NCBI GenBank assembly: GCA_017991615.1
Contig: JAGOQF010000002.1
Coordinates: forward strand, 50,750 to 114,749
Source: Candidatus Shapirobacteria bacterium
Lineage (GTDB): Bacteria > Patescibacteriota > Microgenomatia > UBA12405
Direction: 5' to 3'
Length of the DNA: 64,000 bases
Shown: positions 1 through 64,000 of the stretch, in pieces
How positions within the stretch are numbered: the first letter of the stretch is position 1
How the letters are laid out: every line of letters begins with the position of its first letter
The notes under the pieces: generated by a model
The model's input: only the letters and a program-made list of their open reading frames with translations
The model's database searches: none
What the model was told of the DNA's origin: nothing
Translations under genes and position numbers: made by a program

Positions 1-6
1 CCTTCT

Positions 7-525
7 TCAAGTTAAGACTTGTTTGTAAATATCAACACTGCTAAGCAAGTGTTTGCTTAAACCACCGCTATCTCTTTTTTCTTTCATTTTTAAAATTTTC
101 AATCTATTTGTGTCGTTTAATCTAGATTTCATGAGATTGTCGATTTCTTGATGACTATCTGGTTCTTGATTAAAAAACCAAATTTCTATTTCCCATTTCC
201 TGTCGTGAAAAGGTAAAATCAGATTAAGAATGTAAGATTCTGGTCTTTTATCTCTCTTGAAGGTAACAAAATCACCATATTCATATTTTTGAGCCAATTT
301 AGCTTTAATCACCTTATTTAATGCTTCCAATGAGGATTTCCTGGTATCTGGACAAATAACGGTAATATCGATATCTGCACCCCACATAAGATCATATTTA
401 TAACTTCCACCAATAGTAACTTTTCCAAATTTACTGAGAATTTTTATTAAATCGGTTTGATCTAATAAAGCCATAGCATCAGATTTAGTTTTTTGGGAAA
501 ACTCTAAAATATCTTTGTCGGTCAT
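7..525 (-). CDS. Nucleotidyltransferase-domain protein (Pol-beta superfamily minimal NTase)
   Basis: ORF of 172 aa. The motif GGSYKYDLMWGADIDITV matches the GS-x(n)-D-x-D nucleotidyltransferase signature. Confidence 0.5.
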   Translation of the reverse strand: MTDKDILEFSQKTKSDAMALLDQTDLIKILSKFGKVTIGGSYKYDLMWGADIDITVICPDTRKSSLEALNKVIKAKLAQKYEYGDFVTFKRDKRPESYILNLILPFHDRKWEIEIWFFNQEPDSHQEIDNLMKSRLNDTNRLKILKMKEKRDSGGLSKHLLSSVDIYKQVLT

Positions 526-585
526 ATTTAAATTTTACTACTTAGGAGACTGTGGTGACGTTGTTTGGTTTATGTTGTTTATGTT

Positions 586-1551
586 TTATAAACACATAGT
601 GCCGTCGTCGGAGGAGTTTGATTTTTCAGTTGTGTTATCAATCCCTGGTATAGGTTTATAATCTTCCATGGGTTTGGCTGGTTTAGGTTGGACATATTTG
701 ACTTCCTTGTTCATCGGAATCTCGGCGTTGGCCAGAGTAATAATTTTCTGATTTTTAAGCCAATTATCAAAATTATTCCACACAATTTTGTCGGAGGACA
801 AAACTCTTTCATACTCTGCCCACCATTCAAGTCGGGTCCCGCCTAAATAAGCATGGGAAACTAAAATCATGTTGGTGGGTTTTTTGAGAATACTATCATC
901 AAGTATTTGTCCGAATTCTATAGCATCAGCACCTCTGGACCACAAACTATAATCGCAAAGTGAACCTCTACCCATGGGCTCACCGACATCTACATTGGTG
1001 ACTGAAATTACCCTTACCTTATATTCTTTTGGTTGATAAACAATGGCTTCCACATCATTCACCCCACGACCTAAAATATATTCAATCCCTAGAGCGTCAG
1101 CCGCCTTGAGAGTGGTTTCATCATAAGCAAAATAACGGCTACCAAAGACTCTCATTTTTTTACCAGTAATTTTTTCCACCAAGTCTTTGGATTCTTTCAA
1201 ATATTTATATTGCTCGTCATAAGACATGTCCCAAAAGGGTGCCTTATCGTAACCTCCGGCGATTTCGTAACCTTTGTTAGCCAATCTTTTGAAAACTGTG
1301 GGATTTTCTTCTAGAACATTATCTTGAACTTTAACTAAAGCTGTTAATCCCCTGCTGTACAATTCTTTTTCCCATTGTTCAATGCCTTCAATTCTTTCAA
1401 ATTCGATTAACATGAGCATGGTATTAATTTTTGAGCCAATTATAGAAGTTGATTTTGGAGATTTGGAAATTAAAAGTATGACAGAAATGACAATGGCGAG
1501 AAATGATCCCAATATTGGCCAAGATATTTTATTGTTTTGATTTTTCTTCAT
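586..1551 (-). CDS. Membrane-anchored hypothetical protein, possibly polysaccharide-deacetylase-like
   Basis: 321 aa with an N-terminal TM helix. Weak resemblance to CE4/NodB-fold motifs (GYEIA, RVFGSRYFAYDETT). No firm family call. Confidence 0.3.
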   Translation of the reverse strand: MKKNQNNKISWPILGSFLAIVISVILLISKSPKSTSIIGSKINTMLMLIEFERIEGIEQWEKELYSRGLTALVKVQDNVLEENPTVFKRLANKGYEIAGGYDKAPFWDMSYDEQYKYLKESKDLVEKITGKKMRVFGSRYFAYDETTLKAADALGIEYILGRGVNDVEAIVYQPKEYKVRVISVTNVDVGEPMGRGSLCDYSLWSRGADAIEFGQILDDSILKKPTNMILVSHAYLGGTRLEWWAEYERVLSSDKIVWNNFDNWLKNQKIITLANAEIPMNKEVKYVQPKPAKPMEDYKPIPGIDNTTEKSNSSDDGTMCL

Positions 1552-1675
1552 GGTCCTTTTGATTAATTTTTATAGCCTTACCTTTAATTATAGCAATGAC
1601 CAGTTTTTTGTAGGCTTATAGGAGATACTAAAAGAAGTGCATTATGAAATATTAGGGTCTGGATGTCTTTGAATT

Positions 1676-2713
1676 CTAAAACTCCGCGCTGATTGTCTTT
1701 TTGGATGAGTTAATATTTATATTTTTACCCACCGGTAAAGGAATTTGGGGTGAGGTGTGGCCAAAATCTAAATTTTGGACAATAGGTATGATTTGATTAT
1801 ATTTTCTAACAATTTCTATAACCATGTCTCTTTGACCTATTTTATAAATTTCTTTTTCTTGATCGGTGTTTTGCTTATTAAATTCCCAAGTTTTGGGGCG
1901 GCCAATTAAAAGTCCTTGGATATTTTTTAGAATACTTCGCTCCCCTAACGCTCTTAAAACCCGTCTAAAATATTCATGGCTGGGAATTTCTTCGGATGTC
2001 TCTAAAAACAAAACAATGTTTTTAAATTGTTCCAAAGTGGGAATAGAAATGTTGTGACGAAGCAATTCGTCGACTGATTCAACACAGCCACCCCAGGTGA
2101 TACCCTGACTTTCTTTTTGGCCATCCCAAACCCAACCATGGTTGGGTTGATAATGACGGGACTGAGTGAGAGTTTTTGGATCATTCCAATCTAAATCTAT
2201 ATCGTTAAAAATGGGACTTGATTCTAGTTTTTTTTGACCGGTTTCAAAAAAGGCATAATTTAAATATTTGACAGTAAAATCATCCATTTTATTTTGCATG
2301 GCAAATTCGGTAAAAAGACTGCCACCGTAAAATGAGGGAATTCCACACAACCAAAGATGGTTTATAAAGTGAGTGTTGTCACTATAACCAAAAAATGGTT
2401 TAGGATTGTTAATAAAAGGTTTTTTAGGAAGGTTTTTGATGTAAGTAACCTGATCATTGCCGCCAAGGGAAGCAATAATGGCTTTGATTTCTTTGGTTTC
2501 AAAAGCAGCAATCAAATCTTTGGCTCTTTCTTTGCCGGAAGCATCAATTTTTTTGGTGGTAGGAAACTCAACTGGCTGTAGGCCAAAAATATCTTTTAAT
2601 CTTCGACAGCCTAATTTATATACGTGAGGCCATTTGCCAGGGGCAGCAAAAGAAGGAGAAAGAATAGCCACTTGGTCGCCTTTTTTGAGTTTAGGAAGAG
2701 GTTGAAATTTCAT
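1676..2713 (-). CDS. LD-carboxypeptidase (peptidase S66, LdcA/MccF-like)
   Basis: 345 aa. N-terminal GDQVAILSPS...IKAIIASLGG and the GYSDNT nucleophile-Ser context are typical of the S66 family. Confidence 0.6.
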   Translation of the reverse strand: MKFQPLPKLKKGDQVAILSPSFAAPGKWPHVYKLGCRRLKDIFGLQPVEFPTTKKIDASGKERAKDLIAAFETKEIKAIIASLGGNDQVTYIKNLPKKPFINNPKPFFGYSDNTHFINHLWLCGIPSFYGGSLFTEFAMQNKMDDFTVKYLNYAFFETGQKKLESSPIFNDIDLDWNDPKTLTQSRHYQPNHGWVWDGQKESQGITWGGCVESVDELLRHNISIPTLEQFKNIVLFLETSEEIPSHEYFRRVLRALGERSILKNIQGLLIGRPKTWEFNKQNTDQEKEIYKIGQRDMVIEIVRKYNQIIPIVQNLDFGHTSPQIPLPVGKNININSSKKTISAEF

Positions 2714-2819
2714 GGCAAAATAAGGATTTTGTTTTATATTGTTTTATTTTAACAATTTTTTGTAAAGAAACGAATTTTATGTTAATTTCAAGTTAATGTT
2801 AATTTAAAATGTTCACTTT

Positions 2820-3197
2820 ATGAAAACTTTAAAATTCAAAAATGGAAAATATTTTCATGGTAAGTATGAAAATAATGAAAAAACTAGAGGATGGTTCATT
2901 GGGTCATTTTTTGAAAAAGGTAATAATTGTAAAACTTCTAAATTAGAAATAATGTACCGTATTCATAAAAAAGGAGATATTATTGAGGCTCATTATCATA
3001 AGAAAAAAGTTGAGTTATTAATAATGATTGAAGGAAGTGCTAAATATACTATCAATGACGAGGATATTTTTCTAGAAAAAGGCGATTTTCTTTTCATTGA
3101 TGTAAATAATTTAATTTCTGGAGAATTTACTAAGTCTTCAAAAATTTTTGCTATTCATTCTCCAAGTATTCCGACTGATAAATTTAAACTACAATAA
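2820..3197 (+). CDS. Cupin-domain protein
   Basis: 125 aa. The HYHKKKVELLIMIEG...GDFLFID pattern resembles cupin motifs G(X)5HXH...G(X)5PXG...H. Sits in a very AT-rich tract. Confidence 0.4.
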   Translation: MKTLKFKNGKYFHGKYENNEKTRGWFIGSFFEKGNNCKTSKLEIMYRIHKKGDIIEAHYHKKKVELLIMIEGSAKYTINDEDIFLEKGDFLFIDVNNLISGEFTKSSKIFAIHSPSIPTDKFKLQ

Positions 3198-3266
3198 TTA
3201 TGTTTTATTGTAGTAGATACATATCTATAAAATATTGATTTTCACCTGTCTTGTAGTATAATTTGA

Positions 3267-3497
3267 GTGAGTGGAATGAAAATAAAAACGAAGCCTGATA
3301 TTGAAAGTGTTGGTAAATATATGGTTTTTATTGAAAGTTGTAGGTTTCTTTCCGATTTAAATCTTTTTTTGAAAAAAAACAATGGTTTATTTTCTAAGTT
3401 TTATATCAATTCGATTTTTGAGAATAAAATCAAAAGTGATTTGAATATAATTTGGCTTGGTAAAAAAGATTTGAAAAAAAATATAAAGAAAATATAA
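3267..3497 (+). CDS. Small hypothetical protein upstream of radical SAM gene
   Basis: 76-aa ORF in the AT-rich islet with no recognisable motif. Coding status uncertain. Confidence 0.2.
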   Translation: MSGMKIKTKPDIESVGKYMVFIESCRFLSDLNLFLKKNNGLFSKFYINSIFENKIKSDLNIIWLGKKDLKKNIKKI

Positions 3498-3565
3498 TCG
3501 TTCCTAAATGGATTTTAGCGGAAGATAATTTTGAAAGAATTATATCTGGAAAATGGAATGAAATA

Positions 3566-4714
3566 ATGCCAATTACGGCCGAATTTACGCCTACTTTAAA
3601 TTGTAATTTTAGATGTAATCAATGTTCTTACTCTATTCCAAAACAAAAATTGGGTGTGTGGAAAAAAAATAATTCAAAAGAATTTAGTTCTGATTTTAAT
3701 AGTCACCATGTTCATATGACACTAGAATCAGCAAAAAAAATTATAGATAATTTAAAGTCTGGAGGGGTAAAAAACATTTTATTTACTGGTGGTGGAGAAC
3801 CATTTGTTAATCCAGATGTAACTATAAAAAGTATGTTTTATGCAAAAGAAAAGGGATTAACTATTGGTCTTTATAGTAATGGGTCTTTATTGAATAAAGA
3901 AATAATTAAAGATATTTTTAAAATAAATCCCTTATTTATAAGAATTAGTATTTATGGTAGCAACCCAAAAAGTTTTTCTAAATATACAAACCAATCCCAA
4001 AAATTGTATATTCGTATCCTTAAAAATCTTAGATTATTGGCTCAAGAAAAAATAAAAACTAAATCGTCGACCCAAATTGGATTATCTTTTTTACTCCATC
4101 CAGATACGATGAATGATTTTAATCAGATTGAAAAATATTTAATAAAAACATTATCTCCAAAAGAGTTAGAAGTAATCAATTCTTGTCGTTTTACTCCAGC
4201 TGTTGATTATTTTGGCGGACCACAACATTCAAATGAAATGATGAGAAAATTTTTTGTTTTTATTGAAAAAAATATTAAACCAAAATTAGAGAAATTTGGT
4301 ATTGATGTCAAGCTATACTTTCATCGATTAAATGATCTTAATAAGAGAAAAACCTATAAAAAGTGTAGAGCTTCGGGGTGGTATTTAGAAATTGGTCCAT
4401 CTGGAGACGTTTTTATTTGTTGTGAGAAACTTTTTTCAGATACTAGTAAAATTGGTAATTTAAAAAATCAATCTATTAGGGATATTTATGAGAGTGATCT
4501 TCGAAGGAAGGTAATTAATACTATCAACTCTTGCGAGTGTGAAAAATGTCCTCCTGTTTGTAAACCCCATGAACTTAATAAAATATTTGATGATATCGAT
4601 ATTTTAATTAGAAAAGGAAATGTAGGTTCTATAAAAAAATGGAGGAATGATATTTTGGAACATGGAAAAAATATTGATCATTTTATTGGTAAATTAAATG
4701 ATTTTGAGAGTTAA
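3566..4714 (+). CDS. Radical SAM protein with C-terminal SPASM-like Cys cluster (putative peptide/protein-modifying maturase)
   Basis: 382 aa. CNFRCNQC is the CxxxCxxC radical SAM motif near the N-terminus. GGGEPF is the SAM-binding motif. The C-terminal Cys cluster (CCEK...CECEKCPPVC) is consistent with SPASM/twitch auxiliary clusters. Confidence 0.7.
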   Translation: MPITAEFTPTLNCNFRCNQCSYSIPKQKLGVWKKNNSKEFSSDFNSHHVHMTLESAKKIIDNLKSGGVKNILFTGGGEPFVNPDVTIKSMFYAKEKGLTIGLYSNGSLLNKEIIKDIFKINPLFIRISIYGSNPKSFSKYTNQSQKLYIRILKNLRLLAQEKIKTKSSTQIGLSFLLHPDTMNDFNQIEKYLIKTLSPKELEVINSCRFTPAVDYFGGPQHSNEMMRKFFVFIEKNIKPKLEKFGIDVKLYFHRLNDLNKRKTYKKCRASGWYLEIGPSGDVFICCEKLFSDTSKIGNLKNQSIRDIYESDLRRKVINTINSCECEKCPPVCKPHELNKIFDDIDILIRKGNVGSIKKWRNDILEHGKNIDHFIGKLNDFES

Positions 4715-4879
4715 ATTTTTAGAAAATGTGAATAAAAAAGGCGGAGAAAATTTTGAAAGTAGTCAACATAGGTTAGTTTTAGAAAAAATTGATAAACAAA
4801 GAGAATAATTAGATTTTTTGATCACAACTGAATTAATAAATTTAGATAAGATAATAAGAAAAATATTATTTTGGATCTA

Positions 4880-4948
4880 ATGTTTACGCTTATTGGTAAT
4901 AATATTACTATTGGCTTGGGGAATTTTTTATCCAAATACAATTATTGA
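4880..4948 (+). CDS. Unannotated 22-codon ORF (MFTLIGNNITIGLGNFLSKYNY), candidate small peptide
   Basis: ATG...TGA read directly from the sequence downstream of the rSAM gene. No clear RBS, so speculative. Confidence 0.15.
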   Translation: MFTLIGNNITIGLGNFLSKYNY

Positions 4949-4968
4949 GAAAACAAGGTAATATAGTT

Positions 4969-5037
4969 ATGAAAATGGGTAATAAAAATATTTTTTACCC
5001 ACAGACTTTTTACTATTGCCAGTGGTTTTGGAATTGA
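4969..5037 (+). CDS. Unannotated 22-codon ORF (MKMGNKNIFYPQTFYYCQWFWN), aromatic-rich candidate RiPP precursor
   Basis: ATG...TGA read directly. The C-terminus is rich in Tyr/Phe/Trp/Cys. Weak AAGG 14 nt upstream. Speculative. Confidence 0.2.
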   Translation: MKMGNKNIFYPQTFYYCQWFWN

Positions 5038-5066
5038 GTCAAATAGGATTAAATTTATCCTTGTAA

Positions 5067-6230
5067 TTAAGAAATAAATTTAATTAAAGGGACAAACATC
5101 TCATTTGGACTAGTACCCCCATGGTTACCAATGTGACATTCTTTTTTTTCAGTTAATAAAAAATCTTTTATGATGTAATTTTCTTTCATGACTAGAATAT
5201 AGTCACCAATCCTATCAATTAAATTTTTATTTGGTTTAAATAAACCGAAAACTCCTTTATCTAAAAGATCAATACTTTTATAAAGCTGACAGCAAAAATC
5301 TAAATTATCTTTAATATATTTTTCAAATTGTTGAGTTTTTTGAGGGTGGACATAACAATAAGCAGCTCTGGATTCACCTGATAAGGGCATTGTTAAGGTT
5401 TCAACTAGTTTTGGATGATTTTGAAGGAGAATTATTTTTGGTTTTTCAGTAGTATCAATTAATCCATGATCGGCGGTAACAATTAAAGCAGTATTAGTAC
5501 CTTTTAATGACTTTGAAAGTGATGATATTTTTTTATCCAATTGCCAAAAATGATCATTTACTTTTTTACTAGCACAACCATTTTCATGACACAAAGCATC
5601 AAATTTATCCCAATAAACATAAATGTATTTTTTTTTATTTGATGATTTGATGATCTTTGTAACTTGTGAAAATAAATCATTAAGATTTTTGTAACCCAAA
5701 AGACTTTTACTTTTTTTATTTACCTTACCATCAATAATATGTTCGGGATAAATAATGAAAGCAGATGATTTGATTTTGTCCACGATTCTTTTTTCTATAA
5801 AAATATCTTTTCTTTGAAAATTATCTTCTGTAAAGTTTTGACCGCCATATCTTGATTTAAAAGGTAAAATTTTGGTTAAAACTCCAATTTCTTTTAAGAA
5901 CATAAACCAGCCGGTAATACCATGTTGTTGAGGAGCCACTCCAGTTTCTAGTGTAGTGGTTGCACTGGCGGTAGTACTTGGAAAAACAGAAGTTATTTTA
6001 TTAAGACAATGTTTACTTAATTCCGAACCTTGACCATATTCTTGAATATATTCATAACCCAAACCATCAATTAGTAAGAGAATGATGTTCTTATATTTCT
6101 TTAAATCACCAAGCTCTTTTAACGGAATGTAATGTGAATTAATGTTAAAGGCTTTCAAAATTGAACTAGTTAAATTGACAATACTGTGTTTGTAGTCTGG
6201 ATAAATCATCTTAATCGAATTATATCTCAA
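5067..6230 (-). CDS. Alkaline-phosphatase-superfamily metalloenzyme (ApgM-like phosphoglycerate mutase / phosphodiesterase-like)
   Basis: 387 aa. LLLIDGLGYEY and VTADHG motifs are typical of the metalloenzyme/AP superfamily. Confidence 0.5.
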   Translation of the reverse strand: MRYNSIKMIYPDYKHSIVNLTSSILKAFNINSHYIPLKELGDLKKYKNIILLLIDGLGYEYIQEYGQGSELSKHCLNKITSVFPSTTASATTTLETGVAPQQHGITGWFMFLKEIGVLTKILPFKSRYGGQNFTEDNFQRKDIFIEKRIVDKIKSSAFIIYPEHIIDGKVNKKSKSLLGYKNLNDLFSQVTKIIKSSNKKKYIYVYWDKFDALCHENGCASKKVNDHFWQLDKKISSLSKSLKGTNTALIVTADHGLIDTTEKPKIILLQNHPKLVETLTMPLSGESRAAYCYVHPQKTQQFEKYIKDNLDFCCQLYKSIDLLDKGVFGLFKPNKNLIDRIGDYILVMKENYIIKDFLLTEKKECHIGNHGGTSPNEMFVPLIKFIS

Positions 6231-6306
6231 TATGGGCCGTAATATCGAAAATACTGTCTTATAAAGAAGATTTAGAATTTACAATAATTGTATTAAAATA
6301 GGTATC

Positions 6307-6392
6307 TGGCGGAAGGAGAGGGACTCGAACCCTCATGCCATTTCTGACGCAGGTTTAGCAAACCTGTGGCTTACCATTCGCCGCATCCTTCC
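6307..6392 (-). tRNA. tRNA-Ser (anticodon GCU)
   Basis: The reverse complement folds as a cloverleaf: acceptor GGAAGGA/TCCTTCC, anticodon stem CAGGT/ACCTG with loop TTGCTAA, long variable arm, T-loop GGTTCGAGTCC, 3' GCCA. Confidence 0.8.
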
Positions 6393-6478
6393 TAAACTAG
6401 ATCGTAGATTGTAGATCGTAGATATATTAGTGGATAAGTATACCAAATTTTAGGTTTTTGCTTTATTATTAAGATAGG

Positions 6479-7036
6479 ATGGAAAAAGAAAAAACAAAAG
6501 AAAAAGAACTAACTTTAGAAGAAAGAGATTGGCATGAGGAAAAAGTATTATTTGAGTGGGAGGCGCCGGAGAGGTCTTATCAAAAAAAAGATCGAGATTT
6601 TTGGATTACGGCAATTTCAATATTAGTGTTAGTATCGGTGATTTTGTTTTTTGTTAAGGAGTTCTTTTTAATAATCGCTTTGGTGTCGGTATTGTTTTTG
6701 TATTATGTATTATCGACGGTGCCGCCGCAAAATGTGAAATATAAAATTACCAACCGCGGAATTTATTTTGGTGAAGATAGATATCAATGGGATCTGTTTA
6801 GTAGATTTTGGATTAAGAAAAGTTTAAGTAATGAAACCATCAATTTTGAGACAATCTTGAGGTTTCCTCGGCAAATATCACTGGTAATAAACGAGAGTGA
6901 CAAAGAAAAAATCAAGGAATTAGTGGTCAAGAGACTGCCGTTGGTAGAAGAGTCACCAAATTTTGTAGACAAACTGACAAAATGGTTTGTAAATAAACTG
7001 CCGTTGGAAAACCGCGATCCCGAGAAAAAGGCTTAA
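6479..7036 (+). CDS. Hypothetical membrane protein
   Basis: 185 aa. Charged N-terminus followed by two hydrophobic helices. No family call. Confidence 0.4.
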   Translation: MEKEKTKEKELTLEERDWHEEKVLFEWEAPERSYQKKDRDFWITAISILVLVSVILFFVKEFFLIIALVSVLFLYYVLSTVPPQNVKYKITNRGIYFGEDRYQWDLFSRFWIKKSLSNETINFETILRFPRQISLVINESDKEKIKELVVKRLPLVEESPNFVDKLTKWFVNKLPLENRDPEKKA

Positions 7037-7056
7037 GTTTGCTATAATTGGCGGAC

Positions 7057-7133
7057 GTACCCGTAGCTCAATTGGATAGAGCATTGGTTTGCGGAACCAA
7101 AGGTTGGAGGTTCGATCCCTCTCGGGTACACCC
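7057..7133 (+). tRNA. tRNA-Arg (anticodon reads GCG)
   Basis: Acceptor GTACCCG/CGGGTAC, D-arm GCTCAATTGGATAGAGC (Arg-like), anticodon stem TTGGT/ACCAA with loop TTGCGGA, T-loop GGTTCGATCC. Confidence 0.7.
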
Positions 7134-7135
7134 AG

Positions 7136-7222
7136 GGAGGGTTGGCCGAGTGGTTTATGGCGCACGCCTCGAAAGCGTGTGGGCGAAAGTCCGCAGAGGT
7201 TCAAATCCTCTACCCTCCGCCA
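7136..7222 (+). tRNA. tRNA-Ser (anticodon CGA)
   Basis: Acceptor GGAGGGT/ACCCTCC, anticodon stem CACGC/GCGTG with loop CTCGAAA, long variable arm, T-loop GGTTCAAATCC, 3' GCCA. Confidence 0.8.
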
Positions 7223-7346
7223 AGTTTAAAATTGATTTATGGTGTAAGTTATGGTATAATTATGGTATATGGAGAGAGAAAAGAGAGTGTAAATATGGAT
7301 GAAGTCAAGGCAAGAAAAATGAGGATAATTTGAAGTAGAATAAAGC

Positions 7347-8429
7347 ATGAAACTAACAAAGTGGTGGATTATTGCAATAAGCCTGTTGATGGTGGCAATT
7401 AGACCGGTATGGGCACAGGAAAACAAGAATTTTGAAGCTAGAATTGTTAGAGTGGTTGAAGAAAAGGAAATTGAGGTCGATGGTCATAAACAAACGTATC
7501 AAAAACTGGAATTAAAATTAACCAACGGACTAAATCAGGGAAAAATAATCACGGTAGAAAATGGCGACCAACCATTAGTAAACGTGATTGTCTATGAAGA
7601 AGGAGACCGAGTGGTGGTTTCAATGGGAGAAGATCTGGAAGGAAAAGAAATTTATACAATAACCGATTATGTAAGGAAGGATGGGTTAATTTTATTAGTG
7701 ATAATTTTTGTGGCATTGACGTTGGCGGTGGCCAGATTGAAAGGATTGATGTCAATTTTGAGTATGGGATTTACTTTTGGAGTGGTGTTTATTTATATCC
7801 TGCCACAATTGTCGCTGGGGAAAAATCCGGTGATGGTGGCAACCTTGGCGACAGTGATAATTATTCCAATTTCTTTTTATATGGCACATGGAATTAATCA
7901 GAAAACAACGGTGGCGGTAATCAGCTCAATGATAGCTTTGGGAGTAACGACAGGATTGGCGATATTATTTATCAAATTAGGACGACTAACAGGGCTGGCG
8001 TCGGAAGAAGCGGGGATGTTGTTAATTCAGAGAGCAGGGAATTTTGATATGAAAGGGCTATTATTATCAGGAATAATTATTGGATCTTTGGGTATACTGG
8101 ATGATATTACAATTGCTCAGGCAGGAGTAGTCAGCGAGTTGATTAAAAACGAAAAGAAAGTTAATAAAATTAAAGTTTACGAACAAGCGATGAACGTAGG
8201 CAGAGATCATATTTCTTCGATGATAAACACGTTAATACTGGCTTATGCGGGAGCGTCGATGCCATTGTTGTTGATTTTTGTTGACAACCCTCATCCTTGG
8301 GGAGAAATTATTAATTACGAATTTTTGGCAGAAGAGATAATCAGGACTTTGGTGGGCAGTATCGGATTAATTTTGGCAGTGCCAATAACAACAGCTATAG
8401 CGGTTAATTGGATTAGGGGCGAAAAATGA
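7347..8429 (+). CDS. YibE/F-family polytopic membrane protein
   Basis: 360 aa. Signal peptide, an N-terminal beta-rich domain, then multiple TM helices. Architecture typical of YibE/F. Confidence 0.5.
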   Translation: MKLTKWWIIAISLLMVAIRPVWAQENKNFEARIVRVVEEKEIEVDGHKQTYQKLELKLTNGLNQGKIITVENGDQPLVNVIVYEEGDRVVVSMGEDLEGKEIYTITDYVRKDGLILLVIIFVALTLAVARLKGLMSILSMGFTFGVVFIYILPQLSLGKNPVMVATLATVIIIPISFYMAHGINQKTTVAVISSMIALGVTTGLAILFIKLGRLTGLASEEAGMLLIQRAGNFDMKGLLLSGIIIGSLGILDDITIAQAGVVSELIKNEKKVNKIKVYEQAMNVGRDHISSMINTLILAYAGASMPLLLIFVDNPHPWGEIINYEFLAEEIIRTLVGSIGLILAVPITTAIAVNWIRGEK

Positions 8430-9127
8430 AGCTGAAATTAGTGATATTAACAGTTGAGATGTTAATGTTGGCTTGGCTGTGGCAGAAAAATGGAGAGAAG
8501 GTTAAAAATATTATCAGTCCGATTGGTAAAAAAATAGTCAGAGTAACTCCCTTGCCGATAGCAATACCAACAATAGAGCCGGAAGTAAGATTGTCACCGA
8601 CAGCAATTGAAATGCCAACGTTGACACCGATGCCGACCAAAAAAGTCATAAATGAAGCGGTGTCTCAAAAAGATGACCGACCCTGGGGAGTGGCTCAACA
8701 AGTTGATGAAGTTACCTGGACATTGAGAGTCGGCGATGACGAAAAAATGGCAACGGCGGGAGAAATTTTGACAGCGCTAAATGATTACCGACAAAGATAC
8801 GGGTCACAAATATTGACCTGGGATAACAAATTAGCTGAATTGGCTCAAAAAAGAGCCAAGGATATAAATACAACCAGAACTACGGACAAACATGAGGGGT
8901 TTAAAAATTTTATGGAAAATGAGGATGGATTTAATAAACTGGGATTTAGCTCGGTGGGAGAAAATATTGCCTGGGGATATCGACTAAACGGGGTTCATAC
9001 TATTGAATGGATGTACGGCGGCGATGAAGCTCACAACAACAATCAATTGGATAATAAGTGGAATTATGTGGGGATTGGAGTGGAAGGATTGGCAAGTTGT
9101 TTGATTTTTGGAACCGGTAAATTTTAG
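8426..9127 (+). CDS. CAP/SCP/PR-1-like domain secreted protein
   Basis: 233 aa with an N-terminal TM/signal. LNDYRQRYG...GENIAWGY...HTIEWMYG matches conserved CAP-domain motifs. Confidence 0.55.
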   Translation: MKLKLVILTVEMLMLAWLWQKNGEKVKNIISPIGKKIVRVTPLPIAIPTIEPEVRLSPTAIEMPTLTPMPTKKVINEAVSQKDDRPWGVAQQVDEVTWTLRVGDDEKMATAGEILTALNDYRQRYGSQILTWDNKLAELAQKRAKDINTTRTTDKHEGFKNFMENEDGFNKLGFSSVGENIAWGYRLNGVHTIEWMYGGDEAHNNNQLDNKWNYVGIGVEGLASCLIFGTGKF

Positions 9128-9149
9128 GTAAATGTGATAGGATACTGGT

Positions 9150-9710
9150 ATGACAAAAACACAAGAAAATCTCCTAAAAGCGTTTGCCGGTGAGAGTCAA
9201 GCTCGAAACCGATATACTCAATTTGCCAAAATGGCTCGAAAACAAAATTTTGAGTGGATTGCCAGAGTATTTGAAGAAACGGCTGATCAAGAAAGAGTTC
9301 ACGCTGAGGAAGAATATGAAATGATTACCGGGATAGTAACAGTGAAAGATGATTTATCAATCAAACCTTACAGTAAAGAAACATTGGAAAATTTAAAATA
9401 TGCGGCTGAGGGAGAAAATTACGAATGGACAAAAATGTACCCAGCGTTTGAAGAGCAAGCAAAAATTGATGGGGATAAAGAAGCTGAAAGGCTGTTTAGA
9501 GAAATTAAAGAAGTTGAAGAAAAACATGAAGAGAGATATTTGATCTTGGCTAAACATATGGATGAAGGAACTTTGTATAATCAGGAAAAAGAATTGGAAT
9601 GGAAATGTTTAAATTGCGGTTATATTCACAAAGGTAAAACACCGCCAACAACTTGTCCGGTGTGCAAGAAACCGTTCACTTGGTACGCGGCTTTGGGTCT
9701 AATCCGATAA
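9150..9710 (+). CDS. rbr: Rubrerythrin
   Basis: 186 aa. Ferritin-like diiron E...EE..H motifs plus a C-terminal rubredoxin-like CxxC...CxxC (CLNCGY...CPVCKKP). Confidence 0.8.
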   Translation: MTKTQENLLKAFAGESQARNRYTQFAKMARKQNFEWIARVFEETADQERVHAEEEYEMITGIVTVKDDLSIKPYSKETLENLKYAAEGENYEWTKMYPAFEEQAKIDGDKEAERLFREIKEVEEKHEERYLILAKHMDEGTLYNQEKELEWKCLNCGYIHKGKTPPTTCPVCKKPFTWYAALGLIR

Positions 9711-9736
9711 GATTTTGATAAAATAAGTCTGATTTT

Positions 9737-9808
9737 GGTTTCCGTAGTTCAATGGATAGAATTCTCCCCTCCGAAGGGAGTGATGTGAGTTCGATTCTCA
9801 CCGGAAAC
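9737..9808 (+). tRNA. tRNA-Arg (anticodon CCG)
   Basis: Acceptor GTTTCCG/CGGAAAC. The anticodon arm CTCCC-CTCCGAA-GGGAG closely matches the bacterial tRNA-Arg(CCG) arm. T-loop GGTTCGATTC. Confidence 0.75.
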
Positions 9809-9813
9809 ACAGA

Positions 9814-10386
9814 CTAAGGGGTTTGATAATCAGGATTTTTTAAGTTACTTTGAATTTTTTCCAAAAATTGAGTGTAGTCTTGAAAGACAATATCTTGAGG
9901 TGGGACAAAGTCGGCATCGGAGACAGTGGCGGGAGAACATTGACCCTGATAAACGGTATCCAAATTACCGTCAGTGATTTTTAGCTTGTTAAAATTGGAA
10001 TCCTGATTATTGGGTTGATTAAAATCCATTTTAAATTTAATACCGTCTTTGGTATCGGTGCCGACTTCCCAGGTATAAAAATATTGACCGTCGCTAAGAC
10101 TGTTGACTTGAACATCTTTGGTTTCAGCTTTGGTATTGATAACTTGTTTAAATTTAGGACCATGGATAATCACCTCGCCTTCAAAATTCTCGGGTCGGTT
10201 TTGACTGGAAAAAAGACATTTTTGAGGGGTGTTTTGGGCAATAAGATCGCGAAGAGAAAAATCTTTGGTAGATTGGGAGACAGGAGAACTATCAGTATCA
10301 GCGGGAGGAGAATTTTTGGGGCCAACGCAAGCGGATAAAAGCAAAGAACTGACGATAATTAGGCTAAAAGCAGTTAATTTTTTCAT
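9814..10386 (-). CDS. Putative secreted lipoprotein (hypothetical)
   Basis: 190 aa. Lipobox MKKLTAFSLIIVSSLLLSAC at the N-terminus. Confidence 0.45.
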   Translation of the reverse strand: MKKLTAFSLIIVSSLLLSACVGPKNSPPADTDSSPVSQSTKDFSLRDLIAQNTPQKCLFSSQNRPENFEGEVIIHGPKFKQVINTKAETKDVQVNSLSDGQYFYTWEVGTDTKDGIKFKMDFNQPNNQDSNFNKLKITDGNLDTVYQGQCSPATVSDADFVPPQDIVFQDYTQFLEKIQSNLKNPDYQTP

Positions 10387-10442
10387 AAAAAAGCGAATAA
10401 TATTTAATTAATATTAGCATTTCAGGATATAATCATTTACCA

Positions 10443-10949
10443 ATGAGAAATGAAGCTATAAAAATTAAAGACAATTTGTATTACGACGAGAGATCGGCGG
10501 GAGGAATTGTGTTTAAAGAGGAAAACGGGAAAATTTATTGGCTGATAATCAGGACGATTTCCGGATTTAAGCCTAAAAAGAAACGAGTAAAAAAGTCGGT
10601 TTATAAGTTTCCCAAAGGGCATTTAAAGAAAGGTGAGTTTTTGAAACAAGCGGCCCTAAGAGAAGTGGAAGAGGAAGGACAAATTAAGGCTAAAATTTTG
10701 TCAAAAGTTGGGTCAAACAATTATATTTTGTGGAATGGGGAGAAAAAGGAAAAAATAATCAAAAAAGTGACTTTCTTTTTGATGGAATATATCGGGCCAA
10801 GCAATTTAAAGTATTTTGATGATGAAATTGTGATTGAGCGGGGGTGGTTTAGTTTTGAAGAAGCGAGTGAAAAATTGGAATATGACAATGAAAAAGTGTT
10901 GTTGAGAAAGGCAAAAATGAAATTGGACAATTTAATGAGAAATAGATAA
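10443..10949 (+). CDS. NUDIX hydrolase
   Basis: 168 aa. Nudix box GHLKKGEFLKQAALREVEEEGQ (Gx5Ex7REVxEExG). Confidence 0.65.
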   Translation: MRNEAIKIKDNLYYDERSAGGIVFKEENGKIYWLIIRTISGFKPKKKRVKKSVYKFPKGHLKKGEFLKQAALREVEEEGQIKAKILSKVGSNNYILWNGEKKEKIIKKVTFFLMEYIGPSNLKYFDDEIVIERGWFSFEEASEKLEYDNEKVLLRKAKMKLDNLMRNR

Positions 10950-10991
10950 TTGTTTTTGTTAAAATAGGACACTTTTGCACTTTGTAAACAT

Positions 10992-11031
10992 GGAGGAGTC
11001 GCCCCCGCCAAAAGCTTAGCATTTAGGCGGG
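10992..11031 (+). repeat. 12-nt duplicate of the tRNA-Ser(GGA) 5' end followed by a GC-rich hairpin (cccgcc...ggcggg)
   Basis: ggaggagtcgcc at 10992-11003 is identical to the first 12 nt of the tRNA at 11062. Read directly from the sequence. Confidence 0.4.
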
Positions 11032-11061
11032 CAAGTAGTTGGGGTGATTTTTCAAACTTTT

Positions 11062-11148
11062 GGAGGAGTCGCCTAGTGGTTTATGGCGCACGCCTGGAAA
11101 GCGTGTGTTCGAAAGGACTCGTGGGTTCGAATCCCACCTCCTCCGCCA
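11062..11148 (+). tRNA. tRNA-Ser (anticodon GGA)
   Basis: Acceptor GGAGGAG/CTCCTCC, anticodon stem CACGC/GCGTG with loop CTGGAAA, long variable arm, T-loop GGTTCGAATCC, 3' GCCA. Confidence 0.8.
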
Positions 11149-11191
11149 AGAAAGTCTCTATAAAACTTTGGTGATTTAGTAAAATAGAGTT

Positions 11192-11809
11192 ATGAAGGGA
11201 ATTATTTATATAATGACGACGGCTGTTTCTGGTCTAATAAAAATAGGTCAAACTGGCAGTGCTAATTTTCAAGAACGGATGCGATTTCTTGAGGCAAATG
11301 GTTATTATAACGTTTCTGGCCTTAAAAGATTTTTTGCGATTGAACTTAAAGATTATGTCGACAAAGAAAATCTTTTAAAGGAAATTTTTAATAAACATCG
11401 TGTTGGAGATAGTGAACTATTTGCCCTCGATTATGATTTAGTGCAACAACTTTTGCTGTCGTTTGACGGTAAAGTGATTTATCCTAAAAATGTAAACAAG
11501 GAAAAGGAATTTGATAAAGTTTCAAAAGCTAGAGAGCAAGGGGCAAAATTTAGTTTTTATAAAAAAGGAATCAAGGATGGAGAAAAAATTATTTTTGTAG
11601 CTGATAAAGAAATTATTACAAAAGTGACTGGTGAACGTGAGGTGGAGTATGATAAACAGATTTGGAAACTTTCGCCGTTGACCTATAAAATATATGAACA
11701 AAAAGGGAAGTTAAATGATAGTGGAACATATCGAGGAGCGGCTCATTGGCAATATAAAGGAAAGAAATTAATAGATTTGCCTGATATTAATTATAATCAT
11801 GACAAATAA
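11192..11809 (+). CDS. T5orf172 / GIY-YIG-like domain protein (R-M / defence-island associated)
   Basis: 205 aa. N-terminal GIIYIMTTAVSGLIKIGQT...RMRFLEANGY matches the T5orf172 (GIY-YIG-like) pattern. First gene of a tightly packed operon with two methyltransferases. Confidence 0.45.
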   Translation: MKGIIYIMTTAVSGLIKIGQTGSANFQERMRFLEANGYYNVSGLKRFFAIELKDYVDKENLLKEIFNKHRVGDSELFALDYDLVQQLLLSFDGKVIYPKNVNKEKEFDKVSKAREQGAKFSFYKKGIKDGEKIIFVADKEIITKVTGEREVEYDKQIWKLSPLTYKIYEQKGKLNDSGTYRGAAHWQYKGKKLIDLPDINYNHDK

Positions 11810-11829
11810 TATTAAGCTGAGTTTATGAA

Positions 11830-12618
11830 TTGATTATGCCAGTTTTTAATGATTTAAATTTAGACAAGTGGAAAGAATCGGAAATTTTGACTGATAGTCT
11901 TTGGATAATTCCAGAAAGAGATAAAACAGGAAAGCATAATGGTTTTTATCACGGAAATTTTATTCCACAAATTCCTCATCAAGTAATTTTAAGATATACA
12001 AAGAAAAATGATATTGTACTTGATCCGTTTTTAGGAAGTGGAACAACTGCTTACGAAGCAGAAAGATTAAATAGAAATTTTATTGGAATTGATATCCAGA
12101 AAAAGCTTATTGATTATGTTAGTAAAAATATTGAACCAAAAGATAATTTTTCGGAATTAATTACTGGCGATAGTACAAAAAATGAAACTTTTGAAGGAAT
12201 AAAAAGGATTTTAAAAAATTATAAAAAGAAAAATGTTCAACTAGCAATTCTACATCCGCCTTATGCTGATATCATAAAATTTAGTGATTTGAAAGATGAT
12301 TTATCAAATGCAAAATCCCTAAAAGATTTTTTGAATAAATTTGCAGAGGTTTTAAAAAATACAATAGATATTTTGGAAAATGGCAGATATTTAGTGATTG
12401 TTATTGGTGACAAATATTCTGCTGGGCAATGGATTCCTTTGGGGTTTTATTGTATGAATGAAGCTCAAAAATTAAGACTAACTTTAAAAAGCATTATAAT
12501 AAAGAATGTGACTGGTAATCGTGGTAAACAAAATAAGGAAGCAATTTGGCGATATAGAGCACTTACGAGTGATTATTACATTTTTAAGCACGAGTATATT
12601 TTAATTTTTAAAAAATAA
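11830..12618 (+). CDS. DNA methyltransferase (N6-adenine/N4-cytosine class)
   Basis: 262 aa. DPFLGSGTTAYEAERLNRNFIGIDI is the classic SAM-binding motif I of N6_N4 MTases. A downstream HPPY motif fits the IV-type catalytic tetrapeptide. Confidence 0.65.
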   Translation: MIMPVFNDLNLDKWKESEILTDSLWIIPERDKTGKHNGFYHGNFIPQIPHQVILRYTKKNDIVLDPFLGSGTTAYEAERLNRNFIGIDIQKKLIDYVSKNIEPKDNFSELITGDSTKNETFEGIKRILKNYKKKNVQLAILHPPYADIIKFSDLKDDLSNAKSLKDFLNKFAEVLKNTIDILENGRYLVIVIGDKYSAGQWIPLGFYCMNEAQKLRLTLKSIIIKNVTGNRGKQNKEAIWRYRALTSDYYIFKHEYILIFKK

Positions 12619-12620
12619 TT

Positions 12621-13520
12621 ATGGAATACATTAAATCAAAATTATCTGATGATTTAGCTAAAAAAATTATCGGAAATCAAGATAATGCGATTAAATATTT
12701 ATTGTGCTTGAATGATATAAAGCCAATCAAAAGTTTGAAATTCAAAACTATCACTCGCGGGCAAAATGCTGGTAAAAAAGTTTTGAATATGAAAACGAGT
12801 GAACTTTGGAAAGCTATTGTCGACAGTTGGGATTATGAAGAAAGTAAAAAAATTATCAGAGATATTTTTAAGCAAACTGAAAAATATAAAAGTGGAAAAG
12901 AAGCTGACAAAGCAATGGATATTCTTATCAAAGAATGGCAGTCTTTAAAATTAGGCAATATAGCATGGCCTTTTTCACAGGGTGCTTTTGATGAGTTTGT
13001 ACAAAGAATAAACTCTGAAAAAGAAAATGGTTTTATAAGAGATGAAAAAGTAAAAGTTGCAGCGGTGAAGTACAGAAGGATAAAAGAAATTAACACTGTT
13101 AGAAACGATTTTATAGAAACTTTAATTTTTGAAAAAAATAATAATATTTTACCAACACTTAATCATAGACGCGGTGTTGATTTTTTTATAAATGGAATTT
13201 CTTTTGATCAAAAGGTTGCTAAAAGTCCGACAGGCGAATTCAAAAGGCATTTTAAAGATAATTGGCGAGAAACTGCAATCAAAAAACCGGAGCTGGTTGC
13301 AAAATATCTTTATAAATACCAAGATGAGGGTAGATTTGGAGCCGATCCAAGATTATTGGTTGTTTACATTGATGAGGATGTTTCAATAGATAAAATCAGG
13401 AAGATTATAAACAAGACTGATTTAAACAATCCGATTGAAATAAATTTTACTTATAAACACAAGATTCAAGGCGAGAAAAATTATAAAGTGCCTTGTTTTG
13501 TAATTTTATTGCACAACTAA
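12621..13520 (+). CDS. Hypothetical protein in R-M operon (candidate restriction endonuclease)
   Basis: 299 aa with no recognisable family. Gene-overlapping/abutting context between two MTases. A possible D...(D/E)xK-like segment (GVDFF...FDQKV) is speculative. Confidence 0.3.
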   Translation: MEYIKSKLSDDLAKKIIGNQDNAIKYLLCLNDIKPIKSLKFKTITRGQNAGKKVLNMKTSELWKAIVDSWDYEESKKIIRDIFKQTEKYKSGKEADKAMDILIKEWQSLKLGNIAWPFSQGAFDEFVQRINSEKENGFIRDEKVKVAAVKYRRIKEINTVRNDFIETLIFEKNNNILPTLNHRRGVDFFINGISFDQKVAKSPTGEFKRHFKDNWRETAIKKPELVAKYLYKYQDEGRFGADPRLLVVYIDEDVSIDKIRKIINKTDLNNPIEINFTYKHKIQGEKNYKVPCFVILLHN

Positions 13521-13524
13521 AATC

Positions 13525-14598
13525 ATGAATTATATTGGTAGCAAATTATCACTATTAGAATTTCTGGAAGAGTCAATTAATAAAGTGATTGATAAAAACT
13601 GTCATACTTTTTGCGATTTATTTGCAGGGACTGGAATTGTTGGAAGTTATTTTAAAAAAAAAGGTTATAGAGTAATTGCTAATGATATTCAATATTACAG
13701 TTATGTTTTAAACAGACATTATATTGGAAATCATAAGGAATTAAAGTTTAAAAAACTAATAAAGGAAATTCCTGATTTAAAAAATATTGATATAAAAAAC
13801 AGAAAAGGTTTTGTTTGTAACTATTTATCAAATTTAAAAGGAATAAAAGGATTTATTTACAAAAATTATTGTTTTGGTGGGACTAGAAATAAAAAAGAAT
13901 CAAGACAATATTTTTCAGATAAAAACGGGATGCGCTGTGATGCTGTCCGTCAGAAAATTGAAAAGTGGAAAAAGCAAGATTTAATTTCTGATGATGAATA
14001 TTATTTTTTGATTGCTAGCTTAATCGAATCAATTGATAAATATGCAAATACAGCTTCTGTATACGGGGCTTTTTTGAAAAAAATAAAAAAGATGGCTCAA
14101 AATAATTTTGTCTTAAAACCTGTTACTTTAATAATAAATAACCAGAATCATAAGGTTTTTAACGAAGATATAAACAAAATAATAGAAAAGGTTAGTGGTG
14201 ATATTTTATATTTAGACCCACCATATAATCAAAGACAGTACGCAACTAATTATCATATACTTGAAACTATCGCAAGGTATGATAATCCTAAAATTCACGG
14301 AAAAACTGGCTTACGAGAATATCAAAACCAAAAGTCGCTTTATTGTTCAAAAACACAAGTAAAAAATGTATTTAAAGATTTAATTTTAAAAGCAAAAGCA
14401 AGATATATTTTTTTAAGCTATAACAATGAAGGTTTGATGACATTAGATGATATTAAGGAGATAATGAGTCTACGAGGTAAATATGGATATTTTATGAAAA
14501 AACACAATCGTTTTAGGGCAGACAAATCAAAAAATAGAAATTATACGGCCAATAAAACAACCGAATATTTACATTATGTAATTTGTGATAAGTGTTAA
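13525..14598 (+). CDS. Dam-family (alpha-class, D12) N6-adenine DNA methyltransferase
   Basis: 357 aa. N-terminal YIGSK (motif X), DLFAGTGIVG (motif I, FxGxG), and DPPYN (motif IV), in alpha-class order. Confidence 0.7.
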   Translation: MNYIGSKLSLLEFLEESINKVIDKNCHTFCDLFAGTGIVGSYFKKKGYRVIANDIQYYSYVLNRHYIGNHKELKFKKLIKEIPDLKNIDIKNRKGFVCNYLSNLKGIKGFIYKNYCFGGTRNKKESRQYFSDKNGMRCDAVRQKIEKWKKQDLISDDEYYFLIASLIESIDKYANTASVYGAFLKKIKKMAQNNFVLKPVTLIINNQNHKVFNEDINKIIEKVSGDILYLDPPYNQRQYATNYHILETIARYDNPKIHGKTGLREYQNQKSLYCSKTQVKNVFKDLILKAKARYIFLSYNNEGLMTLDDIKEIMSLRGKYGYFMKKHNRFRADKSKNRNYTANKTTEYLHYVICDKC

Positions 14599-14607
14599 GA
14601 TTGCTTA

Positions 14608-15189
14608 ATGTGGGGAAAAATAGTTGATTTTGCTTATATCGTTTACGGTAAAATCCGTCGCTATTTTCATTTGGGGAATTTTAGAAAAAAGCATATTTTT
14701 TTTAGATTTGCAGACGATAAACTTCAAATAGCTAGTGTTGATCATCATGATTTTGTTTCGGGAGTTCAAAAGAAAATAAATAAATTAGCCAACGGTTCTG
14801 ACCGGGAAAAATTTATCAAAATGGCATTGATTCGGGCTTTGGACGGCTGCAATTTTATAATATTTTCAGTGGTGGGAGAGAGTAATAAATTTATTCAATT
14901 TTGGACTGGGGAACATGAACTTAAATATAATTTTTTTGCTAATGATGCCAACAGACTTAAAAATTGTTTTTTGTCGGTAATTGGGTTATTAAGCGAAATG
15001 GGGTTTGTTAATGATTCGGTGGCGGAGTATAAAGGTCGAATGACTTTTAAGATTGATAAAGGTAGAGACTATATTTCGGTTGATGCCAATTTTAGAAAAG
15101 ATTTGAATTTGGCTACTGATTTTGTCTATATTGTCTTTAAACAGATTTATAAAACCAAGGGTAATAAATTAGTGGCAAAGGTGGGATAG
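14608..15189 (+). CDS. Hypothetical protein in R-M operon (candidate endonuclease/accessory)
   Basis: 193 aa with no recognisable motif. Last gene of the AT-rich island. Confidence 0.3.
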   Translation: MWGKIVDFAYIVYGKIRRYFHLGNFRKKHIFFRFADDKLQIASVDHHDFVSGVQKKINKLANGSDREKFIKMALIRALDGCNFIIFSVVGESNKFIQFWTGEHELKYNFFANDANRLKNCFLSVIGLLSEMGFVNDSVAEYKGRMTFKIDKGRDYISVDANFRKDLNLATDFVYIVFKQIYKTKGNKLVAKVG

Positions 15190-15238
15190 TAGTCTCTGCT
15201 GGTATCGTAACGATTAGTTTTGATTGTTATAATCGACT

Positions 15239-15622
15239 ATGAAAAATAAACATATAGTGGTGGCGGGGGTGGTGGTTGAAAAAGACAGCAAATATCTTTT
15301 AGTTCAAGAAAAGAAAGAGTTAGTTTATGGACTGTGGAATTTACCTGCCGGAAAGGTGGATGAAGGAGAAACAGTGGAAGAAGCAGCGGTAAGAGAAGCC
15401 AAGGAAGAAGTTGGTTACAAAGTGAGATTAATTAAAAAAATCTATGTAGATCAAAAACCTATACATGTGTTTTCGGCAGAAATTGTTGGTGGAAAATTTG
15501 AATTTCCCAAAGATGAAATTTTGGATGCTAAGTGGTTTACTTTTGAAGAAATTAGGAAGATGAAAGATAAATTGCGAGGAAATTGGATTATCGAGTCAAT
15601 AAATGCTTTTAAGAAAGGTTGA
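15239..15622 (+). CDS. NUDIX hydrolase
   Basis: 127 aa. Nudix box GKVDEGETVEEAAVREAKEEVG. Confidence 0.7.
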   Translation: MKNKHIVVAGVVVEKDSKYLLVQEKKELVYGLWNLPAGKVDEGETVEEAAVREAKEEVGYKVRLIKKIYVDQKPIHVFSAEIVGGKFEFPKDEILDAKWFTFEEIRKMKDKLRGNWIIESINAFKKG

Positions 15623-15712
15623 TGAGTTTGGAGTTGATTTCGGCGGCAGAGTAAGTGTTGTTTAAGATAACAAAAAATGTTTTAAAGTAGTTTTAATGAT
15701 ATAAATGACTTT

Positions 15713-16438
15713 ATGGGCAAAAAGAAGTGGCTTAAGTTTGATTTGCATATGCACAGCAATCATAGCGACGGGGTGAGTAGTGTCAAAAAAATGATTTTGA
15801 CGGCCAAAAAGAAGGGGTTGGATGTGATTGCAATTACAGACCATAATCAGTCAGTAGAAATTGAGACGGAGAAGATATATGAAAAGTATGGTATTTATGT
15901 GATTCCCGGCTGTGAATTGTCGTTTTTTCGAGGACATTTTTTGGTGTTGGGATTGGAACCGAAAATTGTCAATAAAAAGATTAAAGAAGCAAAAATAAAA
16001 AAGACAACATCAACAACAATGAGTGGCAGAAAAAAGATAGAAGATCTGTTAAGGTTTTTTGTTGAAAAAGGAGCGTTGGTGATTGTGGCTCATCCGGAAA
16101 TACCGACCGGAATTATATCAACTCGGAAAAGTTTTTTGGTCAAATTGTACGAAAAAGGTCTGATTCACGGGGCCGAAACTCACAATGGTGATCTGGAAAG
16201 AAAATTTGGCAGAAAAGTTTATTGGATATGGCATAAAATAGCCAAAAAAACGATGATAAAGTTAAATATACCACCGTATGCTGACAGTGATGCTCATATT
16301 GCCAGTCGGGTGGGATATCGGTTTAATATGGTGAAAATGACTGATCCAAGAAAATTATTGGAAACTTTAAAAATAGGTAAAATTGAAATCAAGCACGGAA
16401 CGGGAGGAAGTTTAAAACCGGTTAAGGAAAAGGTTTAA
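15713..16438 (+). CDS. PHP-domain metal-dependent phosphoesterase
   Basis: 241 aa. N-terminal DLHMHSNHSDG and IAITDHN are PHP-domain His/Asp metal-ligand motifs. Confidence 0.6.
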   Translation: MGKKKWLKFDLHMHSNHSDGVSSVKKMILTAKKKGLDVIAITDHNQSVEIETEKIYEKYGIYVIPGCELSFFRGHFLVLGLEPKIVNKKIKEAKIKKTTSTTMSGRKKIEDLLRFFVEKGALVIVAHPEIPTGIISTRKSFLVKLYEKGLIHGAETHNGDLERKFGRKVYWIWHKIAKKTMIKLNIPPYADSDAHIASRVGYRFNMVKMTDPRKLLETLKIGKIEIKHGTGGSLKPVKEKV

Positions 16439-16461
16439 TTTTTGCCCCAGAGATAGTAAAA

Positions 16462-16962
16462 TTGTTTAAGATGAAAAAACTAATCAAGAAAGCAGAAAAA
16501 TTAGAAGCAAACGAGCTGACGAAAATGTTGGCTGATTTAGAGAAAATATTAAATGAAACTTTTGGGAAAAAGGCACCAAAAATGCCACAATCGATGGTTG
16601 ATTTTTTGGTTAAGTACGGACCTTATTTGGTGATATTTGGAGTAGTGTTGACGACAATTGGGATTTTTCAGACAATTGGCTTAGTTAACGGATTGGCGCC
16701 GATAGGAAGATGGGGTATCTACAATTATGGCTTTGGACCGGGATTTTGGATAATGGAAATATTGTTATTAATCCCATTGGCAATAGAGGCAATGGCGATA
16801 TCACCACTGATGAAAAAAGAAATAAAAGGTTGGAGATTATTGTTTTATGCCTCACTAATAAGCACGGTTATAGGGATTTTTAGGCTAAAATTAGGGATAA
16901 CTTTGGTGGAGGCGGTGATCAGTTGGTATATTCTGTTTCAGGTCAGAAAAGAATATAAATAG
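16462..16962 (+). CDS. Hypothetical membrane protein
   Basis: 166 aa. Several hydrophobic helices. Confidence 0.4.
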   Translation: MFKMKKLIKKAEKLEANELTKMLADLEKILNETFGKKAPKMPQSMVDFLVKYGPYLVIFGVVLTTIGIFQTIGLVNGLAPIGRWGIYNYGFGPGFWIMEILLLIPLAIEAMAISPLMKKEIKGWRLLFYASLISTVIGIFRLKLGITLVEAVISWYILFQVRKEYK

Positions 16963-17432
16963 TGACAGTGGAGAGACGATATAGCCAGAAAACTTCGGAG
17001 TTAGTGGAAATAGGATTAAGTTCGACTCGATTTTTGACCAAAGAGGGAGGAAAAATAGTTTCGCAAGCATTGGTAGTGGAGTACAAAAATCAAGTGTCGG
17101 TGCCGTTTGGATATGTGGTTTACATCAATACTCAATTGAATCAAAGGGGGTTAGGATTAGGACGAGAAATTCTTGGAAGAATAAATAAATTTTTGGAGGT
17201 AAACAAATTGACAGGAGTGTTGGAAAATAAAATTGGTGAAGGTATTCCAGGCAATGATTGGTATCAAAAACACGGCTGGAGAGAATCTATAAAATATTTA
17301 GGATGGATGACATACGGCGATATGGCAGAAGAGTCACAAAAAGATGAAATGATTGAATATTTGATTAATCAACAGATTGAAACAACTTATGATTTTGAGA
17401 TAGAAGGAATTGATATTGACAGACAATCGTAG
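16962..17432 (+). CDS. Hypothetical protein, possibly GNAT-like acetyltransferase
   Basis: 156 aa. QRGLGLGREIL resembles GNAT motif A (R/Q-x-x-G-x-G/A). Weak. Confidence 0.3.
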   Translation: MTVERRYSQKTSELVEIGLSSTRFLTKEGGKIVSQALVVEYKNQVSVPFGYVVYINTQLNQRGLGLGREILGRINKFLEVNKLTGVLENKIGEGIPGNDWYQKHGWRESIKYLGWMTYGDMAEESQKDEMIEYLINQQIETTYDFEIEGIDIDRQS

Positions 17433-17465
17433 AAAAAGAGTGAGTTTGAGCTTATAATCTAGATT

Positions 17466-18581
17466 ATGGAAGTTAAAGAAAAATTAAATTTAATCACCCG
17501 AAACTGCGAAGAGGTTTTGACTGAGATAGATTTAGAAAAATTGATTAAAAGTGGAACGGAATTGAGACATTATATCGGTTTTGAGATATCGGGATTGGTT
17601 CATTTGGGAACTGGGTTGATGTCGATGGGTAAAATTGCTGATTTTTTGAAGGCGGGAGTGAAGTGTAAAATATTGTTGGCTGACTTTCATTCGTATTTAA
17701 ACAACAAATTGGGAGGAAATTGGGATAATATCCGAGTAGCCACCGAAGGTTACTTTAAAAGCGGTTTGGTGGCATCATTGAAGTGTTTTGGAGTCGAGTT
17801 GGGAGAAGTGGAATTTATTACCGGTCAAAATCTATACAAGAATAATCTGACTCATTGGGAAACATTTATGGAAGTTGGGAAACATGTGACTTTGTCACGA
17901 AATTTAAGATCGATTTCAATTATGGGCAAAAGTCAGGGAAAAGAGGTGGATATGGCAACGTTGTTTTATCCCCCACTGCAAGTGGCGGATATTTTTACCT
18001 TAGGAGCAAACTTGGCTCATGCAGGCATGGATCAACGCAAGGCTCACGTGATTGCCAAGGATGTGGCCAAAAAACTAACAATTAATCCTCTAAAAAATTC
18101 CCAAGGAGAGGTAATTTCACCAATTGCGATTCACCATAAATTGATTGCTGGATTGACCGGGCCGGAAAAAGATGAAAATGATAATGAATCCTTAAAGATG
18201 AGTAAGTCAAAACCAAACAGCGCTATTTTTATTCATGACACTCCTGACGAAATCAGAAACAAAATCAGAAAAGCCTACGGACCACCGAAAGAGATTGAAT
18301 TTAATCCGTTGATAAATTGGGTGGAAACATTGGTGTTTTGGGGTGAAAAAACCGGTGAGTTTAAAATCAGTCGACCGGAAAGATATGGTGGAGATGTTGT
18401 TTACACTGAAATAGACAAATTGATAGCTGACTACAAGTCGGAAAAACTGTATCCGATGGATTTGAAAAACGGATTGGCGGAGTGGTTGATTGAAAAGTTG
18501 GCGCCGGCAAGAAAATATTTTGAAAAACCGGAGGCAAAAGAAAACTTGGAGAAAATGAGAGAATTTTTGGCAAAAAAATGA
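17466..18581 (+). CDS. tyrS: Tyrosyl-tRNA synthetase, archaeal/eukaryotic type
   Basis: 371 aa class I aaRS. HLGT (HIGH-like) within YIGFEISGLVHLGTG and an exact KMSKS motif. The short archaeal-type architecture is common in Patescibacteria. Confidence 0.65.
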   Translation: MEVKEKLNLITRNCEEVLTEIDLEKLIKSGTELRHYIGFEISGLVHLGTGLMSMGKIADFLKAGVKCKILLADFHSYLNNKLGGNWDNIRVATEGYFKSGLVASLKCFGVELGEVEFITGQNLYKNNLTHWETFMEVGKHVTLSRNLRSISIMGKSQGKEVDMATLFYPPLQVADIFTLGANLAHAGMDQRKAHVIAKDVAKKLTINPLKNSQGEVISPIAIHHKLIAGLTGPEKDENDNESLKMSKSKPNSAIFIHDTPDEIRNKIRKAYGPPKEIEFNPLINWVETLVFWGEKTGEFKISRPERYGGDVVYTEIDKLIADYKSEKLYPMDLKNGLAEWLIEKLAPARKYFEKPEAKENLEKMREFLAKK

Positions 18582-19105
18582 GACTTTTAGTGCATAGTTG
18601 TTGTGCCGATTGTTTAGTGAAGCTGACGAAGGTTTTAGAGGGAGAAAAATTGGAAATAACGGCTTATTTTTATAATCCCAATATCCATCCGAGAGCGGAA
18701 TACTTATCGAGATTAAAAGCGATTCAACAAATTGCTGATGAAAATAAAGTTAAATTGACGGTGGCAGACTGGAGTCCGAAAGAATGGTTTGAAGTCAATA
18801 AAAATAATTTCAAAAAGCCAGAAAGGTGTTGGAGATGTTGGCAATTGAGGCTTAAAAAAAGTTTTGAATATGCTAAAAAATATGGGTTTGAAGCGGTGAC
18901 GACTACCCTACTAACAAGTCATTATCAGGATAGAGATAAAATCGAAGAGATTGGAAAAAACTTGGAGAAAAAATATAAAATAAAGTTTTTAGCGCCAAAA
19001 AATATAGTTACCAATATAAAAACCAAAGGGTTTTATAAACAAAACTATTGTGGTTGTTGTTTTTCACTGACAGAGGCATGGAAAATTAAATTTAGTAAGA
19101 TATGA
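18578..19105 (+). CDS. queH: Epoxyqueuosine reductase QueH-like (DUF208)
   Basis: 175 aa. N-terminal LLVHSCCADC and conserved Cys (CWRCW, CGCC) typical of the DUF208/QueH family. Confidence 0.5.
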   Translation: MRLLVHSCCADCLVKLTKVLEGEKLEITAYFYNPNIHPRAEYLSRLKAIQQIADENKVKLTVADWSPKEWFEVNKNNFKKPERCWRCWQLRLKKSFEYAKKYGFEAVTTTLLTSHYQDRDKIEEIGKNLEKKYKIKFLAPKNIVTNIKTKGFYKQNYCGCCFSLTEAWKIKFSKI

Positions 19106-19133
19106 GCCATTATAAAACTGCTAAAATAGACTT

Positions 19134-19550
19134 ATGAAAAACAAAAAAGTATATCGAAATCAAGATGATGAATTGGTGGCTGGGGTGTGTAGCGGACTGG
19201 CGGAATATTTTGAAATAGATGCTACTTTAATCAGGATTATTTTTATAGTTTTGGGAATAAGTGGTGGAAGTGGAATTTTGATTTATTTGATTTTGTGGTT
19301 ATTGATTCCTAGAAAAGATAAGATAAAAATAGAAAAAGAAATAGAAGGTAAGGCAGAAATAATAGCTAAAAAAATTAAAAAAGAAGTTAAAACCGAAAAA
19401 AGATCAGGTAATTTTTTTGGAATGATTTTGGTGATAATCGGTGGAGCCTTGCTTATAGAAGAAGTAGCACCTAAATTTATTAACTGGGACTATTTTTGGC
19501 CAGTGACGCTGATGACTCTGGGTTTTTATCTAATTTTTCGGAAAAGATAA
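19134..19550 (+). CDS. PspC-domain membrane protein
   Basis: 138 aa. RNQDDELVAGVCSGLAEYFEIDATLIRIIF is the canonical PspC domain, followed by TM helices. Confidence 0.6.
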   Translation: MKNKKVYRNQDDELVAGVCSGLAEYFEIDATLIRIIFIVLGISGGSGILIYLILWLLIPRKDKIKIEKEIEGKAEIIAKKIKKEVKTEKRSGNFFGMILVIIGGALLIEEVAPKFINWDYFWPVTLMTLGFYLIFRKR

Positions 19551-20072
19551 TTATTCCCGACAACAATCAAGAATTTTATTGATAACATTGCTAATGGAAC
19601 TGAGGAGGTCTTTTCGAGGGAGGGGTTTGTCGGCAGATTTGAATTTGGGTTTGACAGTGGATTGGTCAACTAAACCGAGATTAAGACCCCAAAAAAGGTT
19701 ATAAAGATCAAAAGATTTTTTGAAGTAAGAATTGGCTTCTTTTTTATCACCTTTGGTGAGGTGCTTAGTGCCAACCTCCATCAATCTCATAGAAGCGGCC
19801 AACAAATGTTTACTGATACACCAGACTTCGCCTTGACCTTCTTTGACAATTTTTTTCATCAGTTCTTTTCGCATTTCCCGGGCGGTGTTAAGAATGTCGA
19901 GGTATTTAACTTGACCCAACTTTTGGGAAGTAAAGAACATATGTTCTTCAATGCTAATGAGGTTCATAATGGCCATGGATAAATCTTCACCGGAAGAAAG
20001 ATCCATAAGATGGCCTTTTTCTAAATCTTTGGCTTTGTTGATAAATTTTTGGATGTCTTGATTGGTAACCAT
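19551..20072 (-). CDS. Hypothetical protein
   Basis: 173-aa ORF with no family call. Confidence 0.4.
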   Translation of the reverse strand: MVTNQDIQKFINKAKDLEKGHLMDLSSGEDLSMAIMNLISIEEHMFFTSQKLGQVKYLDILNTAREMRKELMKKIVKEGQGEVWCISKHLLAASMRLMEVGTKHLTKGDKKEANSYFKKSFDLYNLFWGLNLGLVDQSTVKPKFKSADKPLPRKDLLSSISNVINKILDCCRE

Positions 20073-20085
20073 AGTAATAAAAAAT

Positions 20086-20544
20086 TTATAATTTAAAAAT
20101 TAATTTAAAAATAAGGGTAAAAAAGGCTAAAATGCCAAGAGGAAAGATAACTTTTTGGAATTGAAAAAGAATTTTACCACCGTTGAGAAGCCGACTGCGG
20201 CGGTCAATAAAAATACCTAAACCCCAAATAAATAAACCTAAGGTCTGACCTAAAATAACTTTGTCAATTCCTAAAATTTTATTATTGATACCGCCGGTTT
20301 GACCGGTAAAAATAAAATAAAACAAGGTGAGAAGATATATGAGCAAGGAAAGAATAATAGGACTGCCAAAAACTCTGTGCTTAATTTTGCCAGCCAACCA
20401 GAAGGAAATGGCGGTATTAAAACCAGAAATCCATAAAGAAACCAAAAAATCGTCAATACCAAGTTTTTGGGCTAAAAGCATACCACCACCGACAGTAATA
20501 ATACAGACAGGACACTGAGCATAGGCGGCTTTGACAAAAATCAT
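20086..20544 (-). CDS. Hypothetical polytopic membrane protein
   Basis: 152 aa. N-terminal CPVC and four hydrophobic helices. Confidence 0.4.
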   Translation of the reverse strand: MIFVKAAYAQCPVCIITVGGGMLLAQKLGIDDFLVSLWISGFNTAISFWLAGKIKHRVFGSPIILSLLIYLLTLFYFIFTGQTGGINNKILGIDKVILGQTLGLFIWGLGIFIDRRSRLLNGGKILFQFQKVIFPLGILAFFTLIFKLIFKL

Positions 20545-20547
20545 AGT

Positions 20548-21402
20548 TTATTTTAACAAAAGAGGTTGACAGCGCGGACAATAAAAAGTCCCCCGACCCC
20601 CAAGACTAATCCTAACAATTGGAGTGTGGCAAACTGAACAAGGTTTGTTTTGACGTTGATAAACACGAAAATGATATTGATGTCGACCAAAACTGCCGTC
20701 GGGACGGATATATTTATTATCCTTGGCAGTGGAGCCACCGTGACGAATAGATTCTTTGATGAGCTTGATAAGATTTTTGTGAAGATTTTTAGCCTGAGAG
20801 AAGGTAAGTTGATTGGCTGGAGTTTGAGGATGGATTTGACTGAGAAACAGAGCATCGTTGGCGTAAATATTGCCAGTACCGGCAAATTTTTGTTGATCAA
20901 GAAGAACAACTTTAATGGGACGACGAGATAATTGAAGCTGGTTAAAAAAATAGGTCGAGGTAAATTTGGAATCTAGGAGATCGAGACCAACAGATTGTTG
21001 AAATTGAGCTAATTTTTTGGGGGTAAATAATTTAGCCCAACCGAATTTGCGTTGGTCGTTGAAATACATAATGGTGCCGTCGGAAAAAGTAAAGACAAGA
21101 CGGGTAGATTTATTGGGAAGATGGGATTTATCTTCCTTGGGAGTAGGATGACCCAAAACCGAGTCACCAAAAATGATTTGACCGGTCATTTTGAGATGAA
21201 AAAGAAGGATGAGATTATTTTTAAGATGAAGGGAAAGTTGCTTACCTAAACGAGAGGTACCAACAATGGTTTGATGTTTAAGCTGTTGAGGTTGACCGAT
21301 AAAAGATTTGGGGGTAAGAACCTCGAGACTGGTAATGGTTTTACCGACGATATTTTGGTCTAAAAACTGACGGACAACTTCAACTTCAGGGAGTTCAGGC
21401 AT
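20548..21402 (-). CDS. mutM: Formamidopyrimidine-DNA glycosylase (Fpg/MutM)
   Basis: 284 aa. N-terminal MPELPEVE (catalytic Pro2/Glu3), H2TH region, and a C-terminal zinc finger CSVCHTPI...CPRCQ. Confidence 0.85.
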   Translation of the reverse strand: MPELPEVEVVRQFLDQNIVGKTITSLEVLTPKSFIGQPQQLKHQTIVGTSRLGKQLSLHLKNNLILLFHLKMTGQIIFGDSVLGHPTPKEDKSHLPNKSTRLVFTFSDGTIMYFNDQRKFGWAKLFTPKKLAQFQQSVGLDLLDSKFTSTYFFNQLQLSRRPIKVVLLDQQKFAGTGNIYANDALFLSQIHPQTPANQLTFSQAKNLHKNLIKLIKESIRHGGSTAKDNKYIRPDGSFGRHQYHFRVYQRQNKPCSVCHTPIVRISLGGRGTFYCPRCQPLLLK

Positions 21403-21497
21403 GGAGATAGTTTATCAAGTTTGTCAAGTTCATCAAGTTTGTCAAGTTCATCAAGTTATAAAGTATAGGAAATATTTTGGATTTTTTAGGGATTGGA
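21403..21497. repeat. 9-bp-periodic tandem repeat (GTTnnTCAA x about 6)
   Basis: gtttatcaa gtttgtcaa gttcatcaa gtttgtcaa gttcatcaa gttataaag read directly. The same family recurs at 37.2, 43.3 and 62.8 kb. Confidence 0.7.
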
Positions 21498-22418
21498 TTA
21501 GATGAGGTCGTCAAGGTCGATGGTGGAGAGGTGTTTGTTTTTGGCTAAATGATCGACAGCCACAGTCATATCGGCGAGATTGTCTTTGATTTCAGAAAAA
21601 GAATTGAGATAGGTTTGAAGAGAACTAGCATAACCCATAACTAAAACGACATCGGAAATTTGCCAAATGTGGGAGTAAACCGAGATGGCACTGTAGGCGA
21701 GAATAAGGGAATAAAAAAAGACGGCGACATTTTGGATAGAAAACCACTCAACAAAGCTCCAGTTGCAGATGCGAGTAAAATGACGAACATAAGCTTTTTG
21801 TTCTAGTTCAACATCGTTAGATTCTTGAAATTTACTGTAATAATTTTCAATTTTAGTGTTTTGAATATCCTTGAGTTTGATGTAACGCTGAGTAGTGTAA
21901 TAGTCGACAATAAAATAAACCAAAATATAACTAATAAAGAGAACTAGAACCCTAATATCAACAAAATAAAGAATAATAGGGATCGTCACCAGAGAAACTA
22001 TAGAATCAATTCCAGGCTGACGAAAAAGAGTTAAAGTCATTTTGCTGGCATCGGCAAAATTGCGGATAGCTTGGATAGTTTGGTTACGTTCTTCTTTGTT
22101 TTTAGTGTGAATATCTTGGGAAAAAAAATTATGAATATCGAAACCAATATTACTGATGCATTGATTTAAAGCTTCAAGAGATTTAAGGCGAACAAAATTA
22201 TCTAAGAGACGAACAATGAAAATCAAAAGAATAAGAAAAAAAACTGAACTAAAAATAACCTGTTTTTCGACTTGATCAATAACCTGAGAATAAAGATAAA
22301 TGGTCAAAAGTGGCAAAAGAGCTGATAAAAAACGAATAAAAACCCAAAATAAAAATCGTTTTTTATCCTGAATGATTTTAAAAATAAGGAATAGAGTAAT
22401 TTTAGTTTTTTTGATCAT
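21498..22418 (-). CDS. Membrane protein resembling an ABC-exporter transmembrane domain (no ATPase domain)
   Basis: 306 aa with six predicted helices. The N-terminus resembles the TMD start of ABC exporters. No Walker motifs. Confidence 0.35.
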   Translation of the reverse strand: MIKKTKITLFLIFKIIQDKKRFLFWVFIRFLSALLPLLTIYLYSQVIDQVEKQVIFSSVFFLILLIFIVRLLDNFVRLKSLEALNQCISNIGFDIHNFFSQDIHTKNKEERNQTIQAIRNFADASKMTLTLFRQPGIDSIVSLVTIPIILYFVDIRVLVLFISYILVYFIVDYYTTQRYIKLKDIQNTKIENYYSKFQESNDVELEQKAYVRHFTRICNWSFVEWFSIQNVAVFFYSLILAYSAISVYSHIWQISDVVLVMGYASSLQTYLNSFSEIKDNLADMTVAVDHLAKNKHLSTIDLDDLI

Positions 22419-22482
22419 GACCTAATAAAATATTAGAGTAAAGGCTAAAAAAGTAAAGCTAATAGGATGCTAAAATGGAGTC

Positions 22483-23430
22483 ATGACAGAAAATAAACAA
22501 ATTTTAGATACATTGATAATCGGGTCGGGTCCGGCAGGACTGACAGCGGCAATTTATAACTCAAGAGCGAATTTAAAAACAATGGTGATTGCTGGCAATC
22601 AACCAGGAGGACAGCTAACCATTACAACCTTGGTGGATAATTATCCTGGCTTCCCTACCGGTGTGGGTGGATTGAAATTGATGATGGATATGCAACAACA
22701 GGTGAAGAATTTTGGGGTGGAAATAAAACAAGGGGTGGTGACGGCGATTAACAAGATTGACGGCTCAGCAAACTTTAGAGTAAAACTGGAAAGCGGAGAA
22801 GAAATAGAAACAAAAACAGTGATTGTAACTACCGGAGCGGCAGTTAAATGGTTGGGGTTGCCTGGGGAAAAAGAATTGATCGGTCGAGGAATCAGCGGTT
22901 GCGCTACCTGCGATGGGATGTTTTTTAGAGGCAAAACAGTGGCGGTGGTTGGTGGAGGAGATACAGCCTGCGAAGAAGCTGATTTTTTGGCGAAAATATG
23001 TCAAAAAGTTTATTTAATTCACCGACGAGACGAATTGAGAGCTTCGGCAACAGAGCAAAAAAAAGTGTTAAACAATCCTAAAATAGAAATTTGGTGGAAC
23101 AGCGAAGTAAAAGGCTTAAAAGGAAAAGAAAAATTGGAGGCAGTGGAGGTGATTAATAATAAAACTCAAGAAAAAAAGGAATTGATTTTGGACGGGTTGT
23201 TTGTGGCCATCGGCAGTCAACCGGCAACAGAATTTTTGAAAGGATTGGTAGAACTAAGCCCAACAGGACAGGTATTAACTGGGGGTGATAAAAATTGGGT
23301 GACTATGACCAGTGTGCCGGGGATTTTTGCTGGCGGAGATTGTGTTAACAACCGTCATAAACAGGCAATTGTGGCAGCAGGAGAAGGTTGCCGGGCGGCT
23401 TTGGATGCAGAAAATTGGTTGAATAGCTAG
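22483..23430 (+). CDS. trxB: Thioredoxin-disulfide reductase
   Basis: 315 aa. FAD motif IIGSGPAGLTAAIY, redox-active CATC, NADPH motif VVGGGDTACEEA. Confidence 0.85.
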   Translation: MTENKQILDTLIIGSGPAGLTAAIYNSRANLKTMVIAGNQPGGQLTITTLVDNYPGFPTGVGGLKLMMDMQQQVKNFGVEIKQGVVTAINKIDGSANFRVKLESGEEIETKTVIVTTGAAVKWLGLPGEKELIGRGISGCATCDGMFFRGKTVAVVGGGDTACEEADFLAKICQKVYLIHRRDELRASATEQKKVLNNPKIEIWWNSEVKGLKGKEKLEAVEVINNKTQEKKELILDGLFVAIGSQPATEFLKGLVELSPTGQVLTGGDKNWVTMTSVPGIFAGGDCVNNRHKQAIVAAGEGCRAALDAENWLNS

Positions 23431-23465
23431 TATCTGGTATTTAGTATTTGGTATTTAGTATAAAA

Positions 23466-24623
23466 CTAACAATTAGAGTTTTTTGAATTCTTAAAGGTTA
23501 GTTGATTTTTTGAAACAAGTTTTTTGATTTTTTGAATAAAGGTTTGGGTGGAGAACTTGGCGGCGCGGGAAATGCAATCAGACGGGTTGATGTTTAATTT
23601 TTGAAATTTTTGGATAGCTTGGGCGCAAGACTGAGGGGTAAGTTGGTCAAAAAAGACACCAGTTTTGCCGTCAATAACGGTTTCAGTGACTCCGCCGCTA
23701 CGGTAAGCAATAACCGGGCAACCATAACTCATTGATTCAACCGGGACGATACCAAAATCTTCCTGATCGGCGGAGAAAATAAAGGCTTGAGCGTTACGAT
23801 AAAGCTGAGATTTAGTCTCTTGATCGACTTCACCAACAAATTCAATGGTGGGTCCGGAAATTTGTTTGAGTTGATTTAAAACTCCGGAAAAATCGCGGCC
23901 AAAAATTTTTAATTTCAAATTGAGCTGATTACAAGCATTGATGGCAATATCAAAACGTTTAGCTTGAGCCAAACGACCGCCAGCAAGAAAGTATTTAGTA
24001 TTTGGTATTAAGTATTTAGTATTTTGAGATTTGGGGAGATCAACGGGGGGATTGATAACGATAGCTTGACGACGATAAAACTTTTGGATACGAGCGGCGG
24101 TAGTGCGAGAATTAGCGATATATTGGTCAACATTTTGGGAATGATGAAAATCGCGAAGACGAAGGAAGTGATTTAAAATATTAATAAAAAATTTAACGAT
24201 AGGGTTTTGGGTAAAACGACGGGCGGTAGGCAGACCGTAGAGATAACGAGGCGGAGTGTGACAATAACAAATAAGTTTGGCTGATTTTTTGTTTAGAGAA
24301 TTGGGAAAATAAGCGCCGGTGGCAGAGGTAATAATAATATCAAAATCAGAAAAATCAAAAGATTTGAAAGCTAACGGAGAAATCAAACGGAGCGGACTGA
24401 TGATTTTGTGAGCAAAGGGAATAAATTTAAAAAAACTTTGATGAATTCGATGATCCCATTTTTGACGAAGACGAGATTGATGAGGACCAAGAGAAGCGGG
24501 ATGATAGATGGATGTAAAAATGGGAGCTTTTGGAAAAATATCAGAAAGAGTTTCTAAAACACTTTCGGCGCCGCCGAACTCTTTGATATAGTCTTGAACT
24601 AGAGCAATTTTAGGAGAAGACAT
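23466..24623 (-). CDS. Glycosyltransferase family 4 (GT-B, group 1)
   Basis: 385 aa. EDFGIVPVESMSYGCPVIAYRSGGVTETV is the GT4 C-terminal EX7E region. Contains an internal copy of an intergenic repeat. Confidence 0.7.
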   Translation of the reverse strand: MSSPKIALVQDYIKEFGGAESVLETLSDIFPKAPIFTSIYHPASLGPHQSRLRQKWDHRIHQSFFKFIPFAHKIISPLRLISPLAFKSFDFSDFDIIITSATGAYFPNSLNKKSAKLICYCHTPPRYLYGLPTARRFTQNPIVKFFINILNHFLRLRDFHHSQNVDQYIANSRTTAARIQKFYRRQAIVINPPVDLPKSQNTKYLIPNTKYFLAGGRLAQAKRFDIAINACNQLNLKLKIFGRDFSGVLNQLKQISGPTIEFVGEVDQETKSQLYRNAQAFIFSADQEDFGIVPVESMSYGCPVIAYRSGGVTETVIDGKTGVFFDQLTPQSCAQAIQKFQKLNINPSDCISRAAKFSTQTFIQKIKKLVSKNQLTFKNSKNSNC

Positions 24624-24625
24624 AA

Positions 24626-25516
24626 TTAAAAAAGGCTTGACTGGCGGGGCTGATTGATTTGATCCAGCCGAGCCACCAAGGATTTAAAATTATAACCAGC
24701 AAGAGTTTGTCGGAGACTGATAAGCAATTTTTTATCCCAAATAGAGTCTTTAAACTTGAATTTAAGAGGGATATTATCAATCAGAAAAGCCAGTTTTTGA
24801 GATAAATAAGCATTATCTTTGTCACGAGTTAATTTTTGGCGAAGGGAAGGTTTAATCTCGTCGAGATGTTGATAAATAGAGTCGAGACTGTCATAGGTAG
24901 AAAGAAGGTCAGAGGCGGCTTTGGGACCGATACCGGCAACGCCGGGATAATTGTCGGACATATCCCCCATCAAAGCTTTGAGATCAACAACTTGGTGGGG
25001 ATAAACACCGAGTTTATCAAAGACATCCTGAGGTTGAAATAATTTAGTTTCTGATAAACCACGAAGAGGCATTAAAAGAGAGGTTTTGGTGTCAACTAGT
25101 TGGAGCAGGTCTTTGTCGCCGGTAATAATAATGGTTTGGCTAACAAATTTTTTGTTTTGGGCACGACGAGAAACAGTGGCAATTAAATCATCGGCTTCGT
25201 AGCCGCCAAAGGAAAAAGTAGTGATGTTGGCATCGGCTAGAGAGGAAGCTAAAAGTGGCAATTGGGAAACCAAGGAATGGTCGGCAGGTTTGCGTTTGGC
25301 ACGGTAACCAACAAACTCCGATTGACGGAAAGTGGGACCGGGAGAATCAAGACAGACAATAAGATATCTGGGGTTAAGTTGAGTGAGAGCAGAAATCAAC
25401 ATGGAATAGAAACCGTAAAGAGCATTAACAGGTTGACCGTTAAAATCTAAGTCGGGAATGGAGTGGTAGGCTCGATGAATAATGGCGTGACCGTCAATAA
25501 GTAAGAGTTTAGACAT
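24626..25516 (-). CDS. 5'-3' exonuclease / flap endonuclease (stand-alone Pol I N-terminal-domain homologue)
   Basis: 296 aa. MSKLLLIDGHAIIHRAYHS N-terminus, acidic metal-binding clusters, and an H3TH region (GVAGIGPKAASDLL). Confidence 0.75.
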   Translation of the reverse strand: MSKLLLIDGHAIIHRAYHSIPDLDFNGQPVNALYGFYSMLISALTQLNPRYLIVCLDSPGPTFRQSEFVGYRAKRKPADHSLVSQLPLLASSLADANITTFSFGGYEADDLIATVSRRAQNKKFVSQTIIITGDKDLLQLVDTKTSLLMPLRGLSETKLFQPQDVFDKLGVYPHQVVDLKALMGDMSDNYPGVAGIGPKAASDLLSTYDSLDSIYQHLDEIKPSLRQKLTRDKDNAYLSQKLAFLIDNIPLKFKFKDSIWDKKLLISLRQTLAGYNFKSLVARLDQINQPRQSSLF

Positions 25517-25564
25517 AAGCTAGTTTACCAAAGACGTTTTAGCTAGAAACTGATAGAATTTAGT

Positions 25565-26509
25565 ATGGAACAACATCCAATTCCACAGCAAATTTCGTCC
25601 TACGAATTTAAGCTGGTGGGAGAAATGACATTAAAACAATTTTTAAAAGCAGCGGGTGGAATTTTGCTGGCAGTATTGATAAATTCGACTAAAATAGTGG
25701 CGTTTATAAAATGGCCATTGATGTTGTTTTTTGGAGGATTAGGATTATTGTTGGCATTTGTACCGTTTGAAGATAGACCACTAGAAACTTGGATTACAGC
25801 CTTTATTAAATCAATTTATTCACCGACGATATTTTTATACAAGAAAAAAAATGATAATAGCTGGTTAGAATTTGAAACCAAGCAGACAGGAACAGATGAG
25901 AATGAACCTGAAGAAGCAGTTGAAAGTAGGGATTTATTTGTGTCAGCGGTTAAGGATACAAATCTGGCTAAGGAAAGGTTTATCAGGGAAAAATTTCGTT
26001 TGGGGAGAAAAAATAAAAGATTGGCCGGAGAAACAGAAAAAGATACAGTTGAAGAAGCAACAGCAACGGTGTTAAAAACAACGGAGCCGACAGTGACGGA
26101 AAAAACTTTGGCACAGTCAACAAAAAAAGAGGAGGAAAGAACGACTGATTGGAGGGATGAAAAAGCTAACTTAAATTTAAAAACAGAAAAATTGAAAGCA
26201 ACAGGAAAAGCGGTTTTTGGGTCAATTCCAATGCCGGACAGACCAGATACTGCTAATGTGATTGTAGGGATGGCAACAACTTCTGAAGGAAAAATTATTG
26301 ACGGAGTAATTGTAGAAATCCAAGACAGCCATGGCAACCCAGCAAGAGTTATAAAGACTAACCTATTGGGACAATTTAAAATTTCAACTCCACTTAGTAA
26401 TGGTAGATATTTGATTATTGCTGAAAAAGATGGTTATGAATTTAACCGAGTTAATATTGATTTAACGGGTAAAATAGTCGATCCAATTAGGATTATTGCT
26501 AATAATTAG
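25565..26509 (+). CDS. PrgI-like T4SS-associated membrane protein with C-terminal carboxypeptidase-regulatory-like beta-sandwich
   Basis: 314 aa. N-terminal HPIPQQISSYEFKLVGEMTLKQF followed by two TM helices resembles PrgI-family proteins found 5' of VirB4 genes. The C-terminus GVIVEIQDSHGNPARVIKTNLLGQFKI is CarboxypepD_reg-like. Confidence 0.45.
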   Translation: MEQHPIPQQISSYEFKLVGEMTLKQFLKAAGGILLAVLINSTKIVAFIKWPLMLFFGGLGLLLAFVPFEDRPLETWITAFIKSIYSPTIFLYKKKNDNSWLEFETKQTGTDENEPEEAVESRDLFVSAVKDTNLAKERFIREKFRLGRKNKRLAGETEKDTVEEATATVLKTTEPTVTEKTLAQSTKKEEERTTDWRDEKANLNLKTEKLKATGKAVFGSIPMPDRPDTANVIVGMATTSEGKIIDGVIVEIQDSHGNPARVIKTNLLGQFKISTPLSNGRYLIIAEKDGYEFNRVNIDLTGKIVDPIRIIANN

Positions 26510-26525
26510 TTTATGATTAATAAAG

Positions 26526-27221
26526 ATGACCACTGATCCATTAAAAATAGCTATAAAAGGGAGTACTCAAGACCATTTACCGATTGAAGATATTGTTGAC
26601 GGAGTGGTGATAATGAAAGACGGATCATGCGCTTCGATTATGCAGATATCATCGGTAAATTTTGATCTATTGTCGGAAAAAGAACAATCGGCGTTGGTGG
26701 CGGCTTATGGGGGAATTTTAAACTCTTTAAATTTTCCGATTCAGATTGTAGTTAAGTCCAGTACTAAGGATGTGGGAGTTTACTTAAAAAGATTATTAGA
26801 AGCGGAAAAAAAACAGACTAATAAGTTACTTAAGGAAAGAATTAAAAACTATCGAAAATTTATTGATGAAACAGTAAAGAAAAATGATGTCTTATCAAAG
26901 ACTTTTTATATAGTAATTAAATTTTCTTCATTGGAATTGGGAATAAAAACAGCGGGAGTTCAAACTATTACCAATTTGTTTAACAAAAAGGTTACTAGTC
27001 TACCCTACCCTAAGGCAGAAATTTTGGAAAAAGCTAAAGCTAGTCTAGAACCAAAGAGAGATCATTTAGTAAGATTATTTTCTAGGTTGGGGTTAGAAAT
27101 AATCCCGCTGACAAATAGACAATCGATTGAGTTGTTCTATAAAATATATAATGAGGAAGTGGCGACCAATCAAAAAATGGAAACAATTAATTATCAAAAC
27201 CCAATAGTTACAACAAAATAA
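26526..27221 (+). CDS. Hypothetical protein (T4SS locus)
   Basis: 231 aa. Directly upstream of and translationally coupled (2-nt gap) to the VirB4-like gene. Confidence 0.35.
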   Translation: MTTDPLKIAIKGSTQDHLPIEDIVDGVVIMKDGSCASIMQISSVNFDLLSEKEQSALVAAYGGILNSLNFPIQIVVKSSTKDVGVYLKRLLEAEKKQTNKLLKERIKNYRKFIDETVKKNDVLSKTFYIVIKFSSLELGIKTAGVQTITNLFNKKVTSLPYPKAEILEKAKASLEPKRDHLVRLFSRLGLEIIPLTNRQSIELFYKIYNEEVATNQKMETINYQNPIVTTK

Positions 27222-27222
27222 T

Positions 27223-29511
27223 ATGTTATTTGGCAAAAAAAATAAAAAAACAACTGAACCGACAGTGGGACAAAAACTGACGGGAACAGATAATAGGCCA
27301 GAAACTGAAGGGAAAAAACCATTTAATGAAGGTTTGGTATCAACAAAGGATATTATTGCGCCAGCGTCGTTGGAGGTGGATTTTAATCATATCAGAATTG
27401 ACAATAAGTACTATCGGACATTATTTGTAGCCTCATATCCGCGATTTGTGGGAATAAACTGGTTGTCATCCCTGATTAATTTTGATGCCACTTTGAGTGT
27501 ATCAATGTATATTTATCCAACTGATGGTAAGGCGATTTTGGACGATTTGAGAAGGAAGATCACTGAGATGGAGGCTGAGATTAGTACTGATATCCAAAGA
27601 GGGCGGATAGTTAATCCAGCAACTCAAGCAAAATTGGAAGATGCGCTGAATTTGCAAGCAGATCTGGTTAAGGGAGAGGAAAGATTTTTTCAATTTGGAT
27701 TATATATTACTATTTCAGCAGACACTAAGGAAGAATTGGATAAGATTAATAAAAATCTAGAAGCAACGTTAGGATCACTTTTAATGGTAAGTAAAAGGGC
27801 AACTTTACAAATGGAAGATGGATTTATTACTGGACTACCAGTAGGTGACGACAGATTGAATATTACCAGAAATATGGATACGACTTCGCTGGCAACTACT
27901 TTTCCATTTGTATCTTCAGATCTATCGGATGATAAGGGAATAATGTATGGAATTAACATTCATAATAGTTCATTGGTAATTTTTGACCGATTCTCAATGC
28001 AGAACTATAACTCAGTAGTTTTTGCAACAGCTGGTGCTGGTAAGTCTTATATGATTAAATTGGAAGTGTTGAGATCACTAATGTTGGGGACGGAGATTAT
28101 TGTAATTGATCCAGAAAATGAATATCGGGATTTAGCAGAAGCAGTGGGAGGTCAATACATTGCTTTTGGTTATGGTGAAGGGTCAAAAATAAATCCATTT
28201 GATTTGTCACTGGTAGAAGAAGAGGGAGAAAATGCTCTAAACAGCAAGGTGTTGTCGATTCACCGATTGATGAAAATTATGTTAGGAAATATGGATCCAA
28301 TGGAAGAGTCAATTCTAGATCAGGCAATGATGGATGCTTATAAAATGAAAGGAATAACTCCGGATCCGACAACTCAAGATAGAGAACCACCATTAATTGA
28401 GGATGTTTATAAATCATTAATTGGGATGGAAGAAGAAAAAGCTAAAATGCTGGCGGCGAGAATGGAAAAATATATTAAAGGTTCATTTGCAGGCATTTTC
28501 AATCAAAAAACAACAATTAATTTAGTAAATCCGTTTGTAGTCTTTGGAATTAAGAATTTAGAGGATAGTTTACGACCGGTAGCTATGAACATAATTTTGG
28601 ACTATATTTGGACGGTAGTTAAAAAGAGTTTAAAGAAAAGAATTTTAGTGGTGGATGAGGCTTGGTATTTGATGCAATATGATGACTCAGCGGCATTTTT
28701 GAGAGGGATTGTAAAACGGGGTCGAAAATATTATCTGGGGGTGACGACAATTACCCAAGATGTAGATGATTTTTTGAAAACTGATTATGGTAAAGAAATT
28801 GTAACTAACAGCGCTATTCAAATTTTATTAAAACAACACGCGGCGGCGATTGATCAAATTGGAGAAGTATTTTATTTAAGTCAAGGAGAAAAACAATTAT
28901 TATTGACGGCCGACAAAGGTCAAGGAATATTTTTCGCCGGACAAAATCATGTGGCAATTCAAGTAATCTCTTCTGAAGAAGAACATAACTTAATTACCTC
29001 CAACCCAGAAGAAGTATTAAATAAGAGAAAAATAGCTACAGAAAAACCAGTAAGACCGGATTTAAAAGAAGAAAAGAAGAATATTACCTCGACCCCCCTA
29101 CCACCGAAACCTGAACCAGTGATGGAAAAAATGGTTGAATCAAAAAAAGAGGCAAATAATGAAATGGATGTAGAAACAATTTTACAAAGGAAAATTGAAA
29201 ATTTGGAACAAAAAGAAAATGAGTTATTGCAAGAAAAAATACCAAAGGGAAAATTTGAAGGAGAAATAAAAATTAATCAATCAAAACCAGAACCAGTTAG
29301 GTTTGTACCACCACTCAAGCCGGAAATAGTTAAACCTGAGGAAAAACAAAAACCAATATTTATTGCTGGAGAAGAAACAAAAGTACCACAACCACCACAA
29401 TTAATTAAAAAACCAACACCGGTTTTTGAAGACAAAAAAGATAAAAATCAATCAGAGGGAGAAAAAAGCGGATTAAATTATGATGATTTGTTTGATAATG
29501 GGATTGTATAA
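27223..29511 (+). CDS. VirB4/TraC/CagE-family conjugal-transfer ATPase with K/E/P-rich C-terminal extension
   Basis: 762 aa. Walker A FATAGAGKSYMIK, Walker B ILVVDEAWYL, and VirB4-like N-terminal region. Low-complexity tail from about residue 590. Confidence 0.75.
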   Translation: MLFGKKNKKTTEPTVGQKLTGTDNRPETEGKKPFNEGLVSTKDIIAPASLEVDFNHIRIDNKYYRTLFVASYPRFVGINWLSSLINFDATLSVSMYIYPTDGKAILDDLRRKITEMEAEISTDIQRGRIVNPATQAKLEDALNLQADLVKGEERFFQFGLYITISADTKEELDKINKNLEATLGSLLMVSKRATLQMEDGFITGLPVGDDRLNITRNMDTTSLATTFPFVSSDLSDDKGIMYGINIHNSSLVIFDRFSMQNYNSVVFATAGAGKSYMIKLEVLRSLMLGTEIIVIDPENEYRDLAEAVGGQYIAFGYGEGSKINPFDLSLVEEEGENALNSKVLSIHRLMKIMLGNMDPMEESILDQAMMDAYKMKGITPDPTTQDREPPLIEDVYKSLIGMEEEKAKMLAARMEKYIKGSFAGIFNQKTTINLVNPFVVFGIKNLEDSLRPVAMNIILDYIWTVVKKSLKKRILVVDEAWYLMQYDDSAAFLRGIVKRGRKYYLGVTTITQDVDDFLKTDYGKEIVTNSAIQILLKQHAAAIDQIGEVFYLSQGEKQLLLTADKGQGIFFAGQNHVAIQVISSEEEHNLITSNPEEVLNKRKIATEKPVRPDLKEEKKNITSTPLPPKPEPVMEKMVESKKEANNEMDVETILQRKIENLEQKENELLQEKIPKGKFEGEIKINQSKPEPVRFVPPLKPEIVKPEEKQKPIFIAGEETKVPQPPQLIKKPTPVFEDKKDKNQSEGEKSGLNYDDLFDNGIV

Positions 29512-29595
29512 TCCTTTGGGTAAAGATTGATATAATTTTGGGTAATAGTGCGATATTAAAAAAAATAAAAAAACAAGGTTAGAGACAAAAGCAAA

Positions 29596-31641
29596 ATGAA
29601 ATCAGATATTTTAAATCGGCAGACAGAAAAGAAAGAAGTTAATTATGTTAAAAAAACAATTGATCAATTAAGTGAAGGTATCAATGAACGGTTAGGAGGT
29701 AACGAAGAGTCAAAAGAAAAATTAAAAACGGAAATAATAAAAATAATTAATCAAGGTGATTTTAGAAATCAAGCTGAAGAAGTATTAGACCTAGCTGAGG
29801 CGTTACCTAAAAATGGGGATAATCAAACAGAGGCGGTAATAACAGCTAAAGAAATTAAGATATCTTTGGATAAATGGCAAGAAGAACATATTGATGAAGT
29901 TAGGAGTTACAGAAAGCAAATATTTGAAGAAAACTTTGAAAAGGAAACTAAAAAATTGAACCCAGAAATAAACAGTGAGGAAATAGAGGCGATTAAGACA
30001 AAGTCTAGTTTGATAGCCGAGATTTATTTTGGTAGTGGCGGGATAGAAAATCAAAAAGATAAGGTGGTTGAGGCAAATAAAGAAATGTCTGTAGGGAAAC
30101 TGAAAAATTCATGGATGGAAGTTCAAGCATTGGTAGGATTAATGCGAAAAAATTCATCAGAAATAGAAGAAACGGTGAAAAAAAATGATGAAGTAGACAC
30201 TAAATTAAATGGAATAAAAATACCTTATGAGACAATACCTCAAGCGAGAGCTTATGATGACGTAATTGATAATTTCAGACAGCCTGAGGTAAGACAAACA
30301 TTTGAATCAATTAGAAGTGGGATAGGAATGGTTAATAAAATTAGTCAGATAACTGGTGGTTGGATGGAAAAAGGAGTAGTAAAAATAGCTAATAATTTTA
30401 CCTCTAAAATCGGCAATCAAGCAGCGTCAGATTTTGTAAAAAATTCGGTGGGAATACTGGCAAAAGAAGGATTGAATGGTGGAATTAAAACGATTTTAAA
30501 AGGCTTAGCAAGTGGCGGAGTTAAAGCGGTTGCAAGCGGAGGAGTAGCTACTGGGGCAGGAATAGCGGCTGGAGTGGCTGGTGGGCCGCCAGGATGGATA
30601 ATAGCGGCGGTAACACTAGTTAAGAAAATAATCGGAAAAGTGGCTGATAAGCTAGGAGTTAATTTTGTAGGAAAAATGAAAGAGGCGATAGCAGTAACTG
30701 GCAATAAAGTGATTGATGGAACAATTCAAGGAGCTGAAGCATTGGTAACAATACCAACAATGGCAACAGGGACAACGACAGTAACAGTAGGAGGAGTGAT
30801 AGTAGCGGTGATAGCTGGTTTGATCATTTATCAAACACTACAGTCGAATATAGTGTCAAGTCTAGTACCTGAAGTGGAAATAGAAAAAACTGGAAGTGGT
30901 GGTGGAAGTAGTGGCGGTGGAGGTGGTAGTAGCAATATAGAGGTAGATATGAATCCAGTGTTAATACCTTCACAGACGGTTCAGTGTCGATCAGAAATGA
31001 CATCTTATCAAAATGAATTAATGACGAAAGTTAATAGTGCAGGTTATAGAACCAGAGCAGGAGTAGTAGCAGCGGCTTATTATCTGGCGGCTGAATTTCC
31101 ATACAAAGTTCCTTATTTCTTTAGTGGAGGTCATTCTTGGAGATCAGATTTTGATAGAGATGGTGGTTTTGTTTTGGAATCAGAAAATTCTTATATAACG
31201 GAATGGGGTTGTCCTAAAACTGAACCATCAAAAGGAGAAGAAAAACCTCCGACTTCTAATATACCTTTTGGATTAGATTGTTCTGGATTTGTAGACTGGG
31301 CTTATTTAACGGCTGGATTTAAAAATTTTGAACCTAATAGAGAATATCGCTATGGAGAGGACGGAAACTATTTAAGAATGTATTTTGAACCAAAAAACTG
31401 TGAATATATTAAAGAAAATATAAAACCAGGTGATGTTTTAAAAAAATGGGAAGGAGGAGCTCATACTGGGGTGATAGTTCAGATATCTGGTGACAAGATT
31501 AAATATGCTCAATCTTCGCCACGTGGGGTAAATATTGAATTTATTGATATTTGTACTGGACAAAAAATAGATGGGTCTAAGAATAGTTTTGAAGCGGTTG
31601 ATTTAATGGATGGATATTTTAATAAATTTGGTTCAAATTAA
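29596..31641 (+). CDS. Membrane-anchored protein with C-terminal NlpC/P60 (CHAP-like) peptidoglycan hydrolase domain (VirB1/PrgK functional analogue)
   Basis: 681 aa. Coiled-coil N-terminus, TM/Gly-rich region (GGGSSGGGGGSS), and C-terminal FGLDCSGFVDWAYL with a Cys nucleophile context and a downstream His. Confidence 0.55.
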   Translation: MKSDILNRQTEKKEVNYVKKTIDQLSEGINERLGGNEESKEKLKTEIIKIINQGDFRNQAEEVLDLAEALPKNGDNQTEAVITAKEIKISLDKWQEEHIDEVRSYRKQIFEENFEKETKKLNPEINSEEIEAIKTKSSLIAEIYFGSGGIENQKDKVVEANKEMSVGKLKNSWMEVQALVGLMRKNSSEIEETVKKNDEVDTKLNGIKIPYETIPQARAYDDVIDNFRQPEVRQTFESIRSGIGMVNKISQITGGWMEKGVVKIANNFTSKIGNQAASDFVKNSVGILAKEGLNGGIKTILKGLASGGVKAVASGGVATGAGIAAGVAGGPPGWIIAAVTLVKKIIGKVADKLGVNFVGKMKEAIAVTGNKVIDGTIQGAEALVTIPTMATGTTTVTVGGVIVAVIAGLIIYQTLQSNIVSSLVPEVEIEKTGSGGGSSGGGGGSSNIEVDMNPVLIPSQTVQCRSEMTSYQNELMTKVNSAGYRTRAGVVAAAYYLAAEFPYKVPYFFSGGHSWRSDFDRDGGFVLESENSYITEWGCPKTEPSKGEEKPPTSNIPFGLDCSGFVDWAYLTAGFKNFEPNREYRYGEDGNYLRMYFEPKNCEYIKENIKPGDVLKKWEGGAHTGVIVQISGDKIKYAQSSPRGVNIEFIDICTGQKIDGSKNSFEAVDLMDGYFNKFGSN

Positions 31642-31646
31642 ATAAT

Positions 31647-32144
31647 ATGTTTATTAAATTAATAAATTTAATTAAAAAATTTAAAGTAATAATTATTTTA
31701 GTATTAATAATATTTTTATTATTGATAATAAAGATAAATACTAAAGATGTTTATATTGAAAACAACAACTTAGATTTGATTAAAAATTCACTCACTCCAT
31801 CTGGAGTAAATAAAAAAGAAACTATAACTAGTCAGGATAAATTTAAAATAAAAGGATTAAATTTAGACGAGATAATGAATTTAAATTCAGGGGAGTATAG
31901 TAGTTTTATAAAAGGTTTAACAGAAAAAGAATTAGATATGTTGCCAGGAAAATATGATATTTCAGAATATATATCATTTGAAACTAACAATTTTATTATT
32001 AACGATTATGATTTAGACACGAAAGAGCTAAAAATTAAATCAAAAACAAATAATCAGGCATTTGATGAGGAAAATTTCGAATATTGGTATAAAAATTCAG
32101 TAGAAAATAATAGAAATGAAATTAAAGTAATATGGTCAAAATAA
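31647..32144 (+). CDS. Hypothetical membrane-anchored protein
   Basis: 165 aa. N-terminal TM helix. AT-rich. Confidence 0.35.
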   Translation: MFIKLINLIKKFKVIIILVLIIFLLLIIKINTKDVYIENNNLDLIKNSLTPSGVNKKETITSQDKFKIKGLNLDEIMNLNSGEYSSFIKGLTEKELDMLPGKYDISEYISFETNNFIINDYDLDTKELKIKSKTNNQAFDEENFEYWYKNSVENNRNEIKVIWSK

Positions 32145-32246
32145 TAAAAATTATTTGGAAAGAGTGAAATTTATCAGAAAATATGCTTTGGTGATATTTT
32201 TGAGTGCGATGGCAATATCAATGATAGTTTATAAACTGTGGCAAAG

Positions 32247-33368
32247 TTAATCCTGGAGACGGACGGGCATAATTATATGAGTGAAAGAAGGGTCGGATTG
32301 GTCGTGAAAAAAGACAGGGGTAAGATTTTCATTAAGTTTGATCAAAATTTCTTGACTTTTACAGACATTAAGAAAGTCGCTTAAGAACTTATAGTTAAAA
32401 GCAACTTCGAGATTTTCACCTTCGGTTTTGGTTTCAATTTCAATTCGATTCTGACCGACTTGAGGAGCATTGGCAGTAAGTTCAACTGAATTATTTTTAA
32501 TATTCATTTTAACAACATTAGCGGATTCACGAGCAAAGACAGAAGCTAGTTTGACTGATTGAAAAAATTCGTCGCGATTGATAAAGACTTTGGTTTGATA
32601 TGATTCAGGAATAAGTTTTTTGTAGTCGGGAAACTCCCCTTCTATAAGTCGAGAAACTAGCTCTATATCGTCTAGAACAAACATTACTTGATGTTCGTCT
32701 TGAGTAAGACCAATCTTTATTTTTTGATTCGTTTTAGCGAGTTTAGTGACTTCAATTAAACTCCGAGCAGGAATTAAAAAAGTAACTGGTTTGTCAGTTT
32801 TTAAATTAAGAGAATTAACTAATTTAATTTCTTTGAAAGAAAGTCTAAAACCGTCGGTAGAAACCAAGGTAAGTAGATTTTGAGAAAAAGAACATAAAAT
32901 ACCGGTTAAAATCGGTCGAGTATCGTCAGTGGCGGCGGAAAAAGCCATTTGAGAAATAGCTTGACTTAAAATATCTAAATCAATTTCAAAAACAGTATCA
33001 GGATTGATTTGAGGAAATTCAGGAAAATCAGTGGCAGGAGAAGTAGTAAAATCGGATTCAATTTTTGCGGAAGAAACTGAGAGAAGATTATTTTCTTTGA
33101 GAGATAAATCAATTTTACCGGTAGGGAGATAAGAGATAAATTCAGTAATTTCTTTTGAAGGGATAGTAATACTCCCCTCTTGATCAATTTTAGCACCAAT
33201 CCAATAATTAATACTTAATTCTAAATTGGTGGCCGATAATTTGAGTCGACCTTGATCAGTGGAGATTAAAATATTTCCTAAAATAGGTAATTGATTTTTA
33301 GAAGAGACAAAACGGGAAACGTTGGTTAAGGCAAGGTTTAAGTTTTCCTGGAGAAGAGAAAGTTTCAT
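32247..33368 (-). CDS. dnaN: DNA polymerase III beta sliding clamp
   Basis: 373 aa. MKLSLLQENLNLAL...ILGNILI N-terminus, three-domain length, and position downstream of dnaA. Confidence 0.8.
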   Translation of the reverse strand: MKLSLLQENLNLALTNVSRFVSSKNQLPILGNILISTDQGRLKLSATNLELSINYWIGAKIDQEGSITIPSKEITEFISYLPTGKIDLSLKENNLLSVSSAKIESDFTTSPATDFPEFPQINPDTVFEIDLDILSQAISQMAFSAATDDTRPILTGILCSFSQNLLTLVSTDGFRLSFKEIKLVNSLNLKTDKPVTFLIPARSLIEVTKLAKTNQKIKIGLTQDEHQVMFVLDDIELVSRLIEGEFPDYKKLIPESYQTKVFINRDEFFQSVKLASVFARESANVVKMNIKNNSVELTANAPQVGQNRIEIETKTEGENLEVAFNYKFLSDFLNVCKSQEILIKLNENLTPVFFHDQSDPSFTHIIMPVRLQD

Positions 33369-33642
33369 TAATCTAATTATATAAAATTAATAATAAAATA
33401 GTAGTTGTAGTTAGTAGTAATGGTTAATAAGTGAATAAATTTAAAATTAAAGGTAATGATAGGTTAAAGATAAATTTAATGGATGTTGAAAGAGATAATT
33501 AGGTGAAAAATTGAGGGTTTTTTTGAAATTTTGGCTTATAAGTTGAATTGAGATTAGGGTTAGTTTCGGTGGGAAAGATAAAAAATAAATGTGGAAAAGT
33601 TGGTGGATAAGTGAGATAATTTTGTGGATAAATAAAATAAGT
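33369..33642. promoter_or_regulatory. oriC segment (dnaA-dnaN intergenic): AT-rich DUE-like tract plus DnaA boxes
   Basis: TGTGGATAA (perfect, 33623-33631), TGGTGGATAA and TGTGGAAAA variants. About 80% AT. Confidence 0.55.
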
Positions 33643-34983
33643 TTAAAAAGATGATTTTATTTGGTTGATAAGTTTAGTAGTTTGTGGATTAGTGGATAAA
33701 TCTTGGTGGATTTTGTCACGAGCATGCATAATACTAGTATGATCACGACCACCTAAAAGTCGACCAACTTCTTCCAAGGAAAGATTAGCTTCAGTGAGGA
33801 GAATATAAGCGGTTAGATGACGAGCATAGACCAAATCTTTTTTTCGACTGCGACCACAGAGGTCACTAGTTTTAATGTTGAAAGTTTTAGCACAAACAGA
33901 AATAAGATGGCGAGGATTAATTTTGGAGCTAGAAAATGGATTTAAAGAGGAATTTTTGTCAGGATTAAGAAAATTTTGAACAAAACTTAAATCAATGGGA
34001 ATAATTTTTTGAGCGCTGGATTGGATTAAAATTTGTTTAAGCTTACCTTCGATTTCGCGGATATTTGATTCGATATTAGTAGCTAGAAAAGAAATAGCTT
34101 CAGGAGTAATTTGAATTTGAAATTCTTCAGTTTTTTGTTTGATAACAGCGACTCTCATTTCATAATCAGGAAGTTGGATATCAACTGTTAGTCCGCCCAT
34201 AAATCGAGAAACTAGCCGATCTTCAAGGTGGTCAATTTCACTAGGTTTACGATCAGAGGTGAGAATAATTTGTTTACCTTTCATATGAAGGGCATTGAAG
34301 GTGTGAAAAAATTCTTCTTGGGTATATTCTTTGCCAGCTAAAAATTGAACATCATCGACTAGAATACAGTCTAGATTACGATATTTATCTTTAAACTGAT
34401 TCATAGTTTTGGACTTAAGAGAAGCTACAAGTTCGTTACTGAAGGTTTCGGCGGGAAAATATTTAATTTTAAATTGAGGATTGTTTTTGAGAAGTTCATG
34501 ACCGACAGCTTGCATAAGATGGGTTTTACCAACTCCTACCCCACCCCAGATAAAAAGTGGGTTATAAGAGAGACCGGGATTTTTGATAATACCCTGGGCG
34601 GCGGCATAGGCAAAATTGTTACTATTGCCAACAATGAGGGTGTCAAAGGTGAATTTAGGGTGAAGATTATGTTGAAAGGAAGTATTTTTTGGAGTGTATT
34701 CAAATAAAGGAGAGTTAATAGGTGAAGGATTAATTAAAGGTTCTTGAACAATAAATTCAAGAGTATTTTGAGTTTTGGTTTGGTTATCTAGGGCATCTTT
34801 AAAAATTTGGTAGTAGCGTTTTTTGTTGATATCGACCAAATAGGAATTGGGACAGGCTAAAACAGCTTTATTATTTTGGAGGCTGATGAGTTCAGTTTTA
34901 CTAACAAAAGTTTGGAAAACCGCTGGCGCCAAGACAATTTTTAATTCTTCTTGTGTGTTTTTCCAAAGGCGGTTAATATCCAT
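33643..34983 (-). CDS. dnaA: Chromosomal replication initiator DnaA
   Basis: 446 aa. AAA+ Walker A GGVGVGKTHL, Walker B LDCILVDDVQF, and C-terminal DNA-binding helix-turn-helix. Confidence 0.9.
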   Translation of the reverse strand: MDINRLWKNTQEELKIVLAPAVFQTFVSKTELISLQNNKAVLACPNSYLVDINKKRYYQIFKDALDNQTKTQNTLEFIVQEPLINPSPINSPLFEYTPKNTSFQHNLHPKFTFDTLIVGNSNNFAYAAAQGIIKNPGLSYNPLFIWGGVGVGKTHLMQAVGHELLKNNPQFKIKYFPAETFSNELVASLKSKTMNQFKDKYRNLDCILVDDVQFLAGKEYTQEEFFHTFNALHMKGKQIILTSDRKPSEIDHLEDRLVSRFMGGLTVDIQLPDYEMRVAVIKQKTEEFQIQITPEAISFLATNIESNIREIEGKLKQILIQSSAQKIIPIDLSFVQNFLNPDKNSSLNPFSSSKINPRHLISVCAKTFNIKTSDLCGRSRKKDLVYARHLTAYILLTEANLSLEEVGRLLGGRDHTSIMHARDKIHQDLSTNPQTTKLINQIKSSF

Positions 34984-35161
34984 GAAACTTAAGAAAGTAA
35001 ATTAGTAAATGGGTGGCAGAGAATAAAATTTCGGGGAGGAAATTAAGTTATCCACATAATAATAAATGAGTTTTCCACAAAAGAAAAGAAGAAGATAAAA
35101 AGGAAATAAAGATTGGGCGTTATTTAGCCAAGTAAATTAAAATTGTGATAAAATTTGACTT
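34984..35161. promoter_or_regulatory. oriC segment / dnaA promoter region with DnaA boxes
   Basis: Perfect TTATCCACA at 35048-35056 and TTTTCCACA at 35072-35080, between divergent dnaA and rpmH. Confidence 0.55.
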
Positions 35162-35299
35162 ATGACAAAAAGAACATATCAACCAAAAAATAAAAAACGA
35201 AGTCGGGTTCACGGATTTTTAAAAAGAATGAAGAGTGTGTCTGGAAGAAATATTCTTAAAAGGAGAAAAAATAAGGGTCGAAAAAAAATTACGGTTTAA
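35162..35299 (+). CDS. rpmH: 50S ribosomal protein L34
   Basis: Unlisted 45-codon [48 protein letters not shown]. Canonical L34 sequence, located upstream of rnpA. Confidence 0.85.
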
Positions 35300-35333
35300 T
35301 CGGAATAAGGAATGTTTTGGGCTATAATGGGTT

Positions 35334-35672
35334 GTGATTAAAAAGAAATATCGTTTTTCGGGTAGAAGTGAGTTTTTGGAGGTAAAAAATAAAGGAGGGG
35401 TAGTATTTGACTGTCCCCTGTTTGGGGTAGTGGGTTTTAAAAAAGAAGATAAAGAAATTAAATTAGGATGGATAATTTCTAAAAAGATTTCTAAAAAGGC
35501 AGTAGAGAGGAATAAAATTAAAAGACGACTTTCGGTAGCATTGGAGTCAAAAATTGATAGTTTGGCTGCGGGAACAAGAATAATTTTTTTGGTGAAAAAA
35601 GAAATTTTGGGGAAGAGTGTTAAGGAAATAGAGATGGAAGTTGATAAATTGGTGGTTAAAATGGGTAAGTGA
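35334..35672 (+). CDS. rnpA: Ribonuclease P protein component
   Basis: 112 aa, basic. Follows rpmH, with 4-nt overlap to yidD. Confidence 0.7.
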   Translation: MIKKKYRFSGRSEFLEVKNKGGVVFDCPLFGVVGFKKEDKEIKLGWIISKKISKKAVERNKIKRRLSVALESKIDSLAAGTRIIFLVKKEILGKSVKEIEMEVDKLVVKMGK

Positions 35673-35875
35673 TAAGGCGAATAGTGTTGAAATTGTTGGT
35701 GGGATATAAGAAATATATTTCTCGGGGAGAAAATTGTCGATTTATACCTAGTTGTTCGGAATATACTTATGAGGCGGTTAAAAAATATGGGACAGTAAAA
35801 GGGTTGGTTTTAGGAATAGCTAGGATTTGGCGGTGCCGTCCGGGAGGAAAAAGTGGAATAGATTTGCTAAAATGA
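35669..35875 (+). CDS. yidD: Membrane protein insertion efficiency factor YidD
   Basis: 68 aa. YISRGENCRFIPSCSEYTYEAVKKYG is the YidD/DUF37 signature. Confidence 0.75.
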   Translation: MIRRIVLKLLVGYKKYISRGENCRFIPSCSEYTYEAVKKYGTVKGLVLGIARIWRCRPGGKSGIDLLK

Positions 35876-35885
35876 GTCTTAGTCT

Positions 35886-36659
35886 ATGAATTTATTTATA
35901 GCACCGTTTGTCAATGCTTTGTTTGGGTTTTATTATTGGTGGGGAAATTTTGGGTGGTCAATTGTAGCGGTAACAGTAATGATTAAGTTAATATTGTTAC
36001 CGTTGATATTGCCGAGTTTAAAGTCGGCTAAGAAAATTCGAGGTTTGCAACCAAAACTAAATTCTTTAAAAGAAAAATATGGTAATGATAAGCAAGCTTT
36101 GGCTAAAGCCCAGATGGATTTGTACAAACAAGAAGGGATTAATCCGATGTCAGGATGTTTGCCGCAAATTTTGCAGATAGTGGTGTTATTGTTGTTTTTT
36201 TCAGCTTTTAATATGGTGGTTAATTTCGCTCAAGGAAAAGGAAGTTTGGAAGAAATTAACAACCAATTGATTCAACCGTTTAAAGTAGGAGAAGAATTTA
36301 AATTTGATTTAGGTTTTTTGGGAGGAAATTTGGCAGAGACACCGGCTAAAATTTTTAAGGATGGAATTGGAATAAAAGCAGTGTTGCCGATAGTCTTATT
36401 GTTTGGGTCAGGGTTTTTACAATATTTGGGAGCTAGGGTGATGATGCCAAATCCAAAAGTGGCAGAAGATGTGGCTAAAGAAACAGAAGATAAAGAGGAT
36501 GATATGATGGCAGCAATGAGAACTCAATCGTTGTATATGATGCCGGCGATGACTATATTTTTGGGATGGAATTTTTCAATGGGGATTTTGTTGTATTGGT
36601 TTACTAATTCGGCAATGATGGTTATTCAACAATTGTTAGTGGCTAGATCGGGAAAATAG
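35886..36659 (+). CDS. yidC: Membrane protein insertase YidC (short Gram-positive/Patescibacteria type)
   Basis: 257 aa. Conserved PLxxxQxxMM-like regions (LQPKLNSLKEKYGNDKQ...MMPAMTIF), five TM helices, and synteny. Confidence 0.7.
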   Translation: MNLFIAPFVNALFGFYYWWGNFGWSIVAVTVMIKLILLPLILPSLKSAKKIRGLQPKLNSLKEKYGNDKQALAKAQMDLYKQEGINPMSGCLPQILQIVVLLLFFSAFNMVVNFAQGKGSLEEINNQLIQPFKVGEEFKFDLGFLGGNLAETPAKIFKDGIGIKAVLPIVLLFGSGFLQYLGARVMMPNPKVAEDVAKETEDKEDDMMAAMRTQSLYMMPAMTIFLGWNFSMGILLYWFTNSAMMVIQQLLVARSGK

Positions 36660-36687
36660 GCTTAATTTTTGTGTTAAAATAGCGACT

Positions 36688-37161
36688 ATGAATAATAAAA
36701 AAAGAAATGAAAAAATTCTAAAAATCGCTTGTGATTTTCTGGAAAAAATAAATTTTGAAGTAGAAAAAGCTTTTGTGGAGGATGTGGAGGGAGAAGAAAA
36801 TCAGGTGTTGGTGGGAGTGACAGTAACTAACCCGGCAGGGTTGATTGGATTTAAAGGTAAAAATTTGGTATCGGTACAGTTAATTTTGGGATTGATGGTT
36901 AGAAATCAGGTGGGAGAAAATATTAGGGTATTGTTGGATGTAAATAATTATCGAGTGGAACAACGGGAAAGGTTGGAAAAAACTGTCAGAGGATTGGCGG
37001 AGAAATGTTTGTTAAGTCACAGAAATGTAGCTTTGGCGAACATGAGTTCTTATGAGAGAAGAATTTGTCACATGATTGTTTCGGAGATAAGCGGAGTGGT
37101 GAGTGAATCGGAAGGAGAAGGCGAAGAGCGGCATGTGGTGATAAAGCCGAAAAGGGATTAA
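36688..37161 (+). CDS. Jag/KhpB-like RNA-binding protein (KH + R3H)
   Basis: 157 aa. Position after yidC. Contains an R3H-like segment (SYERRICHMIVSEISG). Confidence 0.55.
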   Translation: MNNKKRNEKILKIACDFLEKINFEVEKAFVEDVEGEENQVLVGVTVTNPAGLIGFKGKNLVSVQLILGLMVRNQVGENIRVLLDVNNYRVEQRERLEKTVRGLAEKCLLSHRNVALANMSSYERRICHMIVSEISGVVSESEGEGEERHVVIKPKRD

Positions 37162-37560
37162 TTAAGTTGAAAGTTTGTCAAGTTTATAAAGTTTATCAAG
37201 TTCATCAAGTTGAAAGTTCATCAAGTTTATAAAGTTTGTCAAGTTCATAAAGATCTCAGTTTTTCAGATCTTAGATCCGCCGGTGGGCGGATAGGTCTTA
37301 GAAAAATATTTTAGCTTGACAACATTTTTGTCGTCCTCGCACCTTCGCCAGAAGGCCTCAGCGGCTTGCGGGCGAAAAAATATTGTCGGCGCTAAAATTA
37401 GATTTCAGTTTTTCAGATCTCAGATATCAGGAAAACAATAAAAAAGATTTAAGATTTAAGATGTAAGAATCCGTTGGTGGGCGGATGGGTAAAACGATAG
37501 TTGACTCCCCTGCTGGTGGTGTTTGGGTAGGTTTAGGGGATTTTGTGGTAAGATTGGGGT
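37162..37560. repeat. Composite intergenic repeat locus
   Basis: GTTnnTCAA 9-mers from 37165, two tccgccggtgggcgga-type hairpins, cagatct repeats, an 89-bp TIR element, and gatttaag repeats. All read directly from the sequence. Confidence 0.75.
37309..37397. mobile_element. About 89-bp element with imperfect terminal inverted repeats (copy 1 of 3), MITE-like or structured ncRNA
   Basis: Left end ttttagcttgacaacattttt, right end aaaaatattgtcggcgctaaaa (about 17/21 inverted match). Internal hairpin ccttcgccagaagg. Other copies at 43357 and 62873. Confidence 0.5.
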
Positions 37561-38796
37561 GTGAAAGAAGGTTTGGAAAAAATTAGTAAAATAATTCTGT
37601 TTTGGTTGTTGTTGTTGATACCAACTCAGTTGGGTAAGCATTTTTGGTTTGATTGGAGCTTGGTTTGGGGAATGAGAGTGGATTATTTTTCACCGACGGT
37701 TTATGTGATAGATATTTTGTTTTTAGGATTGTTTTTGATTGAAATATATCGACAAGGAGTAGATTGGAAATCAATAAAAAAGAATTGGTGGATAGTAGGG
37801 TTGGTAGTAGTTAATTTGTTGATAGCCAGTAATAGATGGGTGGCAGGGTATCGATGGTTGAGGTGGGGTCAATTGATGTGGTTTGGAGGGTATGTAATTA
37901 AAAATAAAAGGTGGGTAGAAATTTATTTGGGAAAGGTGATCCCCTACTGGTTGATAGTGGAGGGTTTTTTGGTGTTGGCGCAAATTGCCAAAGGGGGAAG
38001 TTTGAATGGAATATGGTGGTGGCTGGGTGAAAGAAAATTTGATTTTAGTACTATTGGGGTGGCACAAATGTCGGTGGCCAATGTGGGATTGGTGCGAGGA
38101 TATGGAACTTTTTCTCATCCGAACAGTTTGGCAGGGTTTTTGTTGGTGAGTTTATTGTGGTGGTTGAAATATTATCGACAGTTATTTTTAATAAGTTGGG
38201 GAAAATTGAAATGGTGGATAGTGTTTTGGTCGGGGTTGATGGGGATATTATTGTCAGGAAGTCGGACAATTTGGTTACTGACTTTGGTGGCGATATTGAT
38301 GTGGTGGAGATTTAATTATCGTAATAGTAAAGAAAGAATAGTTTTTTGGTTGTTGGTGGGAGTGGGATTATTTTTAGGATTAGAAATGATTGATTTTAAT
38401 TATCCGTTGGCAAATTTTTTGTCAGGGTGGGATGAAAACGGAATGATTAAAAGAGGTCAATTAAATTTGGCGGCAGTGGAGATGATTAAGAGTTCACCAT
38501 GGTTTGGGGTGGGTTTGGGTAATTTTTTGGTAAAATTGCCTCAATTTCAGAAAAATAATCAGATTTTTTGGTTTCAACCGGTTCATAATGTGATACTACT
38601 GTTGGTATCAGAAACGGGATTGTTGGGATTGGTGGCAGTAATTTGGGGATTAAGAAAAAAAATAGATTGGCAAAATTGGAGCAAATTAACATGGTTAATA
38701 TTGGGAGTGATATTTATTAGTGGAATGGTAGATCATTATTGGTTGACTTTACCTCAAAATATGTGGTTGTTGACGTTGGTGATAGCGTTAATTTAG
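37561..38796 (+). CDS. O-antigen ligase/polymerase-like (Wzy_C) polytopic membrane protein
   Basis: 411 aa (GTG start) with many TM helices. The loop with SGSRT resembles the Wzy_C/O-antigen ligase family. Confidence 0.5.
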   Translation: MKEGLEKISKIILFWLLLLIPTQLGKHFWFDWSLVWGMRVDYFSPTVYVIDILFLGLFLIEIYRQGVDWKSIKKNWWIVGLVVVNLLIASNRWVAGYRWLRWGQLMWFGGYVIKNKRWVEIYLGKVIPYWLIVEGFLVLAQIAKGGSLNGIWWWLGERKFDFSTIGVAQMSVANVGLVRGYGTFSHPNSLAGFLLVSLLWWLKYYRQLFLISWGKLKWWIVFWSGLMGILLSGSRTIWLLTLVAILMWWRFNYRNSKERIVFWLLVGVGLFLGLEMIDFNYPLANFLSGWDENGMIKRGQLNLAAVEMIKSSPWFGVGLGNFLVKLPQFQKNNQIFWFQPVHNVILLLVSETGLLGLVAVIWGLRKKIDWQNWSKLTWLILGVIFISGMVDHYWLTLPQNMWLLTLVIALI

Positions 38797-38818
38797 TCTA
38801 GGGTGAGATAATAGATTT

Positions 38819-40033
38819 ATGTTAAAAGGACCAATAGTTAATACCGGGTTTCAAATATTGGGTAAAGTGGTGACAGTGGGATTGAGTTTGGTGACAACGG
38901 CGGTGTTGACCAGAAAATTAGGTTCGAGTGCTTATGGAAATTATTTGTTAATTACTTCGGTATGGTTACTTTTGGACGCGGTGGCTGATTTTGGTAGTCG
39001 AGTAATAGGGGTTAGAGAAGCGGCAATAGAGACGGGAGAAAAGAAGAATTGGGTGTATATTCAGATAGCTTGGTTTAGATTGATGGCGGCATTGGTGGGT
39101 TTGATAATTGGTTTGGGAATAATTTGGTGGTGGCCGGGATTTGATGGAATTGAAATAGAAGCATTGGTAGCGTTATTAATGATCGGATTGACGTCGATAG
39201 CGGGAAGTTTGGAAATTATTTTTCAAACAGAGATGAAAATGGGTCGGAAAGTATGGATGGACATTTTATTTCCGTTATTATTTACAGTGGTATTATTGAC
39301 GACTGAGGAGATAAATTTATTATGGGTTTGCAGTATGTATTTGATGGCGAGAGTGGTGAGTTTGGGGATTGGTTTTGGTTTGGTTGGAAAAATAGTTGGA
39401 AAAATAAAATTATACCAACCGAATATAAAATACTTGGGTAAATTTATAAAATTAACCTGGCCGATGGGATTGTATATGATATTGTTTTCGGGTTACGATC
39501 GGGCAGTAGATTCAGCATTGATTAAAGGTTTAATTGGAGCTGGAGATTTGGCATTTTACGGTTTGGCCTACAAAATTTATGGGAATTTAGTTCAGCCAGC
39601 ATATTTTTTGGTTAATAGTGTTTTTCCATTGATGTCGAGAAAAAATGGGGATAAAAAGAGCTTGTTTTGGCAAACAGCTGGATTGATGTTGATGGGAGCG
39701 GTGGTGGTAGGAGTAGTGACCTATGGATTGGCACCGTGGATGATAAAAGTTTTGGGAGGAGAAGGTTATGAACCAGCAATAAGAGTGTTGAGAATTTTGA
39801 TATTGGCGATGGTGGCATCATATATGGGACATTTGGTGGGTTTTACTTTGATTGCTAGGGGTGGGCAGAAACAAATGTTGATGATAGGAATATTGTCATT
39901 AGTAATAAATATTGTGGGTAATTTAATATTTATACCAAGGTTAGGGATAAATGGAGCGGCTTGGGTGACGGTGGCAACAGAAACGGTGGCAAGTTTATTG
40001 ATGATAGGATTTTTGAAAAGAGATTTGAGATAG
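38819..40033 (+). CDS. Polysaccharide/oligosaccharide flippase (Wzx/MOP superfamily)
   Basis: 404 aa with about 12 TM helices. The N-terminus is typical of the Wzx family. Confidence 0.55.
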   Translation: MLKGPIVNTGFQILGKVVTVGLSLVTTAVLTRKLGSSAYGNYLLITSVWLLLDAVADFGSRVIGVREAAIETGEKKNWVYIQIAWFRLMAALVGLIIGLGIIWWWPGFDGIEIEALVALLMIGLTSIAGSLEIIFQTEMKMGRKVWMDILFPLLFTVVLLTTEEINLLWVCSMYLMARVVSLGIGFGLVGKIVGKIKLYQPNIKYLGKFIKLTWPMGLYMILFSGYDRAVDSALIKGLIGAGDLAFYGLAYKIYGNLVQPAYFLVNSVFPLMSRKNGDKKSLFWQTAGLMLMGAVVVGVVTYGLAPWMIKVLGGEGYEPAIRVLRILILAMVASYMGHLVGFTLIARGGQKQMLMIGILSLVINIVGNLIFIPRLGINGAAWVTVATETVASLLMIGFLKRDLR

Positions 40034-40355
40034 GTTTTTGATATATTTTTAGGTTTTAAATCAGAACAGATTTTTAGTAATTTTTGGCGGTTAAAAACAG
40101 TTATCAGAACAAATTTTTAGGAATAAATAAAAAATATTAGCTTGGAAATTTGAGTAAAAACTTTTTTATTGGATAAAAATTACAGTAAAAACCTATTTAT
40201 AAGTTATGACATTTTTTCACGTTTTGACCACTGAGTTTGATATAGTCAGAACTGATTTGTGAAATAATTACCGTAAAATAACCGAAAATAAACCGCAGCT
40301 ACTAGGATGTTTAGTTAAGGTCGTAGATTGAATAAATTTAGTTTAAAATTGATAT
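40034..40355. promoter_or_regulatory. Intergenic region with three about 16-bp direct repeats (tcagaacaGatttttag variants)
   Basis: Copies at about 40062, 40104 and 40246, read directly. Upstream of the DUF4012 giant gene. Confidence 0.35.
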
Positions 40356-43301
40356 ATGGGTGTGGGATTGCCATCAGCATTAATAATAGGAATTGATCAT
40401 TTTGTAGCTAAGAAATTAGCTAAAGAATTAGTGAATAAAGATATTCAAGTGACTGGAGTGGGGCAATTAACTTTGGGTTTTGAGGAAGTAAAAAATTTTG
40501 AATGGAAGGAAAATATAGAAGAAGTGACAGGGGAGTTTAATTATGTGTTTGATTTTGAAGGGGATAAACAAATATGGCAAAGACTGACAGCAGATAAATT
40601 TACGTTAATATCGGTTAATAATGAGGTAAGAAGTAATTATCTAGCTAGAGAAGTGACGGGTTGGGAGGCTGATTGGCGGGTGGTGGATGCTAAAGAAGTT
40701 TATGGGGAAGGGATGGAAGAAAATAGTTTATTGGGAAAAACGTTGATGAGGGCAGTGTTAAACAAAAATTTGGAATTACCAAGTCCAGAGACGAAAATTA
40801 GATTATTGGCAGTAAATGACTTGGTGGAAGCAATTTTAAGAGCTTGTTTTTTGTCAGGGACGGAGAGGGAGTATTTTTTGGTGCTGGGGAAAGAAATTAG
40901 GGTTGAGGAAATGGCAAAAATTTTGATGGATAAGGCGAAAATGACCAGATTTAAAGTAATGGAGACAGGGGTAAAAATTGATCAAGGAAATGAAAAGTTG
41001 GCGGAAGTTAGTGAATCTCAACTAAGATGGCGGGCAGAAATTCCTTTTGAAAAAGGAATAGTGACGACGTTGCAGTATTTCTTTTCTAAGGCGGATGAAG
41101 AAAATCGGCGGGGTAAAAAAACTAAACCAATACCTCAGAAATCGGTAAAAGAAGTTAGACGACGACCGTTTGCGGTGGTGGTGGAGGAGAAAGAGACGGA
41201 AGTGGAAGAAGAAGTAGTGCCGGAGATATTAAAGGAAGATAATAGTAAGATATTAGAGACAAAAGTGACAGTATTTAAAGAGGAGGAGGAAGAGGAATTT
41301 GAGATTCCAAGATTAATTGAGAATAAACAGAAACAGATAGATGAAGTTAAAGAGGATGAGACTTATATTGAAGAGGAGAGTGAAGATTTAGTGAGAATGG
41401 AGACGAAAGAAGTGAATATAAAGGAAGAAGGACAAGATAAACTTAAAGTAAGAAATAAAAAGGTGGGTCGATGGTGGTGGTTGGTAGTGGTAATTTTGGG
41501 ATTATTGATTTTAGTCTGGCCAATAAAACAGTTGTGGATAGTTCGGTCAACAATTGGAGTGATTACTAAAGCACCAGAGTTGATTAGAAATAAAAAATAT
41601 AACCAAGTGGAGGTGGTGGCAGACACAAAAATAAAGGAATTATCGGCGATTGATGAGAAAATAAATGAGTGGGGGTTAAATAGTTTGGAAATGGTGAGAA
41701 ATTATCAAACGGGGATAAGAGTATTAATAGATTTTTTAACAACAGAAAAACAGTCTTTGAATTTAATTAGGACTATGGATGAGATGAGTGAAGCGGTGTT
41801 TGGTGAGAGGGAAATTAATTGGGAAGATCAATTGATAGCCATAGATAGTGGTTTGTTGGAGACGGAAAATAATTTGGGAATTTTGCAAGCAAGATTGTCA
41901 GGTGGGTCGGGGTGGATACCTCGGAAATGGCGAGGGATAATTCAAGAGGGTTTAAAAACAGTTGAGGAGTTAAAAAAGCAATTGAGTTTAGGGAGGGAAG
42001 TGATAAAAATAGCGCCAGAGATGTTGGGTTTGGATGGAAGAAAACGGGAGTATATGGTGTTATTTCAGAATGAATCGGAAATCAGGCCGACAGGGGGATT
42101 TATTGGCAATTATGGGTTGATTAGTTTTCAAAAAGGCAAGTTGATTGGATTTGAAGTTAAAGATATTTATGAAGCAGATGGTCAGCTTAAGGGCCATGTG
42201 GAACCACCTTGGGAGATTAAGACTTATTTAGGGGAAGCTAATTGGTATATGAGAGATGCTAACTGGAACCCTGATTTTGTGAAGACGAGTGCTGATATTC
42301 AGTGGTTTTTGGAAAAAACGACTCAGAAAAAAGTAGATGGAGTGATTGGAATTGATTTGGCGGTAGTAAGATCGATGTTAAAAGTGACTGGACCAGTAAA
42401 GGTGACTGATTTTAAGGAAACAATTGATGAAAATAATTTGTATGAGCAAGCAGAATTTTATGCCGAGACAAAATTTTTTCCGGGTTCGGGACAAAAAGCA
42501 AGTTTTTTGGGAACTTTAGGGAAACAGTTGTTTGAGGAAATTAAGCTGTTGAACACAGAAAAGAAAATGAAGCTTTATCAGGGGTTGATGGAAATGTTGG
42601 AGAGTAATGAGATGCAAATGGCAATAAATAATACAGAAACAGCTAAGGTTATAAATGAGTTGGGTTGGGATGGAAAAATTTATAATGGTAAGTGTGTTGG
42701 AGAAGGTTGTATAACGGATTATTGGTATGTGGTGGAGGCTAATGTAGGGGTTAATAAGGCTAATTATTTTTTGAGAAAAAATATTGAGGAAGGAGTAGAG
42801 TTTGGTGGGGAATCGCTTAATCGGGTAATAAAGATAAATTATGAAAATACAGCCAAAAATACAAATTGGCCGGGAGGGGATTATAAAAATTATTTAAGAA
42901 TTTATTTGCCGAAAGAAGTGGTATTGTCACAGGTTAGTGTGGCTGACGGTCATGATACGACAATTAAAAAAGTTTACAACAGTGAAGAAATCAGGATTAG
43001 GGAAGTTGATGGGAAGAAAGAGGTTGGTTTTTTGGTGATGGTACCGGTGACTAAAAAGCGGATAGTGGAAATAAAATATAGCAGTAAAATTAGTTTAGGG
43101 GATAAAAAAGAGTTTACTTATATGAAATATATTCAGAAACAACCAGGGACAGGCGAAACAGGGCTGGTGAGTTTGGTGTCGTTTGGAGAGGAGTGGCAAC
43201 CGATACAAGTAGAGCCGGTGGCGAGCTTGGTGGGAGGAAAATTGTTGTTTAATCAAAAGTTGAATCGAGATATAAAGATGGGAGTGGTGCTGGGGAGGTG
43301 A
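40356..43301 (+). CDS. Large DUF4012-like protein with N-terminal Rossmann-like region and acidic low-complexity linker
   Basis: 981 aa. The central TM VLFQNESEIRPTGGFIGNYGLI matches the DUF4012 hallmark (xxRPTGGxxGS), common in cell-envelope polysaccharide loci. Confidence 0.5.
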   Translation: MGVGLPSALIIGIDHFVAKKLAKELVNKDIQVTGVGQLTLGFEEVKNFEWKENIEEVTGEFNYVFDFEGDKQIWQRLTADKFTLISVNNEVRSNYLAREVTGWEADWRVVDAKEVYGEGMEENSLLGKTLMRAVLNKNLELPSPETKIRLLAVNDLVEAILRACFLSGTEREYFLVLGKEIRVEEMAKILMDKAKMTRFKVMETGVKIDQGNEKLAEVSESQLRWRAEIPFEKGIVTTLQYFFSKADEENRRGKKTKPIPQKSVKEVRRRPFAVVVEEKETEVEEEVVPEILKEDNSKILETKVTVFKEEEEEEFEIPRLIENKQKQIDEVKEDETYIEEESEDLVRMETKEVNIKEEGQDKLKVRNKKVGRWWWLVVVILGLLILVWPIKQLWIVRSTIGVITKAPELIRNKKYNQVEVVADTKIKELSAIDEKINEWGLNSLEMVRNYQTGIRVLIDFLTTEKQSLNLIRTMDEMSEAVFGEREINWEDQLIAIDSGLLETENNLGILQARLSGGSGWIPRKWRGIIQEGLKTVEELKKQLSLGREVIKIAPEMLGLDGRKREYMVLFQNESEIRPTGGFIGNYGLISFQKGKLIGFEVKDIYEADGQLKGHVEPPWEIKTYLGEANWYMRDANWNPDFVKTSADIQWFLEKTTQKKVDGVIGIDLAVVRSMLKVTGPVKVTDFKETIDENNLYEQAEFYAETKFFPGSGQKASFLGTLGKQLFEEIKLLNTEKKMKLYQGLMEMLESNEMQMAINNTETAKVINELGWDGKIYNGKCVGEGCITDYWYVVEANVGVNKANYFLRKNIEEGVEFGGESLNRVIKINYENTAKNTNWPGGDYKNYLRIYLPKEVVLSQVSVADGHDTTIKKVYNSEEIRIREVDGKKEVGFLVMVPVTKKRIVEIKYSSKISLGDKKEFTYMKYIQKQPGTGETGLVSLVSFGEEWQPIQVEPVASLVGGKLLFNQKLNRDIKMGVVLGR

Positions 43302-43590
43302 GTTTATCAAGTTGAAAGTTTGTCAAGTTTGTCAAGTTCATCAAGTTGTAAGTTTATTTTAGCTTGACAACATTTTTGTCGTCCTCGCACCTTCGTAAAA
43401 TCCACTCAGCGGCTTGCGGGCGAAAAAACATTGTCGGCGCTAAAATTAGATGTTAGATTTCAGATCTCAGGAAAACATTAAAAAAAGATTCAAGATTCAT
43501 GATTTAAGAATCAAGAATAAAACAAATCAAGATTAAGTTTTATAAACAGGATAAATTGATATAGAAATAAGAGAATATGTTAAATTAGGA
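43302..43590. repeat. Composite intergenic repeat locus
   Basis: GTTnnTCAA 9-mers, TIR element copy 2 (43357-43445), and agatttcag/aagattcaag repeats. Confidence 0.75.
43357..43445. mobile_element. About 89-bp TIR element, copy 2
   Basis: Same termini as copy 1. The central 11 nt differ (gtaaaatccac versus gccagaaggcc). Confidence 0.5.
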
Positions 43591-43594
43591 GAAG

Positions 43595-43882
43595 ATGAAA
43601 AAAGTGATGGAAAATTTTAAATGCGAGGTGTGTGGGGCGGAAGTTGAAGGAGACGGGACAACGGATCATTGTCCAAAATGTTTGTGGGGTAAACATGTAG
43701 ATGAAGAGGTTCCTGGTGATAGGGCGAGTATGTGCAAAGGGTTAATGAAACCGATTAGAAGTGAATATAGAAATGGCCAGTTTAGGATTTATTACAAGTG
43801 TCAGAGTTGTAACCATGATTTTTGGGTGAGAGAGGGAGAGGAAGATAATCGGGAAATGTTGGTGGAACTAACTAAATACTAG
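43595..43882 (+). CDS. Small zinc-ribbon protein (hypothetical)
   Basis: 95 aa. Four CxxC pairs (CEVCG...CPKC...CQSCNH). Confidence 0.4.
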   Translation: MKKVMENFKCEVCGAEVEGDGTTDHCPKCLWGKHVDEEVPGDRASMCKGLMKPIRSEYRNGQFRIYYKCQSCNHDFWVREGEEDNREMLVELTKY

Positions 43883-44022
43883 TTTCAATTTCATTCCCGA
43901 TATCGACTGTCGTCTCATCGGGATTGGATTTTAAGGCAAAATTATGTCATTTCATTCCAAATTTTGACCTAAAAATCTCAAAAAGATTCAAGATTTATGA
44001 TTTAAGATTTAAGAATAGGATA

Positions 44023-44316
44023 TTACTTTATTTTTGTGAAACGGGGAACCATTTCACCATTAATTTCTGCAGGGGTTAACCAACCATCTTTGCTTTCTAA
44101 GGAACGAATCCAGATGATATGTTCTGGGTGATTCAATTCTTCATATATTACAACGATAGATTCATTGTCTTCTCTAATACCTAAATCTTTGACTAAATAT
44201 TGACCCCCAGTTTTAGTGTGCTGATATTTAGCACCGACTTCGACTAATTGAGTTGCTTGAGTTAGTTTTTGTTGTAGAGTTTTTCTTTCGGTATGAGCCA
44301 CATTTGATTTTATCAC
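44023..44316 (-). CDS. DUF1653-like small protein
   Basis: 97 aa. YQHTKTGGQYLV...VVIYEE...WIRSLE...PRF pattern matches DUF1653. Confidence 0.45.
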   Translation of the reverse strand: MIKSNVAHTERKTLQQKLTQATQLVEVGAKYQHTKTGGQYLVKDLGIREDNESIVVIYEELNHPEHIIWIRSLESKDGWLTPAEINGEMVPRFTKIK

Positions 44317-44398
44317 CTAATATAGTTGCGGAGTAAATGAGGAGATTGTGCGGTAATTTGAGAGGAGAGGTGTAATAGAGAGATGATATAATCAAAGG

Positions 44399-46321
44399 AT
44401 GAAAATAAGTGAAATGTGGACTAAAAAAAGGAAACCAGATGAGAAGAAGGAACTGGATAAAAAGAATAAAATTGATGAGGAAATATTTAAGAATTTGCCG
44501 CCAGGGGTGAAGATAAAGAAAATAGAAATAGGTCCTAAAAATATAATTAAATGGTTGATTTATATATTTTTGTTTTTGGGATTAATGTCTTTTTTGGGAG
44601 AAGTAATAATGGGATCGACGGTTGATCAGGTGTCGATGTCGGAGTTTATCGATAAAGTGAAAAAAGATGAGGTTAAAAAGGTGATGGTGTCGGATAATGA
44701 GATTGTAGCTGAGTTGAATGACGAACAAAAAAAGTTATTAGTGACTTCAAAAGAGCCAAATATTTCTTTAACAGAGATATTGCAAAAAGAAGGAGTAGAT
44801 TTGGCGAGTGTAGATTTGGAAGTTAATAATCGTCAGGGGTGGAAAATGATAGGAGAAATATTGGGATTAGTGTTGAGTGTAGGAGTACCGATTTTGTTTA
44901 TCATTTGGATTTTGAAAAGGCAAAGTGGTGGTGGGGCTGGGGGGATGTTTGGGTTCGGTAAGTCGACAGCCAAATTGTTTGTCAAAGGTAAACAAAGTGT
45001 GACGTTTAAAGATGTGGCTGGAGTTAAAGAAGCTAAAGATGATTTGATGGAAGTGGTAGATTTTTTGAAACATCCAGAAAAATATCGAAAAATGGGGGCC
45101 AGAGCGCCGAAAGGTGTTTTGTTGGTGGGGCCAAGCGGGGTAGGAAAAACATTGTTGGCTAAGGCAGTGGCAGGGGAGGCGAATGTACCGTTTTATTCAA
45201 TGGCAGGGAGTGAATTTATGGAGATGTTGGTAGGAGTGGGAGCTTCAAGAGTCAGAGATTTGTTTGGGACGGCTAAAAAAGCCGGTAAGGCGATTATTTT
45301 TATTGATGAAATTGATGCGATTGGACGGATGAGAGGAGGAATTGATGGTGGTCACGGGGAAAGGGAACAAACTTTGAATCAAATTTTGGTAGAAATGGAT
45401 GGATTTGAAGCAAATACGGCGGTGGTAGTGTTGGCGGCGACCAATAGGGGTGATTTGTTGGATCCGGCATTGTTGAGACCAGGAAGGTTTGATCGAAGAG
45501 TGGTGTTAGAGATGCCTGATTTGGAAGCCAGGAGGGATATTTTAGCGATTCATGCTAAAGGGAAACCATTTGAGGAAGAAGTAAATTGGGAGTCAGTGGC
45601 GAAAGGTACAGTAGGGTTTTCGGGGGCGGATTTGGAAAATATGTTGAATGAAGCAGCGATTGCGGCGGCTAGAGCCAATAAAGAAAAAATTAGTCGAGCG
45701 GATATTGATGAGGCGGGATTGAAGGTAAAACTGGGGTCAGAAAAGAAAAGAAATCAGAGCGAGGAGGATAAATTGATGACGGCTTATCATGAGGCAGGAC
45801 ACGCAATTGTAAATTTTGTAGAAGAGTTGGATCCGGTATCAAAGATATCGATTGTGTCTCGGGGAATGGCATTGGGGTTTACCTTGGTGCCGCCACAAAA
45901 AGATGTGATTCATAAGACAAAGGGAAAATTGATTAAACAAATGGCGATGGCGATGGGGGGTCGAGCGGCGGAGGAGATTGTGTTTGGGGATATCACCACT
46001 GGAGCGGCATCAGATATTTCTCATGTAACTAATATAGCCAGAAATATGGTGGTGGAGTGGGGAATGAGTGATTTGGGGCCGGTGAATTTGGGGCCACAAA
46101 TTGATATTAACGATTTTGGACGAGCTTATATGGAACCAAGTAAGGTGTCGGATAAAATGCAGGCATTGGTAGATGAGGAGATTAGGAAATTGGTGGCAAA
46201 AGCCTATGATGAGGCTAAAAAAGTGTTGGTAAAAAATAGAAAAAAGCTAGATAAAGTAGCAAAAGTATTGGTGGAAAAGGAAAGTTTGGGACAGGAAGAG
46301 TTTGAGGAGTTGATGAAGTAG
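44399..46321 (+). CDS. ftsH: ATP-dependent zinc metalloprotease FtsH
   Basis: 640 aa. N-terminal TM pair, AAA Walker A GPSGVGKT, SRH, and zinc motif HEAGHAIV. Confidence 0.85.
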   Translation: MKISEMWTKKRKPDEKKELDKKNKIDEEIFKNLPPGVKIKKIEIGPKNIIKWLIYIFLFLGLMSFLGEVIMGSTVDQVSMSEFIDKVKKDEVKKVMVSDNEIVAELNDEQKKLLVTSKEPNISLTEILQKEGVDLASVDLEVNNRQGWKMIGEILGLVLSVGVPILFIIWILKRQSGGGAGGMFGFGKSTAKLFVKGKQSVTFKDVAGVKEAKDDLMEVVDFLKHPEKYRKMGARAPKGVLLVGPSGVGKTLLAKAVAGEANVPFYSMAGSEFMEMLVGVGASRVRDLFGTAKKAGKAIIFIDEIDAIGRMRGGIDGGHGEREQTLNQILVEMDGFEANTAVVVLAATNRGDLLDPALLRPGRFDRRVVLEMPDLEARRDILAIHAKGKPFEEEVNWESVAKGTVGFSGADLENMLNEAAIAAARANKEKISRADIDEAGLKVKLGSEKKRNQSEEDKLMTAYHEAGHAIVNFVEELDPVSKISIVSRGMALGFTLVPPQKDVIHKTKGKLIKQMAMAMGGRAAEEIVFGDITTGAASDISHVTNIARNMVVEWGMSDLGPVNLGPQIDINDFGRAYMEPSKVSDKMQALVDEEIRKLVAKAYDEAKKVLVKNRKKLDKVAKVLVEKESLGQEEFEELMK

Positions 46322-46338
46322 ATAACTATCAAGGTTAG

Positions 46339-48807
46339 ATGTTATCATTAGCCATGAATTTTGTGGCATGGCATTATTTGAGAGGGTGGGAGTGGTATTG
46401 GGGTCGGGTGATCTTGAGGATAAAGAAGATTTTTCATTTTTTTTCTTTATCAATTTTAGTAAAAACTTTGTTTAAACCATGGAAAAGATTGGTAGTTGAT
46501 TATGAAGGGAGTTTTGATATAGGAAAGTTCTTTGAGAGAGTATCGTTTAATTTAATTTCATCGGCTATTGGATTTGTAGTAAGGATTAGCTTAGTAGGTT
46601 TTTGTATGTTGATAACAGTTGGGTATTTAATATTGGCGGTAGTGTGGTTTGGAGTGTGGTGGTTGATACCAGTATTTGGGTGGAGAGAGTATGTTAATGA
46701 CAAAAAAAGGTCAAAAATTTCGTTGGAGAAATTAAAAACTAAAATAAGAAATAATCCTGAGGAGGCAGGTAAATATTTGGTCGAAAGTGAGATGGGGAGA
46801 TTTATGTTGGGAAAAATAGAAAAAAATGTGTCGGAAGTACTTAGGGCAGTAAAACTAAAGAAAGGAGACATGTTTATTTTGGAAATAGACAGTTTGGAAG
46901 GATTGATTAGTTGGTTAATAAATCAAAGTGAGAATATAAAGGTGGGGTTTCAAAAGTTGAATGTATCTGAAGATGAATTGGTTTTGGCAGCGAGATGGTG
47001 GGATAAAAAGCAGAAAGATAGTCTGTTGGATAGTAGAGACAGTTTGGGTCGGCCAGGAATAGGTTGGGGTCTGATGTTTGGTTATACACCAACTTTAGAT
47101 AAATATAGTGAAGATTTAAGTATGGGTCAGTTTTTTTCTGGTAATTTAGTGGGAAGGGAAGAGGTAATAAAAAAGATGGGAGTGGCATTGGATAGTGGTA
47201 AAAGTATTTTATTAGTGGGTGATCCTGGGGTAGGGAAAATGACGGTAGTTTACGAATTTGCTGAGAGAGCGATTACAGGAAGATTGGGTCGATCTTTGGC
47301 TTATAAAAAACTGTTATGGTTGGATTATCAGGCGGCAGTGGCGGGGGTGGATGATAAGGATACTAAAAAAACGATATTTAAAAAATTATTGGTGGAAGCA
47401 GAGAGGGCAGGAAATGTAATCTTGGTAATAAAGGATTTATTTAGAATAACGAATGCGGAAGTAGAAGGTAATGATTATACAGATGTGTTTAGTTGGGCAT
47501 TGGAAAAGGGAGTAAGGGTAATTGCGGTGTCGGATAAATGGGAGTATGAGAAGTTTTTGGCTAGAGATTTGAGAATTTTGAAGGATTTTGAGATGGTGGA
47601 GGTGGTACCACCGACAAAGGATGAGGCAATGTTGATATTGATTGAAGCGGTGGAAAAGCTGGAGAAAAATAATAAAGTTAGAGTAACGGTGGGGGCATTA
47701 AAACAAATATTAGATGGAAGTGACAAGTATATAACCGAGACGCCATTTCCAGAAAAAGCAGTGGAATTATTGGGGATGGCGGTATCAAAATGGTCGGGGT
47801 CGAATAAAATTATTGGGGTAGAAGAGGCAAACCAAGTATTGTCGGAAAAGACGGGTTTACCGATAGGAATATTATCAGAAGAGGAAAAGGATAAATTAAA
47901 AAATTTGGAAGCAATAATGAGTGAAAAATTGATTGGTCAGAAAACAGCAGTTGATTTGATAGCCAAGAGTTTGAGAAGTAGATTGGCGGGGGGTAAGAGT
48001 GAGGAAAGACCGGTAGGATCATTTTTGTTTTTAGGGCCGACAGGAGTTGGAAAAACTCAGGCGGCTAAAGTGTTGGCTAATATTTATTTTGGATCGGAAA
48101 AAAATATTTTAAGGTTTGATATGGCAGAGTATTCTGAATCGGAATCTATTGGTAAATTGGTAGGGATATCAAGTCAGAATCAGCCAGGACTGATGACGAC
48201 AGCAATAAGAAATAAACCAGCAAGTTTATTGTTGTTGGATGAAATCGAGAAAGCTGATAGTAAGGTATACAACTTGTTTTTGACATTGCTAGATGAGGGT
48301 TATATAAACGATGAGTTAGGTAAAAAAGTAATCGGGAAGCATTTGTTTGTAGTAGCAACATCGAATGCGGCGGCGGGATATATTCGAGAGGAAGTAAAAA
48401 ACGGAGTTAGAGGAGAGGAATTGAGAAAAAAAGTTTTAAATTATGTTCAAGAACAGGGGATGTTTTCACCAGAGTTTTTGAATAGATTTGATGGGGTGGT
48501 AGTGTTTGAGCCATTGGAAAAAGAGAGTTTGATGTTGGTGGCGGAGTTGATGTTGACAGAATTAAAAGAAAGTTTATTAAAGAGAAATATTAATTTGAAA
48601 TTTGACGGTGGGGTGGTGGAGAAAATAGTTAGAGATGGTTATAGTTTAGAGTTGGGGGCAAGGCAAATGCGACGGGTAATAGAATTGGATTTGGGGGATG
48701 CGATTGGACAGGCGGTGATAAATGGTAAGATTGGTTCGGGAGATGAAGTGGTGATAGGAGTGGGTACAATAAATGATAAGTTTGTAGTAGGAAAAGAAAC
48801 TATTTAA
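46339..48807 (+). CDS. Clp/Hsp100-family double-AAA+ ATPase with N-terminal transmembrane anchor
   Basis: 822 aa. NBD1 LLVGDPGVGKMT, NBD2 FLFLGPTGVGKTQAAKVLA, and a hydrophobic N-terminal segment instead of the usual Clp N-domain. Confidence 0.6.
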   Translation: MLSLAMNFVAWHYLRGWEWYWGRVILRIKKIFHFFSLSILVKTLFKPWKRLVVDYEGSFDIGKFFERVSFNLISSAIGFVVRISLVGFCMLITVGYLILAVVWFGVWWLIPVFGWREYVNDKKRSKISLEKLKTKIRNNPEEAGKYLVESEMGRFMLGKIEKNVSEVLRAVKLKKGDMFILEIDSLEGLISWLINQSENIKVGFQKLNVSEDELVLAARWWDKKQKDSLLDSRDSLGRPGIGWGLMFGYTPTLDKYSEDLSMGQFFSGNLVGREEVIKKMGVALDSGKSILLVGDPGVGKMTVVYEFAERAITGRLGRSLAYKKLLWLDYQAAVAGVDDKDTKKTIFKKLLVEAERAGNVILVIKDLFRITNAEVEGNDYTDVFSWALEKGVRVIAVSDKWEYEKFLARDLRILKDFEMVEVVPPTKDEAMLILIEAVEKLEKNNKVRVTVGALKQILDGSDKYITETPFPEKAVELLGMAVSKWSGSNKIIGVEEANQVLSEKTGLPIGILSEEEKDKLKNLEAIMSEKLIGQKTAVDLIAKSLRSRLAGGKSEERPVGSFLFLGPTGVGKTQAAKVLANIYFGSEKNILRFDMAEYSESESIGKLVGISSQNQPGLMTTAIRNKPASLLLLDEIEKADSKVYNLFLTLLDEGYINDELGKKVIGKHLFVVATSNAAAGYIREEVKNGVRGEELRKKVLNYVQEQGMFSPEFLNRFDGVVVFEPLEKESLMLVAELMLTELKESLLKRNINLKFDGGVVEKIVRDGYSLELGARQMRRVIELDLGDAIGQAVINGKIGSGDEVVIGVGTINDKFVVGKETI

Positions 48808-50479
48808 CTTGTTCAAGGTTGATGATTCGTTGGAGGATGGCGAGGGAGCCGAGGGTAACGGGTTCGATACCACTTAGACCAAGATTAGAATCACCAAGAT
48901 TTTGAACAGAAGAAAAAGGGGTGTCGGAAGTGTAGTTGATAATACCAACGTCGTAAGGAGCGGAATTGAGATCAACAATGGTATTTTTGGGGGCTTGTTG
49001 ATCGTAAGTACCTTCGGTGATGGCAGAGAGATAGGGACCGGATTCCATTTCGATAACGGTAATATTGTTTTTGAGATAAAAATTGACTAAAGCTCGATTT
49101 TGGAGGAAGGTGCCAAGGACAGAAACGGCTCGTTGATTGGTTAGAATTGAACCTTGATGGTTGACAAAAGGAAAAAAGTTGTTGAAACAATTTTTGAAAA
49201 GATAGGAGTTTTGGGTGTGTTCGTCGAAAATTAGACGAGGAATTTGAATATCGCCAATTTCGCTGTTGAGAGTGGCGGCTTTGCCAAGTATGTAGACACC
49301 ATTGACATGGCGGACATTTTGCATGACTTCGCTAAGAATGTGATAGGCGGCAAAACCAAGAGGATAGTCAATATTGAAAATAAGAGCGGGGGATTTTTTG
49401 AGTTGAGAAGGACGGGTAATTTTGAGACGGGAATCAAGATGGGGGGAGGCAGGAATATTTTTGATAGGAATTATTTGGACGGTAATGTCGAGATATTCTT
49501 GATTGGGGATAGTAATAATGCCAAGTTGGCGTTGGAGCTTTTGATAGGCAGATTGATATTTAGGTTGATGGAGAAGATAACGAGAAGCATAGTAAAGAAA
49601 GTCGGTGAGATTAAGGCGGGTGTTGCCATCAATAATTTTTTGCCAGTGGTGGTAGAGATGAGGATGATGTTGGTGGATAAAATCAATAATTTGGGATTGG
49701 TGGGTGGTAGGAAAGCCGGTGATGGCATTGATAAGACTGTGAGTGTTGCTGGAAACAAAATAGATTTCTTGACGAGAAATGTGAAAAGTGGAAGAGACAG
49801 TAGCGGCGATATTTTTCCACCATCTTTGGGAGGTTTTGGTGTAATTAAGCCAGGAAGCAGATAGAAGTTGGATTTTTAGATCAAGAGGAGAGTGGTAGAT
49901 ATAACCAAGTTCTTGTTTCCAGTCGAAGCCAAGGGAGGTGAAAAATTTTTGCCAGGTATCGGAGGTGAGTTTGAATTTGTCCAAAAAAGCTGGGGTGTGA
50001 AAATCTTTAAGAAGAAGATTGAAAGATGAATAGTGTTTATGAAGAAGATGATTAAATTTGTTCCATTCAGTTTGGAAGGCAATAAGAATATTGACAAGGT
50101 CATCAATATCGGAGACAGAGGCAATGAGATAGGCAAGAGTTTTAGTTTTGGAATTGAAGTAAGCGACACGACGGCGGCTGTGAGCTTGGACTATTTGCCA
50201 AGAAAGGAGGTTGGCGTAACCGGCATCGGCATAAATTTCCGGGCTTTGACCAAGAACGATTTTGGAGATTTTGGCGGTAACTTGAGGAAGTCGATTGAGA
50301 CAATAAATTAGGGCGGAAAAATCGATCTCATCTGGGTCGGAAGCGAGAGGGTGAAGGAGTGATTTGAGGCGGAGGTAAGAAGGTTTGAGAGAGTGAATAG
50401 TGATTTCAAGATTGGATTTGAGAGCGGAACGGTAGGAACGGATATGGTTGGTAAGGGAATTAGTACCGGCTGAAGTCAT
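48800..50479 (-). CDS. Protein with C-terminal PNP_UDP_1 (nucleoside phosphorylase / AMP-nucleosidase-like) domain
   Basis: 559 aa. C-terminal GVYILGKAATLNSEIGDIQIP and ITVIEMESGPYLSAI match the phosphorylase-I fold motifs (GxAG...GDxxI; vEMEsaA). The N-terminal about 300 aa are unknown. Confidence 0.4.
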   Translation of the reverse strand: MTSAGTNSLTNHIRSYRSALKSNLEITIHSLKPSYLRLKSLLHPLASDPDEIDFSALIYCLNRLPQVTAKISKIVLGQSPEIYADAGYANLLSWQIVQAHSRRRVAYFNSKTKTLAYLIASVSDIDDLVNILIAFQTEWNKFNHLLHKHYSSFNLLLKDFHTPAFLDKFKLTSDTWQKFFTSLGFDWKQELGYIYHSPLDLKIQLLSASWLNYTKTSQRWWKNIAATVSSTFHISRQEIYFVSSNTHSLINAITGFPTTHQSQIIDFIHQHHPHLYHHWQKIIDGNTRLNLTDFLYYASRYLLHQPKYQSAYQKLQRQLGIITIPNQEYLDITVQIIPIKNIPASPHLDSRLKITRPSQLKKSPALIFNIDYPLGFAAYHILSEVMQNVRHVNGVYILGKAATLNSEIGDIQIPRLIFDEHTQNSYLFKNCFNNFFPFVNHQGSILTNQRAVSVLGTFLQNRALVNFYLKNNITVIEMESGPYLSAITEGTYDQQAPKNTIVDLNSAPYDVGIINYTSDTPFSSVQNLGDSNLGLSGIEPVTLGSLAILQRIINLEQVK

Positions 50480-50545
50480 AGATGATTAATTTTAGCAGAA
50501 GCTATAGATTAGTAAAAAAGTTGGGAAATTGGTATAATTTGGGGT

Positions 50546-52603
50546 ATGACAGAACGACCATCAGCAATTGAATTTATCAAACAGGCTAGTCAAGAGGCTA
50601 GACAGAAGGAAAATAATCAGAGAGTGGGTAGGATTGCTGAATTGTTGGTGAATAATGCGGGAGTGTTGGGAAGAACAATTGAGAAAGAAAAATCAGATCA
50701 GGTATGTGAAGCGGTGTTGGGAGTGTTTGGGGCAGGGTATAAATCAGTAGAGGAGATGAGCAATACTTTGAAAAATCCGAGCGCAACCGACAGGCAGAAG
50801 GAAATGGCAAAAGAGAATTTGGAAGTTTTAGGAAAGGGGATTTTTGTAGCAATGAACAGAACTTTTGCCAACTTTTCGGAAGAAGCCACAGAGACGATTA
50901 CGTCTCAGATGACTGGAGAACAGATAGATGAGTTTGTATTACCGGATCAGTTAAAAGGGGCAGGAAAGTATGTGGTGGAGGCTGATGGAAAGGCGACAGA
51001 TGAGGAAAAAAAGAAAGCTAAAGAGCTGGTTAGAAGTGGAGGAGGTAGGCGGAGAGATGGTTACTCACCACCATTTGTAGGTAGCGAGGATGATCAAAAC
51101 AAAGAAGTAAGGTCGTGGCAAATATCGCCTGAATATGCGGCTGAGGCAATGAAAAACATGGATCAAATGTATTGGCAATCTTATACACCTCCAGAGTGGA
51201 TGAAAGGTTTAGATTCGGAAACTCAGGCGAGAATTGAATGCATGATTGATATAAATATGGGGGCTGTTATTTTGGGTAAAGCTGGTAAGGATTTGGAAAG
51301 GATAAAGTTTAATGATATGTATTTTAAGTTTAATAATGAGAGATTGACGAAGTTATTTAATCCTAATTTTAAGCTGGCTTTGAGTAAAATGTTGAATGAT
51401 TTATGTGAGCTTTATAAGGATCGGAATGGACATATGTGTCTTAGATATAAGGAGGGAAAAGATAAAGATGGGAAGCCGGGGATATCGGAAGAAGTGTTAA
51501 GTAAGTTAAGAAATATTGCGAAATATAAGGAAGATTTGGCTAAATTTTTGGCTGAACAGGATAAAGGGAAGAAAGAACCACCTTATATTTATAGGATGAA
51601 TGCTTATACGGCTTGGAATTTGTTTTATATGTTTGGAGACTCAAGTGTGGCTGATAGAAGAAGGTCGTTGCCAACTTATGGGGGGATAATAAGCGATGCT
51701 CTAAGAACTCTTAATCCAGAATATAAGGCTTTGGGGAAATGGAAAGTTTCGAAAAATGATGTTCCAGAATCTAGCTTGGAAGCGGCGGAGTGGTTTGGAG
51801 GACCATTAGGGACTTACGTGCAGACGGTAATGCAGTTGGAGAGAAGTTTGGGAAGGCCATTGGATGGAACCAAGACGTTGAGAGAAAAGATTATAAGTGG
51901 TGATTTGCCAATATTGAAAGCCAAGACTTTTTATGGTTTCTTTGACTTTGTGGCTGGTGATAAGAATTTGTTTGATAAGAATGGGGTTAATTTCATTAAT
52001 AAAGGAAGAAAAGAAACTTTGGCTTCTTTGTTGATGTATTATGCTTTTGATAAGGATGGAAATTTTATATCAGATGAGAATAAACGGGAGGATTTTAGTT
52101 TTGGTCATAACCAGGTTGATTTTTTGAATTTATATAGAGATCAGATGGAAGCGGCGGTTTTGACATTTAAGGCGATGACGGGTAAATTGGATACTAAAGA
52201 TATCGGCGGTTATGTGTCGGATATAAGAACTGCTTTTGGGATGGTTGATGGGATTAGTGTAAATGGAGATCATCTTTATAAATACACAAAGGATTGGGGA
52301 ACGTGGGGAAGTATGTTGTTGGGGTCTTTTGGGGTGGATATGCAGAAGTTATCAACCGATTTTATTTATTTAAGAGTGACGCGACCTGAAGCTTATAGTA
52401 TTAATGTTGGTGATTTTTTATATAAGGATTTGGGGTTGATGGGAAGTGATGTTGATTTGACAAAATTGATGAGATTTTTAGGAGTTGATATTAGAGATGG
52501 GGAAAGGTATGATGGTTTGGGGGTATCTACGAGAACTGGAAAGAAGCGAATAGAGATAGAGAGAAGGACAAATATTCTTTATAGAAGAATTAGGCAAAAA
52601 TAG
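50546..52603 (+). CDS. Large hypothetical protein (divergent partner of the PNP-domain gene)
   Basis: 685-aa ORF with no recognisable motif. Confidence 0.35.
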   Translation: MTERPSAIEFIKQASQEARQKENNQRVGRIAELLVNNAGVLGRTIEKEKSDQVCEAVLGVFGAGYKSVEEMSNTLKNPSATDRQKEMAKENLEVLGKGIFVAMNRTFANFSEEATETITSQMTGEQIDEFVLPDQLKGAGKYVVEADGKATDEEKKKAKELVRSGGGRRRDGYSPPFVGSEDDQNKEVRSWQISPEYAAEAMKNMDQMYWQSYTPPEWMKGLDSETQARIECMIDINMGAVILGKAGKDLERIKFNDMYFKFNNERLTKLFNPNFKLALSKMLNDLCELYKDRNGHMCLRYKEGKDKDGKPGISEEVLSKLRNIAKYKEDLAKFLAEQDKGKKEPPYIYRMNAYTAWNLFYMFGDSSVADRRRSLPTYGGIISDALRTLNPEYKALGKWKVSKNDVPESSLEAAEWFGGPLGTYVQTVMQLERSLGRPLDGTKTLREKIISGDLPILKAKTFYGFFDFVAGDKNLFDKNGVNFINKGRKETLASLLMYYAFDKDGNFISDENKREDFSFGHNQVDFLNLYRDQMEAAVLTFKAMTGKLDTKDIGGYVSDIRTAFGMVDGISVNGDHLYKYTKDWGTWGSMLLGSFGVDMQKLSTDFIYLRVTRPEAYSINVGDFLYKDLGLMGSDVDLTKLMRFLGVDIRDGERYDGLGVSTRTGKKRIEIERRTNILYRRIRQK

Positions 52604-52611
52604 ATTTTTTA

Positions 52612-54372
52612 TTATGGTGGTGATGGTCCGCCTCCGCGTTCTCTATCTGTTCTATCACCTGCATGTTTGCCTCCGAGCATTCTGTTGGTGATACTAATTG
52701 CTCTTCTATATAGATTACTACCACTACCGCCTCCAACCTTTTGGTTGGCATAATCAATACCAGCTCTGATACCGGATGAAGCAGTGCTTTTGGTAAATTT
52801 ACCAAGACCGGCATAACTTTCACCGATAGCAGAGCCGAAGGCGTCGGGTTTGAGTTTAAAGATGGCTTCAGGGACAAGTTTGGGAAGGTTGGAAATCATG
52901 GCTAGTCCGGCGAGACCAATGCCGGCGGCAACAACACCCATAGGGTAACCAGCGATATCACCGGTAATGGTGATGAGATCAATCTGGCTGGGAATCCAAA
53001 GAGTTCCACCGCGGACAATTTCGGTAAGATAATTGAGAGCGACAATAAACAGACTAACTATAGGAAAGACAGAGATATTGGCAATAAGATCAATAATCCA
53101 AGAGGAAAAGCCTTGTTTGGCGGTTGGGAAAGCGCCGAGACCGATTTGGATAGGGCTGATAATGATTTTGAAAATAACAACAATATAACTTTTGAGAAGA
53201 CCAAAATAGAGTCTAATCATCCAGATAACCATAAGAACAGCCATGATGAGAGGAAATGAAAGCCAGCCGGCAATTCCGCCGACAACATCGCCAACTACAG
53301 CGCCAACTGTACCAACAACTCGACTGCCCAGTTGACCCAAAGCCGCTCCACCAATACCACCAAGAATGGTCCCGAGGAAGATTTGACCGGCAACTTCTCC
53401 AAGCATGAAGCCATAAATTGCAGGAATGGCTTGATTACTTAGTTCATAAATGGTGCCGAAGCTCATTCGGGATAGATTCTCCAGATTAGTGGGATGATGA
53501 TTAAAAAGACCAGCAATAGCTTCAATTCCTGCCCAGATTAGATCACCAATCCAAGTAAGCGGATTATTATTACTAATATCTATTGTGGTGGGAAATAAAT
53601 TACTGTTAAAATCGGCGTTACCCCTAGCGTTAAAGAAGACGGAGATACCGAGGGAAAGGACTAGTTTACTTAAATCGATGATTAGTCCGGCGATAGCGTA
53701 AGAAAAAGTAACTAAAATTAGAGTGGTAATGACTTTGGGGATGGTATTTTGAATGTTAACAACAGTTTGGGGATTAACTTTGACTCGAAGCATAATCATA
53801 ATACCAATAGTGACGAAAAATATAGAAATTAAAGCATAAACAAAATTGCGAATAGTACGCCAGAGAGGGAGGATGGGTTGAAGTCCTTGGAAACCGGTAT
53901 TTTGAGCGTAAGCAGGTTTACCAAGAAATTCGTTTTTGACTTGAGCTAGATATTCAACACCAGAAACCGGTTGGTAGTAAAGGCTGCTGATCATATTATT
54001 GGTAGTGCCAATAACTCCACCAGGGATGTAACCAGTGAAATTTATAGAACCGTCTTCTTGAAAAGGGATACCTCCGGTAAGCGAACCAAGAATACTAACT
54101 ATATTACTGGCAAGTGAAGAATCAAGCCAAGCTTCTTGGTTGTTACCTTTTTTGATGGCATCTTGTTTTTGTTTGATTAAATTTTGAGGGGTGTTAGTTT
54201 GATTTTGGTTGGTGGGGGTGTTGGTAATTTCGCTGGCGGTGATGGTTTTGATGGAAAGAAAGAGACTAAAACCAGAGATGATTATTAGGAAAGCGGTGAA
54301 AAAGAATTTTTTGGAAGGGATGAGGCGGGTGGAGCGGAGGTTGAGATGATGGAGTAGTTGTTTGAAGGTCAT
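52612..54372 (-). CDS. Polytopic membrane protein, VirB6/TrbL-like candidate of T4SS-like locus
   Basis: 586 aa. Signal/TM, Q/N/T-rich spacer, at least 8 TM helices with Gly-rich loops, and a Gly/Arg C-tail. Operon context with pilin-like genes. Confidence 0.4.
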   Translation of the reverse strand: MTFKQLLHHLNLRSTRLIPSKKFFFTAFLIIISGFSLFLSIKTITASEITNTPTNQNQTNTPQNLIKQKQDAIKKGNNQEAWLDSSLASNIVSILGSLTGGIPFQEDGSINFTGYIPGGVIGTTNNMISSLYYQPVSGVEYLAQVKNEFLGKPAYAQNTGFQGLQPILPLWRTIRNFVYALISIFFVTIGIMIMLRVKVNPQTVVNIQNTIPKVITTLILVTFSYAIAGLIIDLSKLVLSLGISVFFNARGNADFNSNLFPTTIDISNNNPLTWIGDLIWAGIEAIAGLFNHHPTNLENLSRMSFGTIYELSNQAIPAIYGFMLGEVAGQIFLGTILGGIGGAALGQLGSRVVGTVGAVVGDVVGGIAGWLSFPLIMAVLMVIWMIRLYFGLLKSYIVVIFKIIISPIQIGLGAFPTAKQGFSSWIIDLIANISVFPIVSLFIVALNYLTEIVRGGTLWIPSQIDLITITGDIAGYPMGVVAAGIGLAGLAMISNLPKLVPEAIFKLKPDAFGSAIGESYAGLGKFTKSTASSGIRAGIDYANQKVGGGSGSNLYRRAISITNRMLGGKHAGDRTDRERGGGPSPP

Positions 54373-54413
54373 AAGTTAGATTAATTTTAGCAAAATTAAT
54401 TATAAAAACATAA

Positions 54414-54869
54414 TTATTTATAGTTGACAGTAATTCGGTCGAGTTGGTCGACACCGTTTTGAGCAAGCCAAGCTTGAGCTTCTTGTTTGGCAAGATCGGT
54501 TTGGTCTTCGTGGTAAACAATAATCTCGAGGTTATTGGCGCCGATATAACGTTGGGCACGAAAATATTTGCCTTGATAAGGGAGAAATTTGGCCAGAGGA
54601 ATTTGATAATTGACTTCGGTAATTTGATCGGAGGGGGAAGATTGAGGGTTGGTTGGGGAGGAGTTGTTGGAAGTGTTGGGTTGAGAATTATTTGGTTGAG
54701 AAATGGGATTTTGGTTGGTTTGTTGAGGAGCTAATTGACCGGGTTGGGTGGTGTCAAAATTGTCAGGTGAAGTGGTGGAAGAATGAGAAGAGGAGAGTTT
54801 GATGATGGTAAGAGCAATGACAATAACAGTTAAAATAATGAGATATTTATTTTTAGCAAGAGTTTTCAT
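54414..54869 (-). CDS. Secreted low-complexity (Q/N/S/P/T-rich) protein
   Basis: 151 aa. N-terminal TM/signal, then a QNPISQPNNSQPNTSNNSSPTNPQSSPSDQ tract. Confidence 0.4.
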   Translation of the reverse strand: MKTLAKNKYLIILTVIVIALTIIKLSSSHSSTTSPDNFDTTQPGQLAPQQTNQNPISQPNNSQPNTSNNSSPTNPQSSPSDQITEVNYQIPLAKFLPYQGKYFRAQRYIGANNLEIIVYHEDQTDLAKQEAQAWLAQNGVDQLDRITVNYK

Positions 54870-54872
54870 ATT

Positions 54873-57107
54873 TTAAGGATTGTAATCCCAGTGTTCGGGT
54901 TCAAGTTGATGATTGTAAAAACCATACTGGTGAGCATTGGCAGTGAGCCATTTGTAAGCGGAGGAACTGGAAGTGAGTTTGCCGTTTTTGTCGGCAAAAT
55001 CGATGGCGCGGCCGGTGTGGTGGGGCGAAGTGCCAGGATAATTGATTTGACTGATAGTTTGATATTGGTCGCCGTTGTTTTGGGCGAGGTTTTCTTGCCA
55101 AAGGTCGGTTTGTTGGTTTAGACTTCGGTAGCAACTAAAAAAGGAGAGTTGGTTGTCGGGATTGTCGGTATTGAAGGCGGAAATCATTTGGTTAAGGCTG
55201 GAAAAGATGCGTTCGTCGAGTTGACAATTACCCTGGTAGGTTTTGAGATATTTCCCGCCGTCAATTTGGGCGAGATCGTAAACTTGATTAATTCGACCAG
55301 GTGAAGAGTTATTGGAGAATGAAATTAAACCTTGAGAATTGGTATTGGTAGAAATATTGGTAATACTGGGAAGGGTATAACCGATACCTTCGAAGCAAAT
55401 ACCATTGATGGCCCCTCCATTAGCGTCGAAGGCGTAGGAAATTTTTTCGTATTTAAGGCCATCAAATTTAGGATTGTAAGAACCAGGACCGCAAAAAGCA
55501 CTGCGAGCGGTAGTGTGGAGACGTTGGCGGCTGTTTTGGTCGACGACATATTCACCACGAGTAAGTTCGACGGCGGCGCCTTGATTGGTAATAACCTCTT
55601 TGCCATTGATAATTTTAGGTTGGTTGAGAGAGACTTGATCACAACGAAAAGCTTGGTCTTTGTTGTTATTCCAAAGGAAACCTTTATCTCCGTTTTGGAT
55701 AGCGGTATGGCGATGGGTGAGGGTAAGAGCTTTTTGAGCTTCGATATGCCAATTGCGGGGAACTTCGGCAACACCTAGAAGGTAGGTATAGAGATCTGGA
55801 ACAGTGACAACAGGATAACAAATACCTTCGAGGCGATAGGGCGGGGATGAGGGATTGTCTGGGTCAGTGACGGGGATTTTGACATATTTATCACAGGGGG
55901 TTTTACCGTCTTCGTTGACACCGCCACTGCCTTGGTAAAGATCAACTTTATCGTAGTTTTGGTCACCAACAAGATTGGGGCAAGTAATATCGCTGTCACC
56001 ACCGTAGTCTTCGATAATAACGACTTTTATGGGTCCTTTGTCATCGTCACCTTGTCGTTCGGTGTCGATACCACCACCGTGATAAATATTGATAATTTCC
56101 TTGTAATTGTAGCCGCTGAGAGCTAAACCATGGGTACCACGTTGACTAAGACCAGGTCCATTTTTGACAGTGTATTCTTCATCACATTGAATTTGGTCGG
56201 TGTTGATAAGATTGCCTAGAGCGCCACATTTAGAGTTATTCCAGCCATTGGGAGTAAGGTGACAGGCGAAACTTTGACGAAGATTTTCACGATTAAAATC
56301 AGCATTGTTGTTACAGGCAATTTGGTCGTGAACTGGTTCGGAAAGTAGACCTAAAAGCATATTTTGTTCTTGTTTGTCACTATCTTCGGCAACTTTTTTG
56401 GCTTGTTGAGGATTGTCATTGCTGGGAGGGGCATTTTCACCTTGGAAATTGCGAGGCATAACATTTCTAATAGTGTCATTGAGTTGGAGACTGGTAATAG
56501 GGGCGGCATCGGCTTCGTTCATGAAGAGACCTTGAGGGACGTCTTGAATATTGTTGTAAGCGTTGAGATAACAGGAAAGAGGATGTTTGATTTCGAAACG
56601 AAATTGATTCATAAGATTGGGGTCATATTCAAGCGGTTGGTCGGGATTACCTTGCTGATAGAGAATTTTTTGGTTTTGTTGGTACATGACATAGGCAATA
56701 TCAGAGATTTTCATGTCGGGACAGATATCTTGATCACTTTTGATGGTTTCATTTTTGTATTTGTGAGGTTTAGTCAGTACCTCATAAAACCAAACGCCTT
56801 TGCGGTATCTTTTGACTGATTCAGGAATGGCGCGGGAGGCAATATCTTTGTCGTCTCGAGTATAGTCGTTGGTGAGATGACGAGTATCCTTGGTGGAAGC
56901 TTGGTAATCCTCGGAAACATATTGAATACCAAAGATGAGGTAGTTAAAAAATCTGGTGATAGCTTCCCAGATAGTTTGAAAAAATCCGGGAGATGATTGT
57001 TCTTGGGGGGGGTTGCCGGATGGAGGATCTGATTGAGCAGTGACAGTTGTGGGGGTGAGCCAAAACAAGGAGAAAAAACTGATAATGAGAACAATTTTTT
57101 TGATCAT
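54873..57107 (-). CDS. Secreted Cys-rich peptidoglycan-remodelling protein: SpoIID/LytB-like region + C-terminal peptidase M15 (VanY-like)
   Basis: 744 aa with a signal peptide. GLSQRGTHGLALSGYNYKEIINIYHGG resembles the SpoIID GMSQxGA motif. The C-terminal SPHHTGRAIDF resembles the M15 SxHxxGxAxD motif. Confidence 0.5.
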   Translation of the reverse strand: MIKKIVLIISFFSLFWLTPTTVTAQSDPPSGNPPQEQSSPGFFQTIWEAITRFFNYLIFGIQYVSEDYQASTKDTRHLTNDYTRDDKDIASRAIPESVKRYRKGVWFYEVLTKPHKYKNETIKSDQDICPDMKISDIAYVMYQQNQKILYQQGNPDQPLEYDPNLMNQFRFEIKHPLSCYLNAYNNIQDVPQGLFMNEADAAPITSLQLNDTIRNVMPRNFQGENAPPSNDNPQQAKKVAEDSDKQEQNMLLGLLSEPVHDQIACNNNADFNRENLRQSFACHLTPNGWNNSKCGALGNLINTDQIQCDEEYTVKNGPGLSQRGTHGLALSGYNYKEIINIYHGGGIDTERQGDDDKGPIKVVIIEDYGGDSDITCPNLVGDQNYDKVDLYQGSGGVNEDGKTPCDKYVKIPVTDPDNPSSPPYRLEGICYPVVTVPDLYTYLLGVAEVPRNWHIEAQKALTLTHRHTAIQNGDKGFLWNNNKDQAFRCDQVSLNQPKIINGKEVITNQGAAVELTRGEYVVDQNSRQRLHTTARSAFCGPGSYNPKFDGLKYEKISYAFDANGGAINGICFEGIGYTLPSITNISTNTNSQGLISFSNNSSPGRINQVYDLAQIDGGKYLKTYQGNCQLDERIFSSLNQMISAFNTDNPDNQLSFFSCYRSLNQQTDLWQENLAQNNGDQYQTISQINYPGTSPHHTGRAIDFADKNGKLTSSSSAYKWLTANAHQYGFYNHQLEPEHWDYNP

Positions 57108-57464
57108 TTAATTAGAGTCGATTTTGAATATGGTGACATCGATACCGGTAAATTCTTTGATGAAAAGAAGGATTAACCAGGAAACAATGATGCCAATAAT
57201 ACCAATGACAGCGTAGGTGAGGGTGGTGGAAGCGGCAGCAACTTTTTTGGGGTCGCCGCCAGAGGTGAGATATTTGAAACCGCCGACGATGAGCATGGCT
57301 AAGGAGACGAAGCCGGCAAGGCTGACAATGACAGTAATGATGTTTTGAAAAAGACATTCAAGGCCTTTGATGGTGGCGACACCGTCGGAAACACAATTGC
57401 CAGACCAGGCTTTAGTTTGGGCTAGTGCGGGGTGAGGTAAAAAAAATTTGATGATTGAATTCAT
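57108..57464 (-). CDS. VirB2/TrbC-like mini-pilin paralogue 1
   Basis: 118 aa. Signal-like N-terminus, two hydrophobic helices separated by a conserved GGFKYLTSGGDPKKV loop. Paralogous to the five downstream genes. Confidence 0.5.
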   Translation of the reverse strand: MNSIIKFFLPHPALAQTKAWSGNCVSDGVATIKGLECLFQNIITVIVSLAGFVSLAMLIVGGFKYLTSGGDPKKVAAASTTLTYAVIGIIGIIVSWLILLFIKEFTGIDVTIFKIDSN

Positions 57465-57487
57465 AAATTAATTATACAATAGACCAA

Positions 57488-57516
57488 CAAAAAACCCGCC
57501 GGAGAGGCGGGTTTTA
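57488..57516 (-). terminator. Rho-independent terminator (bidirectional hairpin) after pilin paralogue 2
   Basis: aaaacccgcc-ggagag-ggcggg-tttt. GC stem with flanking A-run and T-run. Confidence 0.6.
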
Positions 57517-57530
57517 AAAGATAACTAATT

Positions 57531-57911
57531 TTATTTGAAAGTGGGAATAGTTAGACCCTTGAGAATGTCAATACCAAAGATGGTACCGATAAGTTTCATA
57601 ATGGCCCAAGCGGCAAAGACGATAGCCAAACCAATGAGAGCGTTGGTAATTTGAGCGCGGGCTTCGCCGACCTTTTTTTCATCACCGCCAGAAGTAACCC
57701 ATTTAAGACCGCCCCAAACTAAAATGAAGAAGAAAACTAAAGCGACTACAATTAGAACCAAACTGACAGCACCAGAAACAATACCGCCAACAGTAAGGTC
57801 ACTAAGAGGTTTAAAATCTTGAGTTTTTGACTCTATTTTAAGAGTCTCTTGGGCGTAAATAGGGGCAGCAATAGCTGCGTATTGGATTTGTTGTTTGAGT
57901 TTGTTGAGCAT
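57531..57911 (-). CDS. VirB2/TrbC-like mini-pilin paralogue 2 (candidate major pilin)
   Basis: 126 aa. LVWGGLKWVTSGGDEKKVGEA...ALIGLAIVFAAWAI. Followed by a strong terminator. Confidence 0.5.
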   Translation of the reverse strand: MLNKLKQQIQYAAIAAPIYAQETLKIESKTQDFKPLSDLTVGGIVSGAVSLVLIVVALVFFFILVWGGLKWVTSGGDEKKVGEARAQITNALIGLAIVFAAWAIMKLIGTIFGIDILKGLTIPTFK

Positions 57912-57961
57912 ATTTTAATTATAATAATTAATTAATTAATAATAACAGTTTTCTAAAAATA

Positions 57962-58315
57962 TTAAAGAGAAGGCCAAACTAATTGAAGATTTTGGAGATT
58001 AGGAATACCAAAGACAACACCAACAAATTTAAGAATGGCGAAAATGGCAAAGACTAGAATTAGACCGATAAAAGCATAAAGAATTGAACTTTGAGCTTGC
58101 TTCCATTTGTCGGGATTGCCTTGAGAAGCAATCATATGATAAGCATACATAATAAAGTGCCAGATGAAGTAGAGAACAGCGACGATGAAAAAAATAGAAA
58201 TAATGCTTTGAATAGCATTATTGACATAATTAGAGGGATTAGAAACAATGCTGTTAGAGTCGGGGAGAACAGGATTATTAATTTGAGCAAAAATAGGTGG
58301 GATAATTTTAATCAT
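57962..58315 (-). CDS. VirB2/TrbC-like mini-pilin paralogue 3
   Basis: 117 aa. MIASQGNPDKWKQA...AFIGLILVFAIFAI. Confidence 0.45.
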   Translation of the reverse strand: MIKIIPPIFAQINNPVLPDSNSIVSNPSNYVNNAIQSIISIFFIVAVLYFIWHFIMYAYHMIASQGNPDKWKQAQSSILYAFIGLILVFAIFAILKFVGVVFGIPNLQNLQLVWPSL

Positions 58316-58316
58316 A

Positions 58317-58676
58317 TTAAGGTTGATTTTTAGGCATAATATTTTGGATACTAAGCGGATCTTTGATACCTAGAAGACTGGCAATGAAAGCGCCAACACC
58401 AAGAGCGACAACGATAATGGTCAGGCCAAGAATACCGTTGGTAAGACGACTACGGGCGGCTTCAATTTTATCTTTGTTTCCTTGGGCGGAAATAAATGAA
58501 TAACCAGCAAAAATAACCTGAATAATGAAGTAAATAACAGCAACGATAGTCAGAATTCCAATGATTTGACTGAGAAAACCTTCAAGAGGTTTGGCAGGAT
58601 TACTTAAATCTGGTTTGAGACCAGGACCTTCAAGTTTGTAAGTAGTATCAGCAATCAAGGGTTTAGTTAGGACCAT
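58317..58676 (-). CDS. VirB2/TrbC-like mini-pilin paralogue 4 (start revised to internal Met)
   Basis: The listed ORF 58317..58751 overlaps the upstream paralogue by 89 nt. Starting at Met26 (MVLTKPL...) gives a 14-nt overlap and a paralogue-like length. SAQGNKDKIEAA loop motif. Confidence 0.4.
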   Translation of the reverse strand: MVLTKPLIADTTYKLEGPGLKPDLSNPAKPLEGFLSQIIGILTIVAVIYFIIQVIFAGYSFISAQGNKDKIEAARSRLTNGILGLTIIVVALGVGAFIASLLGIKDPLSIQNIMPKNQP

Positions 58677-58983
58677 AAATGATGGGTTCAATAATGTTAA
58701 TGTTAAGAATTGAGCCAACGACACTGGTAAGAATGAAAGCTCCGGCAACAATAATTAGACCGATAAGACTTTGGGTGATTTTATTCAAGGCGGCTTCAGT
58801 TTTTTTGGGATCACCACTACTGGAAAGATAGCCGTAACCAGCTATAATTAATTGGGCCACAAAGAAAAGACCGGCAATAACACCGGCCAGTTTGAAAATA
58901 TTGGATAAGAGAAGAAATAATCCAGAACCGCCTTGACTGTTGTAATTGGTTGGATTGGAGATGCTACCAAAGATTGCGAGCAT
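58663..58983 (-). CDS. VirB2/TrbC-like mini-pilin paralogue 5
   Basis: 106 aa. IIAGYGYLSSSGDPKKTEAA...LIGLIIVAGAFIL. Confidence 0.45.
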   Translation of the reverse strand: MLAIFGSISNPTNYNSQGGSGLFLLLSNIFKLAGVIAGLFFVAQLIIAGYGYLSSSGDPKKTEAALNKITQSLIGLIIVAGAFILTSVVGSILNINIIEPIIYGPN

Positions 58984-58989
58984 AAGTTA

Positions 58990-59334
58990 TTATAAACCAG
59001 AATCAAGAATTTTGACGCCAGTAACCAAACTAATAATTTGAATGATAAAATAAGCAGAAAAAACGACGGCAAAACCGATAAGAGCACTACTGATGGCCTG
59101 TTGAGCTTGGGCGGTTTTTTTAGAATCAGCGGAACCGGCGTTGATAATCATGCTGATGCCACCAAAAATAAGCAAACAAAGAAAAATAATTCCGGCTAAG
59201 GTAAGAGAGTTTTTGAGAAGAGAGTTGATTAGGGGGCTAGCGGTGTTATATTTAGGACCGACGGCGGTGCCACTGTTGTCAAGAAGATTGTTGCCGATAT
59301 TGACTTGAGCTAAAAGAGATGATGTCATTGGCAA
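58990..59334 (-). CDS. VirB2/TrbC-like mini-pilin paralogue 6
   Basis: 114 aa. IFGGISMIINAGSADSKKTAQA...ALIGFAVVFSAYFI. Confidence 0.45.
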   Translation of the reverse strand: MPMTSSLLAQVNIGNNLLDNSGTAVGPKYNTASPLINSLLKNSLTLAGIIFLCLLIFGGISMIINAGSADSKKTAQAQQAISSALIGFAVVFSAYFIIQIISLVTGVKILDSGL

Positions 59335-59469
59335 AATTATACCCTAAAGAAGAAAAAAAATGAATTGATGACAATAAGGGTTGATTTGGTTAAACTAGTG
59401 CTATAATACGGCACTTTAATAAACTTTTGTGAAGTTTAAGTTTATAAGGTTTTAAAGTAGAATTAAAAT

Positions 59470-60396
59470 ATGAAAAAAATAACTGCCCTATTATATATAG
59501 TATTAAGCATAAGTTTTTTAGGTTTGGTAATGAAGGTTGAGGCAAGGAAATCGGAAAGGTTGATAACATCAACAGAGGTGATGGTAAAAAGTTTGAGTTT
59601 GAGTCCGATGCCGACAGGAATGGTAGCAACTGAGACAGCTGAAGTGATTGAAGTGGTGCCAACTTTGGCGTCGGTAGTAAACATTAAAGAAGAACCAAAA
59701 GCAAATGAGTTGGATTATAAGTCGGAAAAATGGAATGGTTTAAACACTTTGAAGGTGGCGATTGGTTGGGCGGTGACTAGGGGGATTTCGACTAACACAT
59801 TGGTACTATTGTTGTTATTACCGTTGGTGGCAACATTGGTGTCATTCTTGCATTATGTAGTAGGGTTATCAGGATATGGGATTTTTATGCCGACAATGGT
59901 GGCAGTAACATTTTTGGCGACGGGAATTCCGGGGGGATTGGTGTTGTTTGGGGTAATTTTACTATTATCATTAGCGAGCAAATCAGTTTTAAGAAGGTTG
60001 AAACTTCATTTTTGGCCGGCGAGATCGATAGGGTTGATAATAATTTCGATAGGGACATTTGTGTTTATGGTGTGGTCGTCGTTTCTAAGTGATATTGATA
60101 TAAGTCAGGTGTCAATTTTCCCGATTACGTTTATGATTTTGTTGGCAGAGGAGTTTACTCGAACTCAACTGATAAAGAGTAAAAAAGAAGCCAAAAAACT
60201 AATGATGGGGACAATTATTTTGGCATTGGCGGGAGCAGTAATGATGGATTCGGCTTGGATTCAGAACTTGGTTTTGAGATACCCCGATTTAATATTGGTT
60301 TTGATATTAGTGGCAAACTTGGCGATAGGAAATTATAGCGGAATTAGATGGTCGGAAATAGCTCGGTTTAAGAAAGGGATTAGGGAAAGGAAGTAG
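59470..60396 (+). CDS. Polytopic (about 7TM) membrane protein with N-terminal extracytoplasmic segment
   Basis: 308 aa. Signal peptide, about 100-aa soluble segment, then 6-7 TM helices. First gene of the ATP-grasp/peptidase module. Confidence 0.45.
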   Translation: MKKITALLYIVLSISFLGLVMKVEARKSERLITSTEVMVKSLSLSPMPTGMVATETAEVIEVVPTLASVVNIKEEPKANELDYKSEKWNGLNTLKVAIGWAVTRGISTNTLVLLLLLPLVATLVSFLHYVVGLSGYGIFMPTMVAVTFLATGIPGGLVLFGVILLLSLASKSVLRRLKLHFWPARSIGLIIISIGTFVFMVWSSFLSDIDISQVSIFPITFMILLAEEFTRTQLIKSKKEAKKLMMGTIILALAGAVMMDSAWIQNLVLRYPDLILVLILVANLAIGNYSGIRWSEIARFKKGIRERK

Positions 60397-60418
60397 TTGA
60401 TAATTTTTTAAAAACTTT

Positions 60419-61777
60419 ATGTTTAGTTTAAAAAAATATCATCGATTTTTGACAAAGAACGAAAGGAATAAGGTATATTTGCGTAAAAATACGGCTGTTG
60501 GCAAGGCAATTGCCGATAGCAAATATAGAACTAAAAAAAAGTTGATGGCGGCGGGAGTATCGGTACCGACATTGATAGCTAGATTTAAGAATCAAGATGA
60601 TTTAAATAATTTTAGGTGGGAAAAACTGGAGGGTAATTTTGTGATTAAACCGGAATCAGGATATGGTGGTGAGGGGATTTTGATTATTAGAAAAAGAGGT
60701 AAGTGGGCGGGGGAATGGTTGAGAATGAATGGTGAAATGTTGACAACGGCTGATTTGCAAAGGCATTGTCAGGATATATTGGTAGGAAAATACAGTTTAC
60801 ACAATATACCAGATACAGTGTTGGTGGAAGAGCGGATAAAAATTCATCCATTGTTTTTGGCGTTAACTAAGTCGGGAACCCCGGATATTAGAGTGATTGT
60901 TTATAACCGAGTGCCAGTAATGGCCATGTTTCGGATTCCGACGGAAAAGTCTGGGGGTAAGGCTAATCTCCACCAAGGGGCGATGGGATTGGGAGTGGAT
61001 TTGGCGACAGGAATAACCACTTTTGGAATTGAGGGCGGGGGAGTGCCAGTGACTCGGATTTATGATTTTAATAAAAAGAAAAAAAGAAAAGTTAATGGGA
61101 TAAAGATTCCATTTTGGCGGGAGATTTTAGAAACGGCAGTAAAATGTCAGATAGCCTTGCCAGAGTTGGGATATATGGGGGTAGATGTGGTATTGGACAA
61201 AGAGAAAGGTCCGGAAGTGTTGGAGGTAAATGCCAGACCAGGATTATCGATTCAACTGTGTAATCGGGCAGGGTTGAGAGCGAGATTGGAAAAGGTGGAT
61301 GAGATAGAAGTAAGGAGTGTGGATCATGCGATAACTTTGGCAAAATATTTGTTTGGAGAGAGATTCTTTGAGAAAGTGGATGAGAAAGAAAAAAATCGTT
61401 TGATTGAAGCGGTGGAAAATATCAAGATAAAGATTCCCAAGGGATTTAAGCCAGAGTTTGATAAAAGCAAGATTTTGAAGAAAGGGAAACATCGGATGAT
61501 TGAAGTAAAAGCTAAGGTGGATACCGGAGCATTGAGAAGTTCGATAGATCGAAAATTGGCTGAACAGTTGGGGTTGTTGACTGAGGAAAGAATTTTGTAT
61601 TATCGTCATTATCGGTCGGCGTTGGGCAAGGCGCATGAAAGACCGGTGGTTTGGTTGACTTTTTGGCTTAAGGGTAAAAAGATTTCAACAGCGGCAAATG
61701 TGGCCAATCGGGAAGGGTTAAGTTCTCAGTTTTTGATTGGAAGAAGGGATTTAACTGGATTTTTAATTAAAAATTAA
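60419..61777 (+). CDS. ATP-grasp (RimK/alpha-L-glutamate-ligase-like) fused to C-terminal retropepsin-like aspartic peptidase (DUF785 family)
   Basis: 452 aa. ATP-grasp motifs (FVIKPESGYGGEGI; NLHQGAMGLGVDLATG; LEVNARPGL). C-terminal AKVDTGALRSSID contains the D-T-G-A aspartic protease signature. Confidence 0.6.
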   Translation: MFSLKKYHRFLTKNERNKVYLRKNTAVGKAIADSKYRTKKKLMAAGVSVPTLIARFKNQDDLNNFRWEKLEGNFVIKPESGYGGEGILIIRKRGKWAGEWLRMNGEMLTTADLQRHCQDILVGKYSLHNIPDTVLVEERIKIHPLFLALTKSGTPDIRVIVYNRVPVMAMFRIPTEKSGGKANLHQGAMGLGVDLATGITTFGIEGGGVPVTRIYDFNKKKKRKVNGIKIPFWREILETAVKCQIALPELGYMGVDVVLDKEKGPEVLEVNARPGLSIQLCNRAGLRARLEKVDEIEVRSVDHAITLAKYLFGERFFEKVDEKEKNRLIEAVENIKIKIPKGFKPEFDKSKILKKGKHRMIEVKAKVDTGALRSSIDRKLAEQLGLLTEERILYYRHYRSALGKAHERPVVWLTFWLKGKKISTAANVANREGLSSQFLIGRRDLTGFLIKN

Positions 61778-61785
61778 TAAATAAG

Positions 61786-62667
61786 ATGAATAAAATTGCA
61801 GTTTTTGGAGGCAATGTAAATGGAAGTAAATTTTTGGAACTTAAAGCGGCGGCAGAAAAATTGAGGGTGGAATTGGATTTGATTTCGTTTAAAGAATTGA
61901 CGTTTGAAACCGAAACTGGAAGGGTATTTTTTAGAAACCATGAAATTGGAGGTTACGATGTTTATTTTTTTAGAAATAATAAAACTTATTGGGAAGAAAC
62001 CAGCTTAATTTTGGATCAGTTGGATGAGAGTAAAATAATTTTGGATCCGGTTATTAAAAGATGTCGACAGAGTGATGTTTGTAAAGCACATCAAATGGTA
62101 GTTTTGAGCCAAGCGGGATTGCCGGTGCCAAAAACTGTTTATGGGAGTTTGAAATTTTTAAAAAAGGAAGATTTGAGTAAATTTGAATTTCCGTTGATTA
62201 TTAAAGGAAGTCGGGGAGACAGGAGAAGGCAAGTATTTAAAGTATATGGTCAAAAGGATTTAACAGAGAGAATCAGGGAAATAAAAGAGATAGAAAAGAG
62301 AGGTGAAAATAAATATATGTTGCAGGAATATATTGTGAATACCAGGGATTATCGAGTGATGGTGGTGGGAGGAGAGGTATTGGGAGTGATGGTGAGAGCG
62401 ATTGGTGATAACCCTAGGTTGAAGAATGTGTTTGAGAAAAGTGATTTGCCGGAGGAGGTAAAGAAAATGGCGGTGGAGGCGGCCAGAGTGTGTGGGATAA
62501 CGGTGGCGGGGGTGGATGTGGTGTTTAGGGATGATGAAATAACCAAACCGCTTTTGTTTGAGGTGAATAAGACCCCGAACTACACTAGATTTGAGGAAGT
62601 AATGGGAATAAGTGTGGCAGAAGTGGTGGTAAAATTTTTGGCAAAGGTTAGAAATGAGGGTGTTTAA
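61786..62667 (+). CDS. RimK-like ATP-grasp ligase (alpha-L-glutamate ligase family)
   Basis: 293 aa. PLIIKGSRGDRRRQV, DYRVMVVGGEV, GVDVVF...FEVNKTP are typical RimK/ATP-grasp motifs. Confidence 0.6.
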   Translation: MNKIAVFGGNVNGSKFLELKAAAEKLRVELDLISFKELTFETETGRVFFRNHEIGGYDVYFFRNNKTYWEETSLILDQLDESKIILDPVIKRCRQSDVCKAHQMVVLSQAGLPVPKTVYGSLKFLKKEDLSKFEFPLIIKGSRGDRRRQVFKVYGQKDLTERIREIKEIEKRGENKYMLQEYIVNTRDYRVMVVGGEVLGVMVRAIGDNPRLKNVFEKSDLPEEVKKMAVEAARVCGITVAGVDVVFRDDEITKPLLFEVNKTPNYTRFEEVMGISVAEVVVKFLAKVRNEGV

Positions 62668-62705
62668 TTTTGACTGGGATGTTGGTAGAATAGGATTACT
62701 TTTGA

Positions 62706-62779
62706 GGGTGATTAGCTCAGTTGGTTAGAGCACCGTCCTGATAAGACGGGGGTCGGAGATTCGAGTTCTCCATCACCCA
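62706..62779 (+). tRNA. tRNA-Ile (anticodon GAU)
   Basis: Acceptor GGGTGAT/ATCACCC, D-arm GCTCAGTTGGTTAGAGC, anticodon stem CCGTC/GACGG with loop CTGATAA, T-loop GATTCGAGTTC. Confidence 0.8.
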
Positions 62780-63048
62780 CAAGTTGAGTTGAAAGTTTAT
62801 CAAGTTCATCAAGTTTATAAAGATCTCAGATCTCAGATCCGTCGGTGGGCGGACAGGTATCAGATAATAACATTTTAGCTTGACAACATTTTTACCATCA
62901 TTCAACCTCCATAAAATCCACTCAGCGTTGCGGGGGGAAAATATTGTCGGCGCTAAAATTAGATGTCAGTTTGTCAGATGTCAGTTTCTTGGATCTCAGG
63001 AAAACATTGATATAAAGGATGGGTATGGTTGGGTGGTAGAATTGTCTA
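62780..63048. repeat. Composite intergenic repeat locus
   Basis: GTTnnTCAA 9-mers, cagatctcag repeats, tccgtcggtgggcgga hairpin, TIR element copy 3 (62873-62958), and agatgtcag repeats. Confidence 0.75.
62873..62958. mobile_element. About 86-bp TIR element, copy 3 (most diverged centre)
   Basis: Termini ttttagcttgacaacattttt ... aaaatattgtcggcgctaaaa are conserved. The interior shares ataaaatccactcagcg with copy 2. Confidence 0.5.
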
Positions 63049-63663
63049 ATGAAAGAGAGGAATATATATAAAGAAATGTTTTATATTTTAGCGGGAGTGG
63101 TGATAGTGATGGGGATGTTGATGTTAATAGAGGAAATAAAGGAGAGAAGTAGGTTGCGTGAGATGGAGATGAATAAGCCAGTTGAAATAGTATCGAAGCC
63201 AACATCAATAGTATCTTTTGAGAATAAAAGGGAGCGGTTTTATATGAGTGAATTTAATGACTTGGATAAAAATAAAAAATTGTTAGTAGTGGGAGAGTTG
63301 TCTTTCTTATTGCCAAAAACAAGTTATATTATTGATACTAAAACTAATTTGATTTCGGTAGGTAATCGGTTATATAAAATTCAAGTAGATACGACTCAGG
63401 GATTGTGTGATGACCCATGTTTTTATACTGATGATGAAGATGTTGAGAATATGGATGTTTTAAGATTGTGGAAGGTGGGGGAAGGGGTTTTGGCAATTAA
63501 TCCCCAGAATATAAAAACTGAGGAAGGTGGTTGGGTGAGTATGATTATTCAGAAGTTAGAGACAAATATACCTTTGGGGAAATATGTTTTTTTTACAGAT
63601 AATGAGATTAAAGAGTGGACAGAGATATTGAGTCAGCCAATTTTTTGGGGAAACAGAAGGTAG
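63049..63663 (+). CDS. Hypothetical membrane-anchored protein
   Basis: 204 aa. One N-terminal TM helix. No family call. Confidence 0.35.
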   Translation: MKERNIYKEMFYILAGVVIVMGMLMLIEEIKERSRLREMEMNKPVEIVSKPTSIVSFENKRERFYMSEFNDLDKNKKLLVVGELSFLLPKTSYIIDTKTNLISVGNRLYKIQVDTTQGLCDDPCFYTDDEDVENMDVLRLWKVGEGVLAINPQNIKTEEGGWVSMIIQKLETNIPLGKYVFFTDNEIKEWTEILSQPIFWGNRR

Positions 63664-64000
63664 TTTTTGTAAAAGAATAAAGAGTGGGTGGTAGAATTGT
63701 CTAATGAAAAGGAGAAAAAAATCATTGGGATTAGTGAGGGTTTTAATAATTATAGGAGCTGGGGTGGTAGTGGTTTTTGGAAGTTTAAGGAATTTAATGA
63801 GAACGATTAAATTGGCGATTAAAAGATTTTAGATGAAAAAAATATTTCAGATAATAGTGTTTTTGGTGTTGGTGGGGTGGATGGTGTTGGTGTGGTTAGG
63901 AGAGAAAGGAGAAGTTTTGAGTCCATTGTCTTTGAATCGACAAAAACATAATAGTGACAAAAAAATGGTAACGTTTGGGTTTTTACCAACTTGGATGGTG

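Follow-up and report, generated by a model that had tools for sequence, protein, structure and literature searches.

Genes of the virB4 operon

We analysed a window of 64,000 nucleotides (the whole stretch of DNA under study) from a genome of the Microgenomatia, whose related MAGs are labelled Woesebacteria or Shapirobacteria. A check of the window's ORFs placed five closely spaced plus-strand ORFs at 25565-32144, with intergenic gaps of 16, 1, 84 and 5 nt and two promoter-like elements:

25550..25558, plus strand: promoter-like extended -10, TGaTAGAAT, 6 nt 5′ of the ORF1 ATG
25565..26509, plus strand: ORF1, 314 aa; PrgI/VirB3-like membrane protein: two helices, then a charged linker, then a CarboxypepD_reg-like beta-sandwich at the C-terminus
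26526..27221, plus strand: ORF2, 231 aa; TrsD-like, detached N-terminal piece of VirB4
27223..29511, plus strand: ORF3, 762 aa; VirB4-family ATPase (MPF-FATA / CD1110 type) with a disordered K/E/P-rich tail
29528..29536, plus strand: second promoter-like extended -10, TGaTATAAT, inside the 84-nt virB4-ORF4 gap
29596..31641, plus strand: ORF4, 681 aa; coiled Gly/Ala-rich N-terminal module, membrane helix, Gly/Ser linker and C-terminal NlpC/P60 peptidase
31647..32144, plus strand: ORF5, 165 aa; small, fast-evolving single-pass membrane protein, helix at residues 12-30

ORF1 matches Pfam PrgI (E 6e-5; profile positions 1-87 of 91), and its residues 233-300 match CarboxypepD_reg (E 1.6e-5), both under Pfam's own cut-offs. 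Its orthologues in two related loci (loci are numbered L001 onwards) pass the PrgI cut-off, with 41.3 bits in L015 and 30 bits in L019, and the L015 orthologue retains the CarboxypepD_reg-like tail. The hydrophobic helices span residues 30-48 and 50-68. We conclude that the profile matches show ORF1 to be a predicted PrgI/VirB3-type two-helix protein.

ORF2 had earlier been read as a conserved hypothetical; a profile check of its sequence instead found it to be TrsD-like (NCBIfam TrsD, E 6e-9; precomputed Pfam PF26593, 'TraC-like'). Three full-length VirB4 models are divided between the two ORFs: ORF2 covers positions 2-125, 8-186 and 103-255, and ORF3 positions 185-734, 238-733 and 293-893, respectively. 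The six best PDB fold matches of an AlphaFold model of ORF2 (pLDDT 70.5) are all TrwK/VirB4 (probability up to 0.99, TM 0.40). Additionally, the metagenomic protein P0310 corresponds to ORF2 and ORF3 fused and collinear, with the ORF2 part at residues 6-199 and ORF3 thereafter (48% and 60% identity, respectively), a fusion that could be an artefact of sequencing or gene calling. Complementary model coverage, fold matches and P0310 together show ORF2, at the level of sequence and modelled structure, to be the N-terminal piece of VirB4, detached as TrsD.

Matches of ORF3 to P-loop_TraG (98 bits), to NCBIfam conju_CD1110 (385 bits against a cut-off of 325; model positions 185-734) and to PDB 4AG5 (E 8e-46) place it, by profile, among the VirB4 ATPases of monoderm (MPF-FATA, CD1110-like) systems. 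It carries a Walker A motif (ATAGAGKS) and a Walker B motif (ILVVDE at residue 474). Assignment to FtsK/HerA, which the sequence-only reading had named as the alternative to VirB4, is ruled out by the above-cut-off conju_CD1110 match and by the 4AG5 match. The K/E/P-rich tail of ~160 residues begins at about residue 600 and ends in a conserved peptide; its conserved islands (KKPIFI..EE...PQPPQL.KKP.PVFE and the C-terminal (M/L)(D/N)YD(D/K)LFGxGIV) are found in L001-L017 wherever the C-terminus is present, with L015 and L016 as exceptions.

ORF4 has a conserved N-terminal module, a hydrophobic helix around residues 389-414 and the linker GSGGGSSGGGGGSS. Its NlpC/P60 match (E 0.004) is under Pfam's cut-off, and the L001 and L013 orthologues are above it. 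Conservation extends to the catalytic Cys (GLDCSGF) and His (AHTGV); at the third catalytic position, ORF4 has Gln and relatives have His. Some relatives keep the N-terminal module and have the C-terminal domain swapped to Peptidase_M23, VanY or Peptidase_C39_2. The conserved residues and orthologue matches show that ORF4 carries, after its membrane helix, a cell-wall peptidase of the papain-like NlpC/P60 type, which we assign as the VirB1 analogue. ORF5 (GC 0.20) had no family match in Pfam and NCBIfam profile searches, and its homologues occur only in L001, L002 and L008 (27-31% identity). The sequence-only reading had proposed a PrgI-like protein with a CarboxypepD_reg-like tail, a VirB4-family ATPase with Walker motifs and a K/E/P-rich tail, and a membrane-anchored NlpC/P60 hydrolase with a poly-Gly/Ser linker; the profile matches and orthologues bear out all three.

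TGnTAGAAT stands at the same distance from the ORF1 ATG in 15 of 15 related loci, and the sequence farther upstream diverges. An extended -10 just 6 nt from the ATG implies a leaderless or near-leaderless transcript. A TGnTATAAT directly 3′ of the virB4 stop is kept in nine related loci. Hence the operon appears to hold two putative transcription units: prgI-trsD-virB4, with the leaderless promoter, and ORF4-ORF5, with the second. The earlier description of a translationally coupled operon stands in part: tight coupling is plausible from ORF2 to ORF3 and from ORF4 to ORF5, across 1 and 5 nt, whereas the gap preceding ORF4 holds a promoter-like element.

A second locus across dnaA

The operon is flanked by genes for a GT4 and a 5′-3′ exonuclease on its upstream side and by dnaN, dnaA, rnpA and yidC on the other. 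Beyond these lies a distal locus at 52.6-59.3 kb, listed here with the convergent gene next to it:

50546..52603, plus strand: 685-aa soluble protein, convergent with the channel candidate
52612..54372, minus strand: channel (VirB6) candidate, 586-aa polytopic membrane protein, about 8 hydrophobic helices
54414..54869, minus strand: 151-aa single-pass membrane protein, S/T/P/Q/N-rich linker, helix at residues 10-28
54873..57107, minus strand: secreted cell-wall enzyme, 744 aa; VanY-type carboxypeptidase domain, region of weak SpoIID similarity
57108..57464, minus strand: VirB2-like pilin 1, 118 aa, two helices; PF18895 T4SS_pilin 38.4 bits; L029 orthologue, of the same rank, 60% identical
57531..57911, minus strand: VirB2-like pilin 2, 126 aa; PF18895 39.1 bits; L029 orthologue 72% identical
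57962..58315, minus strand: VirB2-like pilin 3, 117 aa; PF18895 33.6 bits; L029 orthologue 65% identical
58317..58751, minus strand: VirB2-like pilin 4, up to 144 aa; PF18895 23.1 bits (below cut-off), TrbC E 4e-4; L029 orthologue 55% identical
58663..58983, minus strand: VirB2-like pilin 5, 106 aa; PF18895 42.8 bits; L029 orthologue 54% identical
58990..59334, minus strand: VirB2-like pilin 6, 114 aa; PF18895 30.9 bits; L029 orthologue 59% identical

PF18895 pilins are relatives of VirB2/TrbC, and their profile matches confirm the pilins that had been proposed here. Pilin 4 as listed runs into pilin 5, so its translation probably starts farther downstream than the listed TTG; the L027 protein is called as 119 aa. 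The 744-aa enzyme matches Pfam VanY (66 bits) and SpoIID (E 0.004) as well as NCBIfam LdcB and SpoIID, and L029 has a SpoIID protein at the orthologous position. In L013 and L014, the virB4 operon itself contains VanY homologues and, 3′ of ORF4, homologues of the 151-aa protein.

The 586-aa polytopic protein belongs to a family of 476 'hypothetical' proteins. It had no Pfam or NCBIfam match, a profile search against VirB6 gave none, and TrwI/VirB6 matches in a fold search were non-significant (E above 0.4). Its homologue in L015 lies directly 5′ of prgI-trsD-virB4, and topology and neighbourhood make it a candidate channel (VirB6). The 685-aa protein, with no Pfam, NCBIfam or PDB match, has a 50% identical orthologue in L029, in the same convergent position beside the channel-candidate gene, and is possibly an accessory component or a substrate.

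Evidence from other genomes links the operon and the distal locus as one putative system in two loci, as the earlier reading had joined them: L015, which belongs to another lineage, has pilins, polytopic-protein homologue, prgI, trsD and virB4 in one uninterrupted run, and a relative shows the split across dnaA again, 24 kb wide, on a 258-kb contig. The loci had been placed 20 kb apart across the replication origin. Between them are indeed dnaN, dnaA and two perfect DnaA boxes, the only ones in the window, but GC skew in the window shows no sign change at dnaA. A small restriction-modification-like island is present at 11.2-14.6 kb.

Proposed role and competing explanations

The operon is very probably the cytoplasmic-membrane motor and wall-breaching half of a chromosomal pilus-bearing T4SS typical of Patescibacteria. 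By analogy with established T4SS architecture (R388 and pCF10/pIP501 work; PMC12857230), PrgI would anchor a hexameric motor of TrsD and VirB4 in the membrane, local openings in the peptidoglycan would be made by ORF4 and the VanY/SpoIID enzyme, the polytopic protein would form the membrane channel, and VirB4 would power pilin extraction and polymerisation into a surface filament. Profile searches of the ORFs of at least 100 aa gave no match to coupling-protein, relaxase or integrase families, in agreement with the earlier claim that VirD4 and relaxase are missing; the absence of VirD4 holds for the 64-kb window alone. The gene for a coupling protein could lie in another part of the genome, and the 5,713 VirD4 homologues in Patescibacteria are mostly far from virB4 (PMC12102498). 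No VirB8-like component was identified. Given that neither coupling protein nor relaxase lies in the window, and that Southlakia epibionticum cannot grow as an epibiont without a homologous T4SS (PMC12857230), we reasoned that the most likely job would be contact with a host bacterium, or transfer of protein or other cargo to or from it, rather than conjugation.

It is unlikely that the machine takes up DNA, as a reversed T4SS of the ComB (Helicobacter) or Ced (archaeal) kind importing host DNA as a nucleotide source. Coupling protein and relaxase are missing as in ComB, Patescibacteria are by published accounts unable to make nucleotides (PMC12857230), and T4SS genes of the ABY1 class adjoin competence and recombination genes (PMC12102498). 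However, the match of ORF3 to the CedB DNA-import ATPase is weak (53 bits) beside its match to the conjugative CD1110-type VirB4, and profile searches found a DNA-binding or ComEC-like gene in neither locus. Moreover, competence of S. epibionticum needs ComEC and type IV pili, and deletion of comEC abolishes transformation and leaves cells viable, whereas the T4SS is essential (PMC12857230).

We consider it very improbable that the loci are two machines, the virB4 operon being a pilus-less Gram-positive-type translocon and the pilin/VanY/polytopic locus a separate envelope structure. The loci occupy opposite strands, about 15 unrelated genes separate them, the polytopic protein lacks detectable VirB6 similarity, and pilins are normally missing from Gram-positive T4SSs (PMC12102498). 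Against this stand the contiguity in L015 and the composition of the L013 and L014 operons. PF18895 pilins are not known to be assembled without a VirB4 motor. The essential T4SS cluster of S. epibionticum includes its pilin array (PMC12857230, PMC10633639).

That the region is an integrated conjugative element (ICE) or its recently decayed remnant, with relaxase, coupling protein and integrase outside the window or lost, is scarcely credible: VirB4, TrsD, PrgI and the hydrolase have homologues, encoded in the same order, in the tra/trs cores of monoderm plasmids and ICEs (PMC12102498), and the island at 11.2-14.6 kb indicates a region able to acquire foreign DNA, but about 15 Woesebacteria/Shapirobacteria genomes (L001-L014, L017 and L030; VirB4 identity 63-91%) have the operon between these same housekeeping genes, ORF1-ORF4 match nearby core genes in third-position GC skew, no integrase, relaxase or coupling protein was found in the 64 kb, no att-like direct repeats flank the operon and no tRNA adjoins it, and relaxases occur in only 103 of 3,035 Patescibacteria genomes surveyed (PMC12102498). 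The sequence-only reading had likewise favoured a chromosomal secretion or pilus system.

Comparison with known systems

The T4SS of Patescibacteria is already published (Wang 2023, PMC10633639; Quinonero-Coronel 2025, PMC12102498); those accounts cover its lack of a relaxase, its pilin arrays and its place beside dnaA/dnaN. The novelty of the operon had therefore been overrated; it is a clean but ordinary example of the system described in the 2023-2025 papers. It shares with the Patescibacteria-clade T4SS (S. epibionticum SEML1_0006-0019) PrgI/VirB3, TrsD, a VirB4 descended from the MPF-FATA type, peptidoglycan hydrolases, six divergent PF18895 VirB2-like pilins in an array, a polytopic membrane protein, and no nearby relaxase. 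As in Microgenomatia and Paceibacteria, it is chromosomal, beside dnaA/dnaN/rnpA (PMC12102498). Unlike the single cluster of S. epibionticum, two loci about 20 kb apart flank dnaA here; PrgI has a beta-sandwich tail and VirB4 a long tail with a conserved C-terminal peptide.

Comparison with pGO1/pSK41 trs and pIP501 tra (MPF-FATA), which draws on PMC12102498, the NCBIfam TrsD match and background on these plasmids, gives the same order of VirB3-like protein (TrsC/TraC), TrsD/TraD, VirB4 (TrsE/TraE), gap and membrane-anchored hydrolase (TrsG/TraG), with TrsD a separate protein related to the VirB4 N-terminus. Those cores, however, are plasmid-borne, move DNA, have relaxase, coupling protein and oriT, lack pilins, and have an SLT+CHAP hydrolase in place of NlpC/P60. 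The best-scoring VirB4 model, CD1110, is the family of Tn916 / CTn2 / ICEBs1-type ICEs, which also share an NlpC/P60-type wall hydrolase (Orf14/CwlT); these ICEs differ in having VirB4 as a single polypeptide, in lacking pilins, and in integrating, excising and carrying relaxases, features absent here. With Agrobacterium VirB and R388 Trw, the system shares VirB2-type pilins, which have a short leader that ends in Ala-Gln and a pair of hydrophobic helices, and a VirB3-VirB4 motor in the inner membrane, but the window lacks the VirB7/9/10 outer-membrane core, VirB5, VirB11 and VirD4, and the wall enzymes are of monoderm type.

The channel candidate also sets this system apart from the Patescibacteria-clade T4SS in having no detectable VirB6 similarity, which fits the remark that VirB6 is scarce in Microgenomatia (PMC12102498). 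Likewise, a PrgI beside virB4 that scores below threshold may explain why few VirB3 genes adjoin virB4 in Microgenomatia (PMC12102498).

VirB4, TrsD and PrgI in the operon

The sequence-only reading placed a cluster of plus-strand genes at 25565-32144, and five closely spaced open reading frames are present at exactly these coordinates:

ORF1, 25565-26509 (+): 314 aa, PrgI/VirB3-like two-helix membrane protein
ORF2, between ORF1 and ORF3 (+): TrsD-family protein
ORF3, 27223-29511 (+): 762 aa, VirB4
ORF4, 29596-31641 (+): 681 aa, membrane-anchored NlpC/P60 protein
ORF5, 31647-32144 (+): 165 aa, small single-pass membrane protein

ORF3 matches Pfam P-loop_TraG at 98 bits, and its best NCBIfam model is the MPF-FATA-type 'VirB4-like conjugal transfer ATPase, CD1110 family' (conju_CD1110), with 385 bits against a cut-off of 325. 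It also aligns with the solved C-terminal domain of Thermoanaerobacter VirB4 (PDB 4AG5; E = 8e-46), and carries Walker A (ATAGAGKS) and Walker B (ILVVDE) motifs. Given that the HerA/DUF87 (34 bits) and SXT_TraD coupling-protein (E = 0.007) models score far lower, ORF3 does not group with FtsK/HerA, and its initial naming as VirB4 holds. Judged by these matches, ORF3 belongs unambiguously to the VirB4 family, in accordance with the VirB4-based definition of a type IV secretion system (T4SS).

ORF1 had been described as a PrgI-like protein with a CarboxypepD_reg-like tail. Both domains were matched, each below its Pfam cut-off: the PrgI model aligns over positions 1-87 of 91 (E = 6e-5; 23.9 bits against a cut-off of 27), and the last 70 residues match CarboxypepD_reg (E = 1.6e-5). 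Residues 30-68 form a hydrophobic two-helix hairpin. The PrgI cut-off is passed by more distant orthologues from two homologous loci found in genome scans, L015 (41.3 bits) and L019 (30 bits), and the L015 orthologue retains the tail domain. We read ORF1 as a PrgI/VirB3-like two-helix protein adjoining virB4. A phmmer search of PDB sequences returned no match for ORF1 or for ORF2.

ORF2 had been called a conserved hypothetical protein; it is conserved, but the second half of that description does not stand, since NCBIfam TrsD recognises it (E = 6e-9), as do three full-length VirB4 models through their N-terminal parts. In these models ORF2 covers positions 2-125 (CD1110), 8-186 (TIGR00929) and 103-255 (VirB4_plasma), and ORF3 covers the complementary positions 185-734, 238-733 and 293-893, respectively. 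A precomputed collection annotation assigns ORF2 to Pfam PF26593 ('TraC-like'). The six best PDB matches to its AlphaFold model (pLDDT 70.5) are all TrwK/VirB4 chains of plasmid R388, weak by TM-score (0.40) but consistent among themselves. Among 1.84 billion representative proteins, a profile search recovered 2,710 relatives of ORF2, with the match always at the N-terminus of the relative. One of these, P0310, is a single 787-aa polypeptide that aligns to ORF2 over its residues 6-199 (48% identity) and to residues 45-602 of ORF3 over its residues ~212-771 (60% identity). In the window, the ORF2 stop codon lies 1 nt before the ORF3 start (TAAtATG), and the TrsD/TrsE arrangement of pGO1 is the same as that of ORF2/ORF3. 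Direct comparison of ORF2 with ORF3 by BLASTP or hhalign detected no significant similarity (the locus-derived alignments were shallow, Neff ~2.3); the relationship is of the complementary kind expected of a split gene rather than paralogous. We conclude that ORF2, by its profile matches and predicted fold, is the split-off N-terminus of VirB4. TrsD is the commonest T4SS component in Patescibacteria (PMC12102498), and the presence of a TrsD homologue adjoining virB4 is as expected for the Patescibacteria clade.

The last ~160 residues of VirB4 (residues ~600-762; window 29020-29511) form a disordered, K/E/P-rich tail of variable length with conserved islands (KKPIFI..EE...PQPPQL.KKP.PVFE). A C-terminal peptide, (M/L)(D/N)YD(D/K)LFGxGIV, is kept among L001-L017 wherever the C-terminus is present, except in L015 and L016; it is absent from VirB4 of L015, L016 and L019. 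This peptide looks like a docking peptide. We dropped the idea that its 'DDLF' is a beta-clamp-binding motif, which had no support and in which positions 1-2 misfit the QL[SD]LF consensus. TrsD proteins of other lineages (P0323, P0345, P0333, P0306 and P0277) continue after the domain into 300-500 residues of Q/P/S/T/N-rich low-complexity sequence, at the C-terminus of which is a conserved motif of the LPPI(A/P)EI type. The VirB4 and TrsD tails could be docking arms that fetch substrates or partners to a machine devoid of a coupling protein (T4CP). A fuller proposal, in which VirB4 of the Microgenomatia lineage recruits in place of the missing T4CP, the tails being docking arms and the pilin filament heteromeric, strikes us as improbable.

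Chromosomal setting

A scan of one genome per species identified 19 close relatives of the locus (L001-L019), with VirB4 identities of 45-91%. These are labelled Woesebacteria, Shapirobacteria or Parcubacteria, or are default-mislabelled MAGs, and all are Patescibacteria; the only further match, in a Mycoplasmataceae MAG (L020), was weak (23% identity). With the CD1110 match, these relatives serve as proxies for a putative place of VirB4 in the Patescibacteria clade nested within MPF-FATA. Gene order is common to L001-L014, L017 and L030, a stretch of a relative's contig: minus-strand genes for a glycosyltransferase and a 5'-3' exonuclease come first; prgI, trsD, virB4 and ORF4 follow, in some cases with ORF5; beyond them are dnaN and dnaA, again on the minus strand, and finally rnpA and yidC. 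Contigs from many ENA, JGI and Logan samples encode a protein identical to ORF2, each time in the context just described.

An integrative conjugative element (ICE) would be marked by a relaxase, a coupling protein, and an integrase, repeats or atypical composition, and none of these was observed for the operon within the window. In agreement with the sequence-only reading, which had seen neither a VirD4 coupling protein nor a relaxase, a Pfam scan of all ORFs of at least 100 aa in the 64-kb window detected no coupling protein (VirD4/TcpA), relaxase (MOB) or integrase; an oriT is not recognisable without a relaxase. No tRNA gene adjoins the operon, the flanking direct repeats are just short, A/T-rich chance ones, and ORF1-ORF4 do not differ from neighbouring core genes in third-position GC skew (0.46-0.56). 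The conserved flanks, the neighbour-like skew and the lack of an integrase in the window and of flanking repeats support the proposal of a chromosomal system rather than an ICE.

Elsewhere in the window, a restriction-modification-like island (11192-14598) encodes a T5orf172 protein, an N6_N4 methylase, a 299-aa protein without assignment and a Dam-type methylase. Its GC content is lower (0.26-0.29), and the third-position skew of its last two genes is 0.09-0.14, with much higher values in the neighbours; this low skew suggests recent acquisition.

The locus agrees point for point with the published Patescibacteria T4SS. VirB4 is present in 2,417 of 3,035 Patescibacteria genomes, as a clade within MPF-FATA, with TrsD and PrgI nearby and almost no relaxases (Quinonero-Coronel et al. 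2025, PMC12102498). In the same survey, the virB4 neighbourhood of Microgenomatia and Paceibacteria holds dnaA, dnaN and rnpA, and pilin arrays of 2-11 genes are especially common in Microgenomatia and Saccharimonadia (PMC12102498). The T4SS cluster of Southlakia epibionticum, which is essential for epibiotic growth, likewise has pilin subunits and no recognisable coupling or relaxase proteins (Wang et al. 2023, PMC10633639), and six VirB2-like pilins have been counted in it (2025 review, PMC12857230). No T4SS other than that of Patescibacteria has been reported as essential to its owner's growth. The kind of system is already known, and the window, a clean Microgenomatia example, adds nothing categorical. 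What it contributes is increments: the demonstration of the split VirB4, swapping of hydrolase domains, ordered orthologous pilins, the VirB4 tail peptide and a VirB6 candidate, which are leads for structural or interaction studies rather than discoveries.

The operon had been described as lying across the replication origin from a second T4SS-like locus. Between the two loci are dnaN (32247-33368) and dnaA (33643-34983). Five TTATCCACA matches (≤1 mismatch) fall at 33590-33699, within or adjacent to the AT-rich spacer between dnaA and dnaN, and two more (≤1 mismatch) at 35048-35079, upstream of dnaA; these clusters contain the perfect DnaA boxes at 33623 and 35048, and the 64 kb has no others. 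Genes and DnaA boxes support an origin here, but no change in the sign of GC skew at dnaA confirms it. The plus strand is extremely asymmetric (15,468 G, 7,580 C), skew is positive everywhere, and at third codon positions it stays positive on this strand for genes of either orientation. This third-position skew does step, from ~0.49-0.54 (6.5-35 kb) to 0.77-0.82 (35-64 kb), at ~35.0-35.3 kb, exactly the dnaA-rpmH intergenic region. Ten kb further left, on L025 (a contig that extends there), skew is low but mostly still positive, and syntenic relatives likewise have positive skew to the left and right of dnaA. In other Microgenomatia, a published G/C strand disparity that runs through the whole chromosome led to the suggestion of unidirectional replication (PMC7143001); we found no description of a skew step at dnaA in the literature. 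We dropped the idea that the T4SS is linked to the whole-chromosome disparity, because L015, L016 and L019 have the former without the latter.

The pilin locus and its link to virB4

The second locus (52612-59334, minus strand) contains six tandem PF18895 pilin genes, five of them above the family cut-off. Its other products are a second wall enzyme (VanY/SpoIID, 744 aa), a single-pass protein of 151 aa and a protein of 586 aa with about eight helices. The pilin genes constitute a divergent VirB2-like array (PF18895). The paralogues (57108-59334) are 25-47% identical to each other, and one-to-one orthologues of all six (54-72% identity) follow each other in unchanged order in L029 (6020-8360), a stretch of a relative's contig. 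The array is therefore an old, fixed set and not a fast-varying one, which suggests a heteromeric filament rather than an array for antigenic variation. A short leader that terminates in P-[IV]-[YF]-A-Q is present in most pilins. The listed ORFs of pilin 4 (58317-58751) and pilin 5 (58663-58983) share 89 nt; as pilin 4 is 119 aa long in public gene calls, it probably starts downstream of the first TTG.

Three observations connect this locus with the virB4 operon. The first is a joint cluster in L015, made up of three pilin genes, prgI, trsD, virB4 and a gene homologous to that of the 586-aa protein. Secondly, the virB4 operon of L013 and L014 includes, downstream of ORF4, homologues of the 151-aa protein and of the VanY domain. 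Thirdly, a relative's 258-kb contig repeats the split: dnaA again separates the two loci, their distance is ~24 kb and their orientations are unchanged.

The 586-aa protein had no family match in Pfam or NCBIfam, and a profile search against PDB sequences found nothing. Among the matches to its structural model (pLDDT 74.6), TrwI/VirB6 chains reach no better than E = 1.4-2.6. Few Microgenomatia have a recognisable VirB6 (PMC12102498), and we regard this protein family as a reasonable candidate for the missing VirB6. An exact-sequence look-up of the protein gave no match, although a 586-aa gene is called there and a 99%-identical match exists; one or two residue differences and a different start are equally likely causes.

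Convergent with the 586-aa gene is the gene for a 685-aa soluble protein (50546-52603, plus strand), which had no match in Pfam, NCBIfam or, by phmmer, PDB; L029 has a 50% identical orthologue at the same position. Divergent from the pilin array, at 59470-62667 (+), are genes for a 7TM_transglut membrane protein and two ATP-grasp proteins (ATPgrasp_ST and RimK), and these too occupy the same position in the relative (L029 2750-5859).

Wall hydrolase and transcription signals

ORF4 had been proposed to be a membrane-anchored NlpC/P60 hydrolase with a linker, and its features bear this out: after a hydrophobic helix near residues 389-414 come the GSGGGSSGGGGGSS linker and a region that matches NlpC/P60 weakly (E = 0.004), and alignment with orthologues shows that two catalytic residues, Cys (in GLDCSGF) and His (in AHTGV), are conserved. 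At the third catalytic position the window has Gln where relatives have His. Matches of ORF4 to PDB sequences by phmmer were Gly/Ser-linker artefacts only. Across L001-L017 and L030, the N-terminal two thirds of the family (a coiled region, a Gly/Ala-rich segment and the membrane helix) are conserved and the C-terminal enzyme domain is exchanged between genomes; orthologues either score above the NlpC/P60 cut-off or bear another domain instead:

NlpC/P60: ORF4 (window), L001, L008, L013
Peptidase_M23: L010, L012
VanY: L014
Peptidase_C39_2: L030

A constant scaffold whose wall-cutting heads can be exchanged is in keeping with a VirB1-type role, and ORF4 is a probable wall hydrolase analogous to VirB1.

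ORF5 had no family match in Pfam or NCBIfam. ORF5 and the 151-aa protein have the size and topology of a VirB8-like bitopic protein but no sequence match to it, and have only the membrane helix in common with each other. ORF5 is barely conserved among relatives; its GC content is 0.20, compared with 0.32-0.36 for the other operon genes, and its third-position skew is lower (0.31).

The cluster had been read as a translationally coupled operon. The close spacing stands, but a single coupled unit is less probable in view of a second conserved promoter-like element. The first, TGnTAGAAT (25550-25558), lies 6 nt upstream of the ORF1 ATG and is kept in 15 of 15 relatives, with divergent sequence further upstream; an extended -10 element in this position implies a leaderless ORF1 transcript. 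The second, TGnTATAAT (29528-29536), follows the virB4 stop codon and is also conserved across relatives, so the cluster probably comprises two transcription units. No Shine-Dalgarno sequence is visible at any of the five genes. A generic promoter/terminator scan stayed at chance level, and the extended -10 elements emerged only from the comparison of relatives. A perfect 19-nt A-rich repeat, AAAAAAAATAAAAAAACAA, occurs twice, in the first virB4 codons (27235-27253) and just upstream of ORF4 (29558-29576), and may be a chance product of low complexity.

What the first reader, a model, noticed from the sequence alone, without database searches (positions are those of the whole stretch)
37162..37560. 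Family of composite intergenic repeat loci built from 9-bp-periodic GTTnnTCAA arrays, a GC hairpin and AGATyTmAG-type tandem repeats
Four intergenic sites share 4-8 tandem 9-mers (gtttatcaa/gtttgtcaa/gttcatcaa/gttgaaagt). They lie at 21403-21497, 37162-37560, 43302-43590 and 62780-63048. Three of them continue into cagatctcag-type repeats, a perfect 6-bp-stem hairpin (tccgccggtgggcgga, with variants tccgttggtgggcgga and tccgtcggtgggcgga), the 89-bp TIR element, and a trailing array of agatttcag/gatttaag/agatgtcag repeats. Three loci sit immediately 3' of plus-strand genes or a tRNA: jag, the DUF4012 gene and tRNA-Ile. The 9-bp period rules out CRISPR and does not match the 10.5-bp helical repeat. 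Nothing in standard annotation explains the arrays. They could be protein-binding arrays, for example for a nucleoid, partition or defence protein, or transcribed structured RNAs, or a novel repetitive extragenic element family.
Basis: seen in the sequence. Interest (0 to 1): 0.65.

Follow-up and report, generated by a model that had tools for sequence, protein, structure and literature searches.

The report
Mosaic short-repeat arrays between genes
The four sites are real, fast-changing non-coding repeat mosaics in a Woesebacteria (CPR) genome, and their 9-base unit is the one that, in many distant bacterial phyla, forms the inverted ends of small cassettes carrying a "23S rRNA intervening-sequence" (four-helix-bundle) gene, so they look like selfish DNA and not host signals.

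Summary
Tandem AAGTTYRTM 9-mers lie at four intergenic sites, all on the + strand. Three sites continue into CAGAT-type heptamers and a ~91-nt palindromic core. Two of those three also carry the GC hairpin. Eight independent assemblies have the jag spacer identical, so it is not an artefact.

The element is not conserved. A relative with 96% DnaA identity lacks the 9-mer array and core at the same spacer, and an 81% relative has only 78 nt there.

The same 9-mer family turns up in more than 80 non-coding loci from Bacteroidota, Ignavibacteriota, many CPR lineages, Bdellovibrionota, Desulfobacterota and others. Its orientation relative to genes is random. In 9 of the 10 loci with a close-clade PF05635 gene, a forward array sits upstream and an inverted array downstream. 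The tenth has the inverted array only. The arms fold into a ~40-bp stem, which is the classical IVS architecture. Distant PF05635 genes carry heptamer arrays instead, like cyanobacterial STRRs and the Coxiella and Azospirillum IVSs.

The window has no PF05635 gene. Its arrays are orphan or direct, with a MITE-like core nested in them.

Best reading: STRR/IVS-type selfish mosaic repeats, not a host binding array or RNA gene (confidence about 0.6). This is a new variant of a known kind. The cross-phylum link between arrays and cassettes is the interesting part.

The parts
21404..21467 (+). Solo 9-mer array (about 6 units of AAGTTYRTC, then AAGTTATAAAG). It lies between two minus-strand genes and ends 6 nt from the fpg ATG at 21402.
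37162..37252 (+). 9-mer array of about 10 units, including two short AAGTTGA units. It starts at the jag stop codon.
37251..37276 (+). AGATCTCAG / TTTTTCAG / ATCTTAG heptamer-type repeats. They form a 26-nt direct repeat with 37400-37425.
   Evidence: (D2)
37276..37291 (+). GC hairpin TCCGCC-GGTG-GGCGGA.
37308..37398 (+). Palindromic core, copy 1 (ATTTTAGCTTGACAACATTTTT ... ATTGTCGGCGCTAAAAT). It folds as a long hairpin.
37400..37430 (+). AGATTTCAG / AGATCTCAG trailing heptamer-type repeats.
37444..37468 (+). AAGATTT heptamer array (3.6 copies).
37470..37485 (+). Second GC hairpin, TCCGTT-GGTG-GGCGGA. The variant positions give G-U pairs on the + strand only.
43301..43355 (+). 9-mer array of about 6 units. 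Its first unit overlaps the TGA stop of the DUF4012 gene.
43356..43446 (+). Palindromic core, copy 2 (90% identical to copy 1; the apical segment differs).
   Evidence: (D5)
43449..43516 (+). AGATGTTAG / AGATTTCAG / AGATCTCAG repeats, then an AAGATTC heptamer array (43485-43516).
43888..44014 (+). A further shared module (43888-43985, also found beside composite repeats in related contigs) and an AAGATTT heptamer array (43983-44014).
62781..62819 (+). 9-mer array of about 4 units. It starts at the base after tRNA-Ile(GAT).
62821..62853 (+). AGATCTC heptamers (2.7 copies), then the GC hairpin TCCGTC-GGTG-GGCGGA.
62872..62959 (+). Palindromic core, copy 3 (the most diverged; weakest fold).
   Evidence: (D4)
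62961..62989 (+). AGATGTCAG / TTTGTCAG trailing repeats.

Best explanation
The four sites are copies of a fast-evolving mosaic of non-coding repeats of the STRR/IVS type. In my reading they are selfish or neutral DNA that fills the spacer between a gene end and the next promoter. They are not host signals.

Shown:
- The modules are real, reproducible and recur at other loci.
- They are gained, lost and swapped between close relatives.
- The 9-mer AAGTT-Y-R-T-M is a cross-phylum repeat family.
- In other genomes this 9-mer forms the two inverted, tandem-repeat ends of small cassettes that carry a PF05635 (23S rRNA intervening-sequence, four-helix-bundle) gene. Those cassettes sit exactly between two host genes. 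ORF-less foldback derivatives also exist.
- In those forms the two arrays pair into a 30-40-bp stem.

Inferred:
- The arrays spread with, or are mobilised by the same unknown route as, the PF05635 cassettes. They grow and shrink by slippage and recombination until they meet a gene boundary.
- In this Woesebacteria genome they survive as orphan or direct arrays, into which a ~91-nt MITE-like palindrome (the core) and CAGAT-type heptamers have nested.
- When read through from the upstream gene, the foldback parts (here only the core and the GC hairpins) would form double-stranded RNA. That RNA would be cut by RNase III, as shown experimentally for rRNA IVSs, or would act incidentally as a 3' stabiliser.
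- The mosaics also act as substrates for homologous recombination. One strain variant is rearranged through the core.
For: Reality and recurrence. The spacers are identical in 8 and in 10 independent assemblies. Further core-plus-array loci with the same grammar exist outside the window.

Lack of conservation: the orthologous jag-wzy spacer is 399 nt here. It is 247 nt in a relative with 96% DnaA identity, with no 9-mer array or core and only CAGAT heptamer repeats. It is 78 nt in an 81% relative. The promoter-proximal unique part is kept.

Recombination: contig L124 matches the window up to the core and then continues as another locus.

Cross-phylum family: more than 120 loci match a 23-nt two-and-a-half-unit pattern, against about 0.3 expected on a uniform model (my arithmetic). 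81 loci are clearly non-coding and use the same unit set. Many genomes have 3 to 9 or more loci.

Random orientation relative to genes: anti/anti 43, same/same 27, convergent 13, divergent 9.

Cassette link: I checked 10 loci with a close-clade PF05635 gene. Four came from the pattern scan and six were chosen blind; three of the ten (L027, L251, L252) share one orthologous radA|fbp site. Nine have a forward array upstream and an inverted array downstream. L259 has only the downstream array.

Folding: the stem encloses the ORF in L252. The ORF-less foldbacks in L082 fold with z -4.5 to -7.6 and occur as near-identical copies in successive spacers.

Generality: distant PF05635 genes are flanked by forward and inverted heptamer arrays in Nostoc, Anabaena, Riemerella, Picosynechococcus and an Azospirillum 23S IVS. 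Tandem GACAGAT heptamers, a 28-bp terminal stem and RNase III excision are documented for the Coxiella IVS (PMC4990558). Cyanobacterial STRRs are 7-bp, hairpin-forming and of unknown function (PMC2670836).

The core's left arm is 85% complementary to a 9-mer unit.
Against: - The window has no PF05635 gene or remnant, and none lies in the related core-bearing contigs. The link to cassettes is therefore by shared repeat unit only.
- All window arrays are solo or direct, not inverted, and do not fold convincingly.
- All four arrays and all three cores are on one strand. A purely neutral model does not predict this, although n is small and the strand is also the strongly G-rich one.
- The strict invariance of AAGTT across phyla implies that something recognises the sequence, and I have not identified it.
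- No transposition event, target-site duplication or clean empty site was seen for the core.
- No expression or RNase III data exist for this organism.
Confidence: 0.6

Rival explanations
1. The arrays are host-serving protein-binding arrays. A sequence-specific DNA-binding protein (nucleoid-associated, partition or regulatory, possibly the four-helix-bundle pentamer itself) polymerises on the 9-bp-spaced AAGTT sites and organises or regulates the neighbouring genes.
For: AAGTT is near-invariant (93% A at position 1, 100% at positions 2-5) and position 8 is 90% T in 118 non-coding arrays from many phyla. That argues for recognition of the sequence and not only of the repeat structure. The arrays abut gene starts and stops. 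All window copies are on one strand.
Against: The array is absent from the orthologous spacer in a relative with 96% DnaA identity. Copy number is free, from 3 to 16 units. Orientation relative to genes is random. No candidate binding-protein gene is consistently adjacent other than PF05635, which the window lacks. A 9-bp period puts successive sites on different faces of the helix. Canonical DnaA boxes lie elsewhere.
Confidence: 0.12
2. The elements have been co-opted as mRNA 3'-end elements. The GC hairpins and the core hairpin would end or stabilise the upstream transcript and insulate it from the next gene, as proposed for REP/BIME and for STRRs.
For: Three of the four sites start exactly at the 3' end of a co-oriented gene or tRNA and lie upstream of the conserved promoter-like segment of the next gene. 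The hairpin variants keep pairing through G-U on the + strand only. The STRR literature suggests a role in transcript stability.
Against: No terminator-like site was scored. The hairpins are not followed by T-runs. The 21.4-kb array is antisense to both neighbours. Across loci, the arrays are as often antisense as sense. The elements are dispensable in relatives.
Confidence: 0.12
3. The ~91-nt core is a small structured RNA gene present in several copies, and the flanking arrays are its promoter or processing context.
For: The core has a long stem of about 22 invariant base pairs. Folding z-scores on the + strand are -3.8, -2.3 and -1.2. Two U-G pairs would be A-C mismatches on the other strand. 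All copies are co-oriented.
Against: There is no Rfam hit at E <= 1 and no promoter or terminator. Both strands fold equally well. One of 33 pairs shows a compensatory change and the covariation term is unfavourable. The apical part is swapped between copies. The core is absent at the orthologous site of a close relative. The genome's G/T-rich strand bias can explain the G-U pairs.
Confidence: 0.07
4. The sites are assembly or chimera artefacts, or chance low-complexity sequence.
For: Repeats often break or mis-join short-read assemblies, and several related hits lie at contig ends.
Against: The sequence is identical in 8 and in 10 independent assemblies from different pipelines. The enrichment over shuffles is very large.
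Confidence: 0.01

Closest known systems
Cyanobacterial STRR sequences (short tandemly repeated repetitive heptamers; Mazel et al. 1990, from my own knowledge; PMC2670836; Vioque 1997, cited in PMC4046671)
   Same: Very short units repeated in tandem and dispersed at many intergenic sites, and even inside structured RNA genes. Several unit families occur per genome. They often form hairpins through inverted arrays. Their function is unknown. The window also carries heptamer arrays (AGATCTC, AGATGTC, AAGATTT).
   Different: The main unit here is 9 bp, not 7. The host is a CPR bacterium, not a cyanobacterium. The same unit is shared across phyla. In the literature I could search, STRRs are not tied to PF05635 cassettes, whereas here and on cyanobacterial plasmids they are.
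23S rRNA intervening sequences (IVS) carrying the S23p / PF05635 ORF (Coxiella, Leptospira, Azospirillum)
   Same: In other genomes the 9-mer arrays flank a PF05635 gene as terminal inverted repeats that fold into a long stem. The Coxiella IVS has tandem heptamers (GACAGAT) close to the window's GTCAGAT and CTCAGAT. The Azospirillum IVS has GGACAGA heptamers.
   Different: The window elements have no ORF, are not in rRNA, and their arrays are solo or direct. RNase III processing is untested here.
MITEs with RNA-level effects, e.g. Neisseria Correia elements (from my own knowledge)
   Same: The core is about 91 nt, has ~22-nt terminal inverted repeats, is multicopy and intergenic, and folds into a long hairpin.
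   Different: No target-site duplication, no cognate transposase and no IHF site were found. The core is always embedded in the same repeat grammar and is not inserted at unrelated sites.
BIMEs / REP mosaics of enterobacteria and BOX elements of Streptococcus pneumoniae (from my own knowledge)
   Same: Modular mosaics of several short repeat types, including GC hairpins, at the 3' ends of genes. Module number is variable.
   Different: The sequences are different. No REP consensus or RAYT gene was examined. The tandem units are much shorter (7-9 bp, against 45 bp for boxB).

Membership tests
STRR (cyanobacterial short tandemly repeated repetitive sequences) | Short unit repeated head to tail, usually 7 bp | tested here: inconclusive
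   Period-7 arrays are present (37444-37468, 43485-43516, 43983-44014, 62821-62839), but the defining arrays of this finding have period 9.
STRR (cyanobacterial short tandemly repeated repetitive sequences) | Dispersed at many non-coding sites of one genome | tested here: met
   There are 4 sites in 64 kb, plus further loci in related contigs. The whole-genome count is not available.
STRR (cyanobacterial short tandemly repeated repetitive sequences) | Host is a (heterocystous) cyanobacterium | tested here: not met
   DnaA is 100% identical to a 'Candidatus Woesebacteria' MAG protein, and the relatives are Shapirobacteria.
IVS / PF05635 cassette | Encodes a PF05635 (23S_rRNA_IVP, TIGR02436) protein | tested here: not met
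   No tblastn hit in the window at E <= 1e-3, and only noise in the composite sites at E <= 100. The weak-hit ORF 54414-54869 is not PF05635.
IVS / PF05635 cassette | Terminal inverted repeats that pair into a long stem | tested here: inconclusive
   Met for the core. Not met for the 9-mer arrays in this window, which are solo or direct. Met for the same 9-mers in other genomes.
IVS / PF05635 cassette | Inserted in a 23S rRNA helix and excised by RNase III | tested here: not met
   The sites lie between protein or tRNA genes. Excision is not testable with these tools.
MITE (for the core) | Terminal inverted repeats, small size, multiple copies | tested here: met
   About 91 nt with ~22-bp arms. 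There are 3 copies in the window and at least 5 further distinct variants elsewhere.
MITE (for the core) | Target-site duplication and a related transposase-encoding IS | tested here: inconclusive
   The left flanks differ (AAT, TTT, AAC) and the right flank is always TAGAT, so no duplication is visible. All true hits of the metagenome scan were ORF-less. No transposase search was done.
CRISPR array | Repeats of 24-48 nt separated by unique spacers of similar length | tested here: not met
   The units are 9 nt, head to tail, without spacers.
DnaA-box cluster / oriC | Matches to TTATCCACA-type 9-mers | tested here: not met
   Canonical boxes cluster at 33590-33699 and 35048-35079 beside dnaA. 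None lies in the arrays.
Known RNA family (Rfam 15) | Covariance-model match | tested here: not met
   Only tRNAs reach gathering score. Nothing matches at E <= 1 in 37100-37650 or 43250-44050.
REP/BIME | REP consensus palindromes and a RAYT transposase in the genome | not tested
   Only 64 kb of the genome is available. The GC hairpin TCCGCCGGTGGGCGGA has 3 copies, and no RAYT search was run.

The most novel reading that the evidence does not exclude
The AAGTTYRTM arrays and the PF05635 four-helix-bundle gene together form a so far undescribed, horizontally spreading 'foldback cassette'. Its ends are tandem repeats and not a unique inverted repeat. The Avd-like pentamer it encodes would recognise those repeats, as RNA or DNA, and promote their spread or maintenance, perhaps through an RNA intermediate by analogy with Avd and the reverse transcriptase of diversity-generating retroelements. 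STRRs, rRNA IVSs, the ORF-less foldbacks and the orphan arrays of this window would then all be products of one mechanism. That would give a function to a protein family that has lacked one for 30 years.
Probability: 0.25. Interest if true: 0.8.

Novelty: new variant of a known kind. Interest (0 to 1): 0.6.

Why it matters
Short dispersed tandem repeats (STRRs) and rRNA intervening sequences with their S23p/PF05635 gene have each been known since about 1990. Neither has an accepted origin, mobility mechanism or function.

This window led to three observations that, if they hold up, link the two:
- One exact 9-mer family is shared by distant phyla.
- It forms the inverted ends of PF05635 cassettes that sit precisely between host genes, including inside cas and ribosomal-protein operons.
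- Other PF05635 clades carry other repeat units in the same arrangement.

This makes the question directly testable by asking whether the protein binds its own repeats, and whether the stems are RNase III sites.

There are also practical consequences. Such arrays break assemblies, mimic CRISPR-like repeats in automated screens, and mediate rearrangements.

Tried and rejected
- DnaA boxes or an origin. The arrays lie near dnaA, rnpA, yidC and jag. Rejected: canonical boxes cluster elsewhere.
- Promoter or terminator. The simple scans found nothing at the sites. My hand-reading of TTGACA-like hexamers in the reverse-complemented units gave no consistent -10 element.
- Known RNA family. None found.
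- Covariation in the core. The copies are too similar to be informative.
- Phage origin. The viral hits of the 9-mer pattern are almost all coding AAGTTCATC (Asp-Glu-Leu or Ser-rich) repeats in large ORFs, not the mixed non-coding arrays. The same holds for about 30 of the genome hits.
- A common neighbouring gene. All-against-all clustering of ORFs around the arrays gave only generic families (secreted repeat proteins, ABC ATPases, sigma factors), apart from PF05635.
- A PF05635 remnant in the window. None.
- Population copy-number variation. None among the assemblies holding identical proteins.
- Literature. Searches for the repeat sequence itself, for 9-bp tandem repeats, and for a described link between PF05635 and flanking repeats found nothing specific. 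Subscription journals are not covered.
- Metagenome scan with the core's left end. Most of the 70 hits were unrelated promoter-like matches.
- Rho rut sites, IHF and H-NS motifs. I considered these from memory only and dropped them, because orientation relative to transcription is random.

Full report
**1. What is in the window**

I read all four sites directly.

Each carries head-to-tail 9-mers of the form AAGTT-(T/C)-(A/G)-T-(C/A), with occasional short units (AAGTTGA, AAGTTATAA). A two-unit probe finds 17-18 matches where 0.2-0.3 are expected. Every match is on the + strand and inside the four sites. TRF reports period 9 with 5.4, 8.6, 6.6 and 2.6 copies.

Three sites continue with these modules:
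- AGATCTCAG-type repeats (7 hits against 0.9 expected).
- A 6-bp-stem GC hairpin, TCCGYYGGTGGGCGGA. It occurs 3 times against 0.02 expected, at 37276, 37470 and 62838, and is absent at the 43.3-kb site.
- A ~91-nt core bounded by ATTTTAGCTTGACAACATTTTT and ATTGTCGGCGCTAAAAT, at 37308-37398, 43356-43446 and 62872-62959.
- Trailing heptamers (AGATGTC, AAGATTT).

The arrays begin at or overlap the stop codons of jag (R3H domain) and of the DUF4012 gene, and at the first base after tRNA-Ile. The fourth array lies 6 nt from the fpg start codon on the other strand.

Two details need correcting: the hairpin is missing at one of the 'three' sites, and the core is about 91 nt, not 89.

**2. Not an artefact, and whose genome it is**

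The jag protein occurs on contigs from many anaerobic-digester and sludge assemblies. Eight independent JGI and ENA contigs carry a jag-wzy spacer identical to the window. Ten carry the identical DUF4012-RNHCP spacer.

DnaA is 100% identical to a protein NCBI labels 'Candidatus Woesebacteria', and the next relatives are Shapirobacteria. The organism is therefore a CPR/Microgenomates bacterium.

**3. Not conserved, and recombinogenic**

I fetched the orthologous dnaA-rnpA-yidC-jag-wzy region from relatives.
- In the relative with 96% DnaA identity the spacer is 247 nt. It has no 9-mer array (one and a half units at most), no core and no first hairpin. Instead it has three copies of a 43-nt higher-order repeat built from CAGAT-type heptamers.
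- In the 81% relative the spacer is 78 nt, with three AATTTTC units.
- The ~60 nt just upstream of wzy, which contain a TTGACT-17-TAGGTT promoter-like motif by my reading, are kept in the 96% relative.

So the repeats are an insertion or expansion between the gene end and the next promoter, and they turn over faster than a few percent of protein divergence.

One strain variant (L124) matches the window up to the core and then continues into a different locus. That is a rearrangement through the repeat.

**4. More copies elsewhere**

I scanned metagenome contigs with the core's left end. Among many chance promoter-like hits, the scan returned true cores on at least a dozen contigs that otherwise share nothing with the window.

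These loci follow the same grammar: gene end, then 9-mer array, then optionally AGATCTCAG plus hairpin, then core, then AGATGTCAG repeats. Often a second 9-mer array follows in direct orientation. The core looks as if it sits inside an array.

The family does recur.

**5. The 9-mer is a cross-phylum family**

A uniform model predicts about 0.3 (my arithmetic).

About 30 hits are coding AAGTTCATC-type repeats in GC-rich or large ORFs, as are almost all hits in viral contigs. These serve as a negative control.

The remaining 81 loci, with 118 arrays, are non-coding and use the same unit set as the window (AAGTTTATC, AAGTTCATC, AAGTTTGTC, AAGTTTGTA, AAGTTTATA and others). AAGTT is near-invariant (93% A at the first position, 100% at the other four) and position 8 is 90% T.

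The hosts are Bacteroidota, Ignavibacteriota, Chlorobiota, many CPR lineages, Bdellovibrionota, Desulfobacterota, an Erysipelotrichaceae genome and a MAG labelled Hyphomicrobiales. Several genomes contribute 3 to 9 or more loci each.

Each genome adds its own GC hairpins and heptamers next to the arrays, as the window does.

Orientation relative to the flanking genes is random: 43 antisense to both, 27 sense to both, 13 convergent and 9 divergent. This argues against a sense-strand RNA signal such as a terminator.

**6. What the arrays are attached to**

I clustered the ORFs around the arrays. One small family appeared in five loci from five lineages. [quoted passage not shown]

In four of those five loci the gene is bracketed by a forward AAGTT array upstream and an inverted AACTT array downstream. 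The unit fills exactly the gap between the stop of one host gene and the start of the next.

I then chose six homologues (62-85% identical) from a protein search without seeing their DNA. All six have the inverted array downstream, and five also have the forward array upstream.

Three of the ten close-clade loci (L027, L251, L252) occupy the same radA|fbp junction in different Ignavibacteria genomes, with 68-85% protein identity and intact ORFs. The cassette can therefore be old and vertically kept while its arrays change in unit number.

Folding one cassette as RNA pairs the two arrays into a ~40-bp stem that encloses the ORF. This is the textbook IVS architecture.

ORF-less versions also exist, built as forward array, 9-13-nt loop, inverted array. 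In one Saccharibacteria operon they occupy successive spacers as near-identical copies (z -4.5 to -7.6). That speaks for duplication of whole elements and not for independent slippage.

**7. Generality**

I examined more distant PF05635 genes (30-47% identity) on annotated plasmids.
- Five of seven are flanked by forward and inverted tandem arrays, but of heptamers: GGGAAAA (Nostoc), GGTGACA (Anabaena), GGTTYAA (Riemerella), GGAGATA (Picosynechococcus) and GGACAGA/GGACGGA (an Azospirillum 23S rRNA IVS).
- One has direct arrays on both sides (Pseudanabaena).
- One is unclear.

Several of these genes sit inside cas operons.

The literature supports the same picture. The Coxiella IVS has a 28-bp terminal stem cut by RNase III and a variable number of GACAGAT heptamers before the ORF (PMC4990558). 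Cyanobacterial STRRs are 7-bp tandem repeats that form hairpins between genes, have no known function (PMC2670836), and even occur inside the RNase P RNA gene (Vioque 1997, cited in PMC4046671).

The window's heptamers (GTCAGAT, CTCAGAT) are one base away from the Coxiella unit.

In the literature I could search, I found no paper that links STRR-like arrays to PF05635 cassettes or that describes the 9-mer.

**8. Back to the window**

The window has no PF05635 gene or remnant. Its arrays are solo and do not fold convincingly.

The core does fold, on either strand. Its copies are too alike to give covariation, and Rfam has nothing. The core's left arm is 85% complementary to a 9-mer unit, so it may be a decayed foldback itself. 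This point is weak.

I therefore read the four sites as orphan and derivative members of the STRR/IVS repeat family, with a MITE-like palindrome nested in them.

Some things remain unexplained:
- Why AAGTT is held constant across phyla.
- What moves the cassettes.
- Why every copy in this window is on the same, strongly G-rich strand.

**9. Verdict**

It is not categorically new, because STRRs, IVSs and MITE/BIME-type mosaics are its relatives. It is a new variant in three respects: the 9-bp unit, the CPR host, and the cross-phylum sharing with the link to PF05635 cassettes.

I rate interest at 0.6. The window feature itself is probably junk DNA, but it points to a testable connection between two old puzzles.

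Noticed in passing
window 1-64000: GC skew on the + strand is extreme (+0.2 to +0.59 in 2-kb windows). It does not change sign at dnaA (33643-34983, minus strand) or at the canonical DnaA-box clusters (33590-33699, 35048-35079). Only the first 2 kb are slightly negative.
   Followed up: partly
window 23428-23461 and 23990-24024: A further heptamer family (TAGTATT/AGTATTT, about 5 copies each). One array lies just 3' of the minus-strand ORF 23466-24623, and an almost identical one lies inside that ORF (D11, 6, 70).
   Followed up: no
window 43888-43985: A 98-nt module between the RNHCP gene and the DUF1653-like gene recurs (91-93% identity) next to composite repeats on related contigs L211, L217, L226 and L243. 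It contains a small inverted repeat at 43929-43974.
   Followed up: partly
window 63030-63067 and 63685-63722: A 38-nt direct repeat (87% identity) lies just before two successive ORFs downstream of the tRNA-Ile mosaic. It may be a duplicated 5' region of paralogous genes (D15).
   Followed up: no
L124 (ENA ERZ27250763 k119_27069) 3475-6474: A strain variant in which the jag spacer is recombined through the core into another locus. The genes that follow include a 599-aa protein with a weak mTERF hit.
   Followed up: partly
L276, L279, L280 (cyanobacterial plasmids): PF05635 genes with their repeat arrays sit inside cas operons: between cas6 and cas4 in Anabaena sp. 90 and in Pseudanabaena galeata, and between cmr2 and cmr3 in Picosynechococcus. 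This may explain why '23S rRNA IVP' scores as CRISPR-linked in PMC10910872.
   Followed up: partly
L082 3300-7400 (Saccharibacteria MAG): Successive intergenic spacers of one minus-strand operon (not annotated here) each hold an ORF-less 9-mer foldback. Several of them sit next to a genome-specific GC hairpin.
   Followed up: partly
L264 2825-4177 (relative with 81% DnaA identity): A 450-aa ORF with no Pfam hit lies between rnpA and yidD in this relative. It is absent from the window's rnpA-yidD-yidC-jag cluster.
   Followed up: no
L279 (Pseudanabaena galeata plasmid pPg_01): Very regular heptamer arrays lie on both sides of the PF05635 gene in direct, not inverted, orientation: AAAGCTA about 15 times upstream and AAAGCCA about 10 times downstream.
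   Followed up: no

Follow-up and report, generated by a model that had tools for sequence, protein, structure and literature searches.

A previously unannotated family of ~90-nt hairpin elements found after genes across Candidatus Shapirobacteria

Three repeats of about 90 nt in the genome of a Candidatus Shapirobacteria bacterium are members of a previously unannotated family of hairpin elements whose conservation extends across Candidatus Shapirobacteria (Microgenomates, CPR). The repeats lie in a 64,000-nt stretch of contig JAGOQF010000002.1 (positions 50,750 to 114,749 of the forward strand), hereafter called the window, and the genomes closest to it by FtsH carry the labels Candidatus Woesebacteria or Shapirobacteria (CPR). 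With a little more confidence than doubt, we read the element as a lineage-specific post-gene hairpin that probably serves as an RNA-level transcript-boundary signal on the gene strand and that has been homogenized within the window species.

Three copies of the element in the window

A preliminary description of this DNA had placed three copies at 37309-37397, 43357-43445 and 62873-62958, and all three are present there on the + strand. The 5' 20-mer TTTAGCTTGACAACATTTTT has exactly three matches in the window when up to three mismatches are allowed (0.02 expected), a number reached by 0 of 100 shuffles, and perfect matches to the 3' 16-mer ATTGTCGGCGCTAAAA also number three, at the same sites. 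When aligned, the copies have identical ends over 22 nt, ATTTTAGCTTGACAACATTTTT and ATTGTCGGCGCTAAAATTAGAT. The imperfect terminal inverted repeat of ~21 nt that had been claimed is seen both in this alignment and in folding; its pairing is interrupted by a single bulged base and one C.A mismatch and includes two U.G pairs. The identity runs past the ends originally given, by one base (A) on the left and into TTAGAT on the right. The statement that only the central 11-30 nt differ holds for copies 1 and 2, which differ in ~11 central nt plus one base, but not for copy 3, which is divergent over most of its interior (~positions 23-70). In copy 3 the internal block that had been described as conserved also reads cagcgttgcggggggaaaa and not cagcgGcttgcgggcgaaaaaa.

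Copy 1 (37309-37397; covariance-model match 37306-37397, 106.6 bits) lies between jag/khpB and an O-antigen-ligase-like gene (wzy), 2.3 kb from dnaA. The product of the gene directly before it, jag/khpB, is an RNA-binding KH and R3H domain protein. Copy 2 (43357-43445; match 43354-43445, 106.9 bits) is flanked by a DUF4012 gene on one side and an RNHCP gene on the other, and copy 3 (62873-62958; match 62870-62958, 70.4 bits) is located 92 nt downstream of tRNA-Ile(GAT) and has a diverged inner stem. As the preliminary description had it, copy 1 carries an apical hairpin of its own (type I, CCUUC-GCCA-GAAGG), and copies 2 and 3 have a common apex (type II, CCUUCGUAAAAUCCAC). Every copy folds as a single long hairpin; the z-scores lie between -2.8 and -4.1 for the + strand, and between -2.8 and -5.4 across the three copies when either strand is folded. 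A filter-free covariance-model scan found no further copies in the window, and none were found in the 10 kb on either side, giving a low copy number of three per ~84 kb. The element is present after only three of the ~60 window genes and is thus no general terminator for this genome.

Distribution across related species

We collected 72 related species loci around ftsH. Diverged copies were first detected by short-word BLAST, and those found in other species lacked the tandem arrays that flank the window copies. A covariance model built from 16 copies identified 38-39 members in 26 of the 72 related loci at E < 2e-4, and no members in Peribacteria and Clostridiales control loci. A second-generation model (R2) detected no members beyond those of the first.

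Assignment to a known RNA family was rejected for want of an Rfam match. Rfam 15 returned six tRNAs only for the whole window, with no family at the gathering threshold for the element, and gave no match in seven related loci; when copy 1 and a type IV member were scanned with relaxed settings, only chance-level matches to snoRNAs and lncRNAs came up. A two-sided pattern scan of genome contigs yielded no match, and the pattern scan of viral contigs yielded three, all of them chance matches in GC-rich coding DNA. In metagenomes, the pattern was found in only five contigs, from close relatives. These contigs added three more loci, one in L014/L016 and two in L015/L017/L018, all within mosaics similar to those of the window. 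A search of the literature returned nothing relevant on RNA motifs, terminators or repeats in CPR, Microgenomates or Shapirobacteria.

Position relative to genes and promoters

Neighboring genes were labeled by BLASTP against the window proteins. Six orthologous spacers of the jag-wzy-wzx-DUF4012-RNHCP-ftsH-clpB cluster were occupied, each in one to nine species. Members were found between jag and wzy in four species (including the window species, L023, L024 and L046), between wzx (Polysacc_synt) and DUF4012 in eight, between DUF4012 and RNHCP in eight (the window species and seven others), between RNHCP and ftsH in nine, after ftsH in four and after clpB in one. The wzx-DUF4012 spacer is empty in the window. 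Position was conserved among species whose FtsH proteins are only 69-80% identical.

Of the 33 members outside the window species, 21 begin at -4 to +22 nt relative to a co-oriented gene's stop codon (median gap 15 nt). Many members start 0-7 nt past a stop codon, and the gene that follows is 12 to 488 nt away. Five members have convergent genes on either side and so cannot have a 5'-UTR or promoter role. Between the element and the next start codon we found -10-like boxes, namely TGGTATAAT before ftsH, TGGTAAGAT before wzy, and TAGAAT, TATAAT or TAAAAT before RNHCP. The putative extended -10 box TGGTAAGAT of wzy, which lies downstream of copy 1 and its arrays at 37546-37554 (+ strand), is a promoter box by consensus resemblance only; the motif is conserved downstream of the jag-wzy members in L023, L024 and L046. 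The element therefore sits at the place of a terminator, after a stop codon and before the -10 box of the next gene.

It is not a canonical intrinsic terminator, since its stem ends in a run of A with no U-tract behind it; the T fraction of the 8 nt downstream of the stem is 0.51 across 38 members. A terminator scan found nothing at the three window copies, and canonical intrinsic terminators were not enriched at 30-50 kb of the window, where four were found against 7.2 expected. We also rejected a sigma-70 promoter within the element, because the TTGACA of the 5' arm has no -10 partner and relatives read TTGATA or CTCGAT at this site.

Structure and covariation

The hairpin consists of an A/U-rich outer stem of 7 bp (P1) followed by a one-base bulge, a second stem (P2) in which YUGAYAAYA-UUUUU is paired with AAAAA-UAUURUC, and a third, GC-rich stem (P3) of 6 bp, one of whose pairs is a conserved U.G. 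Inward of P3 come an internal loop, CUCRCR ... CUCRG ... CUUGC, and then an apex that varies; it takes at least five discrete forms, common to different loci and species.

The preliminary description had proposed, as its alternative to a mobile element, an RNA whose closing stems are conserved and whose loop varies, to be checked by folding and covariation. Compensatory changes across species uphold the long stem and support that alternative. The signal was already visible in the hand-built seed alignment. Covariance-model alignments are biased toward the model's own structure, and with this qualification 85.9% of the cells in the 38-member alignment were standard pairs, and both-side changes were found in 27 of 31 pairs (155 cells), compared with 7-12 pairs and 13-34 cells in slid controls; 0 of 500 shuffles reached the observed covariation values. 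RNAalifold, run without a supplied structure, returned the same P1-P3 helices, with compensatory changes in 17 of its 18 predicted pairs. Examples include GACAAC/TTGTC versus GATAAC/TTATC, UCGUCC/GGGCGA versus CAGUGC/GCGCUG, and AGC/GCU versus GAC/GUC. Support for P4 and the apex was weak, and the apical and inner 45 nt are conserved in sequence and thermodynamically not stable (z ~0).

Several features bear on the strand of the structure. U.G pairs occur at fixed positions in 26 and 25 of the 38 sequences, and G.U cells outnumber A.C cells by 107 to 40, compared with 142 to 90 in shuffles; part of this excess is compositional because the + strand is G/T-rich. Three positions show recurrent A.C mismatches, which are G.U pairs on the minus strand, and the minus strand folds at least as well as the + strand. 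The excess of G.U over A.C moderately favors the + strand as the modeled strand. The element itself contains more C (0.237) than G (0.188) on a strand with a GC skew of +0.3 to +0.6. Being C-rich on the G-rich strand, it resists the local mutational bias, which suggests selection on the element. The P1-P3 helix of ~27-30 bp is long enough for a hypothetical RNase III cleavage site (~20 bp or more of near-continuous dsRNA).

Orientation of the members

All 39 members lie on one strand, the G-rich strand, and 36 of the 39 are co-oriented with the upstream gene. Among those that break this rule, the member at 8919-9010 of L015 is antisense to both neighboring genes, and the L065 member lies between divergent ORFs. 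Most matches come from a single + strand gene cluster, so the 33 matches outside the window species are not independent, and since all are on the G-rich strand, transcription and replication are inseparable as causes of the orientation. From the co-orientation, together with the conserved U.G pairs, we infer that the element is probably transcribed on the modeled strand. The GC skew of the window + strand is +0.2 to +0.6 over the entire length and keeps its sign throughout the window and the 10 kb upstream, which gives no link between the element and an origin.

Tandem-array mosaics around the copies

In the window genome, the copies are embedded in mosaics of short repeated modules with the order A, B, H, element, C, D. 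Module A consists of tandem 9-mers AAGTTYRTC, module B of AGATCTCAG-type units, module C of TTAGATGTCAG-type units and module D of AAGATTY 7-mers, while module H is a 17-nt GC hairpin, ATCCGCCGGTGGGCGGA. The arrays of the three composites are all on the + strand. In the composite around copy 1, ~9 tandem A units lie between the jag stop codon and the element (37164-37252) and are followed by B units (AGATCTCAG ... AGATCTTAG; 37251-37274) and by an H module, the short GC-rich hairpin ATCCGCC-GGTG-GGCGGA (37275-37291). Downstream of the copy come a C array of TTAGATTTCAG TTTTTCAG ATCTCAG ATATCAG GAAAACA (family D2; 37398-37437), a D array of 3.6 AAGATTT units (37444-37468) and a second H module, ATCCGTTGGTGGGCGGA (37469-37485). 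Copy 2 is directly adjoined by its A array (43301-43356) and followed by a C array (43446-43477) and by a D array of 4.6 AAGATTC units (43485-43516). At copy 3, the A array begins directly after tRNA-Ile (62781-62822), B units (AGATCTC x 2.7) and an H module (62837-62853) together span 62821-62853, and a C array follows the element (62959-63005).

The H module has three matches in the window, all within these composites (0.02 expected). Copy 1 is bracketed by two H modules, and the same bracketing is found in L015; the element hairpin still forms when the whole composite is folded, with the H modules on either side of it. Reverse-complementing the A-array units TTTGTCAAG and TTTATCAAG gives exactly the 5'-arm core variants CTTGACAA and CTTGATAA, and of the eight times that CTTGACAA occurs on the minus strand of the window, seven fall inside A arrays. 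These arrays may serve as decoys for pairing, offer repeated sites for protein binding, or have arisen by slippage from an arm.

The preliminary description had asked whether the element and the 9-mer arrays form one composite unit. Every copy in the window genome is indeed accompanied by 9-mer arrays, but the two are separable: relatives, comprising most other species with the element, have it without arrays, and element-free A and D arrays occur in the window at 21409-21457 and 43983-44014. The A array at 21409-21457 keeps the same strand regardless of gene orientation. A comparison in which the L015 member at 8919-9010 served as the filled counterpart of this element-free array was void because the flanking proteins are not orthologous.

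Evolution and strain variation

Mean identity over the model columns was 0.88 among copies within the window species and 0.71 among copies within other genomes, compared with 0.67 for the same spacer in different genomes and 0.63 for different spacers in different genomes. That copies are more alike within a genome than at the same spacer across genomes points to homogenization or recent copying within genomes. On the evidence of these sequence comparisons, the element is both kept in position across species and homogenized within genomes, most of all in the window lineage.

The species group of the window has at least six copies at different loci, which are 83-99% identical and have the same 22-nt ends; orthologous copies in other species are much more divergent than these. 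Copies 1 and 3 are invariant in the window species across many metagenomes, and copy 3 is identical in six further strains. Strains L002 and L009 lack copy 2. In both, a segment of ~1 kb is replaced by one with a diverged RNHCP gene, which is coupled to DUF4012 by TAAatttATG, and such whole-segment replacement is not a clean empty site or an excision. Homogenization within genomes is the one property of the element that resembles REP-type repeats.

Alternative explanations

The preliminary description had offered a MITE as one reading of the repeats, to be mobilized in trans as no transposase was present in the window. The absence of a transposase is borne out among the ~55 window ORFs, which encode no integrase or RAYT/Y1 transposase either. 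The element has terminal inverted repeats, as MITEs do, but not the insertion in either orientation with filled and empty sites; it is found on one strand in orthologous spacers. No target-site duplications flank the six copies in the window species group, whose right flank is always (T/C)AGATNTYAG and whose left flanks are unrelated (..AAAAT, ..AGTTT, ..ATAAC, ..AAAAC, ..ACAAC). Without target-site duplications or a transposase in the window, and with a single orientation, the MITE reading is not supported. A wider version, in which the element is a non-autonomous mobile or recombining repeat (MITE- or REP/BIME-like) copied in trans and its RNA structure is a by-product of the inverted repeats, appears unlikely to us. 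It would explain why copies in the species group are so similar, why spacer occupancy differs by species, as at the wzx-DUF4012 spacer that is filled in eight species and empty in the window, and why the copies sit within mosaics of other repeated modules, like REP elements in BIMEs. However, such a repeat would hardly be expected on one strand in 39 of 39 members, in positions conserved across species, with stems showing compensatory changes and not decay. Its low copy number and the constant right flank opposite unrelated left flanks also speak against it, and the only strain-level absence, in L002 and L009, is a segment replacement.

Other readings keep the element in place and assign it a different role. 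It may act at the DNA level as a strand-specific element that binds a protein as a palindrome, forms a cruciform or folds as a single-strand hairpin on the G-rich and presumably leading strand, with a replication, nucleoid or regulatory role; we judge this to be very unlikely. That all members are on the G-rich strand, even the antisense one in L015, would agree with it, as would the A arrays that hold their strand independently of gene orientation, the proximity of copy 1 to dnaA, and the tolerance of DNA hairpins for G.T wobble pairs. TGTCA/TGACA moreover recurs as direct repeats and one inverted copy, like repeated protein-binding sites, a recurrence that arises because the A-array 9-mers exactly reverse-complement the 5'-arm core. 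Such a role nevertheless leaves unexplained the tight placement of 21 of 33 members at co-oriented stop codons. Pairing is kept over ~30 bp even where the sequence varies, whereas a protein site would conserve sequence; the arrays are absent from most other element-bearing species, and the constant sign of the GC skew also counts against it. The least probable of the readings considered, with only a slight chance of being correct, is that the members are small regulatory RNA genes or 3'-UTR-derived small RNAs, with the stem as a protein-binding scaffold and the apex as a target-recognition loop. Conserved closing stems with at least five discrete apex types, an apical sequence conserved without stable structure, as for a single-stranded seed, and the location of copy 1 directly after the gene of an RNA-binding KH and R3H protein would all suit it. 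Small RNA genes would, however, need a promoter upstream and a terminator after the element, neither of which is seen, and many members lie 0-7 nt past a stop codon, in what has to be the upstream mRNA.

Several further identities were rejected or found no support. A DnaA-box cluster or origin is not supported, as the 9-mers match TTATCCACA at only six of nine positions and the GC skew shows no sign switch. A CIRCE-like operator was rejected because relatives do not conserve the outer TTAGC...GCTAA. Integron attC sites were dismissed because the ends, TTGACAAC ... ATTGTCGG, have no R''/R' core sites (RYYYAAC ... GTTRRRY), the window encodes no integrase, and the neighbors of the elements are core genes, jag, ftsH and clpB among them. 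A DGR or retron was discarded, as no reverse transcriptase is encoded among the window ORFs.

Comparison with known repeats

The closest analogues of the element are the ERIC, REP/BIME and Correia elements, and it is a member of none of them. ERIC or IRU elements of enterobacteria are ~127-bp imperfect palindromes in transcribed intergenic regions. Like them, the element is an imperfect palindrome of ~100 nt that lies between co-transcribed or adjacent genes at low to moderate copy number, forms an RNA hairpin, lacks target-site duplications, is conserved in related species and has variable or inserted internal segments. The two have no sequence similarity and differ in host phylum, the element being from CPR. 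ERIC elements occur in both orientations, whereas the element is strictly on one strand, near stop codons, with documented compensatory substitutions.

In E. coli and its relatives, REP units are 20-40 nt long and palindromic, carry a conserved GTAG head and are linked to RAYT transposases; they have been reported to stabilize upstream mRNA and to affect translation when near a stop codon. REP/BIME repeats and the element are both extragenic, mostly located after the 3' ends of genes, homogeneous within species, and combined with short motifs into mosaics, here the H, A, B, C and D modules. The element differs in its length of ~90 nt, its conserved internal loop, and its lack of a GTAG head and of a Y1/RAYT gene in the window. 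The 17-nt H hairpin is more REP-like than the 89-nt element. BOX elements of Streptococcus pneumoniae have subunits of 45-59 nt, with a variable tandem number between conserved modules. They share with the element an intergenic, modular organization with variable tandem subunits; the subunit sequences are unrelated, and here the 7-9-nt units flank the hairpin and do not form it.

Intrinsic terminators are also found after the stop codon and before the next promoter, including between convergent genes, but the element has no U-tract, and its ~30-bp stem is conserved in sequence between loci and species, unlike the stems of ordinary terminators. The Correia elements (CREE/NEMIS) of Neisseria, with CREE lengths of ~100-150 bp, resemble the element in their inverted-repeat ends, their conserved core and their location beside genes. 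Unlike it, CREE show TA target duplications, both orientations, hundreds of copies, promoter creation and IHF binding; the element has no duplications and no sigma-70-type promoter. Transcribed CREE hairpins bind RNase III and are cleaved or protected by it, which changes the expression of adjacent genes (PMC2649163). This RNase III mechanism is of the kind that we propose for the element.

Proposed role and significance

The family, its structure, its conservation and its position are documented by the analyses above; from the position of the element and its strand-specific wobble pairs we infer an RNA-level boundary function. As a post-gene hairpin of this kind, the element would form the 3' tail of the upstream gene's transcript and mark a transcript boundary. 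Transcription might be stopped or paused there with the help of a factor, the hairpin might be an RNase III-type processing site, or it might shield the upstream mRNA from 3' exonucleases. Each of these options would insulate the next gene's own promoter.

A more specific version seems rather improbable at present, namely a CPR-specific, factor-dependent and sequence-conserved boundary hairpin of 90 nt that replaces canonical terminators in the neighborhood of a conserved cluster of envelope and proteostasis genes, with the complementary 9-mers of the window species as decoys or binding sites that tune hairpin formation. If true, it would be a tunable terminator or processing switch of a new kind, made from tandem repeats.

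To our knowledge, almost nothing is known about how transcripts are ended, processed or insulated in CPR/Patescibacteria, and these bacteria cannot be grown alone. The hairpin is a concrete and testable candidate for a lineage-specific transcript-boundary signal in CPR. The wrapping of a position-conserved, homogenized element in tandem repeats also bears on the origin of REP/BIME-like repeats.

Complementarity between the tandem arrays and the hairpin arm

The tandem 9-mers (AAGTTYRTC; A arrays) upstream of the three hairpin elements, at positions 37164-37252, 43301-43356 and 62781-62822, were compared with the corresponding hairpin 5' arms, the left strands of the stems, at 37315, 43363 and 62879. 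Units TTTGTCAAG and TTTATCAAG of the arrays match the reverse complement of the 5'-arm core exactly. This core is CTTGACAA in the window; other species have CTTGATAA. Of the eight CTTGACAA sites on the window's minus strand, seven fall within A arrays.

A solitary A array, AGTTYRTCA repeated 5.4 times on the plus strand without a hairpin element, was located at 21409-21457. Two minus-strand genes flank it: an fpg/mutM-like gene (20548-21402), whose start faces the array, and the next gene (21498-22418), whose stop does. Because this plus-strand array sits amid minus-strand genes, the A arrays stay on the G-rich strand, here the plus strand, regardless of gene orientation. GC skew is very strong and positive throughout (+0.2 to +0.6), both in the window (1-64000) and in L100, a stretch reaching beyond it. 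The skew keeps its sign across dnaN-dnaA (32247-34983) and throughout the 10 kb that precede the window; thus, within the stretch covered (the window plus these 10 kb), the skew switch is not at dnaA.

Strain variation and the second interspersed repeat

The spacer between the DUF4012 and RNHCP genes, which holds copy 2 of the element (43357-43445), differs among strains by replacement of a whole segment, with window positions 43297-44326 corresponding to 16609-16998 in contig L002 and 9460-9834 in contig L009. In strains with the replacement, copy 2 and the second interspersed repeat are missing, as is the DUF1653 gene on the minus strand, and a diverged RNHCP gene is joined to DUF4012 by TAAatttATG. 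The flanks of the replaced segment are 92-100% identical to the window. The second repeat family, GGATTGGATTTTAAGGCAAAATTATGTCATTTCATTCCAAATTTTG, has its window copy at 43920-43975, followed by a solitary array of AAGATTY 7-mers at 43983-44014, and it recurs beside hairpin elements in the related contigs L015 (8663-8708) and L018 (3490-3535).

Regions upstream of ftsH and RNHCP

Directly upstream of ftsH lies a conserved direct-repeat motif (window 44326-44356; related loci L023, L029, L032, L035, L065, L073 and L087). Most species have it as TTGCGGA(A/G)TAAA...N...TT(T)GCGGA, the window as gttgcggagtaaatgaggagattgtgcggtaa. This motif looks like an operator for some regulator. Extended -10 boxes (TGnTATAAT, TAGAAT and TAAAAT) were found just 5-7 nt 5' of the ATG, at window positions 44384-44401 and at the RNHCP starts in L023, L026, L033 and L046, suggesting that the ftsH and RNHCP mRNAs are leaderless or near-leaderless in this clade.

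Other genes and short tandem arrays

Methyltransferase and T4SS-like genes lie at 11830-14598, 26526-29511 and 57108-59334. They comprise two DNA methyltransferase genes, of the N6_N4_Mtase and D12 classes, on either side of one unannotated ORF, and a conjugation- or T4SS-like set with a TraC-like gene, a VirB4/TraG-like ATPase and several T4SS pilin genes. In L098, which extends past the window and whose positions 16427-18163 lie about 6-8 kb beyond the window end, the Big_2 gene is followed by about 4 kb free of genes, which in one strain contain a LAGLIDADG endonuclease ORF. This stretch probably represents an intron-bearing rRNA operon, a common arrangement in CPR.

Further short-period intergenic tandem arrays in the window consist of TAGTATT and AGTATTT 7-mers and of TAGATCG (23428-23461, 23990-24024 and 6398-6423), and in L026, from another species, arrays of TAAGTAG-type units adjoin hairpin elements at about 8880-8940 and 9515-9560. 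Spacers with short tandem arrays seem to be characteristic of this clade.
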